Assembly: GCA_036172245.1 (NCBI GenBank)
Contig: JAYWIR010000010.1
Location: forward strand, 4,650,001 to 4,714,000
From: Raillietiella orientalis
Taxonomy: Eukaryota
Direction: 5' to 3'
Length of the DNA stretch: 64,000 bases
This document shows, one piece after another, positions 1-64,000 of the stretch. A model generated the notes under the pieces. It was not told the origin of the DNA. It ran no database searches and saw nothing but the letters and a program-made list of their open reading frames with translations. A program made the position numbers and the translations under genes. Each line of letters begins with the position of its first letter. Position 1 is the first letter of the stretch.

Positions 1-3000
1 TTGGGGGGTCGCTGAGTACTTCAAGAACCAGCGTCCCATGCAGCTCCTTGAGACTGTTCCCCACCCCACCCGAGGGTACATGTGTTAATTCTTCAAGATA
101 CCGGGAGGGGACCCTCAACCGAGAGGTTTTCCCTTTTCGAAACCCTCAATCGTCGGAGGCAACCTCCTTGCGCAAAGGAGGTTGTCTCCGACAAGAACCC
201 GGAAGAGAATCCTCCCCTTCTTTATTCTCTCCGGAGGGACTCCCGAAGGGATCCGCTCCATGTTTTTTTCTTCTCCGAAGGGAACCCGAAAGGGAACCGC
301 TCCTGTTTACTCCTCTGAAGGGAACCACGAAGGGACGCTTCCGAAATTCAGAAGGGCTCTTCCTCGAAGAAAGCGACACGCTTCTCTGGAACTCTAGAGA
401 TGGTGACACACCTACTCTACGGAGGGTCCCTCCCAAAGGGGAGTCCGCTCCTATGCACAACCGGAGGGGAACTCCCACTCCTTGATTCCTAAAAGGGACC
501 CGGAGGTCGACCGCCGTTGCGGGACCTCGTCGGGGGCATACAGTTTCACCCGCTACTGGACGTCGCCTCCGAAATCGGGTCGAACAGCGTTATCTCGCGA
601 GTCTCCGACTCGAACCCCCGACGCGCACAAACTCTTTGCGTCGATTCCTGCCGAGCATCCGAACTCGCAATTCCAGGTGCCACACGCGGAGGCCGTAATA
701 ACCACATGGCCTCCGACGAGGGCCATGGATATTTCTAGCTTTTGATGTTTTACTGAATTGCTTCTCCTCAGTCTGCATCGGAAGTCTTGTTAAACCTGTG
801 GACCACCCATAGAGAATTTGGGTATTATCCAATCCTACCACTAGTTGTTTTTCACAAAGAAACACGAGTGCATTTTGACTTTAAAATATTGTAACTTTTG
901 TGCTTTGTAACCTTTATCCTTCTTTACCAGTATGACTTTCCAAATACCACTCGTGGTACTAAAGAAAATACTTTCTTAATTATTTCCACACGTTTGAAGC
1001 TTTCTTTTGTCGGACTCAGTCCAAAGGGTGAATTTACTCGGTTTTCTTAGGCATCGATGTTTAATTATCGTCTTTCACTGTGCTATCTGTTTTAAGGAAA
1101 GTTTCCTTTAGGGAAACTCTTTGTTGCTGTTGTAACAAAAAGATGTTTATTTCGAGTGCACTTTAGCAAATAGTTTTTAAGTACGCATTATAGACATTTT
1201 TATTATAAATTTATTCAGTTCGATGCTTCTTTATTATTGCTGTCGATTTAAATTTGGATTACAATTAATCTAAATAAATGTACAAGGTACGTATAACCAC
1301 TAAACCAGTCTTATTTCCAAATAAGGAAATAAAGGACTGTTAAATGTAGTATAGAACCAGTGTGAAATAGATGAGAGAATAGTTATTTTCTTAAAACTTA
1401 TTAAAACTTAAACTCTCACAATGAAATCGACTCCAACGAAACACGAATTGTATACATAATTTTTTTTAAACTAAAGGCATCTTTCTGTATTAACATTTTA
1501 TAGTGATTACCGATACAAAAAGTAATGGTGATAATGCGGTTGCATTTAAAATAAATTTCAGGGTCACAGGTTCAGAGGTGATCATTTAAATAAATGACTG
1601 TATGTATAAAAGCTTCTAAAGAAATGAGAATATTCCATTTTAAAAATAGATTTCCTCAAAGTGACAATCATTCACCAGCGATTGCAAAGTAATCAATAAC
1701 TGTAAGGCAATTCTCGCACACAGTTTCTATACTTATTGAATCAGTAAATCATATCACACATCACTATTTCGATTTTTGTCTTGGCTACATATTTTCGGAT
1801 ACATTACACAACTGACAATTTCTTACCCTTTCTTTAACGGCTAAACTGTCATCACTGATAAATTTTAATCAAACCGAAACACACCGTCCAAGTGAATTTC
1901 GATAAACTGATTAATACTTAATGTAGCTGAAGCACTGTTAGACAGACACGAAGCACGACACACAAAACCATAACACAAAACGAATGAGATCAATGGACAT
2001 TCAATGTCAAGTCTTTGATGAGCTTTGCGACAGCGGAAACGATAAGCATTCCAATAGTTACGGAAAGATAGCATTTGTTTAATGAGGAAGAATTTTTTGA
2101 CTGAGAATCACTTTGGTACGCATAATTATGTATATTTAAAGTTGGCGCATATAAGGAATGCTAATCTAAATGATAATAAATTTTAGATTTACAATCTTAG
2201 GCCGTGTACTATCAACAGGTACCTGAAACTGCGACTAACACCATGTACATCTACAACAGTAGAGGGTTCTGCTAATCACAGTGGAGTAGAAGCAAACATT
2301 CAGTCATGCACAGGCCTTTGCATATTTTAATCCCAAAAAACGTTTGCAAAAGTACTGAACACTGTTAAAAACTCGATTCAGTGAAATATACTTCCGAAAC
2401 CCGAACTTTTATACACTTATAACAAAATTCCATCTTCTGGAAACCTATAAGTATAATATACACATAATCCAAGTACTATCGAGTTACTTTCAGTCACACA
2501 GATGGAAAAGATACAAACCCTGCTATAGTGAACTACACTAGTATTAATGGGCATGCCTAATAATTAGAATTGTAATGATGTAGTGTTAATTTTTCAAAGA
2601 CATATCAACAACATATCCTACAAGGATGAAAGTGATTGTCTCATTTCTTATCACTCTATTTATACACAACAACAATCATTCAGTGCAGTTTCCTGTCATA
2701 TAGCTTCAGCATCCTCCCATGGTTGAACTCGTGTCCAGCAGTAATTTCCAGAAATGAGTAACACCTCTACCTCCACTCAAATAACAAGAAAAAAACTTTA
2801 AACTCTACCTGTTCCAAAATTACAAATGAAAACAAGTTTCTTACCTAACAGAATTGTAAGTCAAATACAAATCAACTCCTCATTCTCAACAAAACTCAGT
2901 AAAATATTTTCACAGTGATCAAAAAATAAAAGATTAGAATCTCAAAACATACAATCTCAAAACAAGCACAAAAAATAATAATTTAAAAAAAGGCCAAAAG

Positions 3001-3163
3001 TATCTAATCCAAAGATTTAAACAACTAAAAATCACACTCTAAATACTTTAAGTAACAATGAAATATGAAACTCTACTTCACAGCAAAGGCAATCTGTCAT
3101 CATACCTGCCAACATGAAATGAAAGAACATTCCACCATATTAATGGCAAAACAATATCCATAT

Positions 3164-3313
3164 ATTCACGAAACAAAACGCCATCTCATATCCACTACTT
3201 GTGGCCACGTTTTCTGCAACACTTGTTTAGAAATTGCTGAAAAATCCCAGCACTGCTGCCCAATATGCCGCAAAAGTATCACGTCCCAACAAATGCACCG
3301 AATTTGGATATGA
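3164..3313 (+). pseudogene. Isolated last exon of the RNF4-like gene (duplicate copy without recognisable upstream exons)
   Basis: IHETKRHLISTTCGHVFCNTC...CPICRK..HRIWI* matches exon 3 of the gene at 17006-17632; the first RING CxxC and the AG acceptor are missing. Confidence 0.75.
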
Positions 3314-3374
3314 CACAAACAATGCATAAATAAAAGGTCCTTGTTTTTCATTCAAGAATGATGCTGTGGGTGCA

Positions 3375-4986
3375 TCACAATGCTTTTCTGTGATATTCCG
3401 GAGATGCTGTGCCATACTGGTCCAGACTGAATAACGAGTCTGCATTCTTCTGCATGTACCTACAAGCACATCAACAACAATCCAAACAGGATACGCACCT
3501 CAGAAAGTCCTGGATGTGCGACTGCAGCAACTGAATGCTCTTTTCATCCAGCGTGGTATATGCCAGAATGCCTCCCAAGCGCACTACGTAATTGGCAACA
3601 AGATGAGTGTACCCCAACAACAACTTACCAAACATGCGTAATAAATGGATTGGACCATACAACTGAACAATGGGTGTGTCAGCATGGGCCCTCAGGATCT
3701 ACTTACAGCCAACAGTATGGTACATTCCATCACAATGCTTTCATACTCACTTCACCATACTGGGGACGTTCAAACTTATACAGCAGCTGAGTACCCAGTA
3801 AAACTCCAAAGTACTCTTTCAAACCAGCACACACCTCCAGCATTGTACTCTCCCTGTGAGAGAAGTTCATACCTTTTGCTACAGTAAGTCAGTTTACTTC
3901 TCTGGAGCATTTGTTTTAGAGCTTTTTTGCTCTGATGTAATTGTCAACAACTTGCTCAGCAGATATTTTAGCCGGGAGAATATACAACTAACATTTTTTT
4001 GTGTTTTTTTTTTTTTTTTTCCCACTTACAATAACAGCTAAGTGTTAAGGAATCAATACTTGCTTTTTTCTGCCTGTTGATCAAATCCCAGTCATCCACA
4101 ATGTAAGGTTTCAGCTCATCCGATATCTTAATTTTGATTTCCACTCTGGTTGCATACTGATCTTGCTACAAAGAGCAGTGCAAGACACACTGCTGCTTTC
4201 TCTTTGCTTACAGATTCCACTGTGGGATCAAGCTTAAGTTTCTTCTTTTTGATGCCTTCGCCATCCTGAGCATTTTGTGAACCTGAGGCCACTTGCGCAA
4301 AGGAGGCAGCGGGACTGCTAACGCGACTTTTTGGTGTCTTCTCATTGGGAGGTGATGACACTTGATGATCAGTCTCCTTGTGCTCCTTCAGCACCTCCTT
4401 ATCCTTGAACTTGCGATTCGCTGCTTTCAGTGCTTTTTTGGATTTCCTTTAGTAAAGAGACACGGGTGCTTACTGCACATGCATGCTTCCATCGTACACA
4501 TTTTGCTTTCATACATCATACGCATTTTACATTCAGAAAACAGATTTGACAGCTCATAGGATTGACGGACACAGGACTCGCTTCGCCCATGCAGAGCATT
4601 CACGCAGCACAAAAACACACACACATGCAACACTACTTACACTTGTGCCTCGTGGGCTTTCAGCAGATCCTTTTGCTTTTGCAAGTTCGATTCGTTGTGC
4701 TTCAGGATTCGTGTTTCCGGTACCCATTCATCCCAGCTAAAACAGTTTTCACACGCAATCACACGGTGATCCACATCCACTCGCACAAACCGCCTACTTC
4801 TTGTTCCACCCAGCATAATGAACAAAATATTTCGGTTGCTTGTCCTTCAGCATCGTTTTCAAACATTTGGCTTCATAAATCAGGGGTCCATGAAAGCATA
4901 GCACTTTTTCGCCTAAAACCTCTCCCTGTCAAAACGAAAACTCAAACTTTGCAATTACCTTCGAGAAACTTGAATTTGGGAGACAT
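3375..4986 (-). pseudogene. MRG15: Second copy of MRG15/MORF4L1 with a frameshift (or a falsely duplicated copy)
   Basis: Same exon structure as 15332-16944, but near 3920-3935 it reads tac atc aga gca aaa aag ctc taa instead of tac atc aaa caa aag aaa agc tct (net -2 nt). Confidence 0.8.
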
Positions 4987-5290
4987 GACTTTCACTTTGC
5001 CGATTTTCCAGGGCCTGCGATCTCTTCTCAAACGAGGCACATCCTCAGCTCGCAAAAACTTCCCATGTGAATTCCGGAAGGAAAACCACACCGGTAAATA
5101 AGTGGTGACGGGTAGGCAGAGCGCGGCACGGCAGATCGTGTACCAACGGGATGGAGCAGATTCTCGGAATCAAAGCAGCACTAACAAAAGCATTACTTGA
5201 CACAAACGCACTTGCCGTGCACGCAACCGTTTCTACTAACAGGCGAGCATTTCCAGTCCGCAGAGCCGATATGGAAATTTCTGCACCTTT

Positions 5291-6088
5291 TCACTCCACC
5301 ACGACTTCCATGTTCGCAATAGTCAAGTAGTTTACTGCGAATTCACACATGGGCGCGGAAACCCTGCACGATTCGAAAACTTGCACCGTTGCAGGAAGAA
5401 AAATCAAACTCGCACGGCAATCCACATTCCATGGACCGCCGTCCTGTTTTCCATTTCCGCCTCCCCACCCCAACGATGCTTCCCGAAAAGCAAAACCGCC
5501 GGGAGCCCCCCGGTTCGGGACGCACGAATTCCCGGTACCACGGGGCCGTGGAAAGCCTCGGTCCCGCACCATCCTCCACCCTCTCACCATCGCGACCGGA
5601 CCCTTCCGCTCGCGTCCCTACCCGCCTTCCGTCCCCAACTTAACACGAGCCCATTTACCCTACTTACTGCTTTTCAGTCGAAAGTCCTGGAACTGCGCCA
5701 TCGGATCGGCAGCCATTCGGCAGGATTCGTGAGGAATCTCGAATCGTAGCAACGTTCCCGGCTCAAGAGGCTTCCTCCGTCAGTGGGACGGTTACGGAAA
5801 AGAATACTTTCTTCAGGGGAACCTAATGGCAACGTGTTCAAACACAACCCTTGTGCCAATACTGACAAGATCGGGTCCAGTCCCGTGTGAACGCACACGT
5901 TTGCCCGTGTCAGCGAAGACTCCGACCGTGAAGATTGTCACGTGCGATGCCTCGGAAACCTCGGCGTCATCATCATCGATAATCCGTTTTCACCCAGCCC
6001 CTCTCCTCCTCCGTCCTCTCCCCCTTCAAACATTCAAGCGTTCTACTGATTGCTGCCAAAGAAACTTCTCCCAAAGCAACGAAAGCAG
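5291..6088 (-). CDS. Putative 3' exons of an unidentified spliced gene upstream of MRG15 (needs two 1-nt frameshift corrections)
   Basis: Exons 6088-5897, 5822-5668 and 5334-5291 have GT-AG boundaries and give [128 protein letters not shown]. Confidence 0.4.
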
Positions 6089-6255
6089 CTAGAAAGACGT
6101 GAATATCTCGCAATATCACACAATGGGATGATGAACAAATGGTTCACATACCGCGTCTTTTTTGATTCTCTATCGCGACTTGCTACCGCCCTTAACGTCC
6201 AAATTCTGCAGTCGCTTTCAAAAGAAAAGAGCAGACGTGGTTCTCTGTCCATTTT

Positions 6256-6731
6256 AATAACATCAGAAGGTTGCGCATTACTGGACAAAGACTTCTCATC
6301 CGTCAGCTTTTGCAGCGGATACTTGCCAAGGCTGCCCCAATTTACTCCCATTCCAATAGGGAGGTCATGTCTTCTTCCATACCCCATAACCCTTTCCAAC
6401 TTTCCATGGCCTTTATCGCCAAAGCATATATTGCCAGCATTTATCGTTACTTTACCCAGCATTTTGATGCTGTCTGGATAATCCCGAACCAGCCTTGGAT
6501 CGCCTGCAACCTACCGTAAAAACCTCTTTATGAACCTCTTCTAGTATATAAGGTATTGCTTCTTCTACTTCCTCTGAATTCAAAGCAATCCTTACCAGCT
6601 AGGATGACGCTCGAGCTGCTTCTACTACTTCTGCAAACGCTGCTTTTTATGGTACTCGAATCCGCATGTACACCAACTGCCATAGATCGAACACCTACAG
6701 GATTTCTTTCCTTTCTTACTTGTCCAACTTC
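6256..6731 (-). pseudogene. ispG: Decayed N-terminal fragment of bacterial IspG (HMB-PP synthase, GcpE), Wolbachia/Anaplasmataceae type
   Basis: Colinear blocks across frames: [128 protein letters not shown]. These match the IspG motifs NPxxVQSM, SELVRIA, KIRINPGN and RIGVNWGSLD. In-frame TAG at 6599-6601 plus frameshifts. Confidence 0.88.
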
Positions 6732-8409
6732 AAAGTAAATGACTGGGAACTTCGAAATTGTCAACTGGCATTTCGCAAGCGAGATCTCCCTTGTTGCTCA
6801 TCACGTGAGCATCTTGACGGCTTGATCGAATCTAATTTCTCGGAAGCTTTCCAAATACTTTGCACTATGATTTGTAACATATTTTATGATTTGGAGTTGA
6901 CCTCTTTTTTTTTCCCCCACCCCCCCGCATCTTGTGCATTGGAGCTCCGATGACCACGAAGATCCGATGCACAAGTCTTTCTTAAGGAACGTTTAGCATC
7001 AGGAAACAGACCTTTGCGATATTCGCTGCATGGAGAAAACGTGGTGCTTTCCAAATCATGGCTGGTGCCTGAAAGGCTGTGACTGATTCCAAGACCTGAA
7101 AGCGTGTCTGGTCTGGAGGGATGGCACACAAGTATGCCTTCAAAACATGAGCATGAGCATGCTCTTATTCACAGCTCTGCTCCCCGGAAAAGAATCCAAA
7201 CACCTTGAATGCAGATCTCATCTCACTGTACAGCTCGACTTTTCCTTGTGCTCATCTGACCCGAGTGGTTGGAACAGGCCCGTTGGTTATGAGACCGCGA
7301 GTTTCATGCGTTAATCTGAAGGAGAGAGAAAAAAAAAAAATGAAAATACTGTTGTTTAGGTTTTCAATGAAGAAATTTCTGCATATTGCTGATGCTTGAC
7401 ATTTGTGTCTATGGAAATGTTCATCTCAACGTCATAGGGTTAGGTTTGGCGGACTGTTCAAGAAAATGTTTCTGTTGATACTCGTGCTGTCTTTCCTAAG
7501 AATCCCTGAGATTGCTTTGCTTCTAAAAGTTTCTTATATTATTTTAATGAAGTATGTTTTTCGGTCTTACCTCGATCTTAAAATTGCAGTATGTGTTCTC
7601 TTTCTTTTATGTGATTTCAAGCATTTCGTATTTATAGTCATGTGCTTCATTCTCATTTTAAGGCTTTGGACTCTTCATTTTTCTTATGTCAGTTATTGTA
7701 CAGAATTGCTGATTATGTTCTGAAGTTTCACTCAGGAAGTTTCACTCACTGCATTTTTTTGTGTGTGTGTGTAATTGTATTTGGATGTTGGTGTTTTTTT
7801 CTTGATGTTTGATATTTTGTTTTTTCGAATTGTGTCGAAGAGTGCTGAATTGCAGCTGGTTTTGTTCGGTGTGCTTTGTAAATACTTGCCGTACCCGAAG
7901 CTTTTGCTGTAGACGGAAAATCTTTGGAAAGGCTGCTTAGTAAACATCTGCTCCTTGGAATTTTGGCGAATACCTGTTCTGTTTTCGTTAGGGAATCGAC
8001 ATATTTCTCTAGGTATTTGGCAATTTTTGTCTAGTTCGGGCTTTTTCATGTAATCTTTGAACGCAAAATTGGAAGTTAAATTATGAAATTGTGTATTAGT
8101 GCTTTGAATAAAGTTACGCTGAAACATTAGTTTGTTTCTTATTCGATAAGCAAAGGGCTTACTCGGAGCTTATTGCTTGCTCATAATTTTCTTTTTAATG
8201 AAATTTTTTGTATTAATTGAATTCATATTTTACTCAATTTTAATAAGCATTTGTTCAAATCTAAAGTATTAATTTAATAATTCTAATTTTCTATGCAAAT
8301 GAAGAACATGCAGTGCAACATGTTGCTGTTTGGAAATATTGAAGTATTTTTAGGAATTGTATTCAGTAACGGTGCAAGTTATTAGAAACGATTTGTGCAC
8401 AATTCGCAA

Positions 8410-9142
8410 ATGTCCATGGTATATATATTTATTTCGAATTTTTCTAAATACATAAATAAGAAATCCGTTTTTCACCCTTATTTTGTTTTTTAGGGATATT
8501 AAAATTCGTTAAAATCCTGAGTTTTTTAAAAGGTATATGGCTTTGTGGATGACCGCTTTCTTTTTAATGTTTGTGATCTCCCAATCTTCCTGTGTACACA
8601 GATTGTGCTTATTACATTTTTCATTTCTTGATTGTTGTTTTGGAAAATAATCTACTCTATTACTCATAAAAAACTTTGAGGTGTAATTAGAAGTATAGAT
8701 TATCCATTCGAAGCTTGAAAATTATCAAGTGGCGAATAAATAGTAATCAGTAATTGGATTTGTGGCAGAGGATTTTAATTCAGTGCCTGATTTGAAAGAA
8801 ATTGGCATATATCTGTAACCACGAGTAAGCGCTTGGTACCGTGGAGCGCTGTTTAACCTATAGCATCCAATTCTTCAACGAGTTTTGGGTATCAGATACG
8901 CTGCTGATGCAAGCGGATATATAGATGTGCACTTCGTTCTCTCCTACGTGCTTTGATTGTGTGTGTATTGTGATGAGAATTTGATGTTGTTCTTACGTGA
9001 TTCATTTCCAGATGATGCTTATAGTAGTGTAATCAGAAATCGTAAATGTTTCAAAATCCAGGCAACCATTCCGTCCTTGTACATGATTGTTTATTCTACT
9101 GAAGGGAATCGAAATTCTCATCATGAACGAAATCATGGATAG
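8410..9142 (+). other. Possible 3' exons of an unidentified gene
   Basis: Run of acceptor/donor-like sites spaced like short introns (ttttttag, tacacag, gtggcag...gtaagc, ctatag, tttccag) with short open segments (EDFNSVPDLKEIG, HPILQRVLGIRYAADASGYID). I could not build a consistent frame. Confidence 0.25.
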
Positions 9143-9212
9143 TTTTTGACAACTGAAAACTATCTGTGAGAGTATGTGAAAACTTATTTGTATAACACGT
9201 ATTGCATCGAGA

Positions 9213-9991
9213 ATGTTTCAACCCAATTATTTCACGGAACTTCTGTGTACCTACATCAAGAGATGGCCTATTTTGGAGCAGTTTCGACATCATAACGAAA
9301 GACACTTAGTATGGAAACGTAAACCGCGATGGCTTCCCCCAGCAAAATCAAAAATGTTTGTTGTGCAAAAACTACCATCATTGGATCCTATTGAAGAACA
9401 AGAACTTAAGCTGTTGTATAACCATTACAAGACCACACTGAAGTCGATTCGGTAAGCATGCACAGAAGGTTACTATCACAAATTGTTAGAGCTTATTGGC
9501 ATGAGGAATTTTTGAAACAAATGGAAAAAGGGGAAACATCCATACAAAAGGCAAAAGAAGAAGAAGAACATTTAAGACTCATGGAAGAAAATAGAAAAGA
9601 AAATGAACGACTTGCTCTCCTAAGAAAAGAACGTTTGATGCAAGAATTTGACATGGAACTTCAGACAGTCCTGCAGGTAAAACAATATCCTTTATTTGCA
9701 TATTCTAGGATTACATAGCATGTGGAGCAAAAAGAAGAAGAAATTCGTAAGGAAAAATTGCAAGGAAAACAAGAACTGCTGAAGATGAAGGTGAGAAAAA
9801 AATTTATTTTGTACTCTATTTTGTGGCAATAGGTAATAGCCCAACAGTATATCAAACCAGAGCAGTTAGACCAGACAATACTGCATGCAATGGAGAACCC
9901 AGTTGATTATAACTCTTGCATAGATATAGATGGGCATGTGTACCAGGGTAGGTACACACATTCCCACATGCTAGAGACATCCAAAGAATGA
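9213..9991 (+). CDS. MRPS26: Mitochondrial ribosomal protein S26 (mS26), 4 exons, 218 aa
   Basis: Exons 9213-9451, 9490-9676, 9719-9790, 9833-9991 with GT-AG introns in phase. Motifs RKPRWLPPAKSKMF, a charged coiled coil, and ENPVDYNSCIDIDG. Confidence 0.9.
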
Positions 9992-9999
9992 ATACAAAA

Positions 10000-11393
10000 T
10001 TATTTATTTTTATGCTGCCTCTGCTGAGCTTGCTGTAACAAAGTATCAAAATCAGGAGTTTTCTGAGAAAGATGACATTGTGGGGCATCTGCACAATCAT
10101 ACATAAATGATTAATACACCAGGCATTATTCTCACCAAGGTCAGCATACTTTCGCTGTTGCCGATTGTGACTGTGTTGCACATGCTGAAAAATGGAATTC
10201 TGGAAAGCAGGCAGCTGCTGGCCCATTTTCACAGCCTGGCAAGCATCATCTTGATGCAAAAATGTTACTAGGCCTACATTTTCCCTGTAGATATTATAAG
10301 TAGCATCATACAAATAGTTTGATACTACCATTGCTTTCCATGATGTAGGCTAACATCTGAAATGGGGCCGAACTTTAAAAATGCATGTTTCAGTTCTTCT
10401 AAGGTTAAGTTTGGAGGAATATTACTAATGGAAATCGCATGTTGCTTGTCTTTCCATTGCTTCCTGTTCACAGAATAAGAATCATAAGGGCTGATGGCAT
10501 GCCCACCAGGTGTCACTTGGCAGCACCTAGATAGTCACTTTCGAAAATGAGGAACAGCTAATGTAAAAAACCTCACTTGATTGGGTTTCTTTTTCTACAT
10601 TGCAACTGACTCAAATTTAAACATGCCATGCTGGATTTCAACAAAGTAGATCTTAACACACTTTCTTGTTCCTTCACAACAGGATGAGAACAGTAATCAT
10701 GATCATGTTTGACAGCTGCCAATATATGGACTTTACTGTAAGAATGTGTAGTAGTAGCACTTGCAGCACATTCATATTTAGTAGGAATATCACAGACTGT
10801 AGGATTAACCTCTGTTAACACATCCTTTGATGCATTCTTGATTTTTGAGTTACTCCACATGGAGTTAAATGAAACCAAGGCTGCAGAAAAATAAAATTCA
10901 CTTGTAATCTCAACCCACCATTTTCTGTAGCCTCAAACTGTTCCAAAAGGCTATTTTCATCTGCTGCTTCCAGAACAGCTTTGTATGGGGATCCCAAGAG
11001 ATCTTGTTTTACAGCTGAATCATTATTCTCTAACAGATCATCTGGCAACAGTTCTGATAGCTCTTGTGCATCATAAGACTCATCAAAGTTAGGGAATGGG
11101 CCGAAAATATCCAGTGATGGAAAAAGTAGCTAATTTGCAAATTTATTTAAATAGACAAAATTAGAATAAAGTCAATAATCTCAATTTTTACAATGCTTCC
11201 ATGCACTCTTAATTAGTGAATCTATTTGAAACATTTAATACTTCACTGCAGTTATTTGATCAAATAAAAAAACAATAAAACAGATTTGTTAACAAATATT
11301 TTTGTTTATCAATTTTCCTTTTAACATGGACATAAAAGCTTTTATCACAACCTGAAGCAATTCATTCTTTTCTGAACAACCATCACAATCCAT
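10000..11393 (-). CDS. PGC-1 family coactivator (spargel/PPRC1-like), 6 exons, ~330 aa
   Basis: Exons 11393-11352, 11129-10919, 10880-10577, 10526-10329, 10284-10136, 10088-10000 join in phase (993 nt). Contains ENSLLEQFE, the HCF-binding HDHDYC, an RRM (ISISNIPPNLTLEELKHAFLKFGPI), KYADLD and C-terminal DFDTLLQQAQ. Confidence 0.85.
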
Positions 11394-13619
11394 TAGTGTT
11401 CGATGTTTTTATTCTAACTTATGCTTCACGCCGAATACCGTACGGCACAGAATGTAAGAACTCACAAAAAACACGATACCTCATTTTTTAAAACACTATC
11501 AAACGACTGGAACTGGTAGCTGAATTCTTCCATACCAGTAGAAACGGGGTTTAACATTCCACAAAAACCTGGTCATGCTTTTCAATAACCTAAACACATA
11601 CGATTCTTGTTAATTTAATTCAGTTATAACAATCACAAAGCACGAATATGAAATTCAGTATGCCAACATTTTGTTTGACCCCACCACCCCAAGACATGAG
11701 CTGACGATGCTCCCCGGTATATACTTGTCCCCCTCACAGTTAATATCTCACCACTCTGCAGTTTTGAAACAACGCGAACTGCAGCAGTAAAGTGGAAATC
11801 AATTTGCGTTAAACTACTACACTTCTACTTTTGGGGCTCGGTATGATTACTTTCAACTTGTATACACGTGTGGTGTGGCCAAGCCGTGGAGTTGCACCGG
11901 GCACACACACTTACGCACGTCAGTTTTTGCATGGCACAACACTTTTCCTAGAAAAATGTCTGTCGAATGTTATTCTTGTTGATGAAAATCACACTAGTTT
12001 GGAAACACACGGACGGGAACGCAACTCAGTGACATGTCGGCTTTCAGTTTAAAAAAGGAAAGAAAAAAAAAAAGGAAAGGGGTAAATGGCATTCACAGTG
12101 CAGTTCAGCATGAGGAAAGTTCGAACGTCTCGGGCCCTTTGCTGCTGTTGCTCAGAGCACGTCTTCGGAATAAGCTTAATTCCATCTTGGCTTCGCCCTT
12201 ATATGTTCATTCTGCTAATTATCTGCTAATTAGTTCGAGCACCGGACAGCTATTTTTCCGCATCATTAAAATGCAGCTTTTATAATCTGTAGCATGCTTA
12301 ATTGAAAGACGACTCGTTCGCGCCACTATAATAATCAAAACACATCAGGATCGAAAAAGGAATCCAACTGTGTTTTCAAAAACAAAAATATGCAAGGGTA
12401 AAGGAAAGAGTTCATGAAGCCTGGATACTTTTCTTGCTGCTGGAAGGTTTGATTTTTTCCAGCATCTTTCATTTAAATAGTGCTTTTTTTATCGGGTTTG
12501 TTGATCACAACAGTCTAGCTGGGAGGTCACTCTCGATTCGGTTACGATGCATACATCTCATAGCTTATCTTTACTCTTTTCCGGCAAGAAGTACACGAAT
12601 CAAAAGTGTAAACTTCGTGTTCAGAAGTAGGTTTCTGAGAAACAAGGATCAAAATTGCATCCAAATTATCTCAGCAACTGCTGAAAATGTAAACCGTTGG
12701 CTTCCACAGCTTTAGACTATAATACCGGGTGGGAAAGATATTTTGGGTTCTTAAATCCAGTAACAAAGGATTTAACATTCAGACCCGCAGGATTATATGA
12801 AATAAAAAAAAATCTTGAAAGAAAGCGATTGGAGCTGGGTCAAGGGAGATTGCTATTAGATTACCGGGGGTTTTAATGAGAAAATTAAAAACCCTAGTCT
12901 CTTCACTCAACAAAGGATTGAAGCATAAGACTAGTCATGCGTGACCGTGCAATTTCGAGTGTCTATTAGCTTACTGAATTTACACATAGCAAAGCATAAA
13001 GCATACTTGAATTTTCTATCCATCCAATTCACTATGTGCGCATACAAATTCATGCGTGGATAAGTGTTTTTACAAAGAAGCCTTGTTACTGCTTTGGTAT
13101 AAATGTAAATTGGCTTCATACGAGCCTAAAAATTCCTATGTTGTTGGATTATTAGTCAATAATAACAAAGTATCGTAAGAGAACTGGTTTTATGGAAGGA
13201 AAAAATGACAAACAGAGATAAACCTTTTTTTTTTTTATTATTTGCTTTATTTGTTTTCCCAATCAAATGACACTAAATGAGATTCATGTACAATGACCTG
13301 AAAAGGGATTCAAAAAATCACTTCAAGTTCAAGAACCGTAACGGCTACATTTTCGACGTCTACTAATGATGGTATAATGGAGGCAATTAAGTATAGCCAA
13401 TTACTTGCAAGATCATGCAGCAGTTCAATGAAACGTGCTGATTCACTGTGCTACTAGTGAGAATGAATTCTTCCAAGAAAGCATAACCATCCAAACCGAG
13501 TTGTCTGTGTCTAATATATAAGCTACCGAAATACACATCCATTAAAATTAAATATTTATTTATTTTCTTGACTTGAAACCCTAAAATAAAAGTTTGATCT
13601 TTATTCCTCCTGCTATGCA

Positions 13620-14600
13620 TCTATGAGTTTATTATGAGAAAATTTTACAAGGGATCGTTTAAGTGGAACAAGTGAAGAAATTTTAAAGTTAGGAATAAAG
13701 AAATCAATAAAGAACGAGTATTGGCGGGATAGCAATCGGTAAAGAAATTTTCCAAAGATCCGTTAGGAGATCAAGGGACGAAAGGATTATTGGTGACCTG
13801 TCTCAAATCTAGCCACGTAATAGGATCACAAGATCTGACTCGCAAGTTCCCCCCTACTAGAGGGCTTCAAACGTGTGGGCACCCTGCTCACGAGGTAGAC
13901 AGCGATGGAGACGAAGCTGGAACTCCTCCCGCGTTCTCTTGGTGCCATCACGGTGGCGCACGCCACTGCTAGAGTGACGGCACCATCTCAGGAAGTTAGC
14001 TTCGCCGTCTCCTCACATGGGGTATGGGTGATCCTCCCTCCAGTCTGATGAGGATCACCCGGAATTTATGGTCACTCACAAAGCATACAGCACCGTTTGT
14101 GCTTGTCCACGAACGATGGCGCTTCCCTCTATAAGGAGATTCCAGCGGAAGAGCAAAAACTGTCGTGGGTGCAGAAGGGGCAGTACAAAGCTGTCCACGA
14201 CTAAGCCGGGGCTCGCAGAGCGGCTATGGGGAATTCGGAAGGGAGGTACTCATTGGTGCATCGTTTTGGGGGCCGTCTCATCCATCAGCTGAGCAAACAT
14301 TCATGGAGAGTTAACTCCGGCTTCCTGATTCCCTGCTAGATAGCAAGAGAAATCCCGTGCCGGTGCGTTGGTTGCTGACTTCCAGCATTAAAGAATGCAG
14401 AAAGAGTCCAGAAAGTCACTGGCTTGCAATCACATGAAACGTGTCGGAGCCTGTGATCGATCCGAATGGAATCCTCCCCAAGCTCCAGACGCCACGAATG
14501 CCCTAGGATTGGACTAATTGGATTTATGTATTCATGGAATATTTCTTTTAGACTTCACAATTCTTCAGTCGCAGATCTAGAAATTTTCCTCGCAAATCCT
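13620..14600 (-). mobile_element. Probable degenerate 3' fragment of a non-LTR retrotransposon
   Basis: GC-rich segment with YCPFC...PLESP (zinc-knuckle-like) near 14140-14185 on the minus strand, then a T-rich tail and AATAAA at 13628-13633. Same layout as the end of the 20940-23600 element. Confidence 0.3.
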
Positions 14601-14605
14601 CAGGA

Positions 14606-17155
14606 CTGCCGATCCGATGGCGCAGTTCCAGGACTTTCGACTGAAAAGCAGTAAGTAGGGTAAATGGGCTCGTGTTAAGTTGGGGACGGAAGGCGGGTAG
14701 GGACGCGAGCGGAAGGGTCCGGTCGCGATGGTGAGAGGGTGGAGGATGGTGCGGGACCGAGGCTTTCCACGGCCCCGTGGTACCGGGAATTCGTGCGTCC
14801 CGAACCGGGGGGCTCCCGGCGGTTTTGCTTTTCGGGAAGCATCGTTGGGGTGGGGAGGCGGAAATGGAAAACAGGACGGCGGTCCATGGAATGTGGATTG
14901 CCGTGCGAGTTTGATTTTTCTTCCTGCAACGGTGCAAGTTTTCGAATCGTGCAGGGTTTCCGCGCCCATGTGTGAATTCGCAGTAAACTACTTGACTATT
15001 GCGAACATGGAAGTCGTGGTGGAGTGAAAAGGTGCAGAAATTTCCATATCGGCTCTGCGGACTGGAAATGCTCGCCTGTTAGTAGAAACGGTTGCGTGCA
15101 CGGCAAGTGCGTTTGTGTCAAGTAATGCTTTTGTTAGTGCTGCTTTGATTCCGAGAATCTGCTCCATCCCGTTGGTACACGATCTGCCGTGCCGCGCTCT
15201 GCCTACCCGTCACCACTTATTTACCGGTGTGGTTTTCCTTCCGGAATTCACATGGGAAGTTTTTGCGAGCTGAGGATGTGCCTCGTTTGAGAAGAGATCG
15301 CAGGCCCTGGAAAATCGGCAAAGTGAAAGTCATGTCTCCCAAATTCAAGTTTCTCGAAGGTAATTGCAAAGTTTGAGTTTTCGTTTTGACAGGGAGAGGT
15401 TTTAGGCGAAAAAGTGCTATGCTTTCATGGACCCCTGATTTATGAAGCCAAATGTTTGAAAACGATGCTGAAGGACAAGCAACCGAAATATTTTGTTCAT
15501 TATGCTGGGTGGAACAAGAAGTAGGCGGTTTGTGCGAGTGGATGTGGATCACCGTGTGATTGCGTGTGAAAACTGTTTTAGCTGGGATGAATGGGTACCG
15601 GAAACACGAATCCTGAAGCACAACGAATCGAACTTGCAAAAGCAAAAGGATCTGCTGAAAGCCCACGAGGCACAAGTGTAAGTAGTGTTGCATGTGTGTG
15701 TGTTTTTGTGCTGCGTGAATGCTCTGCATGGGCGAAGCGAGTCCTGTGTCCGTCAATCCTATGAGCTGTCAAATCTGTTTTCTGAATGTAAAATGCGTAT
15801 GATGTATGAAAGCAAAATGTGTACGATGGAAGCATGCATGTGCAGTAAGCACCCGTGTCTCTTTACTAAAGGAAATCCAAAAAAGCACTGAAAGCAGCGA
15901 ATCGCAAGTTCAAGGATAAGGAGGTGCTGAAGGAGCACAAGGAGACTGATCATCAAGTGTCATCACCTCCCAATGAGAAGACACCAAAAAGTCGCGTTAG
16001 CAGTCCCGCTGCCTCCTTTGCGCAAGTGGCCTCAGGTTCACAAAATGCTCAGGATGGCGAAGGCATCAAAAAGAAGAAACTTAAGCTTGATCCCACAGTG
16101 GAATCTGTAAGCAAAGAGAAAGCAGCAGTGTGTCTTGCACTGCTCTTTGTAGCAAGATCAGTATGCAACCAGAGTGGAAATCAAAATTAAGATATCGGAT
16201 GAGCTGAAACCTTACATTGTGGATGACTGGGATTTGATCAACAGGCAGAAAAAAGCAAGTATTGATTCCTTAACACTTAGCTGTTATTGTAAGTGGGAAA
16301 AAAAAAAAAAAAAACACAAAAAAATGTTAGTTGTATATTCTCCCGGCTAAAATATCTGCTGAGCAAGTTGTTGACAATTACATCAAACAAAAGAAAAGCT
16401 CTAAAACAAATGCTCCAGAGAAGTAAGCAGCTTACTGTAGCAAAAGGTATGAATTTCTCTCACAGGGAGAGTACAATGCTGGAGGTGTGTGCTGGTTTGA
16501 AAGAGTACTTTGGAGTTTTACTGGGTACTCAGCTGCTGTATAAGTTTGAACGTCCCCAGTATGGTGAAGTGAGTATGAAAGCATTGTGATGGAATGTACC
16601 ATACTGTTGGCTGTAAGTAGATCCTGAGGGCCCATGCTGACACACCCATTGTTCAGTTGTATGGTCCAATCCATTTATTACGCATGTTTGGTAAGTTGTT
16701 GTTGGGGTACACTCATCTTGTTGCCAATTACGTAGTGCGCTTGGGAGGCATTCTGGCATATACCACGCTGGATGAAAAGAGCATTCAGTTGCTGCAGTCG
16801 CACATCCAGGACTTTCTGAGGTGCGTATCCTGTTTGGATTGTTGTTGATGTGCTTGTAGGTACATGCAGAAGAATGCAGACTCGTTATTCAGTCTGGACC
16901 AGTATGGCACAGCATCTCCGGAATATCACAGAAAAGCATTGTGATGCACCCACAGCATCATTCTTGAATGAAAAACAAGGACCTTTTATTTATGCATTGT
17001 TTGTGTCATATCCAAATTCGGTGCATTTGTTGGGACGTGATACTTTTGCGGCATATTGGGCAGCAGTGCTGGGATTTTTCAGCAATTTCTAAACAAGTAT
17101 TGCAGAAAACGTGGCCACAAGTAGTGGACATGAGATGGCGTTTTGTTTCGTGAAT
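14606..17155. repeat. Right arm of the ~2.55 kb inverted duplication
   Basis: Reverse complement of 3164-5712 with only a few differences, mainly at 16385-16455 and 17099-17129. Confidence 0.97.
15332..16944 (+). CDS. MRG15: MRG15 / mortality factor 4-like protein 1 (chromo-barrel + MRG domain), 10 exons, 336 aa
   Basis: Exons 15332-15359, 15406-15520, 15582-15677, 15872-16106, 16153-16254, 16331-16422, 16466-16568, 16621-16690, 16736-16820, 16860-16944. Motifs [76 protein letters not shown]. Confidence 0.96.
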
Positions 17156-17632
17156 CTAGAACCAATGTTAATAATAATAAATTCTGTGCATCCGTATTAC
17201 CTTTGTATATGCATCAAAGCATACTGGGCATGCAATTTGGTTCTTGTGTTTTGATGAAATTTGATCTGTGCTTTCCAAGTGATGTGTATTTTTGATGTCA
17301 CTGAAAGATGTATCACTAATGCTGGAATTGCTTTCTAAATCTATTGTAAACTCTAGTTTTCTGTTTGAATGGCTGCTGTTCCTGGATTTTAAACACTACA
17401 AAGGCATCAATTCATCTCTTGAGTAATACATGAATATGCTTACAGTTGGCTGATAGGAGCGTTGTTTTTTTTTCTTTACTTCTTTTACAATTATGATTTC
17501 ATCTGAACCAAATTCTTCTGAATTCTTGCTAGTGCCAGCTTTTGGTGTATAATCTATTCTTGGTCTAGTCCTTGTCCGTGGTCTCATACTTCGTAAGCTT
17601 TGGGGAGAGTACTTATCACTTCTTGAACTCAT
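17006..17632 (-). CDS. RNF4/Degringolade-like SUMO-targeted RING E3 ligase, 3 exons, 177 aa
   Basis: Exons 17632-17444, 17395-17201, 17155-17006. SIM-like DEIIIV and FTIDLE motifs; C-terminal C3HC4 RING CPVCFD...STTCGHVFCNTC...CPICRK..HRIWI. Confidence 0.85.
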
Positions 17633-20600
17633 GCCACGCAATATAGGATCTGGATGGAATGTGCAGATAGTATAATTAGAACTGACATGAGATTGCAATA
17701 AATCCACAAAAATAATTTAACATCATGCTGAACTTAAAATATTCGGACATATAAGCAATATTTCTGTCTATGAATATTTTGTTGAACCTTATTAAGAAAT
17801 GTTTCTGATCTCTTCCAAAATTCCTTACTTTACCATGAATGTTGATCCTGATGAGGATCTTAAGTACAGATGATGTTTAGACGTTATGACATGTATTGAA
17901 CACTACCAATATTAACTTAAAACTTAATTTTATATTAAATACCTTTCGCTCGGGGCAATGAAATGATGTCAATGATTAAACAACAATTTGCAATTATTGT
18001 GGAAAATCACTCAACACATAAATTAAGCTTGATTGCTTTGGTAATCTTATAATGTGTTTACTATTAGTTCATATTGAGACCGTTTTCAAATGTGTTGCTT
18101 TCAACTTTAGACCACACACGGGCCTTTCGGACTTACGCTGCACGTGAAATATGGTAACTTGTTCCCTCGCATATTTTCCAAAGCGTTTGCTAAAACGGCT
18201 TGCTTCTTGTGTGTAGAATGAGGAATCAAACATTTCGATTTCTTTCAGGGGATGAAATATTTGGAAAGAATACAGATTTCAGAAAGCTAATTCACTTGAA
18301 CCTCGGACTGCGGAGTAGAAGCAACGGAATTATTCCACAAAGCTGCATATGGCAAACTGTGCAGGTTCTGTAATGTTTACTCGAAAATATAAATGCACGA
18401 AAATTCAAATCCAATATAAACGGAAAAAACCGTGCTTACCATTTTTGATAATAGCCTTTTTCAGTGCTATCAGAAACAAATCAGATAGAAGGTGATAGGA
18501 AAACATACAAATAAAGCACAAGACCATGTAAACCGATTTCCGGAGCTTGGAAACAACACTCATAACAATTTCTGTTTGGATTTCTGGCTAAGCGCATTTG
18601 GCTTGTCAGAATGTTGAAACGTAGACGATTTTTCCGTACAATTTAATGAACCATCATTACCTTAAATGTTCACGATTGCATTGGAATGTCTCATTAGTGG
18701 GACGAAAAGGGAGAAAAAAAAATACTTTTTTTCCGAGGCACCATGCCTAATCGGAATTCTGGAGCATGTTAATCAACCGTTGTGAATTAATAGTCTAGAA
18801 CTCATTTCGTGTTAAAATGTTTCAAATTTAATCAAAACATCCTCTACTAACAAACAGTTTCAATCGGAAAGTGAAACCCGTTCTTTTATGCAGCGCCTGT
18901 CTAGTTCATACATCGGGGTTTTGGCTGAATCATTAAACCTAGTAAAAAAGACCATTACATCGGAATTGATTTCACTTCATTGATAATTTCGAAGTATTGG
19001 AAAATCATGTATTTCCTCAATAGAAAAAAAAAATGAAATGACCTCTTTACGAAATGAACTCAATTAAAAGAGAGCAAGAATGCTTGAGATATATAAAAAT
19101 CTCTCCGAGGCATCGACACGACCCCAGCAGCACACCACTGCTTCGCTAATAGGCTCAACGTGTTCTTGCGATATATGTGAAATAGGCAAATGCAGTTCTA
19201 TAGTATGTATTGAAACGTGTCCTGTCGTTTCCCTACATATTAATAATAATACACAGTTCACTTTTTCACTTCCTTTACAAGATTTAAGGGAGCTTTGTTC
19301 AGGATGGAGAATGTTCATGGTTGTTATGCATCCAAGTTGTTGTGGCTACAGGCATTGTAGTTTAATGGTGTTAGGTGATGCAGCCAAGCGATTAGTGACG
19401 TGGATTGTGTTAGAGGATGTTCCTTTAGTGAAATGTTCTTTGTTCTTACTCAAAGCTAAAGAACGGAAAACTGTATACAGAGCTTCGTAGTCATTGTTCT
19501 AAGGAAAAGCATCAGAACACATCTATTTGTGTAAATGGCTCATTGGCTTTTTAATTAATCGAAGCATTGGATTTGTACGATTTATTTGGATTTCGGATGA
19601 TTTAAACATCCTTTTTTGCAAATTTCATTACAAAGTCCTTCATACGAGAAGAACCAAATAAGCAAAAACAAAACATGAATCCGCCGATTGCTCACGTAGC
19701 AGCTGTTTAGAGAACTCTCCTGGTCTGTCAGACCATTCAGTGTTTACTGTTGTAGGTGGAAATTGGCGGAGTATGAGAAATCGAACTACTCAAGCAGCCG
19801 GAGATGGGGATTCTAAAATACCATACTAGGTGTTTTACTTGTATTCTGAATTACGAAATTCTTGTTTAGAGCTTCCAGATCGGTAGGAGGAGTAAAAAGG
19901 ACAAACAAGTAAGCAATGGAGGGAGAATATGATATGGCAGTAGAAGACCCTGAATTTTTCCCATAGAAATCTGATATTTAGTGTGATTTTGATTCTTTGT
20001 AGTTGTTATGAAAGGTCAAGCGAGATAAATGAATTCAAGTGTGCTGTATGCACTCGAAGGACACTTGTGCTCTCATCTAACGAGAGCGCAAAAACTGAAT
20101 CCATCAGCACTTCTCGTCATCTAAGAATACACTTCATGCTTTCAGATTAGGATCGGACCTACAGAATTATCTTTCAGGATCCATCCTCTGGCAAAATGAA
20201 CCTCTTATTCCCAGGATGTGATGACAATCATGTAAAAAAAAAAAGAGGCCTAACGGAATCGACTATCCCATCTCGAGTTTTAGCATACATTTTGATGCTT
20301 TGAGTCTTTTCGCAGTCCAACATAACTTATAGAATATGTGAAATAAATATAAAAAATCTCCGCACTCCATTCTTTCAGGAAGAGCTGGAAGAGTGCCTTG
20401 AGCATCCTGTTTCATTTTCGGAGATCTTGGAACACGCAATTCCTTAACGATCACTCAATGAAACTGAAATAAATGTTGAACAGCGTGCAAAAATAGGAGC
20501 AAAAAAATTTTTTTTGCTTCTCATGGAGGCGTGGAAATTATTTTTGTGTCGTTATGAAAGTGAAGAAACTTCATCGGCACTTTATCTATCCCCCTGTTAC

Positions 20601-20939
20601 GAGAGATGGAAAAGGTGTAAAAGACTGCCAAATACTAAAATGATCTGCAACGCGTGTTCCTTCACGGAACTGTGACAAAAAAAAAAAGCTGGCAGAAAAG
20701 CATAGAAGAACCGTGGATGGGAGTTCTAATCATCCCTGAAGACAGGATAACAGGATACTCAATTAGGATGCAGGGACGAGGCACAGCACTGAAAAAGAAT
20801 CAGCAACAGCAACGACTACAGCGAAGCTTGAGTTAGAATACTCCTCAAGGTAAATCTTCTCAAATGAGAAAGAAGGGGAGAACGTCACCATTTCGAAGGC
20901 ATCTGAATTTCTGAAGTCATCGCCACGTCGCAGCCCCAA

Positions 20940-23600
20940 GTTTATTTCATCAAGAAAATAAACAAACTAATTGGAAATCAAGCTCTTAAGGGAAACCACA
21001 AGAAGTTCGTGGGGAGGAATCACCACACGCAGGTCGGTCAAGTAGGAAGTCTGGAGGGGGGGGTGCAACGGGGACAATAAAGGAATAAGGAAAAATAAGG
21101 AGGGTAAAGAGAAGGGTACCAAAGACCCTTCTCTGGTACACAACATCCTTTTTTCCTAGAGCCAGCGCATCATGCAAGCAAATCTCTTTATGGCTTCATC
21201 AAAATGGGGCCAACTAGCTGGAGACTTACATGCGAGTGACCTCCCGTCGCTCCACGCAAACCTTAACACATGGAGGTAAGTAGTGATTAGGCAAACTCAA
21301 CATCGCCATCACGGCACCACAGACACGAAAGTCCGCCGTGCAGTTGGGGATGCACTTGTCTCGGAAAAGAAGTGTGGACTTTCCTTACAATGGAATCCCC
21401 TCAGCATGGAAGGAGCACCACTTCGGTACTTCCAATTTAAGGGAAGGAAACAGACCACAAGTTCTGCGGGAGACACACTCAGAAGTTACTCCCACTGAAG
21501 CAGTCCCTTGACCCGAAAACGTGAAGTGGAGGCTTCCACCGGCTTTGTCATCCTCTGGTCTTCAAGTTTTCTGACTCCTAGGACAGACGACGGAGTTGCG
21601 GCAAGGAGTGACAAGCAGCAGCCATGTGCCAGTGTGGAGCGACTTATGCACATCGCCTGTTCTGTTTTCCGTCCTCCATGACACATATTCCAGGGCGCTG
21701 CTTGAGGAGGATCTGTGGACGAGCCGCATACGGAGGTCCAGATGGATAATTCAGTTCACTCAGACGCGAGAGATCCTTCTGAGAGAGAACGAACAAGAAT
21801 CACCTCCCACAGAGAGGGCGGAAGGAGTGAGAGGGGCCAAAGAAGACGACAGGGAGATCCGAAGGTGGAACGTTGGACTTCGGGAATTAGATCTATCCGG
21901 TTGTTGGCTGCCTTATAGATCCACTACTCTCCAGGCCGACGAGAGGGATCAGGGACCAAAGGAGACAACCACATCCTCCAGCAGGTACGACGGGAGCTTC
22001 TCTTCTACTTCAAAGGAGATTCCAGGAATCATTCCGAAAGATCATCTTAAATGTGCATGGAACCAAAGAGTCCTTTCTTTTTTAGAGAACCAAGAAAATG
22101 ATAACCATCTTGGTTTCGGCTTGTTGCCATTCCCTTCTTAGGGAACGAGGATGAGCTGAAGGTTCTCTAAACTCTTTCTTGCTCACCCCATGCCTTTCGA
22201 CTCCAGACTTCTTTGACAGAGGATCAATCAAGATACAAGCTCCTTCTCATCTCTTAAGGGATCTGGAGGAATACACTTCAAAGATACGCCGAGATAAGAG
22301 GAGCCTCGATCATGCGCGCGGGGAAACCCATGCAGAGCATAATCATCTGGATCTGTAGGAGTGCAGGCAGCGAACCAATGGGGAAGGAGGGAAGGGTGGG
22401 CAGATTCAGGTGTGTTCCAGAAGATGGAGACAGGGTCGCACTCTTCCTGGAACTCCCGGAACACAAAAGTCATCAAGCGGCGCCAGATAACGGCTGTTGC
22501 CTCTCCATCCTCACACCTACTTCTCTGGAACTTCCACCTGGAACGAAAGTTCAAGGGTAGGACGCACGAGGGAAGAGCTGCTGGGAACTCTTCCCCAGGT
22601 GCAAGAAGGATCTTTTCCTTGGAGAGGAATCACAGTCAATGGTCTGAGATTGGTAAATGGCCGGTTCGATAGTGCTGAGGTTCTCTAAGCTCGAGAGGTT
22701 GCTGCCGATCCGTGTCCATGTATGGCGACACCTTACTGCCAGCATTCGCAGAGATCTACAGCTTTCCAGAGTGAACATCTGGAGAGAAGAGCTGCCAGAG
22801 TGGAGTGTCAAGAGAGAAAATCTTCAGAAGGAAACTATGGGATGCAAAAGAGCATGCAAGGATGGAACAGTTTCCGGAATCTTTTGGGCGGCGCAGTCCG
22901 AACGTGGTTTTCTGGGGCCAAGATAAGAAAGATGGAAGATACCGAGGAAAAATCTCACTGATATAAGGAGGAGGATTTTGTAATGACCTCGTTGGATCCA
23001 TTTGCTCTATCTCCACTTTTTAGTAGACAGTCGATCCAGCTTTTCGTGCAACCCTTTCTCATCCCCATAGAAAAAGGTACCTGAGGGGTCTGGAATGAAA
23101 AATGGGGTGGTATGTTATTCCTAATGATTTCTACTATTCAAGATTAGGGGTAAATTTTCCTCTTTGCTCTCCCTAGAGAGTGCTCGATCCAGCAGCGCTT
23201 AGGATCAGCTCACACCTCCATCCCAGAGAAAACGGCGGCGCGGCGCCAAAACCAGGAGAGGACGTCCTCGAGCTGTCTTTCGGATGGAATTTCCGGGACT
23301 TTCCAGGAATTGGGCCGGTCAGCAAGGAGCGGGATTGGGTCGGAATTTGACGAGAGAAGAGCATAGAGAAAAAGGCGTCAGCAACATCGCTATCCTCTGG
23401 GATGCAATTCTTCATTTCCGGAGGTGCTTGCACAAGAGCAGAAGACTCATCTTACGTCGAATGGTCAAACGGTGGAAAGGTTGGCTTTTTCTCTATATAC
23501 TGATCATGATGGGTGTTCATGAAGACTTCGTGCCTCCCATTACGCCTGCATTCCAGAATCCAACATGCCAACGGAACCAGTGGTAAATCTGGACGAAGAG
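20940..23600 (-). mobile_element. Degenerate non-LTR retrotransposon ORF2 (APE endonuclease-RT, L1/Tx1-like)
   Basis: Frameshifted motifs in the expected order on the minus strand: VGFWNAG (~23550), GTFFY...KLDR (~23030-23080), LILVP/K-GNG (~22125-22157), WCSF..GIPL/ESPHFF (~21365-21420), then AATAAA at 20941-20946. No intact YADD seen. Confidence 0.45.
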
Positions 23601-26600
23601 ACCCCCGATGCCCGTGGAAGCGACCTCGAGTTTTCGATTCGTTACCGATGTGCTCAGGGACCACAGATAGCATATCTCTCAGTCTTCGTGCGTGGACCTG
23701 AACGCGAAACGAAGAATTTCCTGCTGTCTATCCGAGGCATCCCCTCAAAATACCTCCCGTGAGGATCAGAAAAATTGCAGACAAATTCAGCGTAGCATAC
23801 CAACAACAATACGGAAAAATTCCGAGCTTAAAAAATAGATGGAACAAATTCATCTGGAATTCCTTTTGCATCCTTCTGGTGGCGGATTTTTTTGACTCGC
23901 AGCTCGACTCCAGAGCCACGACCCTAAAGAATTCATGTGGTTAAGTATTGCTTCCACGGAGACACGCTCTCTCAGTTCCCTCCATGTTGTGTTCTCCAAC
24001 TTTCCCAACAAGCTGAGGAGGAGACGCCAATCTCCTAGGAATTTCTATGGGAGTAAACAGCTCTGCTCCTTCCAAGTGTTAGAAGCGGATGCGACTGAAG
24101 CCGATTGTTGGAATGAGTTTTACCACTCTGTAAAGGCCAGAAGTAACATCAACGACCGATCAGGAATGCTTTCCTCATGGGTTATGGTTCTCTTCCGGAT
24201 ACGTTTAACTCTGAGATTATCATTTCTGCTTTCCCACTCTATCACGAACCGTTTCGAACTTCACATTCCGAACGCATTCGTTCTGGTTTGCTACTGCACC
24301 TTTCAGTCTGCACCGCTCTGCGTATACTCACTAAGTTCTTGTCAAAAAGAGGAAGTAGTTTGGAGAATTTCAGTTAACAAGGTGATTGCTAAGAAAAAAA
24401 GAGAAAGAAAAAATCGTAGCTGATGAGAGGTGCCCAGACAATGGGATTCAAGTCTTCACAGCACCACTATGAACACTGCGCTCCCGGTTTTCAGAAAAAG
24501 AACGGAAAGGAGAAGCAGTCCGAACTCTAATCCACAGCACTGAAACCAGCAAAATAAAGGTGAATTGCTGAAAAGGAGGACAGGGAAGAGATCAGACGTT
24601 TTTACCTTACCCTTTTGTATAACATGGGCTGATAGTCTGAAAGTGACTGGGGAGAAACCTTTCTCAGAAAAATCGTTTCTGAAAAGCTCAATTTTCAGAA
24701 ACGATCGGTGCTTACGATCCAGTCCTAATGTTCAGTGCTTCTGATGGATGTCTTAAGTTGTAGAATTTGCAGCTGATTTTACTAGCTTTGGACACTCACT
24801 GAATCATAGGTGTTCCATCCAATTCGCCTAGAAAGTAGCCGTTGAAGAAGAACACATGGAAAGCAGCACATCGGTAGCGTGCGCAGCGTTCTCTGCATAG
24901 TGAGCTTAAATAGTAACTGTAATTTAAGCTCAGTTCCGGATGAATTATAAATTGTAGCACTGCGAACGGACTCAAAACAGTCACTTAAAACTAGAACTCG
25001 GTAAAAGTCTCAGGAAACCGACACAATCAATCGGTAGCGAAAACTAAATTTTTCTTCTGAATGAGGCCTTTTGTCAATTTACAGACAGAGATGCAAAACC
25101 CGCCTGCCGTTTGTCCAATTAGGAAAGTGAAAAGGACCCGTTAGCATAAATTTAGCGCGGTTCCTTAAGCACTTTTTGATCTGGGAGCATAGTCGCTCAA
25201 GCTGTTTGTACGCCTTTAGAGGGAGATCTTTTATCGGAACAGTCAAGCTTAGGGCTGCTTTATGCAAGGCCTATCTTTTATTTTCAAAGCTTAGCTCAAT
25301 GCATGAAGAGGCTTAGAAAAAGAAAGACGGTTTTGAAGTTCGTGTGCACCAGAATGGTGGAAATTCATTGCAAGATAGATGGATGGAATACTGGATTTTT
25401 GTTGAAGACCACAGACCTCCTGAAGGCAAATCTCAGATAAACTTAGAGGAAGGAAAGAGATCATATCTGGAAAGATTAGTAGAGCATCAATACATTTTCT
25501 TACATAAGAAAGAAGAGGAAGAATCTTCACAATTTCAAAAAGAAATGGACATAGAGAACTCTATATCAAGGTCTTCCAACAACAGAAAATCCTCCCAGTA
25601 TGCCTGAAAAAAGTGAACCATAGGAATGCAAAGTGAAAAGTCCAACACATCCACGACCGAACATCACTATTTTGCATCAGGAAAGGAGAATTACAGAGTT
25701 TTATCAGTGGAAGGAAAATTGTTCCTTAATCATAATTCACTTCATTCATATCGTTTAAAATCTTCTAATGGCTTGCATGAAGCAGCCCTAAAATTTCCAA
25801 TATTCCAGCTATTGTTTCATTGAGAAAGGAGAGATTTCAGGAGAAGTATTAAGAAAGCTAAACTACATTATGAGGAAGAATGTCGGAGTGGAAGCTATTT
25901 TCTGGGCTCCAGAACGCAAGAGCTGTATAATAATCATGCTCCATTGCAGAACATAGAATCAATATGGATATTGTAAGAGGATTCTTAGAGCCAGAACAGA
26001 TATAAGTATTTTAAGAGTTTATCAAGTAAAAGTCTATCTAAACGATGAAATCATTCTTCTGAAAATCTCCAAAGTTTGTGGGATGATGACTGGGAATCGG
26101 CAATAAACTTTACCAGTTTTGCAAATATAAACAGAGGAGCACTTGATATTCATTACAACACATTCGAAAACTGAAAGACTGTTTTCACCTGGATCTGCAG
26201 ACTCCTTCTTCAGAACCAATTTTCTTCCATCTTTTATGTGTTCCGAACATACTTTTAACTAAACTGAAACTTCATCTATTCTCTCTCTCAAGGAAAATAA
26301 ATGGAGATCATATTTTCTTGTTGTTAATTCATTTAGTAAATTTTTCATCACCGCCTCTGTACATTTCAACTGAGCAAGCTTCTAGTATGCTAAAATGACT
26401 TCCTTACGAAATACTTTAGCGACCAGCAAGCACATATGTATGTTATTAGCAAGGACTTTATTTTCAAAGCATTCATGCTGATAAATCTATTTTAAAAGGT
26501 ATATTCTGCAGTTCAGGACAGATTTTGGAAATGATGTCCACAATTTGTATCTCACAGGAGAAAGATCTTTTCCCAAACTCCACAGAATGAGTTCTGCAGC

Positions 26601-28679
26601 ATCAAATTCATTCTTTTTGGTGAATGACTGTTTTATGAGTTGTTTTCATAAAAAACTAAAACATCCTGAACATGTCTCATCTAAAAATTCCTTGCTTATT
26701 GCAAAAAAAAAGAAAAGATACATCATAAAAATGTACTGCTTTCAATTTCAAAGTGAAGTTAGATATTTCTTTCATTTGTTTTTTTAATACCCATTATAAG
26801 AATCCATATCAATATTTTTTTTATTTGTCCATTTCTAAAAGTGACACGCGCATAAAGAACCCGCTTATGGTTGAAACAAAAACATCCTGATGCTATATTC
26901 AAGAACTTTCAAATGTTAATCAATATTTATTTGAATTCCCATCATAAACACTTTGTATATCCTTTTCTCTAGAAAACCATAGGTGCCAATTATACAAGTT
27001 TTCAAATAACTAAAACTCTGATACAAAATTTTCAATCCTGATTAGCTCTAAGCATACTTTGCTGTTTTTTATGCTCGACTAAAGTTAATTTACAGCTGAT
27101 TTTGTGGTATTTTTCTTTTTTTTCAATACATTTGTGCCTATCAACAAAACAGTCTTGACATTGCTATCTAGTTATCAGCCACTGTCAAAATTATTGTTAG
27201 CACATGTTTTTATATCCAATACTTTTGCAATGTCTGGTGTTAGTACAAGCAATGTGATATTTTTATTTTTGCATGCATACTGTCTCATTACAGCTATTCA
27301 AAATTTCCTTTCTTCCATTTGTTTATGACATACATCTACTGTGATCACCCATTTTGATGAAAGATTCCTAAAGAGTGTGATTTATTTTATGTCTTCTGAA
27401 GTTCGGTATTTAGTTGCCTCACTGTGTTCCCCCCAGATTTGTTTAAGCAGCATTCCATGCCGGCCAAGACATTTCAGTAGCTGCAGTTTTGAAAAATTAA
27501 CCCTTTTCTTGATATCTAAGAAAGTGAACGCTATCCAAAGGAGAAGGAAAAGAAGCAAAGTCCTTGCAAGTTTCATTCAAACATCTGCAAACAGTTCTAC
27601 TGCTTTCTTTGATCTGTTGCATTTCTTTGATCTGAAACACCAAACCGGAAATCTTGTACTTCTGTTCTTTGGATTCCACTGGATCGCTCTTATGTTTACG
27701 TTTCAAAAATTCTTCGTGGATGAATACTATATTATTTTTCCTTTTTTTTTTAATCAAAATTTACTTGGAGAACTCGTGTATTTCAAAGCATTTTCACCTT
27801 GTTTCGTGCAGCGTACTCAGGTAATGTTATTTTATTGATGTAATTAGTTGTTCAGTTAATCTAAAGCTATGTGTACTTAATGTACAGGTAAAAGCAACAA
27901 TTTTTTCATGCACTTTAGCACATTTTCTGCACGCTAGATACAATATCTAATAACTTTTGCGTGCTACATATACTTTTTCTGCGTGAAATTTCTCGTGATG
28001 GCTTAGATAACACAGATAATGCTTCAAATATTTATAGCTTTAATTTTCCGCATTCAGTGTTTATTTGTCTGCTTTCCTTTCCTTCCTTTTTTTTTTTTTT
28101 TCCTGACTACCAAACTCTTTCGGCATTTTGCCGTTATCTGCAATTTATTCTGTTAATAAGAACAAGTTGTGTGAAACGAATGAGAAGCGATTTAAAATGC
28201 AGAGGAATTTTTCAGAGGAAACCTTTCCAAGCGCGAGTTCTGTTTGGAAGGAGAAAGGCGACAGTTCAGCTGGGATAGGTTGGATGCTTCCCCGTCCATC
28301 CTTCCCGGACAAGTGCTTCCACAAAAACATTTCCTCCTCCTAGGTGGTTCCCCAAACGGTAGTTGCAAAGGAAATCCGGGAGGAGCCAGCATTTTCTTCC
28401 GGCAGATAAGAACTGCGCAGACCCAAGTCAAACTTGGTCCCGATGGAACGTGGGAAACCGCGCTTTCCCGTGCCGTTCCACAAAGGAAGAAGACCTCACT
28501 GCTAAAAGTGGAGATGGTCCACGTCTCCTCCGCGGGGATGTCGGCGGCATCCGGCGGGCCACTCTGCCGTCGCGGCGTGCCATCTATTGCGCGCCAATGG
28601 AGTTACATTTTCGGTCCCTCGATCCCGTGTGCTTCGCTGTCAGTTACGCACGATGAGTGATGATGCTGTAAGCGTGGTG

Positions 28680-29030
28680 GCTGTGCCGCACTCACTCTTT
28701 CAAGAAAGTCAGTAGTCTTCGGGGATCAGTAACTTCGTGCTCCTCGTTTGCTGCTTGGACCCCGCTTTGCTGATAACCAGATGTAAGTGAGCAAATGCAG
28801 TTTCCTCGTAGCCGGTCGCGCGTCTGGTCACATGACGTTGTTTCGGGAATCTCGTGAGAGGAAACTTCATTCGTGTAAGGGGAGCATCGAAATCGAGTGA
28901 ATTACATGTCGGATGCAAATGCCCTCATCCGTGTGGTTGCTTGCGAGCACTGAAGTAGCTTCTGCGTATGTACCGCACATGGGAACCCCTTATCCGTACG
29001 GTACGCTAAACGATCCAAGAGTACCGTGAG
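28680..29030 (+). promoter_or_regulatory. Likely KDM2 promoter and non-coding first exon
   Basis: CpG-rich stretch ending in donor c|gtgagt at 29026, followed by acceptor tttag at 29370 just before the first coding exon. Confidence 0.4.
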
Positions 29031-29387
29031 TTACTCTTTGCAATTGTTTCTTGCATGACGTGTGTACGCATTTATGCTGGAAGTCGGTCCGACTCTTTCC
29101 GTACATTCGGTTCGCGACCATTAGTTAATAGCTTTTGCACCCTGTTAATTTTTTTTTCGAAAATATCGCCGTCGGTTTCAATGGGAACTGGTGCCGAAGA
29201 AGTTCTGATACTTAGCAGTAGTTTATCGTGTGAACAAGATGTCGTAAACTTGAAATGTCAATCCGTGATTACGAAGTGATTGAGTGGTGAAACCTATCTA
29301 GTGTTTACAGGAAAAAAAAAAAAAAAAAAAATTCATGTGATCACTTTCAAATGTTCCCTTTACTGTTTAGAATCTCAGATGTAGAAG

Positions 29388-32300
29388 ATGCCTGCGGATG
29401 AAACCAGCAAGAGGGAAACCGCACGTAATTTGGTAAGTCAGTACAAAACCCTAGTTGATGAACCCTCAGTCCAGTAAAAAAAACACAATCCCTTCGAGTG
29501 GAATCCCTATTTAAGACGTTCCATGTTGAATGTGTATAGTGCACGTTCACACATTTAGTCATTTAACATTAGACATTAGAGTTCCTGAAGCATGTTTGAA
29601 GTGTAGGTTTAATGAGCTTTATTCATTGAGTTTGTTGATTATCTGACTGGAATGGTTCTGATGCCACATTTGCACAGAATCATAGCTGAGCATCGGGAGC
29701 TGCCTATACTTTGCTGTAGGTGGTGGTGAATGTGAAAGTGCACCAATGGCTTTCCCAGTTCCATGCTTAACATCAGTCTTCAGTGTGCTTATGTGCACCT
29801 TTTACTGTACCCATTGCATTAACTGGACGCATCTGTTCAGTGATCTAATGGATTAGCAGTGCAGGGGCCTCCCCCCCCCAAAGTTTTCAGTTTCCGGTTC
29901 CGTAACATCTGGGTAGCCTTTTCTTGCATGGGTAGCCATTGCTGGCCGTTTCTGTCGTTTGATTGCTCCCATCGATTTAAGTTAACAAACCTGGGTCAAT
30001 CAAGGCATCATGTTTCGCATGCCCTCATCGGTCATCTTGAAGTTCCGGGCAAATACATTCACGGTGTGCAGAGAATTTGTGAAGCTGCATTCAGAGTTGA
30101 GGACCCTGTGTGTTCATCATGGTTCTACTTGCAGGATTATGCCTCACCGTTTTGTTCCGAAATCCTGATTACCGACCTGTTTGTTGAATCCTTTTTTTTT
30201 TTCTTCTTCTTTTTTTTTCTTTTACAATTGGTTTCAGAATTGACGTACTTTTTCCCAATAATATTTGAGGAATGCATTGATTTCGGCCTTGTTTTCACAG
30301 TTACGATTCAATGTAAGACAGTAAGTTAGCTCATGTAGGGTCGTGGGGATCACAACAGACCACATAAGTTGCAATATTCATTATCTGTAACATGTCCCCA
30401 ATTATCATTAGTGATGTGCATGCGACGTTCGGCATTTCGTATCCATTTGCAGATATTGTAGTGTGTGCTCTTGTGCTGTCTCTTCATCCTTGTGGGCCCA
30501 GCGTTCAGGGTAGGCAAAACGGCAAGATGTCGTCAGGTTGCCATGGAAGCGTTGTGGTCAATTCAGGGAAGGCACAAATGCATAGCTGTTTCGAGTTTCA
30601 TAAGAGTCATGTGTGAAGCCGGTCGGTGTCGAGGTTCTTCTAGCTGCTTCAATCGAGAGCAGTACCCAATCTGTATGTAAACATCACCATGTGCAGCGCT
30701 CAGCTTCCTGTGTCACTGTGTGGTGAATCGAAAGATTTTGGTTGCATTGATGTCTTCCCCGCATGGAAACTGAAATCAAGTGGCCTGGACCTCTAGAGTT
30801 TTCGTGGAGAATGGTAAACACGCTTTACTGCTGTGTTAGGCCGTCTATTAGTATTCTTTACGCGTAGTCTGTATGCTTATGGCATCGTTAAATTTGACCA
30901 TCTTCAAACGAATAGTAATGCGGTCCCGAGCGGAAAAGCTCTCCAAACGTTCATGTAAAAGAGTTTGTCGTGGAGCTCCCATGGCACGTGTAAATCAATG
31001 GATGATTTTGTTAGACTGCACAACAAGATGTTGCGACATGGCATAAAGTGCTGGAGTTCTCGAGACCTATGGCAGGTTTGAGAAGAGGAGGCGTGAAACC
31101 TGTGCTGAACAACACGGAAAGCCGAAGGCACCTGCTTATCCAGAAGTGCCTATTTTTTTTTTTTTTTTTTCATTTTTTTCCAAAATCTGAAACCTGAAGT
31201 CCATCTCAGACGAAGCAGAGCACTGTGTCACGTTATCATCGGCGTGCACATTGCAATTTCGATGCAAGCAACTCGGATTTCAGCAACCAGAACCTTCGAA
31301 GAAAACGAACAAACCGATTGCCAGGTGTGAGAGGGCAAATTTTTTCATCAGAATGCAGTGGCTGCGTGGCGTCGCCAAAGTGATCCTCATGAAATCAGCA
31401 CAAGTTTTTTCCCAACACGGCCTGCCTATCTTCCATCGACAGGAAAGGCAGAAAAATCTGCAATGCTTGATGTTCTTCGCTTGAATTGGCTTTTCACTTA
31501 TGTAATGATGGTGCAGTTCGCACCATCTCAGGGACCATTAGCCTCCGTTCTAAACTCGATCTGTCTTGAACTTTAAGTAAGAAGTTTCAAGTCGAGTTTC
31601 ATTTTTTGCACAGTTTTGGTCTGTTTCGTTGCACCCCGTAACGATTAGGAACGACATGTTGCGATTGTTCCTTCGAGATAATATCTTCGTGTAGGGAGCA
31701 AGTACATCTATTTTCTATCTCTCTAAGATCATTGCCTGCGTTTTCACTTTACATTCATTTGTTTTTTTTTCCTCCAAGGTGTGCCTGCCGTCCCTGTTGT
31801 TTTTGTGCGCCCGAGTTCAGTTTAATTTTCCAATTCTCTTTGTGGTGTGTTTCTAAAAGCAGGTTATGCAACCCATGAAAATGGCAAACTATTCATCACA
31901 ATTTATCTAGAAGCTGGTAAAAGCGTTGCAGGCTTCCTTGTTGTGTTTTCTCGAAATTTCTTTCAACCGGCTTCATGTGTTTGTTGTGTATTTGGTGATT
32001 GCTTTCCGTTTTGAAAGTTCATGGAAGTTAACAGCCTAACCTTCTGGAAATGTGTGTTGTATAGAACTATGCAGTTGTATGGAACGTACTGCACCTTCTG
32101 TTATTGCAAACGTGTAATCTTGGAAGCTGCACCGTCTACTTGGCTGCCTCTTGGAAAAGTCAGCAGGCATTGGAAACGGCAGTAGAAACATTTTTGTGTT
32201 TTCCCTGATAGAAGATCTTCAGATGCCACAAAGAACGTATCTGAAAGCGGTTAAGAGTTGTTTCATGAAGATGTAATGTAACACAAGAGGATTCTAACGA

Positions 32301-34051
32301 TTTGCACGAATTCTATCTTTGTTTACAACTCTCACTGAGTGATATGGCAATGCTGTAGCCTTGCAAGATGCAAATAAGAAACATGGAGACCTTAATGAAA
32401 GTGATCCCTTGCAAAGTGCAGTGGATTAAATGGGCATGCAGGATGTGAATCGTCTTAAACCAGGTGCTTTGAGAATGTAAGCAAAACAAAGGAGCAATTC
32501 AAAAGGAAAAGCGAAATTCTTCCTTGAAATCTCAAGGAGGAGTGACCACATGAATCTGATTTTTTGGTACATTTTGTGAACGTTTTCGAGTCAAGGTGAA
32601 AAGTATGTTTCGAGTAACAAGTTTTTTTTTTTTTGGTACTCATTATTTTAAGTAAGAATTGATGTACCACTGTTTTTTTACTGCGTATGCACACTTGAGA
32701 GGCGTTCTTGTACACAACTATTTCCTAGTTGATTTTAAGAGTTTGAATCGACTCGAGGGTTCCTCTGTATTGGTTCTTTCAAAGTGAGAGGCAAGTGGAA
32801 GAACGTCTGTTCTTCTACTTGTGCCTTCTATTCGTACTTTGTTGTATTTTTATTCAGGCAGCTCTTTTTTATGTTTGCGTTCACTGTTTCTGTCTTTACA
32901 ATACTTCATTAAAGTCTTCCAGGGATTTTGATGTCATGCTGTTTAATAATCGTAATTACTTATCATTTTGTGACTGACATGTCAAGTTCAACAACTCTGG
33001 AGCACCGATCGGCAGTTGTATGGTTTCTAAGTTACCGGAACTCACGACCAGCTGACGAATTCGGTGAGGGAGAAGCTGAAAAGTGTAGAGAGTGAAACTT
33101 GCAGGTTAAAGTTTAGCAGGTGTGAACCTCTTGAATTTTCTGTGGGGGACAGGGGCAAGTGAAATGCACCTCTGTTTGGAACTTTGCTGGATGACGTTGG
33201 TAACGAGGTGTTTGAAGGAACCGGAAGCGAGAAAACCTCTAAATCGAGAGGTAACATCTGCATAGTAGAGGGCTGCGATCGGAAAAATATAAAAATTTGC
33301 CTGTGGAATCGGACCCGCATGTGTGTGCCCGTGCTTGGAAAATACACGATGCCCTCGTAACCAGAGAAGTGTTTGTTTGTGAAGTGTACACAGAGGAAAC
33401 TTGTCCGTGAGAAAGCAGAAAAAATGAAAACAAATCTCGAAATCATCAGTGGAAAGATAAAATGCATTGTGCCTACAATCTCCGTTTTCTTCTTTCCGGT
33501 CAAGCCGCTGGAACGTGTTCGAAGAAGGTGCCCGTTTTGTTCTTCAGGCGTCAAAATAGTCGAAAAACAACTTCATTTTTTTCTTTTTTGTTGTAATTTC
33601 TCGTGGTTGCTTTTAAATAGATTACATGCGCACATCATATCGCCCTTTCGTATGCCTTGGAAGAAAAAAAAAATCCGAGAACCTTGTGGTAGCGCCACCA
33701 GAGCTTTGTTCTGCTTCCCTGTGATCACCGCGCCTCTTGTTCCAAGACGAAAGCGTTCGGCGTTTGTCCGTTCCGGCGTGTGCCCCTGGAATGGTTTCCT
33801 TGCGGAAGCTTTCCGTGATTGTCCTCCGGAGAGTCGATCGTTCACCCACCGACGGTGAGCTTGCCGAAGGTGCAGCCGGCAGAAGACCCGGCCAAGTGGC
33901 CGCCTCCGCACAAGGGCGGCAGCAACTGCAGCGTCCGTTCGGACGGGCGCTGGCGTTGTGTCTCCCGAACACAGCGCTGGTCCTTGCCGGTGCGCCACCG
34001 CCTTGGACAAGAAAAGGAAAAGGAAAGGCGGGGGGGGGGAGGGAGGGAGGG

Positions 34052-34085
<34 letters not shown>

Positions 34086-37000
34086 CCGGCGTGCCGCAGG
34101 AGGGAGAGCGCGCGGGCGCGCTCGGCTCCCGCCGCCGCCGCCGCGGAGAGGAAAGACGAAGCCTGGGCGGCGGCGGCGGCGGCGCGCATGCGCGCGGGGC
34201 CGTTGAACATGGCTCCCGCCGACGGTGTCGTCCCGCCGCAACACGTCCTCCGTATCGATGCGTTTACGACGCTTGCGCATTAAGTGTTTAAAACCAAGTG
34301 GGGATGGCAGCATGGCGTTCCGCTGTTGGTGGGTGCACCACGCCGTCTTGTGTCCATTGTGCTTCGCTAACGCCGATCTTGCTTACGTCAAGTTTGCTAT
34401 ATCTGCTCCCGAAGATTATTTCCGCAGCCTCGCACGTTTCGATACGCAGTTAGGACGGTGCTGAAGTGTTTTTTTTTTTTTGCTCCCCGTTTTCTTCGTG
34501 TTGTGTGCTCGCCAGTTAAGGTTACCCGGTTTGGCAATGCGTGCTGGTTTCTTCTGCTCGAGTCGCAAAGATCACATGTGATGTGCTTCTGGTGAAATGT
34601 TTGGTGCCAGTCTTCGAAGGTGCACGTACGAATGCTTGTCATGGATTTGTGCAGTGCAAAGTTGCAACTCTCGTGGAGTGTCCCTCATGCGTGCAGCCCC
34701 AGTGATTTAATCGGAAACTTTTGGATGCTTTGAAACTTCTGAGCGAAAAGATTTCGTCACTCGGCAGTGTTCGGTTCTTGTAGTTCATCATGGTAAGCTG
34801 GCACTTCCTTTGGTTGATTGGATCCATTTCGATACGTAGAAAGTCGTCGGTCCAGAGTTGACGTTGATTTGTTTCCGTGTTTGTTTTATTTTTATTTTTT
34901 TTATTTTTTTCGACGTCCCGGCGTCCTTCGGGAAGCTGTGCCCTGCATCCGCCGCTGGTCGGTTTTGTTATTTGTCGGTGCGTCGCACCAGACAGGTGCC
35001 ACGGTTGTGTGCCTTCACAGTAAGCTGATTGACATCCAGTGCGCCAGCCGTGCAGAGTAATGTAATGGGATCGTGGGTATGCTCCACCAGTAATGTAGCA
35101 GGAAGGATGCTTGAAATTTTAATCTCTGCATCCGCCTTGCGACAGGAAGAGTTGCAAACGTGCCCGGCGCCGCGGAATATTCGCGGCATCGCTGACCGAG
35201 GGTCTGCAGCTGCTCCTGGTACTGCCCATTGCGGAAGACCTTCGCTTGATCCGGCGTCCCGGAGTTCGAGTTGCATGGAAAAGGTGTTGCGAACCCTGGA
35301 TCGTTTTGACCCGTGGGCGGCGGCGTGCCGGGTGTTCCGGGAGCAAACCTGGGGGGGATCCGTGGCATCCGAGTCGCGCGCGCGTCAGGTCATTTCCCCG
35401 TGGCTCCATGGAAAGAGTTGTGGCAGCTGGGAACTGGAGTGCGACATTTGGTTTGTTTGGGGGGGGGGGGGGGGGCAGGCGCATCTTGTAGAATCCAGGA
35501 TGAATGTGTGTTGCACATCATTGTCTGCAGCTTGGGAGTTTCCTCTGCGTGTTCTTATGCTGGCTGCGTGCTTGCGTGCGTTCGCAACAAGCGTAGGATT
35601 GCAGCACGTTCGTATGTGTGTTGTTTTCCAAGAGATCCAAAGATGTTTTCCCACTGTCTGCTCCGCAGCTCAGTGTTGCCGTGTTCACCCCAGGAAATCA
35701 TCACCTTGAGCTTCCCGTTTCGTAAAGGCTTCCGAATGGGGCACTGGATATGCCGATGTTTTTTTTTTTTTTTTTTTTCCTCTTCGGTTTAATCAAGTCG
35801 AAAAGATCTCCATTTCCTTAGCAATTAAGCTTCTCTATTTTTCGTCGGGAAAATTCGGAACACGTGAAACGCATCCCTGCGTAAACACTTGTCAGACACT
35901 CTTCGCGTGGGGTCACACAAGGACCTGCACTGGCGTTTTTTATGCCAAGCGAAGAGTAAATGGACGGCAACACCAACGGAATAGTGAGATAACTGGTCGA
36001 AATGTGATTTCCTTCATTTGATTCTCCAGATGTTCAAGCGGTGGGGTTTTGAAGGGGGGGGGGGGAGAAAAAAAAAAAAAAATTTTTTTTGTTTGCGGTT
36101 GATGCTTGCTTGCTTGCTTTTCAGTGCAAAAGCAAAAGGTTTCAAAACCTTACCGAATAAATTTGCTTATTGAAAAAGAATTGGTACGTTCGTGTTGCTA
36201 GCCGAAAGTAGCACGGGATTCTTAGGCCGTGGTTGGCAAAGTTTGCATTCCTGCCTGTCCCCAACGATCAACTAATTTTTCCATCTCAGGAACTCGAATT
36301 TCGGGTTGCCGTGTTCGCGGATGTTTTTTTTCCATTTCTTCCTTCTTTTTTTTTTTTTTTTGTGATTTGTAAAAGTGGTTGTAACTTCTGGTGTTATCTC
36401 CTCTGTACTCCCCTTTTCTTGCGACATCGGTAGAGCGAGGAAAGGCATGTGGAAATGGTACTGAAATTTCAAGTTAATCGAAGAAATTAATCGATCCGTT
36501 GGAAAAAGCTCCGAGATCAGCGGGGACGGTCCATCCGCACCACGATTTTTAGTCGTGCCGTCGGTGTCCGAGCATTTTGTCGGAGATCACCTTGCCCGCA
36601 GTGGTGTGGTCACCGCCTCCCATGTAATTACGCTTCAGCTCCGTCCCATCTTTCATGCAGAAGGGAACGGTGGCATCCAGTCGCTACTGTACTATCATTT
36701 TCTTTTTTTTTTGGGGTGGGGTGGGGTGGAGGGGTCCTTCCTGCCTCTTTTTTCATATTATCATAGGTTCGTACTCTTTAAGGAGAAACTCCAAATGTTT
36801 GCAATCAGCGCATGCAAGACGTGCAGCAACATGAAGAACTTCGCCGTGCTTTTTAAATTTCATGGTTTTCCCTTTGGCCCAGGTAGAAATTCACCTTAGC
36901 TGAAGAGCAGCATCCCTTGCATGAACTTGAGCGAAATAACGTACAACCACCACGGTATTCGTAATCCTGCTGCGTACCGTACTTGTAAGTTATCGAATGC

Positions 37001-40000
37001 TGAGCGTAAAGGTGCTTTTCGAAAATTAACTTGTTCTTATGTATTTATAGATTATCAGCATATGCTTCACAGTTTTATGCTAACGCAGGGAAAAGCTGTT
37101 TGCTTTGAAGCATGTGTAATGTACAAGGGTTTTCCATTTTTTTTTTTTTTTTTTCCTTCCTGATTCATAGTCTGAGAGATGAAATTTCGGTAGTTTTTTG
37201 AAAACGACATTTCTGCCTGCAGAAGGTGTGAAGTTTTGTCACTGTTTTGGTTTCGATGTGTAAAAAGAAACGGAATCACAATGGTGAGTATTAAGACGGA
37301 ACAGGAAAAAAAAAGTGAATCAGTTCATAGTGTGGCTGTATGGAGGACTTTCACAGACTCTGAACTTTTAGTAATATAGGTATTCTTAACTAGAGATGTG
37401 TGTAATCGTTAGAATTGTTGTCATGCTATAGTGGTGTTAATAAACATACAATTATTGCGATCTTTACGTTTTACTTGGAATCCATCCATTCATCATTGTC
37501 ATGTAAATTGTGAAAACAAACAAACAACAAAATTGGTTTTGAAGTAAAAAAAAAAAAAAAAAAAGTGATTCCTCTTTGGTTCCACTTTTTGCATATGTGT
37601 TGTGTTTTTAATGAGCTATTTAAAAGTATTGGTTACTTGTTGAAAACTAAGAACCAGAACCTTTAATGAGGCAACCTTTGTTTGCAAAATGCATGTACTG
37701 GTCAAGTGCACTTGAATTTACACGATTTCTTCATGAAGTTATGAAGCATATTTTCTTATTGAAATCAATAGTAGGATAGGTAGTAACACTGTATCAATTT
37801 TATGACAGAGATGATCTAAACATAATGGGATGCTTATTTTGATTTTCATTGAAGAGGATGGGATAGATGTGCTTAGTAAATTATACAATTTAGTAGGAAA
37901 ATAGTTCCGAATTCGGTACGTTGGTTGTTCAGATGCCATGCAAGTTTCCAAATATTTGAGACGTAGTAGTAACTGTATAAATAATGCGTCTTGTTTATAA
38001 AGTTCTGCTTACAAATGCATGCATGTATGTGCTTTTATAAAATTAGAGAAAACTGTACACAGCATGAGTTAACATTTTAAAAATGATACGGGCGTGTTTT
38101 ATTGAATTTGGTAATGTTTAAAATTCAGTTTGTTTTAATCCTTTTACTGCTAAAATTTATTTTTGTTTTCAGCGTGAACGCAAGGAGAGAAAACGATATA
38201 CTGACGATTGGACATTAGCAGAGGAGGAGTTAGAAGGAGGACGTTCCTATCGTCTTGAAGAAAAGCTAGAGTCTGAGAAATATACAGCATGTTTTGTCAA
38301 AGAAATGAAAGGATCAGGTATTTTGAAAGTTTTTAAGACCATACATGGTAACAATTTTACATATTGGTGTACAGAGTTGACTCTGGAACATGTGCAGCGC
38401 CATGGCTTTACTATACCTGTGCTTATTCATGATAAAACTGGCCTAGGGATAAAGATCCCAAGTCAAAATTTTACCGTCAATGATGTACGCATTTGTGTGG
38501 GTTCACGGCGTATCTTGGATGTCATGGACACAGCAACTCAGAGGAATGTTGAAATGACTTTAAAAGAATGGCAGCGTTACTTTGAAAGCACGGAAAGGGA
38601 TCGTATATTGAATGTGATCAGTTTGGAGTTCTCAAGAACTAGACTTGAGCAGTATGTTGAAGCCCCAAGAATTGTTAGACAGTTGGATTGGGTAGACCGT
38701 GTTTGGCCCAGACACCTCAAAGAACAACAACAAGAAGCAACTAATTTGTTAGATGATATGATGTATCCTAAAGTGCAAAAATACTGTTTAATGTCTGTTG
38801 GTGGTTGTTATACAGATTTCCATGTCGACTTTGGAGGAACTTCAGTGTGGTATCATGTGTTAAGAGGACGTAAAATTTTCTGGTTAGCACCACCAACTGA
38901 AAAAAATTTGCGTTTATATGAACAGTGGGTGTTATCAGGAAAACAGGGAGATGCATTCCTAGGAGATGCTTTTGACAAATGTGGGCGTGTCACACTTGTA
39001 GATGGAGATACGTTTTTCATTCCAACTGGTTGGATTCATGCAGTTTATACACCTGAAGATTCTTTAGTATTTGGTGGCAATTTTCTCCATTCCTTTGGGA
39101 TGGAGAAACAGCTGAGGATAGCACAAGTAGAAGACACCACAAGAGTATGTCCCCTTTAGCTTGGTATGCTTATTTTTAGTGTTTTTATTTTAGGTACCAC
39201 AAAAGTTCCGCTACCCCTTTTTCACTGAGATGTTATGGTATGTACTGGCACGCTATGTGGAGTGTGTTTTGGGAAGAAACAGTTTAAAACTACCGGATGG
39301 AGCACTTGAGAGTAAACCGAAAAATTTGAATGCCTCCCATATACACCTGACACCACATGAATTGCATGGATTGAAAGCAATCGTCATGTATCTTCATGCA
39401 CTCCCTGCAAATAAGAAAAATGTACCTGAAATAATTCATGATGTTGTTGGTCTTATTCGAGATGTACGCACCCTTGTTGAACAGCATCGACGTGATTCAG
39501 CAGAACAGGCCATTACAGGAAGGCCCATTTTAATTTGGCCTGATGAGGATGAGGTATGTCAGGATTTTCATTATGGTTATTTGTGGCTTTGCAGTTTGGT
39601 TTGTCGAAAGAATCTTCTGTGGATCGAGTGGCAAACAGACTTCAGAAAGTAAAAGCTTCGCGTGGAACTAAAGGGAATTTGTCCACCAAAGCTGCAAGGC
39701 GGCGACGTACACGTTGTCGGCGTTGTGAAGCATGTTTAAGAGAGGATTGCGGCGAATGTGCTTTTTGTCGCGACATGGTTAAATTCGGAGGTCAAGGTCG
39801 TGCCAAACAAAGTTGCATGTTAAGGCAATGTTTGCAACCCATGCTCCCAATTACTTCTGTGTGCCGTGTTTGTGGCAAGGATGGTTGGGGTCAAGCAGCA
39901 CATGCACAACATAAACCTGGCTTAAAGGAAGAGTCAAGCACGTTAATGGAATGCTCTGTATGCTGGGAAATTGTTCACCCAACTTGTGCTGCAATAGTAT

Positions 40001-41376
40001 CCGGAAGTGATGCAGAAGGGATTCCTAATGAGGATTTGCCAAACAGTTGGGAATGCCCTCAATGCTGCCGTGAAGGTCGCAATCTGGAAGCAAAACCCCG
40101 TCATTTTCGTGCTCGCAGTAAAGTAGTATCGGCAACTCAAGAGGCAGATGATGCTCACGATGCAACAGAGCTTGAGAAGGAAAACTGTGATGCTGAAGCA
40201 TCTAATCAACTTAATTTGAGTTTTGGTCAAGATGAAATCAGCAGTGGCAAGCGTAAACTGGAGAATGTTAACGATGAAGCTAATCATGTCAAAAAAATAA
40301 AGGAAGTAGATTCTTCCGATAGAAGCAGTGAAGAGCCAGTTAAGTGTGCAGCAAACCTGTTATCATGCACACCAGGCTTTAAAAAAAACCTTGGCAAACA
40401 TCACAAAAACCAGTTGGCCACTAAACTGCAGTCTCTTGCTCTACCTCGCCCTCTTAAGAAATCTGCACATCTGACCCGACCTGCTTCTGCACATCAGGAT
40501 GATGATGAACTCGATTTGTTATTGCGTACCAACCCACAAGAAAGAGCAGCCCTTAATCTCGCACTTGAAAAAAGTGTAATGTTGCATGTGTTTCGCTTCC
40601 TCACTGTATCTGAATTATGTTCAGCAATGTTAGTGTGTCGTGCATGGCATCGAATTTGTTCAGATCGCCGTTTGTGGTTGCATATAGACTTATCTCATCG
40701 AAAAATTTGCCCTTCTCATATGACTGGAGTGGTTCGTCGACAGCCAGAAAGAGCTGATTTTAGCTGGAGTTCTGTAACACGTAAACAGCTGGAATGGCTT
40801 GTTGGCAGATTACCCCATTTGTCACATTTAGCACTACAAGGTTGCAGTTGGCATGTCATAAGTGCCTTGCGTACCTGTAACTGTCCCCTTCTTCTCTCAC
40901 TTGATTTGCGTTTCATGGAAGGCCTCAATGACACTCATATTAGAGATATTTTATCACCACCATTGGATTCACGTCCAGGATTAGTGGATAGCAAGAGCCG
41001 CCTGCGCAACCTGCGTGACCTTTGTTTAGCAGGATGTGACATTTCTGATGTCAGTTTGCGTTATATAGCACAACATTTAAAACTTCTCAGTCGCTTAGAC
41101 ATAAGCTCGTGTTACAAAATAACAGATGCAGGCATAGCTTTGCTAGCAGCATCTGGATCTCCTATGCAGGAATCCCTAACTGCACTTGATTTACGGGGAT
41201 GTAAAAATATATCTGATTCTGGTGTAGAGCATCTCAAAAATTGTGAAGCCTTGGTTCATTTGGACTTGCAGCATACTCCACTGATTACATATGCTGCAGT
41301 GCGCAATTTGGTGATGAACAGTAGACATCCTTTGCAAGCAACAGCTGATAAGCTTGTGGAACTGCGAGTCACATGA
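29388..41376 (+). CDS. KDM2: Lysine-specific demethylase 2 (JmjC, CXXC, PHD, F-box, LRR), 5 coding exons, ~1033 aa
   Basis: Exons 29388-29432 (MPADETSKRETARNL), 38173-38317, 38375-39144, 39194-39553, 39595-41376 join in phase. JmjC TDFHVDFGGTSVWYH...GWIHAV; CXXC RRRRTRCRRCEACLREDCGECAFC; PHD, F-box and LRRs. The first exon is less certain than the rest. Confidence 0.95.
33680..34330. promoter_or_regulatory. CpG-island-like element inside KDM2 intron (possible alternative promoter/enhancer)
   Basis: Very GC/CpG-rich, with a (GA)n tract, palindrome GCGCGCATGCGCGC at 34182-34195 containing the NRF1/EWG consensus, a YY1-like AACATGGC, and donor g|gtgagc at 33855. Confidence 0.5.
34055..34083. 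repeat. (AG)n microsatellite
   Basis: About 14 AG units read directly. Confidence 0.95.
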
Positions 41377-41418
41377 TTATGGACAATGATGTGTATTATT
41401 TGCTTCTCAATAAAAACA

Positions 41419-43952
41419 TTATACTGTTACAGCAGCATGCTGTCGGAAGCGAGTTTGTTCTGGACTGAAACCTTGTTCTTTAGCACCATACACAGCCCAA
41501 GATGGTGTAGGTACTGAATATTCCTGTAAAGATTTACAGCACATGATTTGCTAGTAAGTAAAACTTACAAGATCTGTAAACTCTCGACCATCTACTTGAT
41601 AGGCCGTTACTAACTCAAAAAACTTGTCATAATCAATCCAGGTGTTCCAGGTTCCATTGCAAAAAAACTAAAATGTAATGAAATCACTACTACACGTAAT
41701 TACTAAAGTACTTTTTGATGTGCAAGTAATACACAATTTGAATGCTCATGTTCACATGCTAGCTGATACTGTGGAAGCCAAGCTTTGAGATCTTGAGCAA
41801 ACTTTTGCACTTCCTGATGCCATGGAACATTATTCATTGTTAAACGATTGGTTTTAGATGTACCACAGTAAGTTACACCCTAACAAAAGACAATATAATG
41901 CAATTATCATTCTTACAACTACCTTCACTTCAATGAAACTTGGATTTCCTAATTTGACAAGTTGAGCATATCCTTGTATTTCTTCTGTGTTCCATCCCTT
42001 TACAAGAGTGAGTCGGTATACTGTCCGACCACGTTTTTGTGAGAGTGCTTTCAAACTGTTTTGCAATCTTTCCCAGAAATCTTGAAACAGCGGCCGATCA
42101 ATTTCCTTCAATGCAGCTTTACTGCTTGCATCAACACTTACATAGAGCTGTGTAATTGGATGGAGCTGCCTACACAAATTCGCTTACCAACATGAGTTTT
42201 CAACTGCAAATTACCTTATAGCATCAGGGAATTGACCATTGGTGACTAAAAAAGTTGAAATACTTTTCTTATGGAGTTCATCAACCAAACTGTTTATATC
42301 AGGGTACATGATTGGTTCTCCAACCAGAGACAGAGCACAGTGACGAACTGTCTTTGCATCCTGCCAGTGTTTCTCCACAACTCCTGGTACTCCTAAACGA
42401 ATTCTTTTCCTTACCAGAAATTTCATACTCACCTCTTAGTTCCTTTATTAATTTGGCATGAGACTCCAAGAGCCCTTCAACAATAACTTCTGGACTGTCA
42501 GATTTCCATTGCCACTTTGTACCTACAGGATTACTCTGATGACGCCAACAAAATACACATTTATTGGCACAAGCTAAACTAGGTGTCGCTTCCATACATA
42601 AATAGGATTGAATTCCGTAAAATGTATGCTTGTAACAACCACCTCTTCCACGCAACATTGACTGTAAGGAATTTTATGATGCACAAAATGTGTTGCATCT
42701 AACCTTTGTCCAACGGCATAGTTTAGTACCTGAGTGAGACCCTACAAGTTTGTAACCTTGTTTGCTTAATGATTTTCTTATAAGTGGAGTTAACATTTCT
42801 GTTGGTTCCTTTGTTACACTGCCACTGTTGGAATTTTTGGAAGCTAACAAATGATTTCCTAAATCTTCCAAATCCAGTAACTCGGATTTCTCCTCATCAG
42901 ATAAACTTACTTCATTCTCCTGAATGAAATCAATCATATCTGCATTTTAAAATAAAGAGCACCTTACAAGGAATTCATGTTTACTTATTGCAGGTTGACT
43001 TGGAGAGGCATCACTGCTTACACAATAACTTTCAACAACAGTTCTCCAATTAATGTACTGCATTTCTAATGATTTTCTGTTAGAACCTTCATCTGCTAAA
43101 GTAAGTTTGAGCACAGGCTTTGCTTGTAAGTTAGTTAAAACTTTATCTAGTTCTAGAGCCAACTAGTTATAAATGACAAAATCAATTGCTGCTCCTTTTT
43201 TTATTCTGTCAATATCTCACAGAATTGAAATGATGGAGATATAAAGAATTTCCAATACCAAATATCCCATATTTCATGCCACTTAAAAGTCCATGCGAAA
43301 CTCGAAAATCCTGACTGCAATCAGTCAACCACTGAAAAAACCATCGGCAACCATCGGGTGCATTACCATCATTGTATGTGGATACAATGAATAAAAACAA
43401 TGTCGAGTTATCTATCTACAAGATTGTCAGTGAACTTAAATAACCTTTTCTAAAATGCCTTACAAGATCAATTAGGCCATCTTCTGGATTATAATTACAT
43501 ATATTAATTTTCTCAGACTCCATGCTATGGTTCATAAGATGTGACTGTAAATTTTCTGCAAAATTCTAAAATGCAAGTAACATAAAAATTAACCGGTATA
43601 CCTGTAACGAGTTCAGTTTAAGAAATGTATAAGTATAGTAACGTATAATAATCACAAACCATACCTTCGAATTCCCAGTTTGAGATGCAAAAAATATTAT
43701 TGCTTTCCGAATACCGTTTGCAGTTTGAATTCTTAATTTTCTTTGCGATTTCGCTTTAACACTGCGAAGGTTTCTTAAATATGCAAAGACTGAATGGCAT
43801 CCTCCAACAACAGTACTTCCAAAAGTTGGAAAAATTAGACCCAAAACAAACAGGAAACACAGGGGTACAAATAATGTCCTCAACAAGCCCTGATCTTCGT
43901 CAACAGACAAAAGATTAAGGATATGACCATATAGGCTAACAACCGCATGCAT
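41419..43952 (-). CDS. TYW1: tRNA 4-demethylwyosine synthase TYW1 (flavodoxin + radical SAM), multi-exon
   Basis: N-terminal hydrophobic segment; flavodoxin FFASQTGNSK, STYNDG, YGIFGIGNSLY; GYKLVGSHSG, CYKHTFYGI, radical SAM SLACANKCVFCWRH, HCALSLVGEP, FLVTNGQFP, RTVYRLTLVKGWN; last exon TPSWAVYGAKEQGFSP. Confidence 0.96.
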
Positions 43953-46457
43953 TTTGAAACCACTGAGGGTTTTGATCAAAAATATTTTCGTCTATTTGCA
44001 AAGTATTGGTCAAAGACACAGCACTAACTCCTATCAATATGATTACCATATGGGTGCAGAAGTGGTGCAAATGTACATATTCACAGGCTGTTTGTCAAAA
44101 TCCCACACAACACAATTCTAAAAATAGCCACTTCGATCACATCTTACAGTAAAACCAATTATGATTTCGATCCAAACACTCGGCCTTGTGAAAATGGACA
44201 GTACTTAATAAGGGATCAGCATACGTTTAATATGGATACACCATTGCATGGATTTCCTCGTTTTTCTTCCCTCACACTTCCAATTAACGACTCACTCCAC
44301 AAATCTCTTTGGATTTTTCATGCTTCCCTTCAAATTCTCAGCTTCGCACTTCACGTTCCCACTGACTTCTCCAACAGCATGGGATGGATTCTGTGTACTC
44401 GATGCAGCGTCTTAGTGAAGCTAAAAAGTAAAAAATGTGCAGATTTCATTTTGAAAAATCTAACCACGGAAGCACATTTCAGTGTTCTTCCATTCTACTG
44501 CATTTTCGTAATCTTTTAATTTTCCTCTCTGTGTAGAAAAAAACAACACGTTTAAGCCTGTGAATGCAAAACCAAACATTCATAGTTTCGATTTGTCAAA
44601 AAAAGTTATAATTTTAAATGAATCATTCTATATTCCGAAGCTTGTATACAATTTTCTTCGGTTCAGTAAATGGGTAAGAACTTCTGAGTGGTAACCACAT
44701 TTCATTAAAGAGAGGACATTTCATTCACCCAACTTTCGAAAGCCGAGTGTATCATTCTTACACTGTGTTCGGAAACCTTAACTTTGTTGCACACAGCGAG
44801 GAGAAGGTGTTGGTGGGTAGTGGTTGATGGTTCATGCCTCAAATAGGGCTTCTGTAGGGGAAGCAATCTGAAGTATACTACGAAGTGAGCTTCGGCCAAG
44901 GAAGAGTGCATGGTACCTTTGGTGCTCTTTGTACCTTCTTTAGCATGCAACTCCCATTCAGGCAACCGCAATGCAGATCTCTTCATGGAAGCAAAGACTT
45001 GCAAAAATCCGGAGTCAAAGGAAGAGGAGCCGGTGGTGAGTTTGATGGCACCACGAGGCAGGAGCAAGTGAGGTTCAGCTGTTTTCGGCTGCAATGGAAG
45101 TTCGCCCAAACAGACTTTTTCACCTTCAGGAGAGTTCGTGATGCGAAACCTCGTTGCAGTTGGAAGTGCAGAGTTTGGTTGGCGAATTCGCATTTTCCGA
45201 ATGCGGAGATTTTTCTTTGATGCAGAATCCGGGAGAACTTGTGGATGAAGAAGGAACGAGAAGGAGAATGTTCCGTGTTGAAAACTGGTGAGCCAATGGT
45301 AGCCAGCACAAAAGATACCACCGAGAGATATACAAGGCCCCGTTGAGAGTATAGCAAAAATTTCGGAAGAGGATCGCATGACTAATGTGGAATGTAAAAT
45401 GCAAGTGCATGCCACGAATGTTGCTTCTTCTTAGGATAATAAAGGATAAGGGATGGGTGAACCCAGAAAGTAGAGTTGCATGGTCATTCCGTTGAAGCGA
45501 AGCTTGCAGCTGGCAGATAAGCAGAAACCATTTGTCCCTACTGAGAAGGTCAAATGCACCATGCAAGAGCGCATGGTAATTCAGACACAGTTGTTCTCGC
45601 GGTTCTGCAGGTCTTGCATCAATGTGGGTAGCGTGCACGAATCCGGAAGCCAGACAAGTTTCGGTTTCCGTGGGGATTTGCATGTCGGCTCGAGTCGACC
45701 GACATCATGAGGACTGAAGCGAATTCGGTTAGCAGCTGGATGCTGCGTGCAACAGGGAAGAGGGCATTCAGGCAGAAACCACGAGATCAGTCGCAATCTC
45801 CTATTTTGAGTCATCCGAAAAGTCTGACTAGCAGTGGACATAGTCTTCCCACCGCGGTGCGAAGGGATGAACGAGTTCCCTTTTCGTGAGGAAAAAGTGG
45901 AAAATTTGTTCGGCTGGTACTAAATGGGTGGACGGCATGCCCGGTTTGGATTCTCAATATGGGTCCGTCCAATCTTCTGACTGTTGCTGCCTTGGTCAGC
46001 TTTGGGTGGAATCCGCTGTGGCTGAAACTTCATCTTCGCTACTTTGGAGAGCAGTGGTTTCACGAGAGTTGGCTCTCGCTGGACGGCGCAGGGTGCGTGT
46101 TGCATTTGGAAGCGAAAAAGGAGCGTCCCATTCCAATGTGTGCCAAAATTGAGTGGATGCAGTCGAACTCGCAGTTTCGAAGTCGACTTTGATCTTTTGC
46201 GGTTCTTTTCTGCTTGTTTTCCTCATTCAGAGCATTCGAGGGAACGAGGCAAAATGAAAACAACGCTGAAAAGTGGCTGAGCATTCTGCACAACTTGGTT
46301 GGTGCCGTCGCATGGTGCCGAACTCTCGGTAATGTGGAATGGGCGACTTGGCAGTCGTGGACCATCCAAGAACTGAAAGATCATTCGAAATTCGACACGT
46401 ATTTATTGTGACTGCTTTGCCTGCATTCGAACGTGCAAGCAAAGCAGGCCTTCCGGG

Positions 46458-47768
46458 TCACCGGGGCGTAGGAGAGTGGGAAGAGGTCGGCAAGGGTGGA
46501 GGTGGGGTGTGCTCCTCAACGCTGGCACCTTTTGCGTGCCATGGGACCCACGTCGTGTGATGGGTTTTCGCCAAACTGTGCAACTCGGACAATACGGCCA
46601 TCCACGACTTCACCCAACACACATGATCATCGCTGAAAGAAACGAGCAAGCACCATCTTTTCCCGATCTTCCCTTCGACCCGGAAACTCACTTTTGCTTC
46701 CATTCCTGGAGGACGCGCTTCACGGGGAGTCGGCATAAAAACATCATGTCTCGAACAGCATCCGCGGGATAGGGGCTCTACGAAAAGGAAAGAAAGTTTG
46801 CGGATGCGTGCCCGACCACCTACCATGGTCACCCAAAGGATGGCTGCCACACTCTGGCTGATCACACACAGGTGAACATGCGTCTCGGTGTCGCGCTGAC
46901 TTTGCTCGAATGCCTCGATCTGCACGATGCACTCGGAAAGCGGTTGAAGGAGGTCGAGCACTTTCGAGTCGTCGGGTTCCTGCGAGCGGCATATTAGTTG
47001 CATCAAACGCCCCTGGATCCTGCAACGGGAAAGAAAGATGGTTAGCAACTGGGAAACCGAGGAGAGGGAACCTTCCATCGTGGCCTTATGAACAACAAGC
47101 GCTTACTTGAATGCTTTCAGCACCATGTCCGAGTGCTTGCGAACCGCTTCCGAGATCTTGGCCGACAGATTGCGGTAGACGGCCAAAGATCCCTTCCCAA
47201 TTCGGGCGTAATCTTCGAGCCACGGATTGCTGATCTCGGGAAACAGCGGCAAACAAGGTATCGACATTCTGGACGATGGAAGGCACGCTGTTTCTCCATT
47301 GCGAGCTGTTAGCAACCCGTGAGTTGTGAGCTGATGAGCCAAGCCGTGTTAGGTCGACAGAAAGCGAGAATGGCTGCTCGAGCTCATCTTCGCTACACGC
47401 GTCGCTCTGCCGATTTCGGCTATTCCAGGCAGCGCGGACGTGCACATCGGACTTGCGGGCAAGCAGCAAGCCATTGCACGCGGACAGTCGCAATTACCAA
47501 AGCCATCCGACTGCTCCACGCCAAGTTCGGCCTCCGTTGCCGCAGCTTCCAGCGCCGTGGCTACTATCTCCAATCGCGTTATCAAGGATTCCAGTGCCGG
47601 GACCACGCACTCGATTTGCCCTTTGGGAAAAACAAGAAGCGTCTCATTAGCATTTTTCATGCATTCAACCGATCGGACAACGCGACGGCAACACGCGTGC
47701 CTCGCAAGCCGTCGGCGCACCGCTCCCGCCACCGCCATCACGTCGAAACGCTGCCATGAGAGAAGCAC
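46458..47768 (-). CDS. Divergent adenylyl cyclase-associated protein (CAP/Srv2)-like gene, N-terminal domain only; start codon uncertain
   Basis: RLE motif LESLITRLEIVATALE; helical domain GSLAVYRNLSAKISEAVRKHSDMVLKAF|LLQPLSECIVQI..HLCVISQSVAAILWV|PYPADAVRDM..KRVLQEWK|DHVCWVKSWMAVLSEL..HHTTWVPW; then PPPPLP and a stop. Confidence 0.8.
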
Positions 47769-48020
47769 ACGAAACGTTCGTGCGAAGGGAAATTATCGTT
47801 CCTTTTCTTCGCATCCCAAGTGCAATTGCCTTGCTTCCGGAACGTTCGGCTCGGCAAAATGCTCACGCAGCCGCTTGCACTCGGATAAATGGCCACCTTG
47901 TTCCGGAAAGAGTTTGAAGAACAAATCGCGCCTGTGAAATTCCCGAAGGCAACGCAGCGGCGCTCTTTCCAGACAAGCCTGCAGTTTTCCGAAATGCGCA
48001 CCCCTTCTACCGGCTTCCGG

Positions 48021-49393
48021 TCAAGAACACGTGCAACGGCTCTTCTTCTTTTCCGTCCTTCCTTGTTTCGCGCACAAGCGAAGAAAAAGCAAGTTTCTCG
48101 ACCAAACGCATGCAAACTCGTTGCGAGCTCCACACGAGCCACGCACAGGTACGCGTACGTTCGTGCGCGAACGTGCAGAACGAGCGACGCGCATCCGCAA
48201 ACTCCACCCGGGGCACCGAACGGGAGCAGACGCGTGTGCAGTGGCCGGAATGCAGAACCCGTTCCACCAACCTTCTCGGCAATAATCTCCATAGTCGCAC
48301 TGAACGCTGCGGCTGACCAGCCACCCATCTGGAGAGGTCTGCTTTCTTCTTCGCAGTTGGAGGCTATGTGTGCCTGCGCACCCATCCACAGCTGCCGAGG
48401 GCAGTTCGGCGCCATCGACTCCCCAGACACGGGAATGGCGGCAGTCGTTTCCTTCGTTCCGCTTCGGCTCCGTGAGCAGCATCGAGCAGCAATGCTCTTC
48501 CTGCTCCCTGGCTACGTCGCCGCCTCCGTCTTTGCCTCGCAGTTTGCTCGAGACTTCGCGTTTCGTAGGTTCGTTCCCTGGCAAGGACGTTGCCAGGGTC
48601 GCGTCTTCTCCGGTTCTCCTTCCCCTGTGCTTGGAGAACCGGAAGCAAGCTAGCGTTTTTCCTTTCTTCGCCTTTTCGTTCGTAGTCTTCGTTCGTTCGC
48701 CGTTTCCATGCTCCTGCTTGGAAGCAATCGTTTCGGCCGCCTCCTTGTCGTCACCCGGAACCATTTGCCTTTTGCGATTCGCAGGCACGCGTTCCTTCGT
48801 CTCCTGTTGCTTCTGAACTTCTACCTTCTTCGGCACGAACCGATTCCGTTTGTTGCCGGATTTCTTCTTGCATTCCCGATCTTCCTCCCGTTTCTCTTTC
48901 GCTTTCTGTCTTTCCTCCTCGTTTCTCTTCTTCTTCCGTTCATCTTTCAGTTTCTCGTCTCGCTTCCGTGCTTCCTTGGTGGCTTTTTCCCCCTCTTTCT
49001 GCATTCCTTGCTCTCCTTCTCTTGTGGAGTGAGGTTGCTTTTGAAGAACGAGGTTGCTTTCACGAGCTTCTTGCAGCTTTTGTCGGTAGTCGGGGAGCCG
49101 TTCGCAACAGGTACTCTCTCGGCTGGTCCGCTCCCCGCTTCCTCCGCTCCGTTCATCTTGCCCTTGCCTTTCTTCCAGCTGAACCAAAGCCATCTCTTCG
49201 GCTTGGGTTCCGCGCGGGAAGGCTCACTGCTGCTCTCCGCTGGCCACTCCTCTTCCGTTTGCTTCTGGATTCTCGGAGAAGACACGGTAGCAGAGGATGC
49301 CTTCGCGTACACACTCTCAGTGTCTGCGGTCCGAAACGAAGCTTTTTGCTTCGGCGATTCGGACTCCTCCTTCCCGATACGCAAGGAAGACAT
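48021..49393 (-). CDS. Putative Lys/Glu-rich low-complexity protein, apparently split by a frameshift near 48990
   Basis: Overlapping ORFs 48947..49459 and 48021..49193 with strongly purine-rich codons; the frame switch falls at the G5A5 run. Confidence 0.4.
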
Positions 49394-50929
49394 GCCAATC
49401 CAGGCTGAGCACATTTCCCAATTGCGAGGGACTCGACCTGGAAGTCGTGCACAAGCCACGAATCACTTCCTGCGTCACACGTGCACCACAGGATTGATTT
49501 CCCACATTCTCACGGACCTCGCATTCATCTTACCGGTGCTCAGCTTTGTTTCTAGATCTGCTTTCCTTTCCTGCTACCTTACAGCCACTGGCTTTTCTAA
49601 GTTGGCAGTACGGTAATCCTTCCTGGATACCTCGGCGGCAGGATAGGCGAGATGTGTTTTTCACGGGGTCACGAGCGACAAGACTCGCTTTCCGTTTGGT
49701 TTCGGAACCGAATCCGAAGTTCCGGATTCGCAGGGATGCGAATTACTTCCGGTTGGGATTGATTCGCTATCCGCTACGAACTTCCGAATTCACAAGTAGA
49801 CGCACAAGTAGATAAGCGCTGGATTACGCAGCAGTACGATACTCCGAGTTGCGATCTCTTCCACGAAATGCGCGAGTCGATCCGACAACCGAATTCGCAA
49901 GCAGCACACAGCAAATTCTTCCGTCAGGAAAAATCTCCTTTGCTAAGCAACGGGAATCGTTGTCGAAGTGAGAGGTGGCCGTGCTCACGTCACACAACCG
50001 ACGCTCGAGCAATGCCTTGGGCGAGTGCCACTTCATCCTGGTTCGTTGCACGTTCATTCGCAGAAAAGTGCGAAGGAAGCGAAACGGGAGCGTTTCTCGC
50101 ACGCCCACGCTCCCACTTTGGCTCGATCTTCGCTGTTCCCCATTCTCGGGAACAATTCGGCCCGTTCGTCGCTTTCCTCTTTTCTCGTCCCGTCTAGCGG
50201 CAGTCTTTCGTCGTTTGTACGTTGTGACCATCCAAGGCGTGCGCGTTCCGTTCCCTGGAATATCCTCGCACTTGTGCACCGGCCCTTCCCGTACATCCCG
50301 TACGAGCGTCGGGATCAGCGCAGCACACGCCCGTTGGGCGAATCGCGAAGGACGGAATAGGCGTCGGATTTTTTGTTCAGCGCAGCAGCGGTGCGTGGAA
50401 CGCGCGCTTGCCTCAAAGACGCGGTTCGTTGGCGCATGCTCTGCTTGTTGCGTGCGACAACAGCAAGCAGGCTGGTGAGCGGGATGGTGGCGCGTGCACG
50501 GCTTGGAGTTTCGCGAAACGCATCCGTGAAGGGACACTCAACACTCAACTTGAAAGGCACCTCATTTTGCGTTCTCCAAGCACCTGTTCCAAGAAACGTT
50601 CGTTGATGCACGGCATGTACGAGTACTGCGAATCCACTCGGTGTACGAGCTCATGAAGAGTTTTCCTGAAGCTCTCGGTCATCCCCAGTTGCTGCTTTCG
50701 TTGCTGCCGCATGCCCAGCGCGCCACCACGAGAGGCTTCTTGAGCTCCCCTTCGGGCAGCTCGTGCTCGTCCCTGGCAGCCCACTCTTGATTCCCCTGCC
50801 GCCCGACGAACCGGGACACGCGGCGGTACCGTCGCGAGGCAAGTGGTCGTTTTGGAACTTTGTTGCGTGCACCTTTCCCCATCGTGTCCAGTGGAGGAAG
50901 TGCTGCAGGACCAGCACAAGTGGGCTCTC

Positions 50930-52290
50930 CACGCCCCTTGCGGCAGCGCTTTCTGCTTTAGTGGACAGTTGCCTACCGGCGGGATCAACTCGTCCCATGG
51001 GCGACTGGAGTCCGGCAGAAGGTGCCACGCCTGGCCATGTTCCCAAAGCAGTCCTTCGCTGCTGTGAACTCTTCAGTGTGCCACCAGAACAACTAGTGGA
51101 CTCTCGTTCGTGCGTGGACGAGTGCGTGTGTTCCCGCTCCGATGGCGCGCTTCCGCTGGTGCATGGGTTAGCTTGCATTGCAACCAGAGCGCAAGCATCG
51201 TCTGCGGGGGAGTTGCGTCTTCAAAGACTGGTGCGGAAACGCTCGCGCATCTTTTCCTCCACTGCAAAGAAGGTGGAATCCGTGCTCCTGCTCCAGGGGG
51301 ACAGCCCAAGAATTGGGATGCGCCGCTTCTTCACGCCTGGCCGCTTTTCGTTAGATGCGCTCATCGTAAGGAGGCCTTGTCTTCGCAACCCTCCACCAGC
51401 TGGAGTCTCGAGCGGTTGCTCGAGACGACAATTCTTGCGGCAGCGCTTTCTGCTTTAGTGGACAGTTGCCTACACTCACGCTGCAGCAGGGTTGCATGCA
51501 AAAGTCTTACACGGAAAGCGTTCTTCGCTCTTCCTGGTGATCTGCACGGGAGATTCGTGAATTCGCTGATCCTGGAAACACATGCCATGCTTCCGAAATC
51601 GGTGTTTCTATTCAAAGGAATGAGGTCGTGCGAAGAAATCCTTCGGATTTGCATTCTTTCGCTTTGTACTGGAGCGGTCTACCGAGTATTCCGGAGGGAG
51701 AAGATGTGCAGTGTTGCTCAGAGCTTTTGGACAGACGCACCCACACACTGAAGTGGCTGGAGACCGCGCTGATGCTGTTGCAGTGGGGCCTCTCCCGTCC
51801 AGCACTCGCCGGCATCACTGGACTAGGGCGTGTAGGGACCTCAGCTGTGGAGGTGCGGGGATCGGAATCCCTCCTGCAGTTGCTGGTGGACTGTATTGCC
51901 CTCCAGCCTATCTCGGAACGCCTTGCCGCGACCCTAGTAACAACCTGCGTCGGCAGGTCCAAGGAAGCTCGAAAAGCGCATCTCGTTCGGCAAGCACTTT
52001 GTGTGGCTGCCTCGCTACCCCCACCATGCTGCCTACGCGGAATCGTCACTGCGTGGAACGTTGCTAAAGGATGGCATCCACTTTTACGTGCGAGTATTGA
52101 GGATGGGAAGGAGATGGCCCCATCAGTTTTCATCTCCATGCAGCGAGATTGTGCCGGAATCCTACAGAGGATGCAAGGACCGCCTCTAGCAGACAGTGAT
52201 CCCATCCCGCCCTTTCCTCCCAAATTTCCTTATCGAATTTTTGGTTTCTTTTCTTTTTGTTCGTCTTCCTCCCCTCGGCTGCCGTGGTGA
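50930..52290 (+). pseudogene. Frameshifted paralog of the unknown gene at 59.7-60.3 kb
   Basis: 51011-51250 aligns by eye with 59970-60215 (VLRCCELFSVPPEQLVD vs VLRWCELFSVPTEQLVD, VFPLRW, IVCGGVA..GAETL) but changes frame; LETAL occurs in both loci. Confidence 0.45.
50937..51473 (+). repeat. Exact 40-bp direct repeat (50937-50976 and 51434-51473)
   Basis: cttgcggcagcgctttctgctttagtggacagttgcctac occurs twice, 497 bp apart. Confidence 0.95.
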
Positions 52291-55200
52291 CCTCACCGGT
52301 CTGCGAATCGGTTACCCGCCAGGCTGCCGACGAAAGGCTCTGGGTGTAGCCCCTCTCCAACTTCTCTGTAGCTGTTTCCTTTTATTAACACCATTCACCG
52401 CCCACGTTTTAGGTCGCCACTCACTAACAACCGACTCTTAGCTATTCCGTGGGTTCGTAAGTGCCTATTTCCACCTTTATTATATTGTCATATAATATAT
52501 AATATATGACAAAAACATGATATAGAAGTACAAAATCATTAGCAAATTTCCTAATGCACCGACAAACGAAAAGCCTGATAATAGGCCAGCATCGATAAGC
52601 ATTTGCATCGAAAAGCCTATCAATAGGCTTTCGGTAAAAAAATATGGTAAAGTAAATGCCCCGGCGTACCCTGGTTAGAACTCCGTGTCTCGCGGAGACC
52701 TCCATGTCAGAATTCTTCATGCCTCAAGTGGCCTTGCGGGTGAGAAGAGGGCAAGCGAAAGCCAAGAAGAAGGAGCAGAAAAGCGTTTTGCATGGTGATC
52801 TCTTTCGGAAAGAGAATTCTGCATTCGAAAACCCACTCAGCCTCCTTCTGGGGCAGTATTACCAAAGTTCCGCTGAGATGGACACATTCAGAGGAACAAC
52901 CAGTTTGCCGCGAAACCCTCTCACGATGCTGTAGCCAAAACGAAGGAGGACACCTAATCTCACGCCACTCCACGGATGATAAGCCAGGAGGACCAATGTT
53001 TATCCGGGGTTCACTCTTTCGCAAGTTGCAATGTAACAAGTTAGCAAAAAAAGTGTTTGAAGGTATGGTGACAGTCAGCAAATGGGAAATTCGCTGAACT
53101 CACGTGCATGAATGCAGGAATCGCGCAACGACTTCCGAACGGATCCACCACCATCAATAGCAGAAAGTTCTTTTCCACCATGGTGGGCCGTTCGGTCAGC
53201 TGAAAGGTAAGCGTTCCTACACCCGTTGTTCCATTATGTTGCCCTGGAGGGCATGTTGGGTGCATTCTGCAATCGCCAAAGGACATCTGCAAGGACATGG
53301 TGAGACGCGCTCTCACGCTTGGTGCAGAGTCGCCTGCCCCGACATTTGCAGCTCTGTTTCGCCTACACAGAGCTGTTGCGAAGAAAAGAAAAGCTACGCC
53401 GGAATAAAGCAGAACAAGGACGGCAACATCATCTGAGTTGCACCACGAGAAGGCCGCATCCCACATATCACAAAGAGAAACTTTCCTGCATATTCGAAAG
53501 CTTGCTTGTTATCCGAAGGTGCTCCGGGGCGTTGATTGTGAAAAATGAATTGACAGAGGTGTTGGAAGGATTGCCGCGAAGGATGTGCGCAGACTCGCCA
53601 GGTTCGCTGGTCCGCAGCAGAATTGCAGAAGGACAAGCAAGAACGGGAACAAATGAAAAAGCAAATAGGAAGAAATGGGGGGAAGACGCTTGGAAGGGAT
53701 CGCTGCCTGTTGCTCTGCATGTTTCCTAAGTTGCCGGCGGGGTGTTGCTGAACGCTTCCCAGCTGCGACCATGTTAATGCTTTTCGTGGGAAGCAAATGG
53801 CCACGCGGAACGATGGCGCGTCCGTGTCTCCCAGGCGTCGCTGCAGGCCGCCACGATCCGGCTCTAGCCGCAATGAGCTGCTAGGGACGCGGCTGTCGGT
53901 AGATGCATCACTTCCAAACGCTCCTGCAATTGTCCCCGGTTTCCCAAGGGTGGCCGCAAAGTTTAACCACCAGGAAGCCTGAGAGCCACAGAATCCACAT
54001 TCAGCTGCGGGCGGATCCGCGCTCTCCGTGCCGGCTCTAGTTGGGGCTCCCACACAACCCGGGTCCAGTGAAGTCGGAGGGGGTTTGAAGAGAAACAACC
54101 CCAGTGCAACAGCAGAATCGCCGAATACGAAACCAAAAAGGCAAGATGTAAGTGTTCTCAGGAGGACTGGGGACCATCGGTAGTCTCGCCGGGGAATAGC
54201 CAAGAGCTCGCGGCTGCGAAGACGTAGGGCACTTGGTACCTGCGAGCTCGCTGTAGATCAACCACCCAAGTCTTTCTTCCTGGAGTTGAACTCTCACGAG
54301 ACCTTCCACCTTCTTGGCATGCTGCTGCCCAAGAAGCTGCCTCAGGCATCATTGCCGCGTGGGAGGTTCAATCCAGGCTCAGCTCCCTTGCCACGATGCA
54401 CGACTGTTTCCTGGAGGCAGAAATTGTTACAGAAGCAGTACAGCAACCGCCGCCGTGACTCCGGGCCCGTCTGCTTGCTATTCGCCCGCGTGCCCAGTTT
54501 CCTGCAAGCAAACGCTACCGTTCGCGGGGCGATCCTGCTGGACGTCCTGCTCTTCTTCCTGGTCGGTGAGACGTGATGCGAAGTGCGCAGTGGGCCACGT
54601 TGGACAGCATGCCGAGCATACCAAGAAAGTGGATGCGATTTTTTCGCAAGGATGGGCGTCGAAGGCAGAACGAACTCGAGTGCAAACGTTGGGAATGCTT
54701 TCGGTACACTTTTGACGAGACGGATCAGGTGTGAGAAAATCCCAACGTGGAGGAAAGCGTGTATTCCATCTTCTCCAGGTGTTGACCGTATGCGCCTTGC
54801 GCCGCGTCAGAAAAGACGCAGGAGAGCTGTCCTGCTCCGGCGCTGCAAGACGGCCCCGGATCGTCGGCAGTCCGAGCAACAGGGTCGGGCAAACCGCCTT
54901 CGCTTTTTTCGCAGCGCCTCCCTTTTTTTGCAACGGAGGAGGGTGCTGTGCCCTCGCCTGCCTCGCACTGCTTGGCAACGAATGACGTCGTGCAGAGCGG
55001 AGGCAGCAGCCACCTCGAGAGCTAGCTCGTTTCTCCGGGAACGCCTGCCGCGCACAATCTTCGCTTCGATCTTCCTCGGCCATCAGCGAACCTTTCTGCG
55101 CGCAAGCCTGCGCCGAACTGCGTGCGCAGTGGCGCGACAACGCGCGTGTCTGCGACAAGAAAGGAACACTTGGTCCCGAATGGCGATCCCGGAGATGGAG

Positions 55201-58200
55201 GCCGGCAGGCTTTGCAGATGGAACGCGGAAGAGCTGGCCCGGTCATTGCGGAAGCCGGTCGGATAGCTGGCTTCTTGCGAAACGACACATCTGCACAACG
55301 TCGCTGCCGTTGGCCGTTTCATTTCCTCCCTCCGTTCAAGCAAACCTTCGCTACGCGCACGTTCTCCGCACCAGAAATGCTGCCGCTTCACCCTTCCCAG
55401 CTGTCACCTCTGCAGCACTTCTTCATCGTGCACCCTTTCTTTTGATGATACTCCGCACATACACGAGCTTCGCGATGTCACAGCACCCATCACAAGATGA
55501 TGCATCTCTGCTCTGATCTTCGCCAAACCTCTTTCGTGAAGCCTGTATCTCGCACTGTGGAGCGTTTGCTTCTGCTGTTATCCTGATGCATGGGAAGCGC
55601 CACTGCCAAACAGAGTCTGAAGAAGCAGGGAGCCGACCACATGGCCTACGATCAGTCTGATAAAACCGGAGGAAGCTGCAGGTGCTGTAGAAGATGTTCT
55701 TCTCGTGACAAGAAGCATCGTTTTGAAGTTGAACGCGAAGGAGGAGTCTGACCAGGAGCAGCAGGCAAAAGTAATGAAGTTCCACGTTGAAGAAGGGAGC
55801 CAAAAGCGGGATGAAGAGCAAAAGCGGCGAAAGCAAACTCAGGTGCTACAGTCGTCACTGGTCCTGCCAGAGAATACGGAAAAGGACCCGCGGGAGTTCC
55901 GAGGAAGAAGGAGAGGAAGACGGAAGAAACGACCAAGATCAGCCAAAGCAGATGCCTGAGGTGCACAAGCTGAAGTTTCAGGCGGAAGTTTCTTTGAGGA
56001 AGACAGAATGGAGGAGCAGGAGACGATAACGTACATTGCACAAAAGGAAAACGAGGATTAAAAGGACGAGCAGTGGAAGGAGCAGGTGTAAAGATTGCAA
56101 GCAGTAGGCTCTCTTTTAGAGGATTCAGCGGAACAGGCAGATTATCTGGATATCCAACGGGGTGCGCTGGGGAATATATTTCATTTCAGAATGAACTATT
56201 ACAATCTTCGTGGTTGGATCCCTTGCCCAACCACGGCCGTATCAGGGGGGAGGAGAAAAAAAAAAGAATGAAGATACCTTCGCGTCTCCGGATCTCCATC
56301 ACTCCAACTCGTGCTCCCGCACGACAAATTGGAGAATGCTGGAGGAAAACGAGTGCGCGCAGCACCCGTCTTCGAGGATTTGGAACCTTGCAAAGGAGAG
56401 AAGACTTGCAGCGAAGCACCTGGAGGTTCGCATCTCTGAGCACTTCGTATGTGGAACGTGGGCGTTGTCCACGTTCCACCCACGGAGCTACGTTGCCCCA
56501 CGACCTCTCAGGTGGCAAGGTGTGTATCCTCTGTCACTTCGGTTGCCATCGGCCGAATAACTTCTGCAATACGTGTAAAATTCTCTGAACTGGCGAAATG
56601 GCCAAAGAGGCAGCTCCAATTGCTCTCATGAAGCAGTCCGCTTTCTGGGAGGCACTAAGTGCTGAATATTCAGAGTGGAGAATTTAGCTCTACTTATCCA
56701 CCTCATGCACTCGCAGCTTCGTGCATATGGCTGAGGGAAGAGCAGGTAAGCCTTTACTGCTGCGATGTCTACATGGTGTCAGAAATTCGCGTCTTTTCTA
56801 CACAGACGTGGAGGGAGGACACCTTTCTCACGCATTGAGGGAGATGGCGAAAGGGTCCATCAGCATTTAGGGGCTGGTTGATCGGAAGAAGTGGAAGAGG
56901 GCATATCCAAGGACTCCTCCTATCCCATGCTACGCGTTTTCTCTTCATTGGTAGTTCGATTCTCGCCCTCGCTGTGCTTAGGGAGTTGCTCCATGAATCG
57001 GCGTTCCGTCTCCCTTTGAAAACTCCAAGCCTCGCATCCACGAGGACAAACGTATTCTTCGATGAAAGAGCGTACCGGAATGACCATCGTAGAAACCTTC
57101 GGTGCACTGATGAGGTAGCTTTCGGTGGTTCAACCGACCAAGATGAGGTTTCTCCCGCGTGCCGCTTTGCTTAATTTTCCTTGGAAAACACGCCGTTCTT
57201 CTGAACGCGGAAGCATTCGTTTTGCTTCGGAGACACTAAAGTGATCGAGGGTGTTTCGGACCATGTTGGGTGTACGCACCAGGATCCTCGTCAGTTGCAT
57301 GGCTTGCACGATGGCAGTAACGTGTGTAGACGTAGCCTTTTTGAACCTGGTTCCTATCGCATGAATGAAAACAACCTGGTTTCTCCCAGTGGCTGAAACA
57401 ATCGTTTATTCACCCTCTGCTTCGCTGCGACGGGGAAACGCATCCCGACATCCCTGCATTTCTCTCAAGGAAGAGTCGTTTTTTACTTTGTGGCCTGTCA
57501 GCTCACCGCACTCCAGGTAAAGGCGCGACATTCCAGAACGCGGATGTTCTGGACATTGGCCAGACAGCTGACCAGCGTGGTGATCTACGGGAGACGCCAC
57601 TCTGCTCTATTGCAACTGAAACGGTTAGAAAATGGCTGCGAGAAATATTGCATTTCTCGACCTCTTCAACGGATTGTGTTTTCCCTGGACTTCGATAAGC
57701 CTGCAATACGGAGAGTTTCCTTCCTTCTCTGATCGCCATGGTTTGTGGGAGAAGGGTGCACACCGTTTTGCGGTTTCTGCCTTTCTCTGTTTAGCCGGGA
57801 ACGAGAGTCGCCGACGTGGCGGTCGCACGGAATGCAGGCTATTCCGTCCTTCGCCGGACACCTCTCTGTGTGGGCATGGTGCCCAGCAGCAGTAGGGAAG
57901 TGAGCAAACCGGAGCCTCGCACATAAGAGACTCCCAGCTGCGTCAAACAGCACGCCATGGACGCAGGCTGCTTTTCCACATGGGCGTTGAGCGATGAGTC
58001 TCCCACACGAACGTATCAGCGATGCACTTTCGCAGTGCGCGCTCACGAGCACGCGCTTGCCGTCCTGCTGGAATGCGCGAAAGCCTCTGCGTGCCAAACG
58101 GGAAGCCTCTCTTTGCGGCCAATTAGGGGGGCTTAGAGAGAGAGCGGCCGCACCCGTACCGTCTCTTGGTGTGCGGACGGTGCGAACCCAGCGAAGCGTT

Positions 58201-59289
58201 CCGAGAATCGTCCACTCGCAAGCTCCGCCTTTCCCATTCGAATGCCGATTGTCCAGCACAACCTGGAAAGCTGCGGACACATCTGCTACGAAACCTCGAG
58301 GAATTCAGGAATTGGGCTCCGTGACCGCACAAGTTGTCCGCTACTGTCTCTTCGTCTGGAAGCGCGGGCGCAGGCATATTCCCTTCTGGAAAGTACAGGA
58401 AGTGCACGAGGAATAAGCTGAATCGAAGCGCTCAGACCACGCGCAATGGTGCACGAGACCGGGGTCAAGCTAACAGCAGGAAGACGTGATGGCGATAACC
58501 GAGCTGATGATAGAGGCTTTCGGGAAGCGAGAAACGCGGACGTTTCTCGTGATCGGAATTGCATAGCGACATCGCGAGGGATAGGCCGCAGCAGGAACTG
58601 GCAACGAAATCCTTGCCAAGCGAGGTGTTCCCGGTTGTGAGGTTGGCAGGAAAAAGGCAAAGCGCTTCGTGTTCCATCCGCTCTCGAAAGCACATCTCAG
58701 AGGGTGATGCGAGGTGCGCGCGGGTTGTCGGTGTCCGCCTGGCAGCCCACCGCGTGCGGTGTCTTCGAATGCATGCTGCCAGGGCACGCGAGTGCCTCGT
58801 GCACTTCACACGCGCATCACCACGTCGAGGCATTCGGATTGAGGGGTAAAGGACGTGCAACATTCGTGGTTCGTTCCGGTCACGGACCGGCACGCATGCG
58901 GTAGCAAAAGTTCCTCGGGAAAGGGTGACCACCGGCGATTCGGAGCCAGCGTTTCTTTTATTTCTTTCCTCTTGTTTGTTTGTTTGTTTGTTTTTCGTGG
59001 TTTTCTCCACGGACACGGGGCACTGTTTCATGATGCGCAACCGACTATGCGCAGCAAAATTACCGCCCCTTTTGAGCTTTTCACGGTTACCTAGGAGACT
59101 CTAAAGGTGGAAGAGAAAAAAAAACCTTCTGTTTTTTTTGAAGATGTTTCTAAAATCAGGTGTTTCTAGAGCCGGAATTGCCGTCTGCGCTTTAGGAGCC
59201 GCGGCATTCGCCTTCTGGCGCCGCAATGAGGTAATTCATTTGGCTATTTTCTTTCTTATTTTTTTCTCTTCTTTCCTCTTCAGATCTTC

Positions 59290-60288
59290 ATGGCGATAAA
59301 AGAGTTGTGGGAGCAGCACAGTAAGCAAGAACCCGAAGTGGAACTGGATGCGAGTCCGCAGCGTGCATCGTCGGGGGGCAGTGCACGCTGCTGGGAAAGC
59401 GCCGGTGGGGGTGCTTACTGCTGCCCGGAGGAGGAACGGGAACCTCCACTTGTGGTTGTTTGGGTAAGTTGAGGGGTCTGTCCGAGTCACCCTTTCGCCG
59501 TTTTCCAGGAGTCGCGTGCCTGGCGAGAATTTACCAGGAACCACCCGCCCAAGTAAGCGCTCCGTTGGGTACTTTGGGGGAGGTGCCCAACTCCAAATCT
59601 AATAAAGTTCTCCTGGACAGTTAGTGTTTGCTTCATTTATGGAGCAGCGGGGAAGAGGGAAGGGTCGTCACCTTGCGTCGGCACAAGCGAAGCTCACCAG
59701 AGACACCCGGAAGGCGTGGACTTCAGCGAGATGCTGATGTATCAGAAATCGGTGAAAGGCTCGCTCGCCGACTTGACCAAGCACCTGAAGATGATCATGC
59801 TGACAGGTGGAAAGGAAGAGCAAGCACTTCTAAAGATGGCAGCGAAAAGGTCGAATTTTTCAGAATCCAATCTCGAGACGGCTCTCTGCATGATTCAGGA
59901 GAGCAGGCCTTCCTTTTACGAGGGAACAGTGTGTTCGATGGCGGTGCAAAGTCTCCCGCCGAGCGAGCTGGCAGAAGCTGCCACGCCTAGCAATGTTCCC
60001 ATGAGAGTCCTTCGCTGGTGTGAACTCTTCAGTGTGCCCACAGAACAACTTGTGGACCCTTGTTTGTGCGTGGACGCATCTGTGTTCCCGCTCCGATGGA
60101 AACAGGGCGCGCTTCTGCTGGTGCATTGGGGCTTTCCTTGCAACCTGCGCGCAAACATTGTCTCCGGAGGGGTTGCGCTTCAAAGTGTGGAAGGTGCGGA
60201 AACGCTGCTTCCACACTTGGGGCATTGGGCAGCATCCAGACGCCGAAAAAACAGGTCATTTGCAGTATCGCAAGCAGAGAGAAAATGA
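59290..60288 (+). CDS. Putative lineage-specific spliced gene of unknown function
   Basis: Exon after acceptor ctctttcag ends at tgg|gtaagt (59463); 190-codon ORF 59716..60288 has a paralogous copy at 51 kb. Confidence 0.4.
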
Positions 60289-62027
60289 TGAGCGGATGGA
60301 CCATGGGCCACATAGCGGACTCCACGACACCGACATCGTGCACGCCCACATGGACCACAACGATGGAACGACCTGTTCGGCATGCCTAACGATGGCGTGG
60401 AGTGCTGAAGAACACGACCATCTTTCCCCTAAAATGGTAAGAATCGGCATTGATGATGTTGCACTGGGGCTTCCCATGAAACACACGCCGACATCACTGG
60501 AGTCTGGGGAGAGTGAGACCGGATGCGGCAGGTGAGGGGAACGGGAAACCCTTCCGCACCTGCTTGTAGACTCTGTTGTTCTCCGACCCTTGTGACTGCT
60601 CCTCGCAACGGCCCTTGGAGCATCAAAGAACAATCTCAGAGAGGTGTTGTTGCGCCTGTTGCGAGGAACTCTCTCCATGTCGCATCACTAACAGTTCTTT
60701 GCTGCATACGTGGGATTGTGGCAGCCTAACGTTACACGAGAGGAGGACGGCACGATGGGGATGCCAACTGCTTCGCCCTGCGCTTCCTGAGGAAGACAGC
60801 TAGGTGGCTCTACCTAAGACACTCAGAGCAAACTTCTTGGCATACTGGGAAGGATCCAGAGAACTCCTTCCAGCACACGGTTATCCTTTCCCTAACCCTC
60901 CTAATTTTTTCTATACACCTTTGTGTTTTAGTTCGTTTTGTTTTTATTTTTTGTTTGCCCCCTCTCTCTCCGCCGCCGAGGCGAACCTCGTCGGCCTACG
61001 TGCCAATTCGTTGACAGGTTCGAAGCATTTTCGGACAATGTAGGGCCGATTGCCCTTCGCATGTATGTTTATTTTTTTTAAAAATGTCCCTGCGTGACCG
61101 AGTGATAAACCAGGTCGGCACGCTACGAGCTCTGCGTCACTCCGGCGAAGGAGTCCTTTTGCTTGTAAACGTGTAGTTCCGGCTTCACCAACGGGCTCGT
61201 CTTGTAGCCGTCAGGAGTTTCGTGTTTCCTAACCTGAAAGAGGTTCCAGAAAGAGGGAATGGCTGGAACCGAAGACTCTTGAACTGAATAGGAAGAGGGT
61301 GCTCTTCCTATTTATTTATTAGTTGTCCTTTCCCGCACATCTTGGATTCTTGGTGCTTACCGACGTGCGTGTCGGCGGACCCTTTGCTTGAACTTCTCTT
61401 TGCATTCCCATGGCAACCGCCTTTTCAAATTTTTAAAAATCACCGCTGACTGCACCCGGAGAGATTTTGTGGATTTATTCGCGAGTTCCGATTCGATGGA
61501 TCGGAAGACGTGGGCTCCATCGCGCGTTTTTCCGTCGTTGTGCAGCCCACTGACGTCCACCGGGGCCACGCGAAACTTATGGGAGGATGCGATTCCCTGC
61601 TTGGCTTAGGGAACCGGTCAATAGAGCTTCCTCTTGCTGCCTAGCCTGGCTGACTCTTAGCAGAGCCTAGTAAAACGGAAGAATACCGCACACAATGTGT
61701 TCGTCACGGAAACGCCCTTTCCTGCACCATTCCACGCCTCGAAAGCATCGAAATACAATGCCTCAGCATTCACCATTTTTCCAATTTATTGCATCAAACA
61801 AACTCAGACATTTTCATTTTTCACGGCAAAAAATTGCACCTGTGGATTCGAGACAGATATGTGGATGTCCACGTGCATCAGCAAGAAAGCAAAGACGGAG
61901 CCAACAGACAATCCAAGTTACATATTGGTATCGGCATCCTCTGAGTTTCGCAAAGATATGCAATTACTCAGAACATGCCTTTCGCTAAATGCACTCGCTG
62001 ACCGCAGAAAGGGGCCGTGAGCTGAAT

Positions 62028-63260
62028 TCAGCACCTTCCTTTAATGAATGTCACATCTGCTTGCAATCCTGTGATCCCTCTCCTCACCACTCTGTTTCAG
62101 TGAACCACCATCTGTTCTGTGGCTGATTCGATGCCTGTCCCTTTTGGCAATTGGTTGTTTTTGCAGTATCTGGAAATTGTTATATATCCATGAAAAGTGC
62201 CAGGATGTAGGCTGCAATGCGATTTTCTTTCATTCAGTTCATGAATGATACGAGTGGTTCCAAGTAACTTGCAACATTAGGCAGTTGTTTACTCCTCCTT
62301 TCATGCAAGGAACGCGACACCTAATAGCGGGTAACTAACACAACCATCGCTTCTCGGCCTTTTGGCTGAGATCAAAGTGTACCATCGTCAAGACCCGTTC
62401 CCGACAGAAAGGCATGATTGAATTCCGGTTCCGTGAAATGGGGAGTGAGCTTCAGAAGGTGGGGAGATGCAATGCCTTCGCTTACACGTGAGGAACGCAC
62501 CGGAAAAGACAAGTGAACAGCTGACCCAAAGAAATGCACACAAGAGAGCGTACAACCAAGAATGCGAACGTTTTCCCTTTGTAAATGTCTTCTGTGCGAA
62601 GGGTGAGGGACTCCAAGCTGCACCTCTCTTTCCAGTAAAACGTAGCTTCTTGGATCGTCATCTGGACCTTATGGCATTTCGGCGCTCTCATCAGCCAAAT
62701 GCATGCGCCCCTTTCGTGTCCTTCAGGTGTGGCTATCGAAGTTTCTGTTGTCAATTCTCCTCCGCAGTCCAGCGGATTGGGTGCTGGGAGAAATTCGCCA
62801 GATTCAGTGGTTGCTTCGAGCAGTCAGAAGCAGGGAAGGCTGAATTCAGTGTTGCGGTTTATGATTTTCAGTTAATCGGAATGAGAGGTGCGCCCAGAAA
62901 AGACTTCCTCAAAGGAAGACCGGCGAAGAATCGAAACCAACAAACACTGCCCCACTTACGATAGTATTCGCCTATTTTCCGTTCACATTTCTTTCCTTGC
63001 GTTCCACGCGGACAAACACACCTGCATTCTGGTCCGGAGTAGCCATCGTTCAGGCATGGATCTCTAGATTTCCTGCATTGCTTCAGCCAGAGATCTTTCT
63101 CACAAATATCGCTTTTTCCAGGAGAGCGATAGGTCTTACCAATGCAGCCATATGCTTTATTTACTAGCAGTTCATCATAGTGACTTTCGTTGGCTCCCAG
63201 AATAGGCTGCTTAAGGATATCTTTCGTCACGATGGCCTCAGAACCATCGACGCTAAAGGT
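62028..63260 (-). CDS. 3' part of an astacin-family metalloprotease (BP10/SpAN-like: astacin C-terminus, EGF, CUB) with an in-frame TGA in the last exon
   Basis: Exons 63260-63140, 63094-62960, 62783-62570, 62169-62028: TFSVDG..SHYDELLVNKAYGCI|DLWLKQC..PCLNDGYSGPECRCVCPRGTQGKKCE..YY|..DCGGELT..CIWLMRAPKCHKV..GKT|YCKNNQLP..MVVH*NRVVRRGITGLQADVTFIKGRC*. Confidence 0.8.
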
Positions 63261-64000
63261 CTGAAAATCAGTTCAATTTGTCTTTTGTTAACCGCTGAGA
63301 ACTCGAAGATCACTGATTTTTCGTTCTCGTGTGCATGTTCTAGGCGACGATGAATCTTGCATGGAGTGCACAAAAAGTATGCAATCGCTTCGAAACAATT
63401 CGCTTCGAAAATTGGGGAAGGTTTAGCCTTCTATTTTGATATATCATTAAGCTAGAACAGCAAAGAATCCGTCTTTTCCAATCCGGCGTGGATGAAGCCT
63501 CTTGCGTTGCATGAGAAATGCTCTTCTTAGGTAGACTGAGGAAAAGGCAAATCGCCATCGGCCGACTTCCGTACCGCGAGGCTTTGAAGACTGTAAGCAA
63601 ATTAGCAAAATGATCACTGGAATAAGTGCAGCGGCTCGCATGACAAATCTGAGGTACTAGGGATTCTTCAGGTCAGAAATTTCTTTCAGCCTGGTTCCAG
63701 GGCAGAAAAATAAACTTGTCCCTCTGTCGCAATTGCAAAGTTCGAGATGGGAAAAAATCAAATAGTCGGTCATTTGCAGGTTAGAATAGAGAATCCAACG
63801 GTTGTTTTATTTTGGGTGCTTTTTGGGGTCAGAGAAGGGCATCCGGAAACAGTGCATGTCTTCGGGAATTTTCGAAAAGAAGAAAACCAAAACATGCAGT
63901 AATATGCCTCATTTAGAACGTTACTAGTGATACACCAAAACATTTCGTGGACTGCAATTTGCTTAACGACGGAATTCTTCTCGAATCATGCAAAGAGCCG

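Follow-up and report, generated by a model that had tools for sequence, protein, structure and literature searches.

Host chromosomes often acquire Wolbachia DNA, and such transfers are well documented. In the lungworm Dictyocaulus viviparus, nearly 1 Mb of Wolbachia fragments from hundreds of genes has been described and placed near clade F, and their frameshifts, in-frame stops and long terminal branch were read as neutral decay of a past infection (Koutsovoulos et al. 2014, PMC4046930). Wolbachia-free filarial nematodes are likewise described as carrying many short, degenerate Wolbachia gene fragments, which have been taken as evidence of former infection (McNulty et al. 2010, PMC2882956; 'Ghosts of symbionts past', PMC12693587). 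The nuclear Wolbachia transfers (nuwts) of Drosophila ananassae and Brugia malayi, products of the same process of Wolbachia-to-host DNA transfer, are reported to be recent insertions, large or present in duplicate, that hardly differ from the resident symbiont and are transcribed in part (PMC4299567, PMC3849323). An analogy made in the lungworm study is that with NUMTs, endosymbiont or organelle DNA in nuclear chromosomes that is 'dead on arrival' and decays neutrally (PMC4046930).

Here we describe a 475-nt remnant of the bacterial gene ispG in a 64-kb stretch of animal DNA, hereafter the window, which comprises all of the host DNA analysed. The remnant is very probably a nuwt that has decayed neutrally in the host chromosome. 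Like the lungworm fossils it has frameshifts, an in-frame stop and a long terminal branch, and the clade near which those fossils were placed includes the strains most similar to it (PMC4046930). Unlike the roughly 1 Mb found in that nematode, it is a single one-gene piece in arthropod DNA; the filarial cases differ from it in their nematode hosts and in the number of fragments. Compared with the nuwts of D. ananassae and B. malayi it is a small piece, the only one in the window, with a divergence of about 25%, and it is unlike NUMTs in that the donor is a facultative bacterial symbiont and not a mitochondrion. The mechanism of transfer is thus not new; in the literature on ispG and on crustacean hosts we found no report of this particular fragment.

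The initial annotation had proposed an ispG-like fragment at 6256..6731, with about 160 codons colinear with bacterial IspG. By tblastn, blastn and codon alignment its coordinates proved right to within one base (Table 1): the minus strand is colinear with codons 25-194 (nt 73-581) of the 424-codon Wolbachia ispG, and the peptides quoted in that annotation, including strings of 40 and 33 protein letters, are found on this strand, spread over three frames. Seven Wolbachia-type IspG proteins searched against the whole window by tblastn yielded three colinear segments with a linked E value of 9.6e-38, and elsewhere in the 64 kb these queries gave no match below E = 0.4. At the DNA level, all 25 Wolbachia-group ispG loci used as blastn queries matched 6254-6737 and nowhere else in the window. 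The best identity was 74.6% over 508 columns (E 1.2e-89), to the strain of the cicada Tettigetta, followed by the strains of the louse Penenirmus (74.2%) and of Mansonella ozzardi (73.7%). Among 60 species-level Wolbachia genomes, 56 matched the fragment, mostly over about its whole length with a minority shorter; none exceeded 75% identity and none reached past the fragment. With the register restored in the codon alignment, 102 of 154 aligned codons are identical to those of the Penenirmus louse strain.

Searches at the protein level gave the same assignment. In a search of 5.8 billion proteins that was confined to longer proteins, 8 of 46 candidates passed, and the best was a Wolbachia IspG with 70% identity over 94% of the 85-aa query; source names were attached to four of the eight matches, three of them Wolbachia and one a Rickettsiales MAG (95% identical to the Wolbachia query). 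A HMMER search of the 85-aa ispG segment against 1.84 billion representatives returned 88 matches, of which the best five were inspected. The top one, P0281 (59% identity), is a Wolbachia-like piece of IspG, and P0285 bears IspG motifs; the remaining 83 have 31-42% identity. Ranks 2-4 of this search (P0282, P0283 and P0284, of 1572, 710 and 1315 aa) were rejected as tandem-repeat proteins that are not IspG-like; their spurious scores come from adding up numerous weak matches to the repeats, with 0 to 13 matched stretches per protein. Because the representatives stand for 50% clusters, this search does not identify the nearest relative. On the longest open reading frame, Pfam GcpE (PF04551) scored E 2.9e-5 and 23.7 bits, under its cut-off of 32, and the NCBIfam IspG models reached E 4.3e-7, with 29 bits against a cut-off of 345 and 23.1 against 280 (NF001540, TIGR00612). 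These profile matches span only profile positions of about 91-157 and do not reach the curated cut-offs. The fragment is homologous to IspG in its N-terminal TIM barrel. Among the IspG sequences collected, a 383-aa protein (P0153) in the 90% cluster of the Drosophila melanogaster Wolbachia protein is annotated as belonging to the spider Trichonephila clavata; it is either a symbiont sequence in that assembly or another transfer.

Table 1. Position of the ispG fragment, its lesions and the neighbouring host features in the window
Feature	Position	Strand	Remarks
ispG fragment (nuwt)	6257..6731	(-)	TIM-barrel part only; tblastn, blastn, codon alignment
tblastn segment 1	6731-6588	(-)	aa 25-73
tblastn segment 2	6631-6506	(-)	aa 63-108
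tblastn segment 3	6495-6256	(-)	aa 115-194
In-frame stop TAG	6599..6601	(-)	GAG in Wolbachia, codon 73; codon alignment
3-nt deletion, in frame	6712..6713	(-)	ispG nt 92-94; alignment
11-nt deletion, frameshifting	6632..6633	(-)	ispG nt 175-185; alignment
12-nt deletion, in frame	6516..6517	(-)	ispG nt 302-313; alignment
8-nt deletion, frameshifting	6494..6495	(-)	ispG nt 336-343; alignment
155-codon stop-free frame	6043..6510	(-)	first 85 codons, last ispG segment; other 70, host flank without ispG homology
RING exon	3062-3310		Pfam
MRG15-like gene	3474..4846	(-)	nearest host gene; downstream of fragment, same strand; inside inverted-repeat arm
MRG domain ORF segments	3474-3698, 3971-4165	(-)	Pfam MRG, E 7e-9 and 2.8e-6
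Chromo-like segment of MRG15-like gene	4640-4846	(-)	MSL3_chromo-like, E 2.2e-4, under its cut-off
mRpS26 ORF segments	9180..9715	(+)	Pfam MRP-S26, E 1.1e-11 and 4.7e-7
RRM exon	10328-10534		Pfam
KDM2 JmjC, 345 codons	38122-39156	(+)	Pfam
KDM2 CXXC, PHD, F-box and LRR, 607 codons	39553-41373	(+)	Pfam
CAP N-terminal domain	46461-47102	(-)	Pfam

For phylogenetic analysis we used a codon alignment of 22 Wolbachia and Candidatus Mesenet (23 loci), eight Rickettsiales outgroups and the fragment. Left out were L024 and L025, in which ispG matched only in pieces, L026-L031, which repeat loci already used, and L032 and L033; of the 27 outgroup loci, eight were used and L042-L060 omitted. Some of these records have peculiarities of their own. 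The IspG protein matches L025 (Wolbachia of Onchocerca ochengi, 6001-7123) and L024 (WOLB0982, 6001-6825) in pieces of 47-88% identity, and L009 (Wolbachia of Psylliodes) has an in-frame stop at ispG codon 190, so that ispG looks degraded in these three Wolbachia records.

In the maximum-likelihood tree (TIM3+F+G4, 524 columns, 22 Wolbachia strains), Wolbachia and the fragment together form a clade with SH-aLRT/UFBoot support of 99.9/100 against Mesenet and the other Rickettsiales outgroups, and the same clade received a UFBoot of 100 when 19 further Wolbachia were added (41 strains). The best matches and this phylogeny thus bear out the Wolbachia/Anaplasmataceae source that the initial annotation had suggested from resemblance. 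The fragment's terminal branch, at 0.35 substitutions per site, is several-fold longer than any Wolbachia tip. The subclade containing the fragment was recovered with 92.3/77 in the 22-strain tree, and the corresponding subclade with 95% in the 41-strain tree; support for a particular sister group was 0/23 and 38, respectively. In AU tests, placement with F-like strains equalled the maximum-likelihood tree (p 0.60). A further constraint, in which a hand-picked set of A/B/D/F-type strains was monophyletic without the fragment (tree 4, p-AU 0.034), was set aside, as the strains it groups do not form a clade when the tree is left unconstrained.

By its sequence, then, the donor is a Wolbachia lineage; its supergroup placement is without support, and a deep or unsampled lineage is possible. 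A donor outside the sampled (crown) Wolbachia altogether, that is, a stem lineage, an unsampled deep relative or another symbiont of the Anaplasmataceae, would fit several of these observations: a topology that keeps the 22 sampled Wolbachia together and leaves the fragment outside is not rejected (delta lnL 4.8, p-AU 0.27), the closest sampled genome is no nearer than 75%, and the synonymous distance estimated for the bacterial phase of its history (see below) is of the order of distances between supergroups. We nonetheless judge such a donor unlikely. The maximum-likelihood trees nest the fragment within Wolbachia, in the subclade described above; identity drops to 59% for Mesenet and to at most 62% for the other Rickettsiales outgroups; and the Wolbachia-type sequence VGC..LV.DYPD.IKMLGK is also present in the fragment.

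Neither the intact frame nor the conserved motifs of an IspG gene survive. The reading frame is broken by one TAG stop and by two of four deletions (3, 11, 12 and 8 nt) relative to Wolbachia, with no insertions, and two motifs are changed, RINPGN to TINAGN and RIGVN to GMGVN. These lesions, which the initial annotation had listed together with a truncation before the Fe-S domain, all appear in the codon-aware alignment. Nothing past aa 194 was matched by tblastn anywhere in the window, which leaves the C-terminal 4Fe-4S domain missing; full Wolbachia IspG proteins additionally bear PF26540. The ends of the fragment are sharp and identical against every reference. Downstream, the flank is not homologous to the continuation of ispG (65 of 300 shuffles reach the observed score). 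A possible upstream extension toward the ispG start, given by a weak tblastn match to aa 13 at 6770, was rejected since DNA-level support is absent (269 of 300 shuffles reach the score). Simple sequence, ttttttttt ccccc a ccccccc, occurs at 6898-6926, some 170 nt from the fragment in the upstream direction of the minus strand. The ispG fragment is dead. With about 75 neutral substitutions, of which a fraction of 63/1521 would create a stop, about three stops are expected and one was seen; as the Poisson probability of at most one stop is about 0.18, this deficit is not significant.

The composition of the fragment has also changed. Its GC content of 44.2% exceeds that of all 22 Wolbachia homologues (30.3-38.7%), and the surrounding 1-kb host bin has 44%. 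Relative to a consensus of 15 Wolbachia sequences, AT-to-GC changes number 61 and GC-to-AT changes 28; the GC content of the fragment has drifted toward that of the host. Differences from the same consensus amount to 19%, 19% and 30% at codon positions 1, 2 and 3. Nei-Gojobori omega between the fragment and 21 Wolbachia references ranges from 0.20 to 0.41, compared with a pooled omega of 0.118 over 202 Wolbachia-Wolbachia pairs. Nonsynonymous divergence is raised in both halves of the fragment, with a pN of 0.224 against 0.079 between Wolbachia in the first half and of 0.168 against 0.075 in the second, and pN/pS is 0.53 and 0.31, respectively. Constraint on the fragment is relaxed. An omega below 1 implies at the same time that selection was acting in the bacterial lineage while some of the divergence accumulated.

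We described this history by a simple two-phase model, in which a bacterial phase at omega 0.118 is followed by a neutral phase, and on which the split between the two components rests. Under this model the neutral component comes to about 0.16 substitutions per site (0.10-0.19 over references), and the estimated bacterial-phase synonymous distance to the nearest strains to about 0.33-0.39, comparable to distances between supergroups. A neutral component of this size points to an old insertion. Neutral rates in arthropods are roughly 1e-9 to 1e-8 per site per year; applied to this neutral component, such rates would put the age of the insertion on the order of 10-150 million years, with wide error.

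The fragment lies among animal genes, recognised here as separate ORF segments with animal domain families. An MRG15-like gene, mRpS26, KDM2 and CAP are on the same sequence, in agreement with the animal nuclear context given in the initial annotation. The fragment is intergenic, with the MRG15-like gene at most 1.4 kb away on one side, in the same orientation, and mRpS26 2.4 kb away on the other; KDM2 and CAP lie farther off. Within the assembled window it is thus contiguous with host nuclear genes, as a nuwt should be.

The gene for the KDM2-type histone demethylase (38122-41373, plus strand) consists of two very large exons. In protein searches with the KDM2 exon no relative exceeded 46% identity over the full length; over about a third of the exon the figure is 53%. 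A tree of 30 animal KDM2 proteins joins the window's KDM2 to insects, with myriapods and chelicerates excluded (100%), and places it outside the sampled winged insects (100%), on a long branch that was possibly pulled toward the base. Because of this long branch, and because the sample is without crustaceans or wingless hexapods, we call the host only a divergent pancrustacean. Elsewhere in the window, a GC-rich block at 45000-62000 (49-59% GC) has many long open frames on both strands, other stretches having 31-40% GC; the open frames of this block gave no Pfam match except the CAP N-terminal domain.

The MRG15-like gene also lies within an inverted repeat with arms at 3161-5712 and 14606-17158. 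The inner 1790 nt of the arms (3923-5712 and 14606-16395) are 100% complementary, and the outer 728 nt are 99% complementary, with a few substitutions and with small indels near 3889-3922. The MRG15-like gene is present once in each arm, as is part of a RING exon; the two copies face each other, and the 8.9-kb spacer between the arms contains the ispG fragment, mRpS26 and the RRM exon. The repeat could be a recent inverted duplication, a product of gene conversion, or partly an effect of assembly.

Wolbachia-like DNA in the window is, as far as the searches of its sequence go, confined to the fragment. DNA searches compared the 64 kb with five genomes, four of Wolbachia and one of Mesenet; only 6257-6731 matched, bar one 48-nt match of 26888-26938 to one Wolbachia genome (E 0.007), which is AT-rich and was taken as chance. 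When the whole window was compared by tblastx with a complete Wolbachia genome of 1,291,339 bp, all 16 matching segments fell within 6256-6708, and Pfam scans of 280 window ORFs revealed no further bacterial-type family. No symbiont DNA adjoins the fragment, and with its signs of neutral decay it does not look like part of a bacterial genome.

These results bear on the possibility that the fragment is an artefact of assembly or contamination, in which assembly placed in a host contig a read that belongs to a live Wolbachia, or to an ispG pseudogene of Wolbachia. Such a pseudogene is conceivable, as some living Wolbachia seem to have a degraded ispG (the Onchocerca ochengi strain, WOLB0982). 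How well the locus is assembled is a general question in view of the perfect 1790-nt inverted repeat close by, and the junctions of the fragment are not confirmed by independent reads: a public DNA run of low coverage contained 6% of sampled words and consisted of contigs of about 151 nt, which were compared with positions 1-20000, with 5563-5852 matched exactly and, among the matches listed, no depth in the bin 6004-6670, which covers most of the fragment. Against this reading, the fragment differs by at least 23% from each of the 56 Wolbachia species genomes that match it, and it is broken and just 475 nt long, with sharp ends that are constant against every reference. Neither flank nor the rest of the 64 kb is Wolbachia-like by DNA search or tblastx, the GC content of the fragment equals that of local host DNA, and each side has a host gene close by, within 1.4 kb on one and 2.4 kb on the other. 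Since the outer parts of the repeat arms are not identical but show a few substitutions and indels, a simple fold-back artefact does not explain the repeat. Taken together, the stop, the two frameshifting deletions, the raised dN, the GC content of 44% where Wolbachia has 30-39%, and the lack of adjoining Wolbachia DNA argue against a live symbiont or contamination and for the old, decaying insertion that the initial annotation had proposed. We give the artefact almost no credence.

A different question is whether the host has put the inserted DNA to use. The fragment is oriented like the MRG15-like gene and lies at most 1.4 kb upstream of it, so that co-option could take the form of a 5' exon or promoter element of that gene, or of a protein expressed from the 155-codon stop-free frame, which extends 70 codons beyond the bacterial part (Table 1). 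The somewhat lower pN/pS of the second half (0.31 against 0.53) would speak for such use, but pN in this half is still 2.2 times the Wolbachia-Wolbachia value. Of a TIM barrel the frame itself has no more than about 80 codons; it is without the Fe-S domain and has changed residues in conserved motifs. Per frame, a run of 70 further open codons arises by chance with a probability of about 0.03-0.04, which is nothing unusual among 205 window ORFs of at least 90 aa, and on its sequence the frame is probably a chance ORF. To our knowledge, animals have no MEP pathway in which a partial IspG could act. Co-option is, in our assessment, highly improbable.

The observations are best accounted for by a nuwt that has decayed neutrally. 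A piece of DNA from a Wolbachia endosymbiont would have become integrated into a germline chromosome of the arthropod host, in the intergenic space between the MRG15-like gene and mRpS26, presumably by end-joining at a chromosome break. The inserted piece may have carried ispG codons 25-194 only, or may later have been trimmed to them. It would have been without function, dead on arrival or soon after, presumably never expressed, and would then have evolved neutrally.

For annotation, the locus is a warning that this ispG-like match is neither a host gene of the MEP pathway nor contamination to be removed. For the host, the decayed fragment would mark past germline Wolbachia in this lineage or in an ancestor. 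It is possible, if rather doubtful, that it records an ancient Wolbachia infection in a pancrustacean lineage branching outside the sampled winged insects, by a donor lineage absent from the 60 species-level Wolbachia genomes. If the host group has little or no record of Wolbachia, or if relatives share the insertion, the fragment could date an ancient association. Were this to hold and orthologous copies to occur in related hosts, the species with and without the insertion could provide a host-calibrated minimum age for an association between Wolbachia and arthropods, which is otherwise hard to date.
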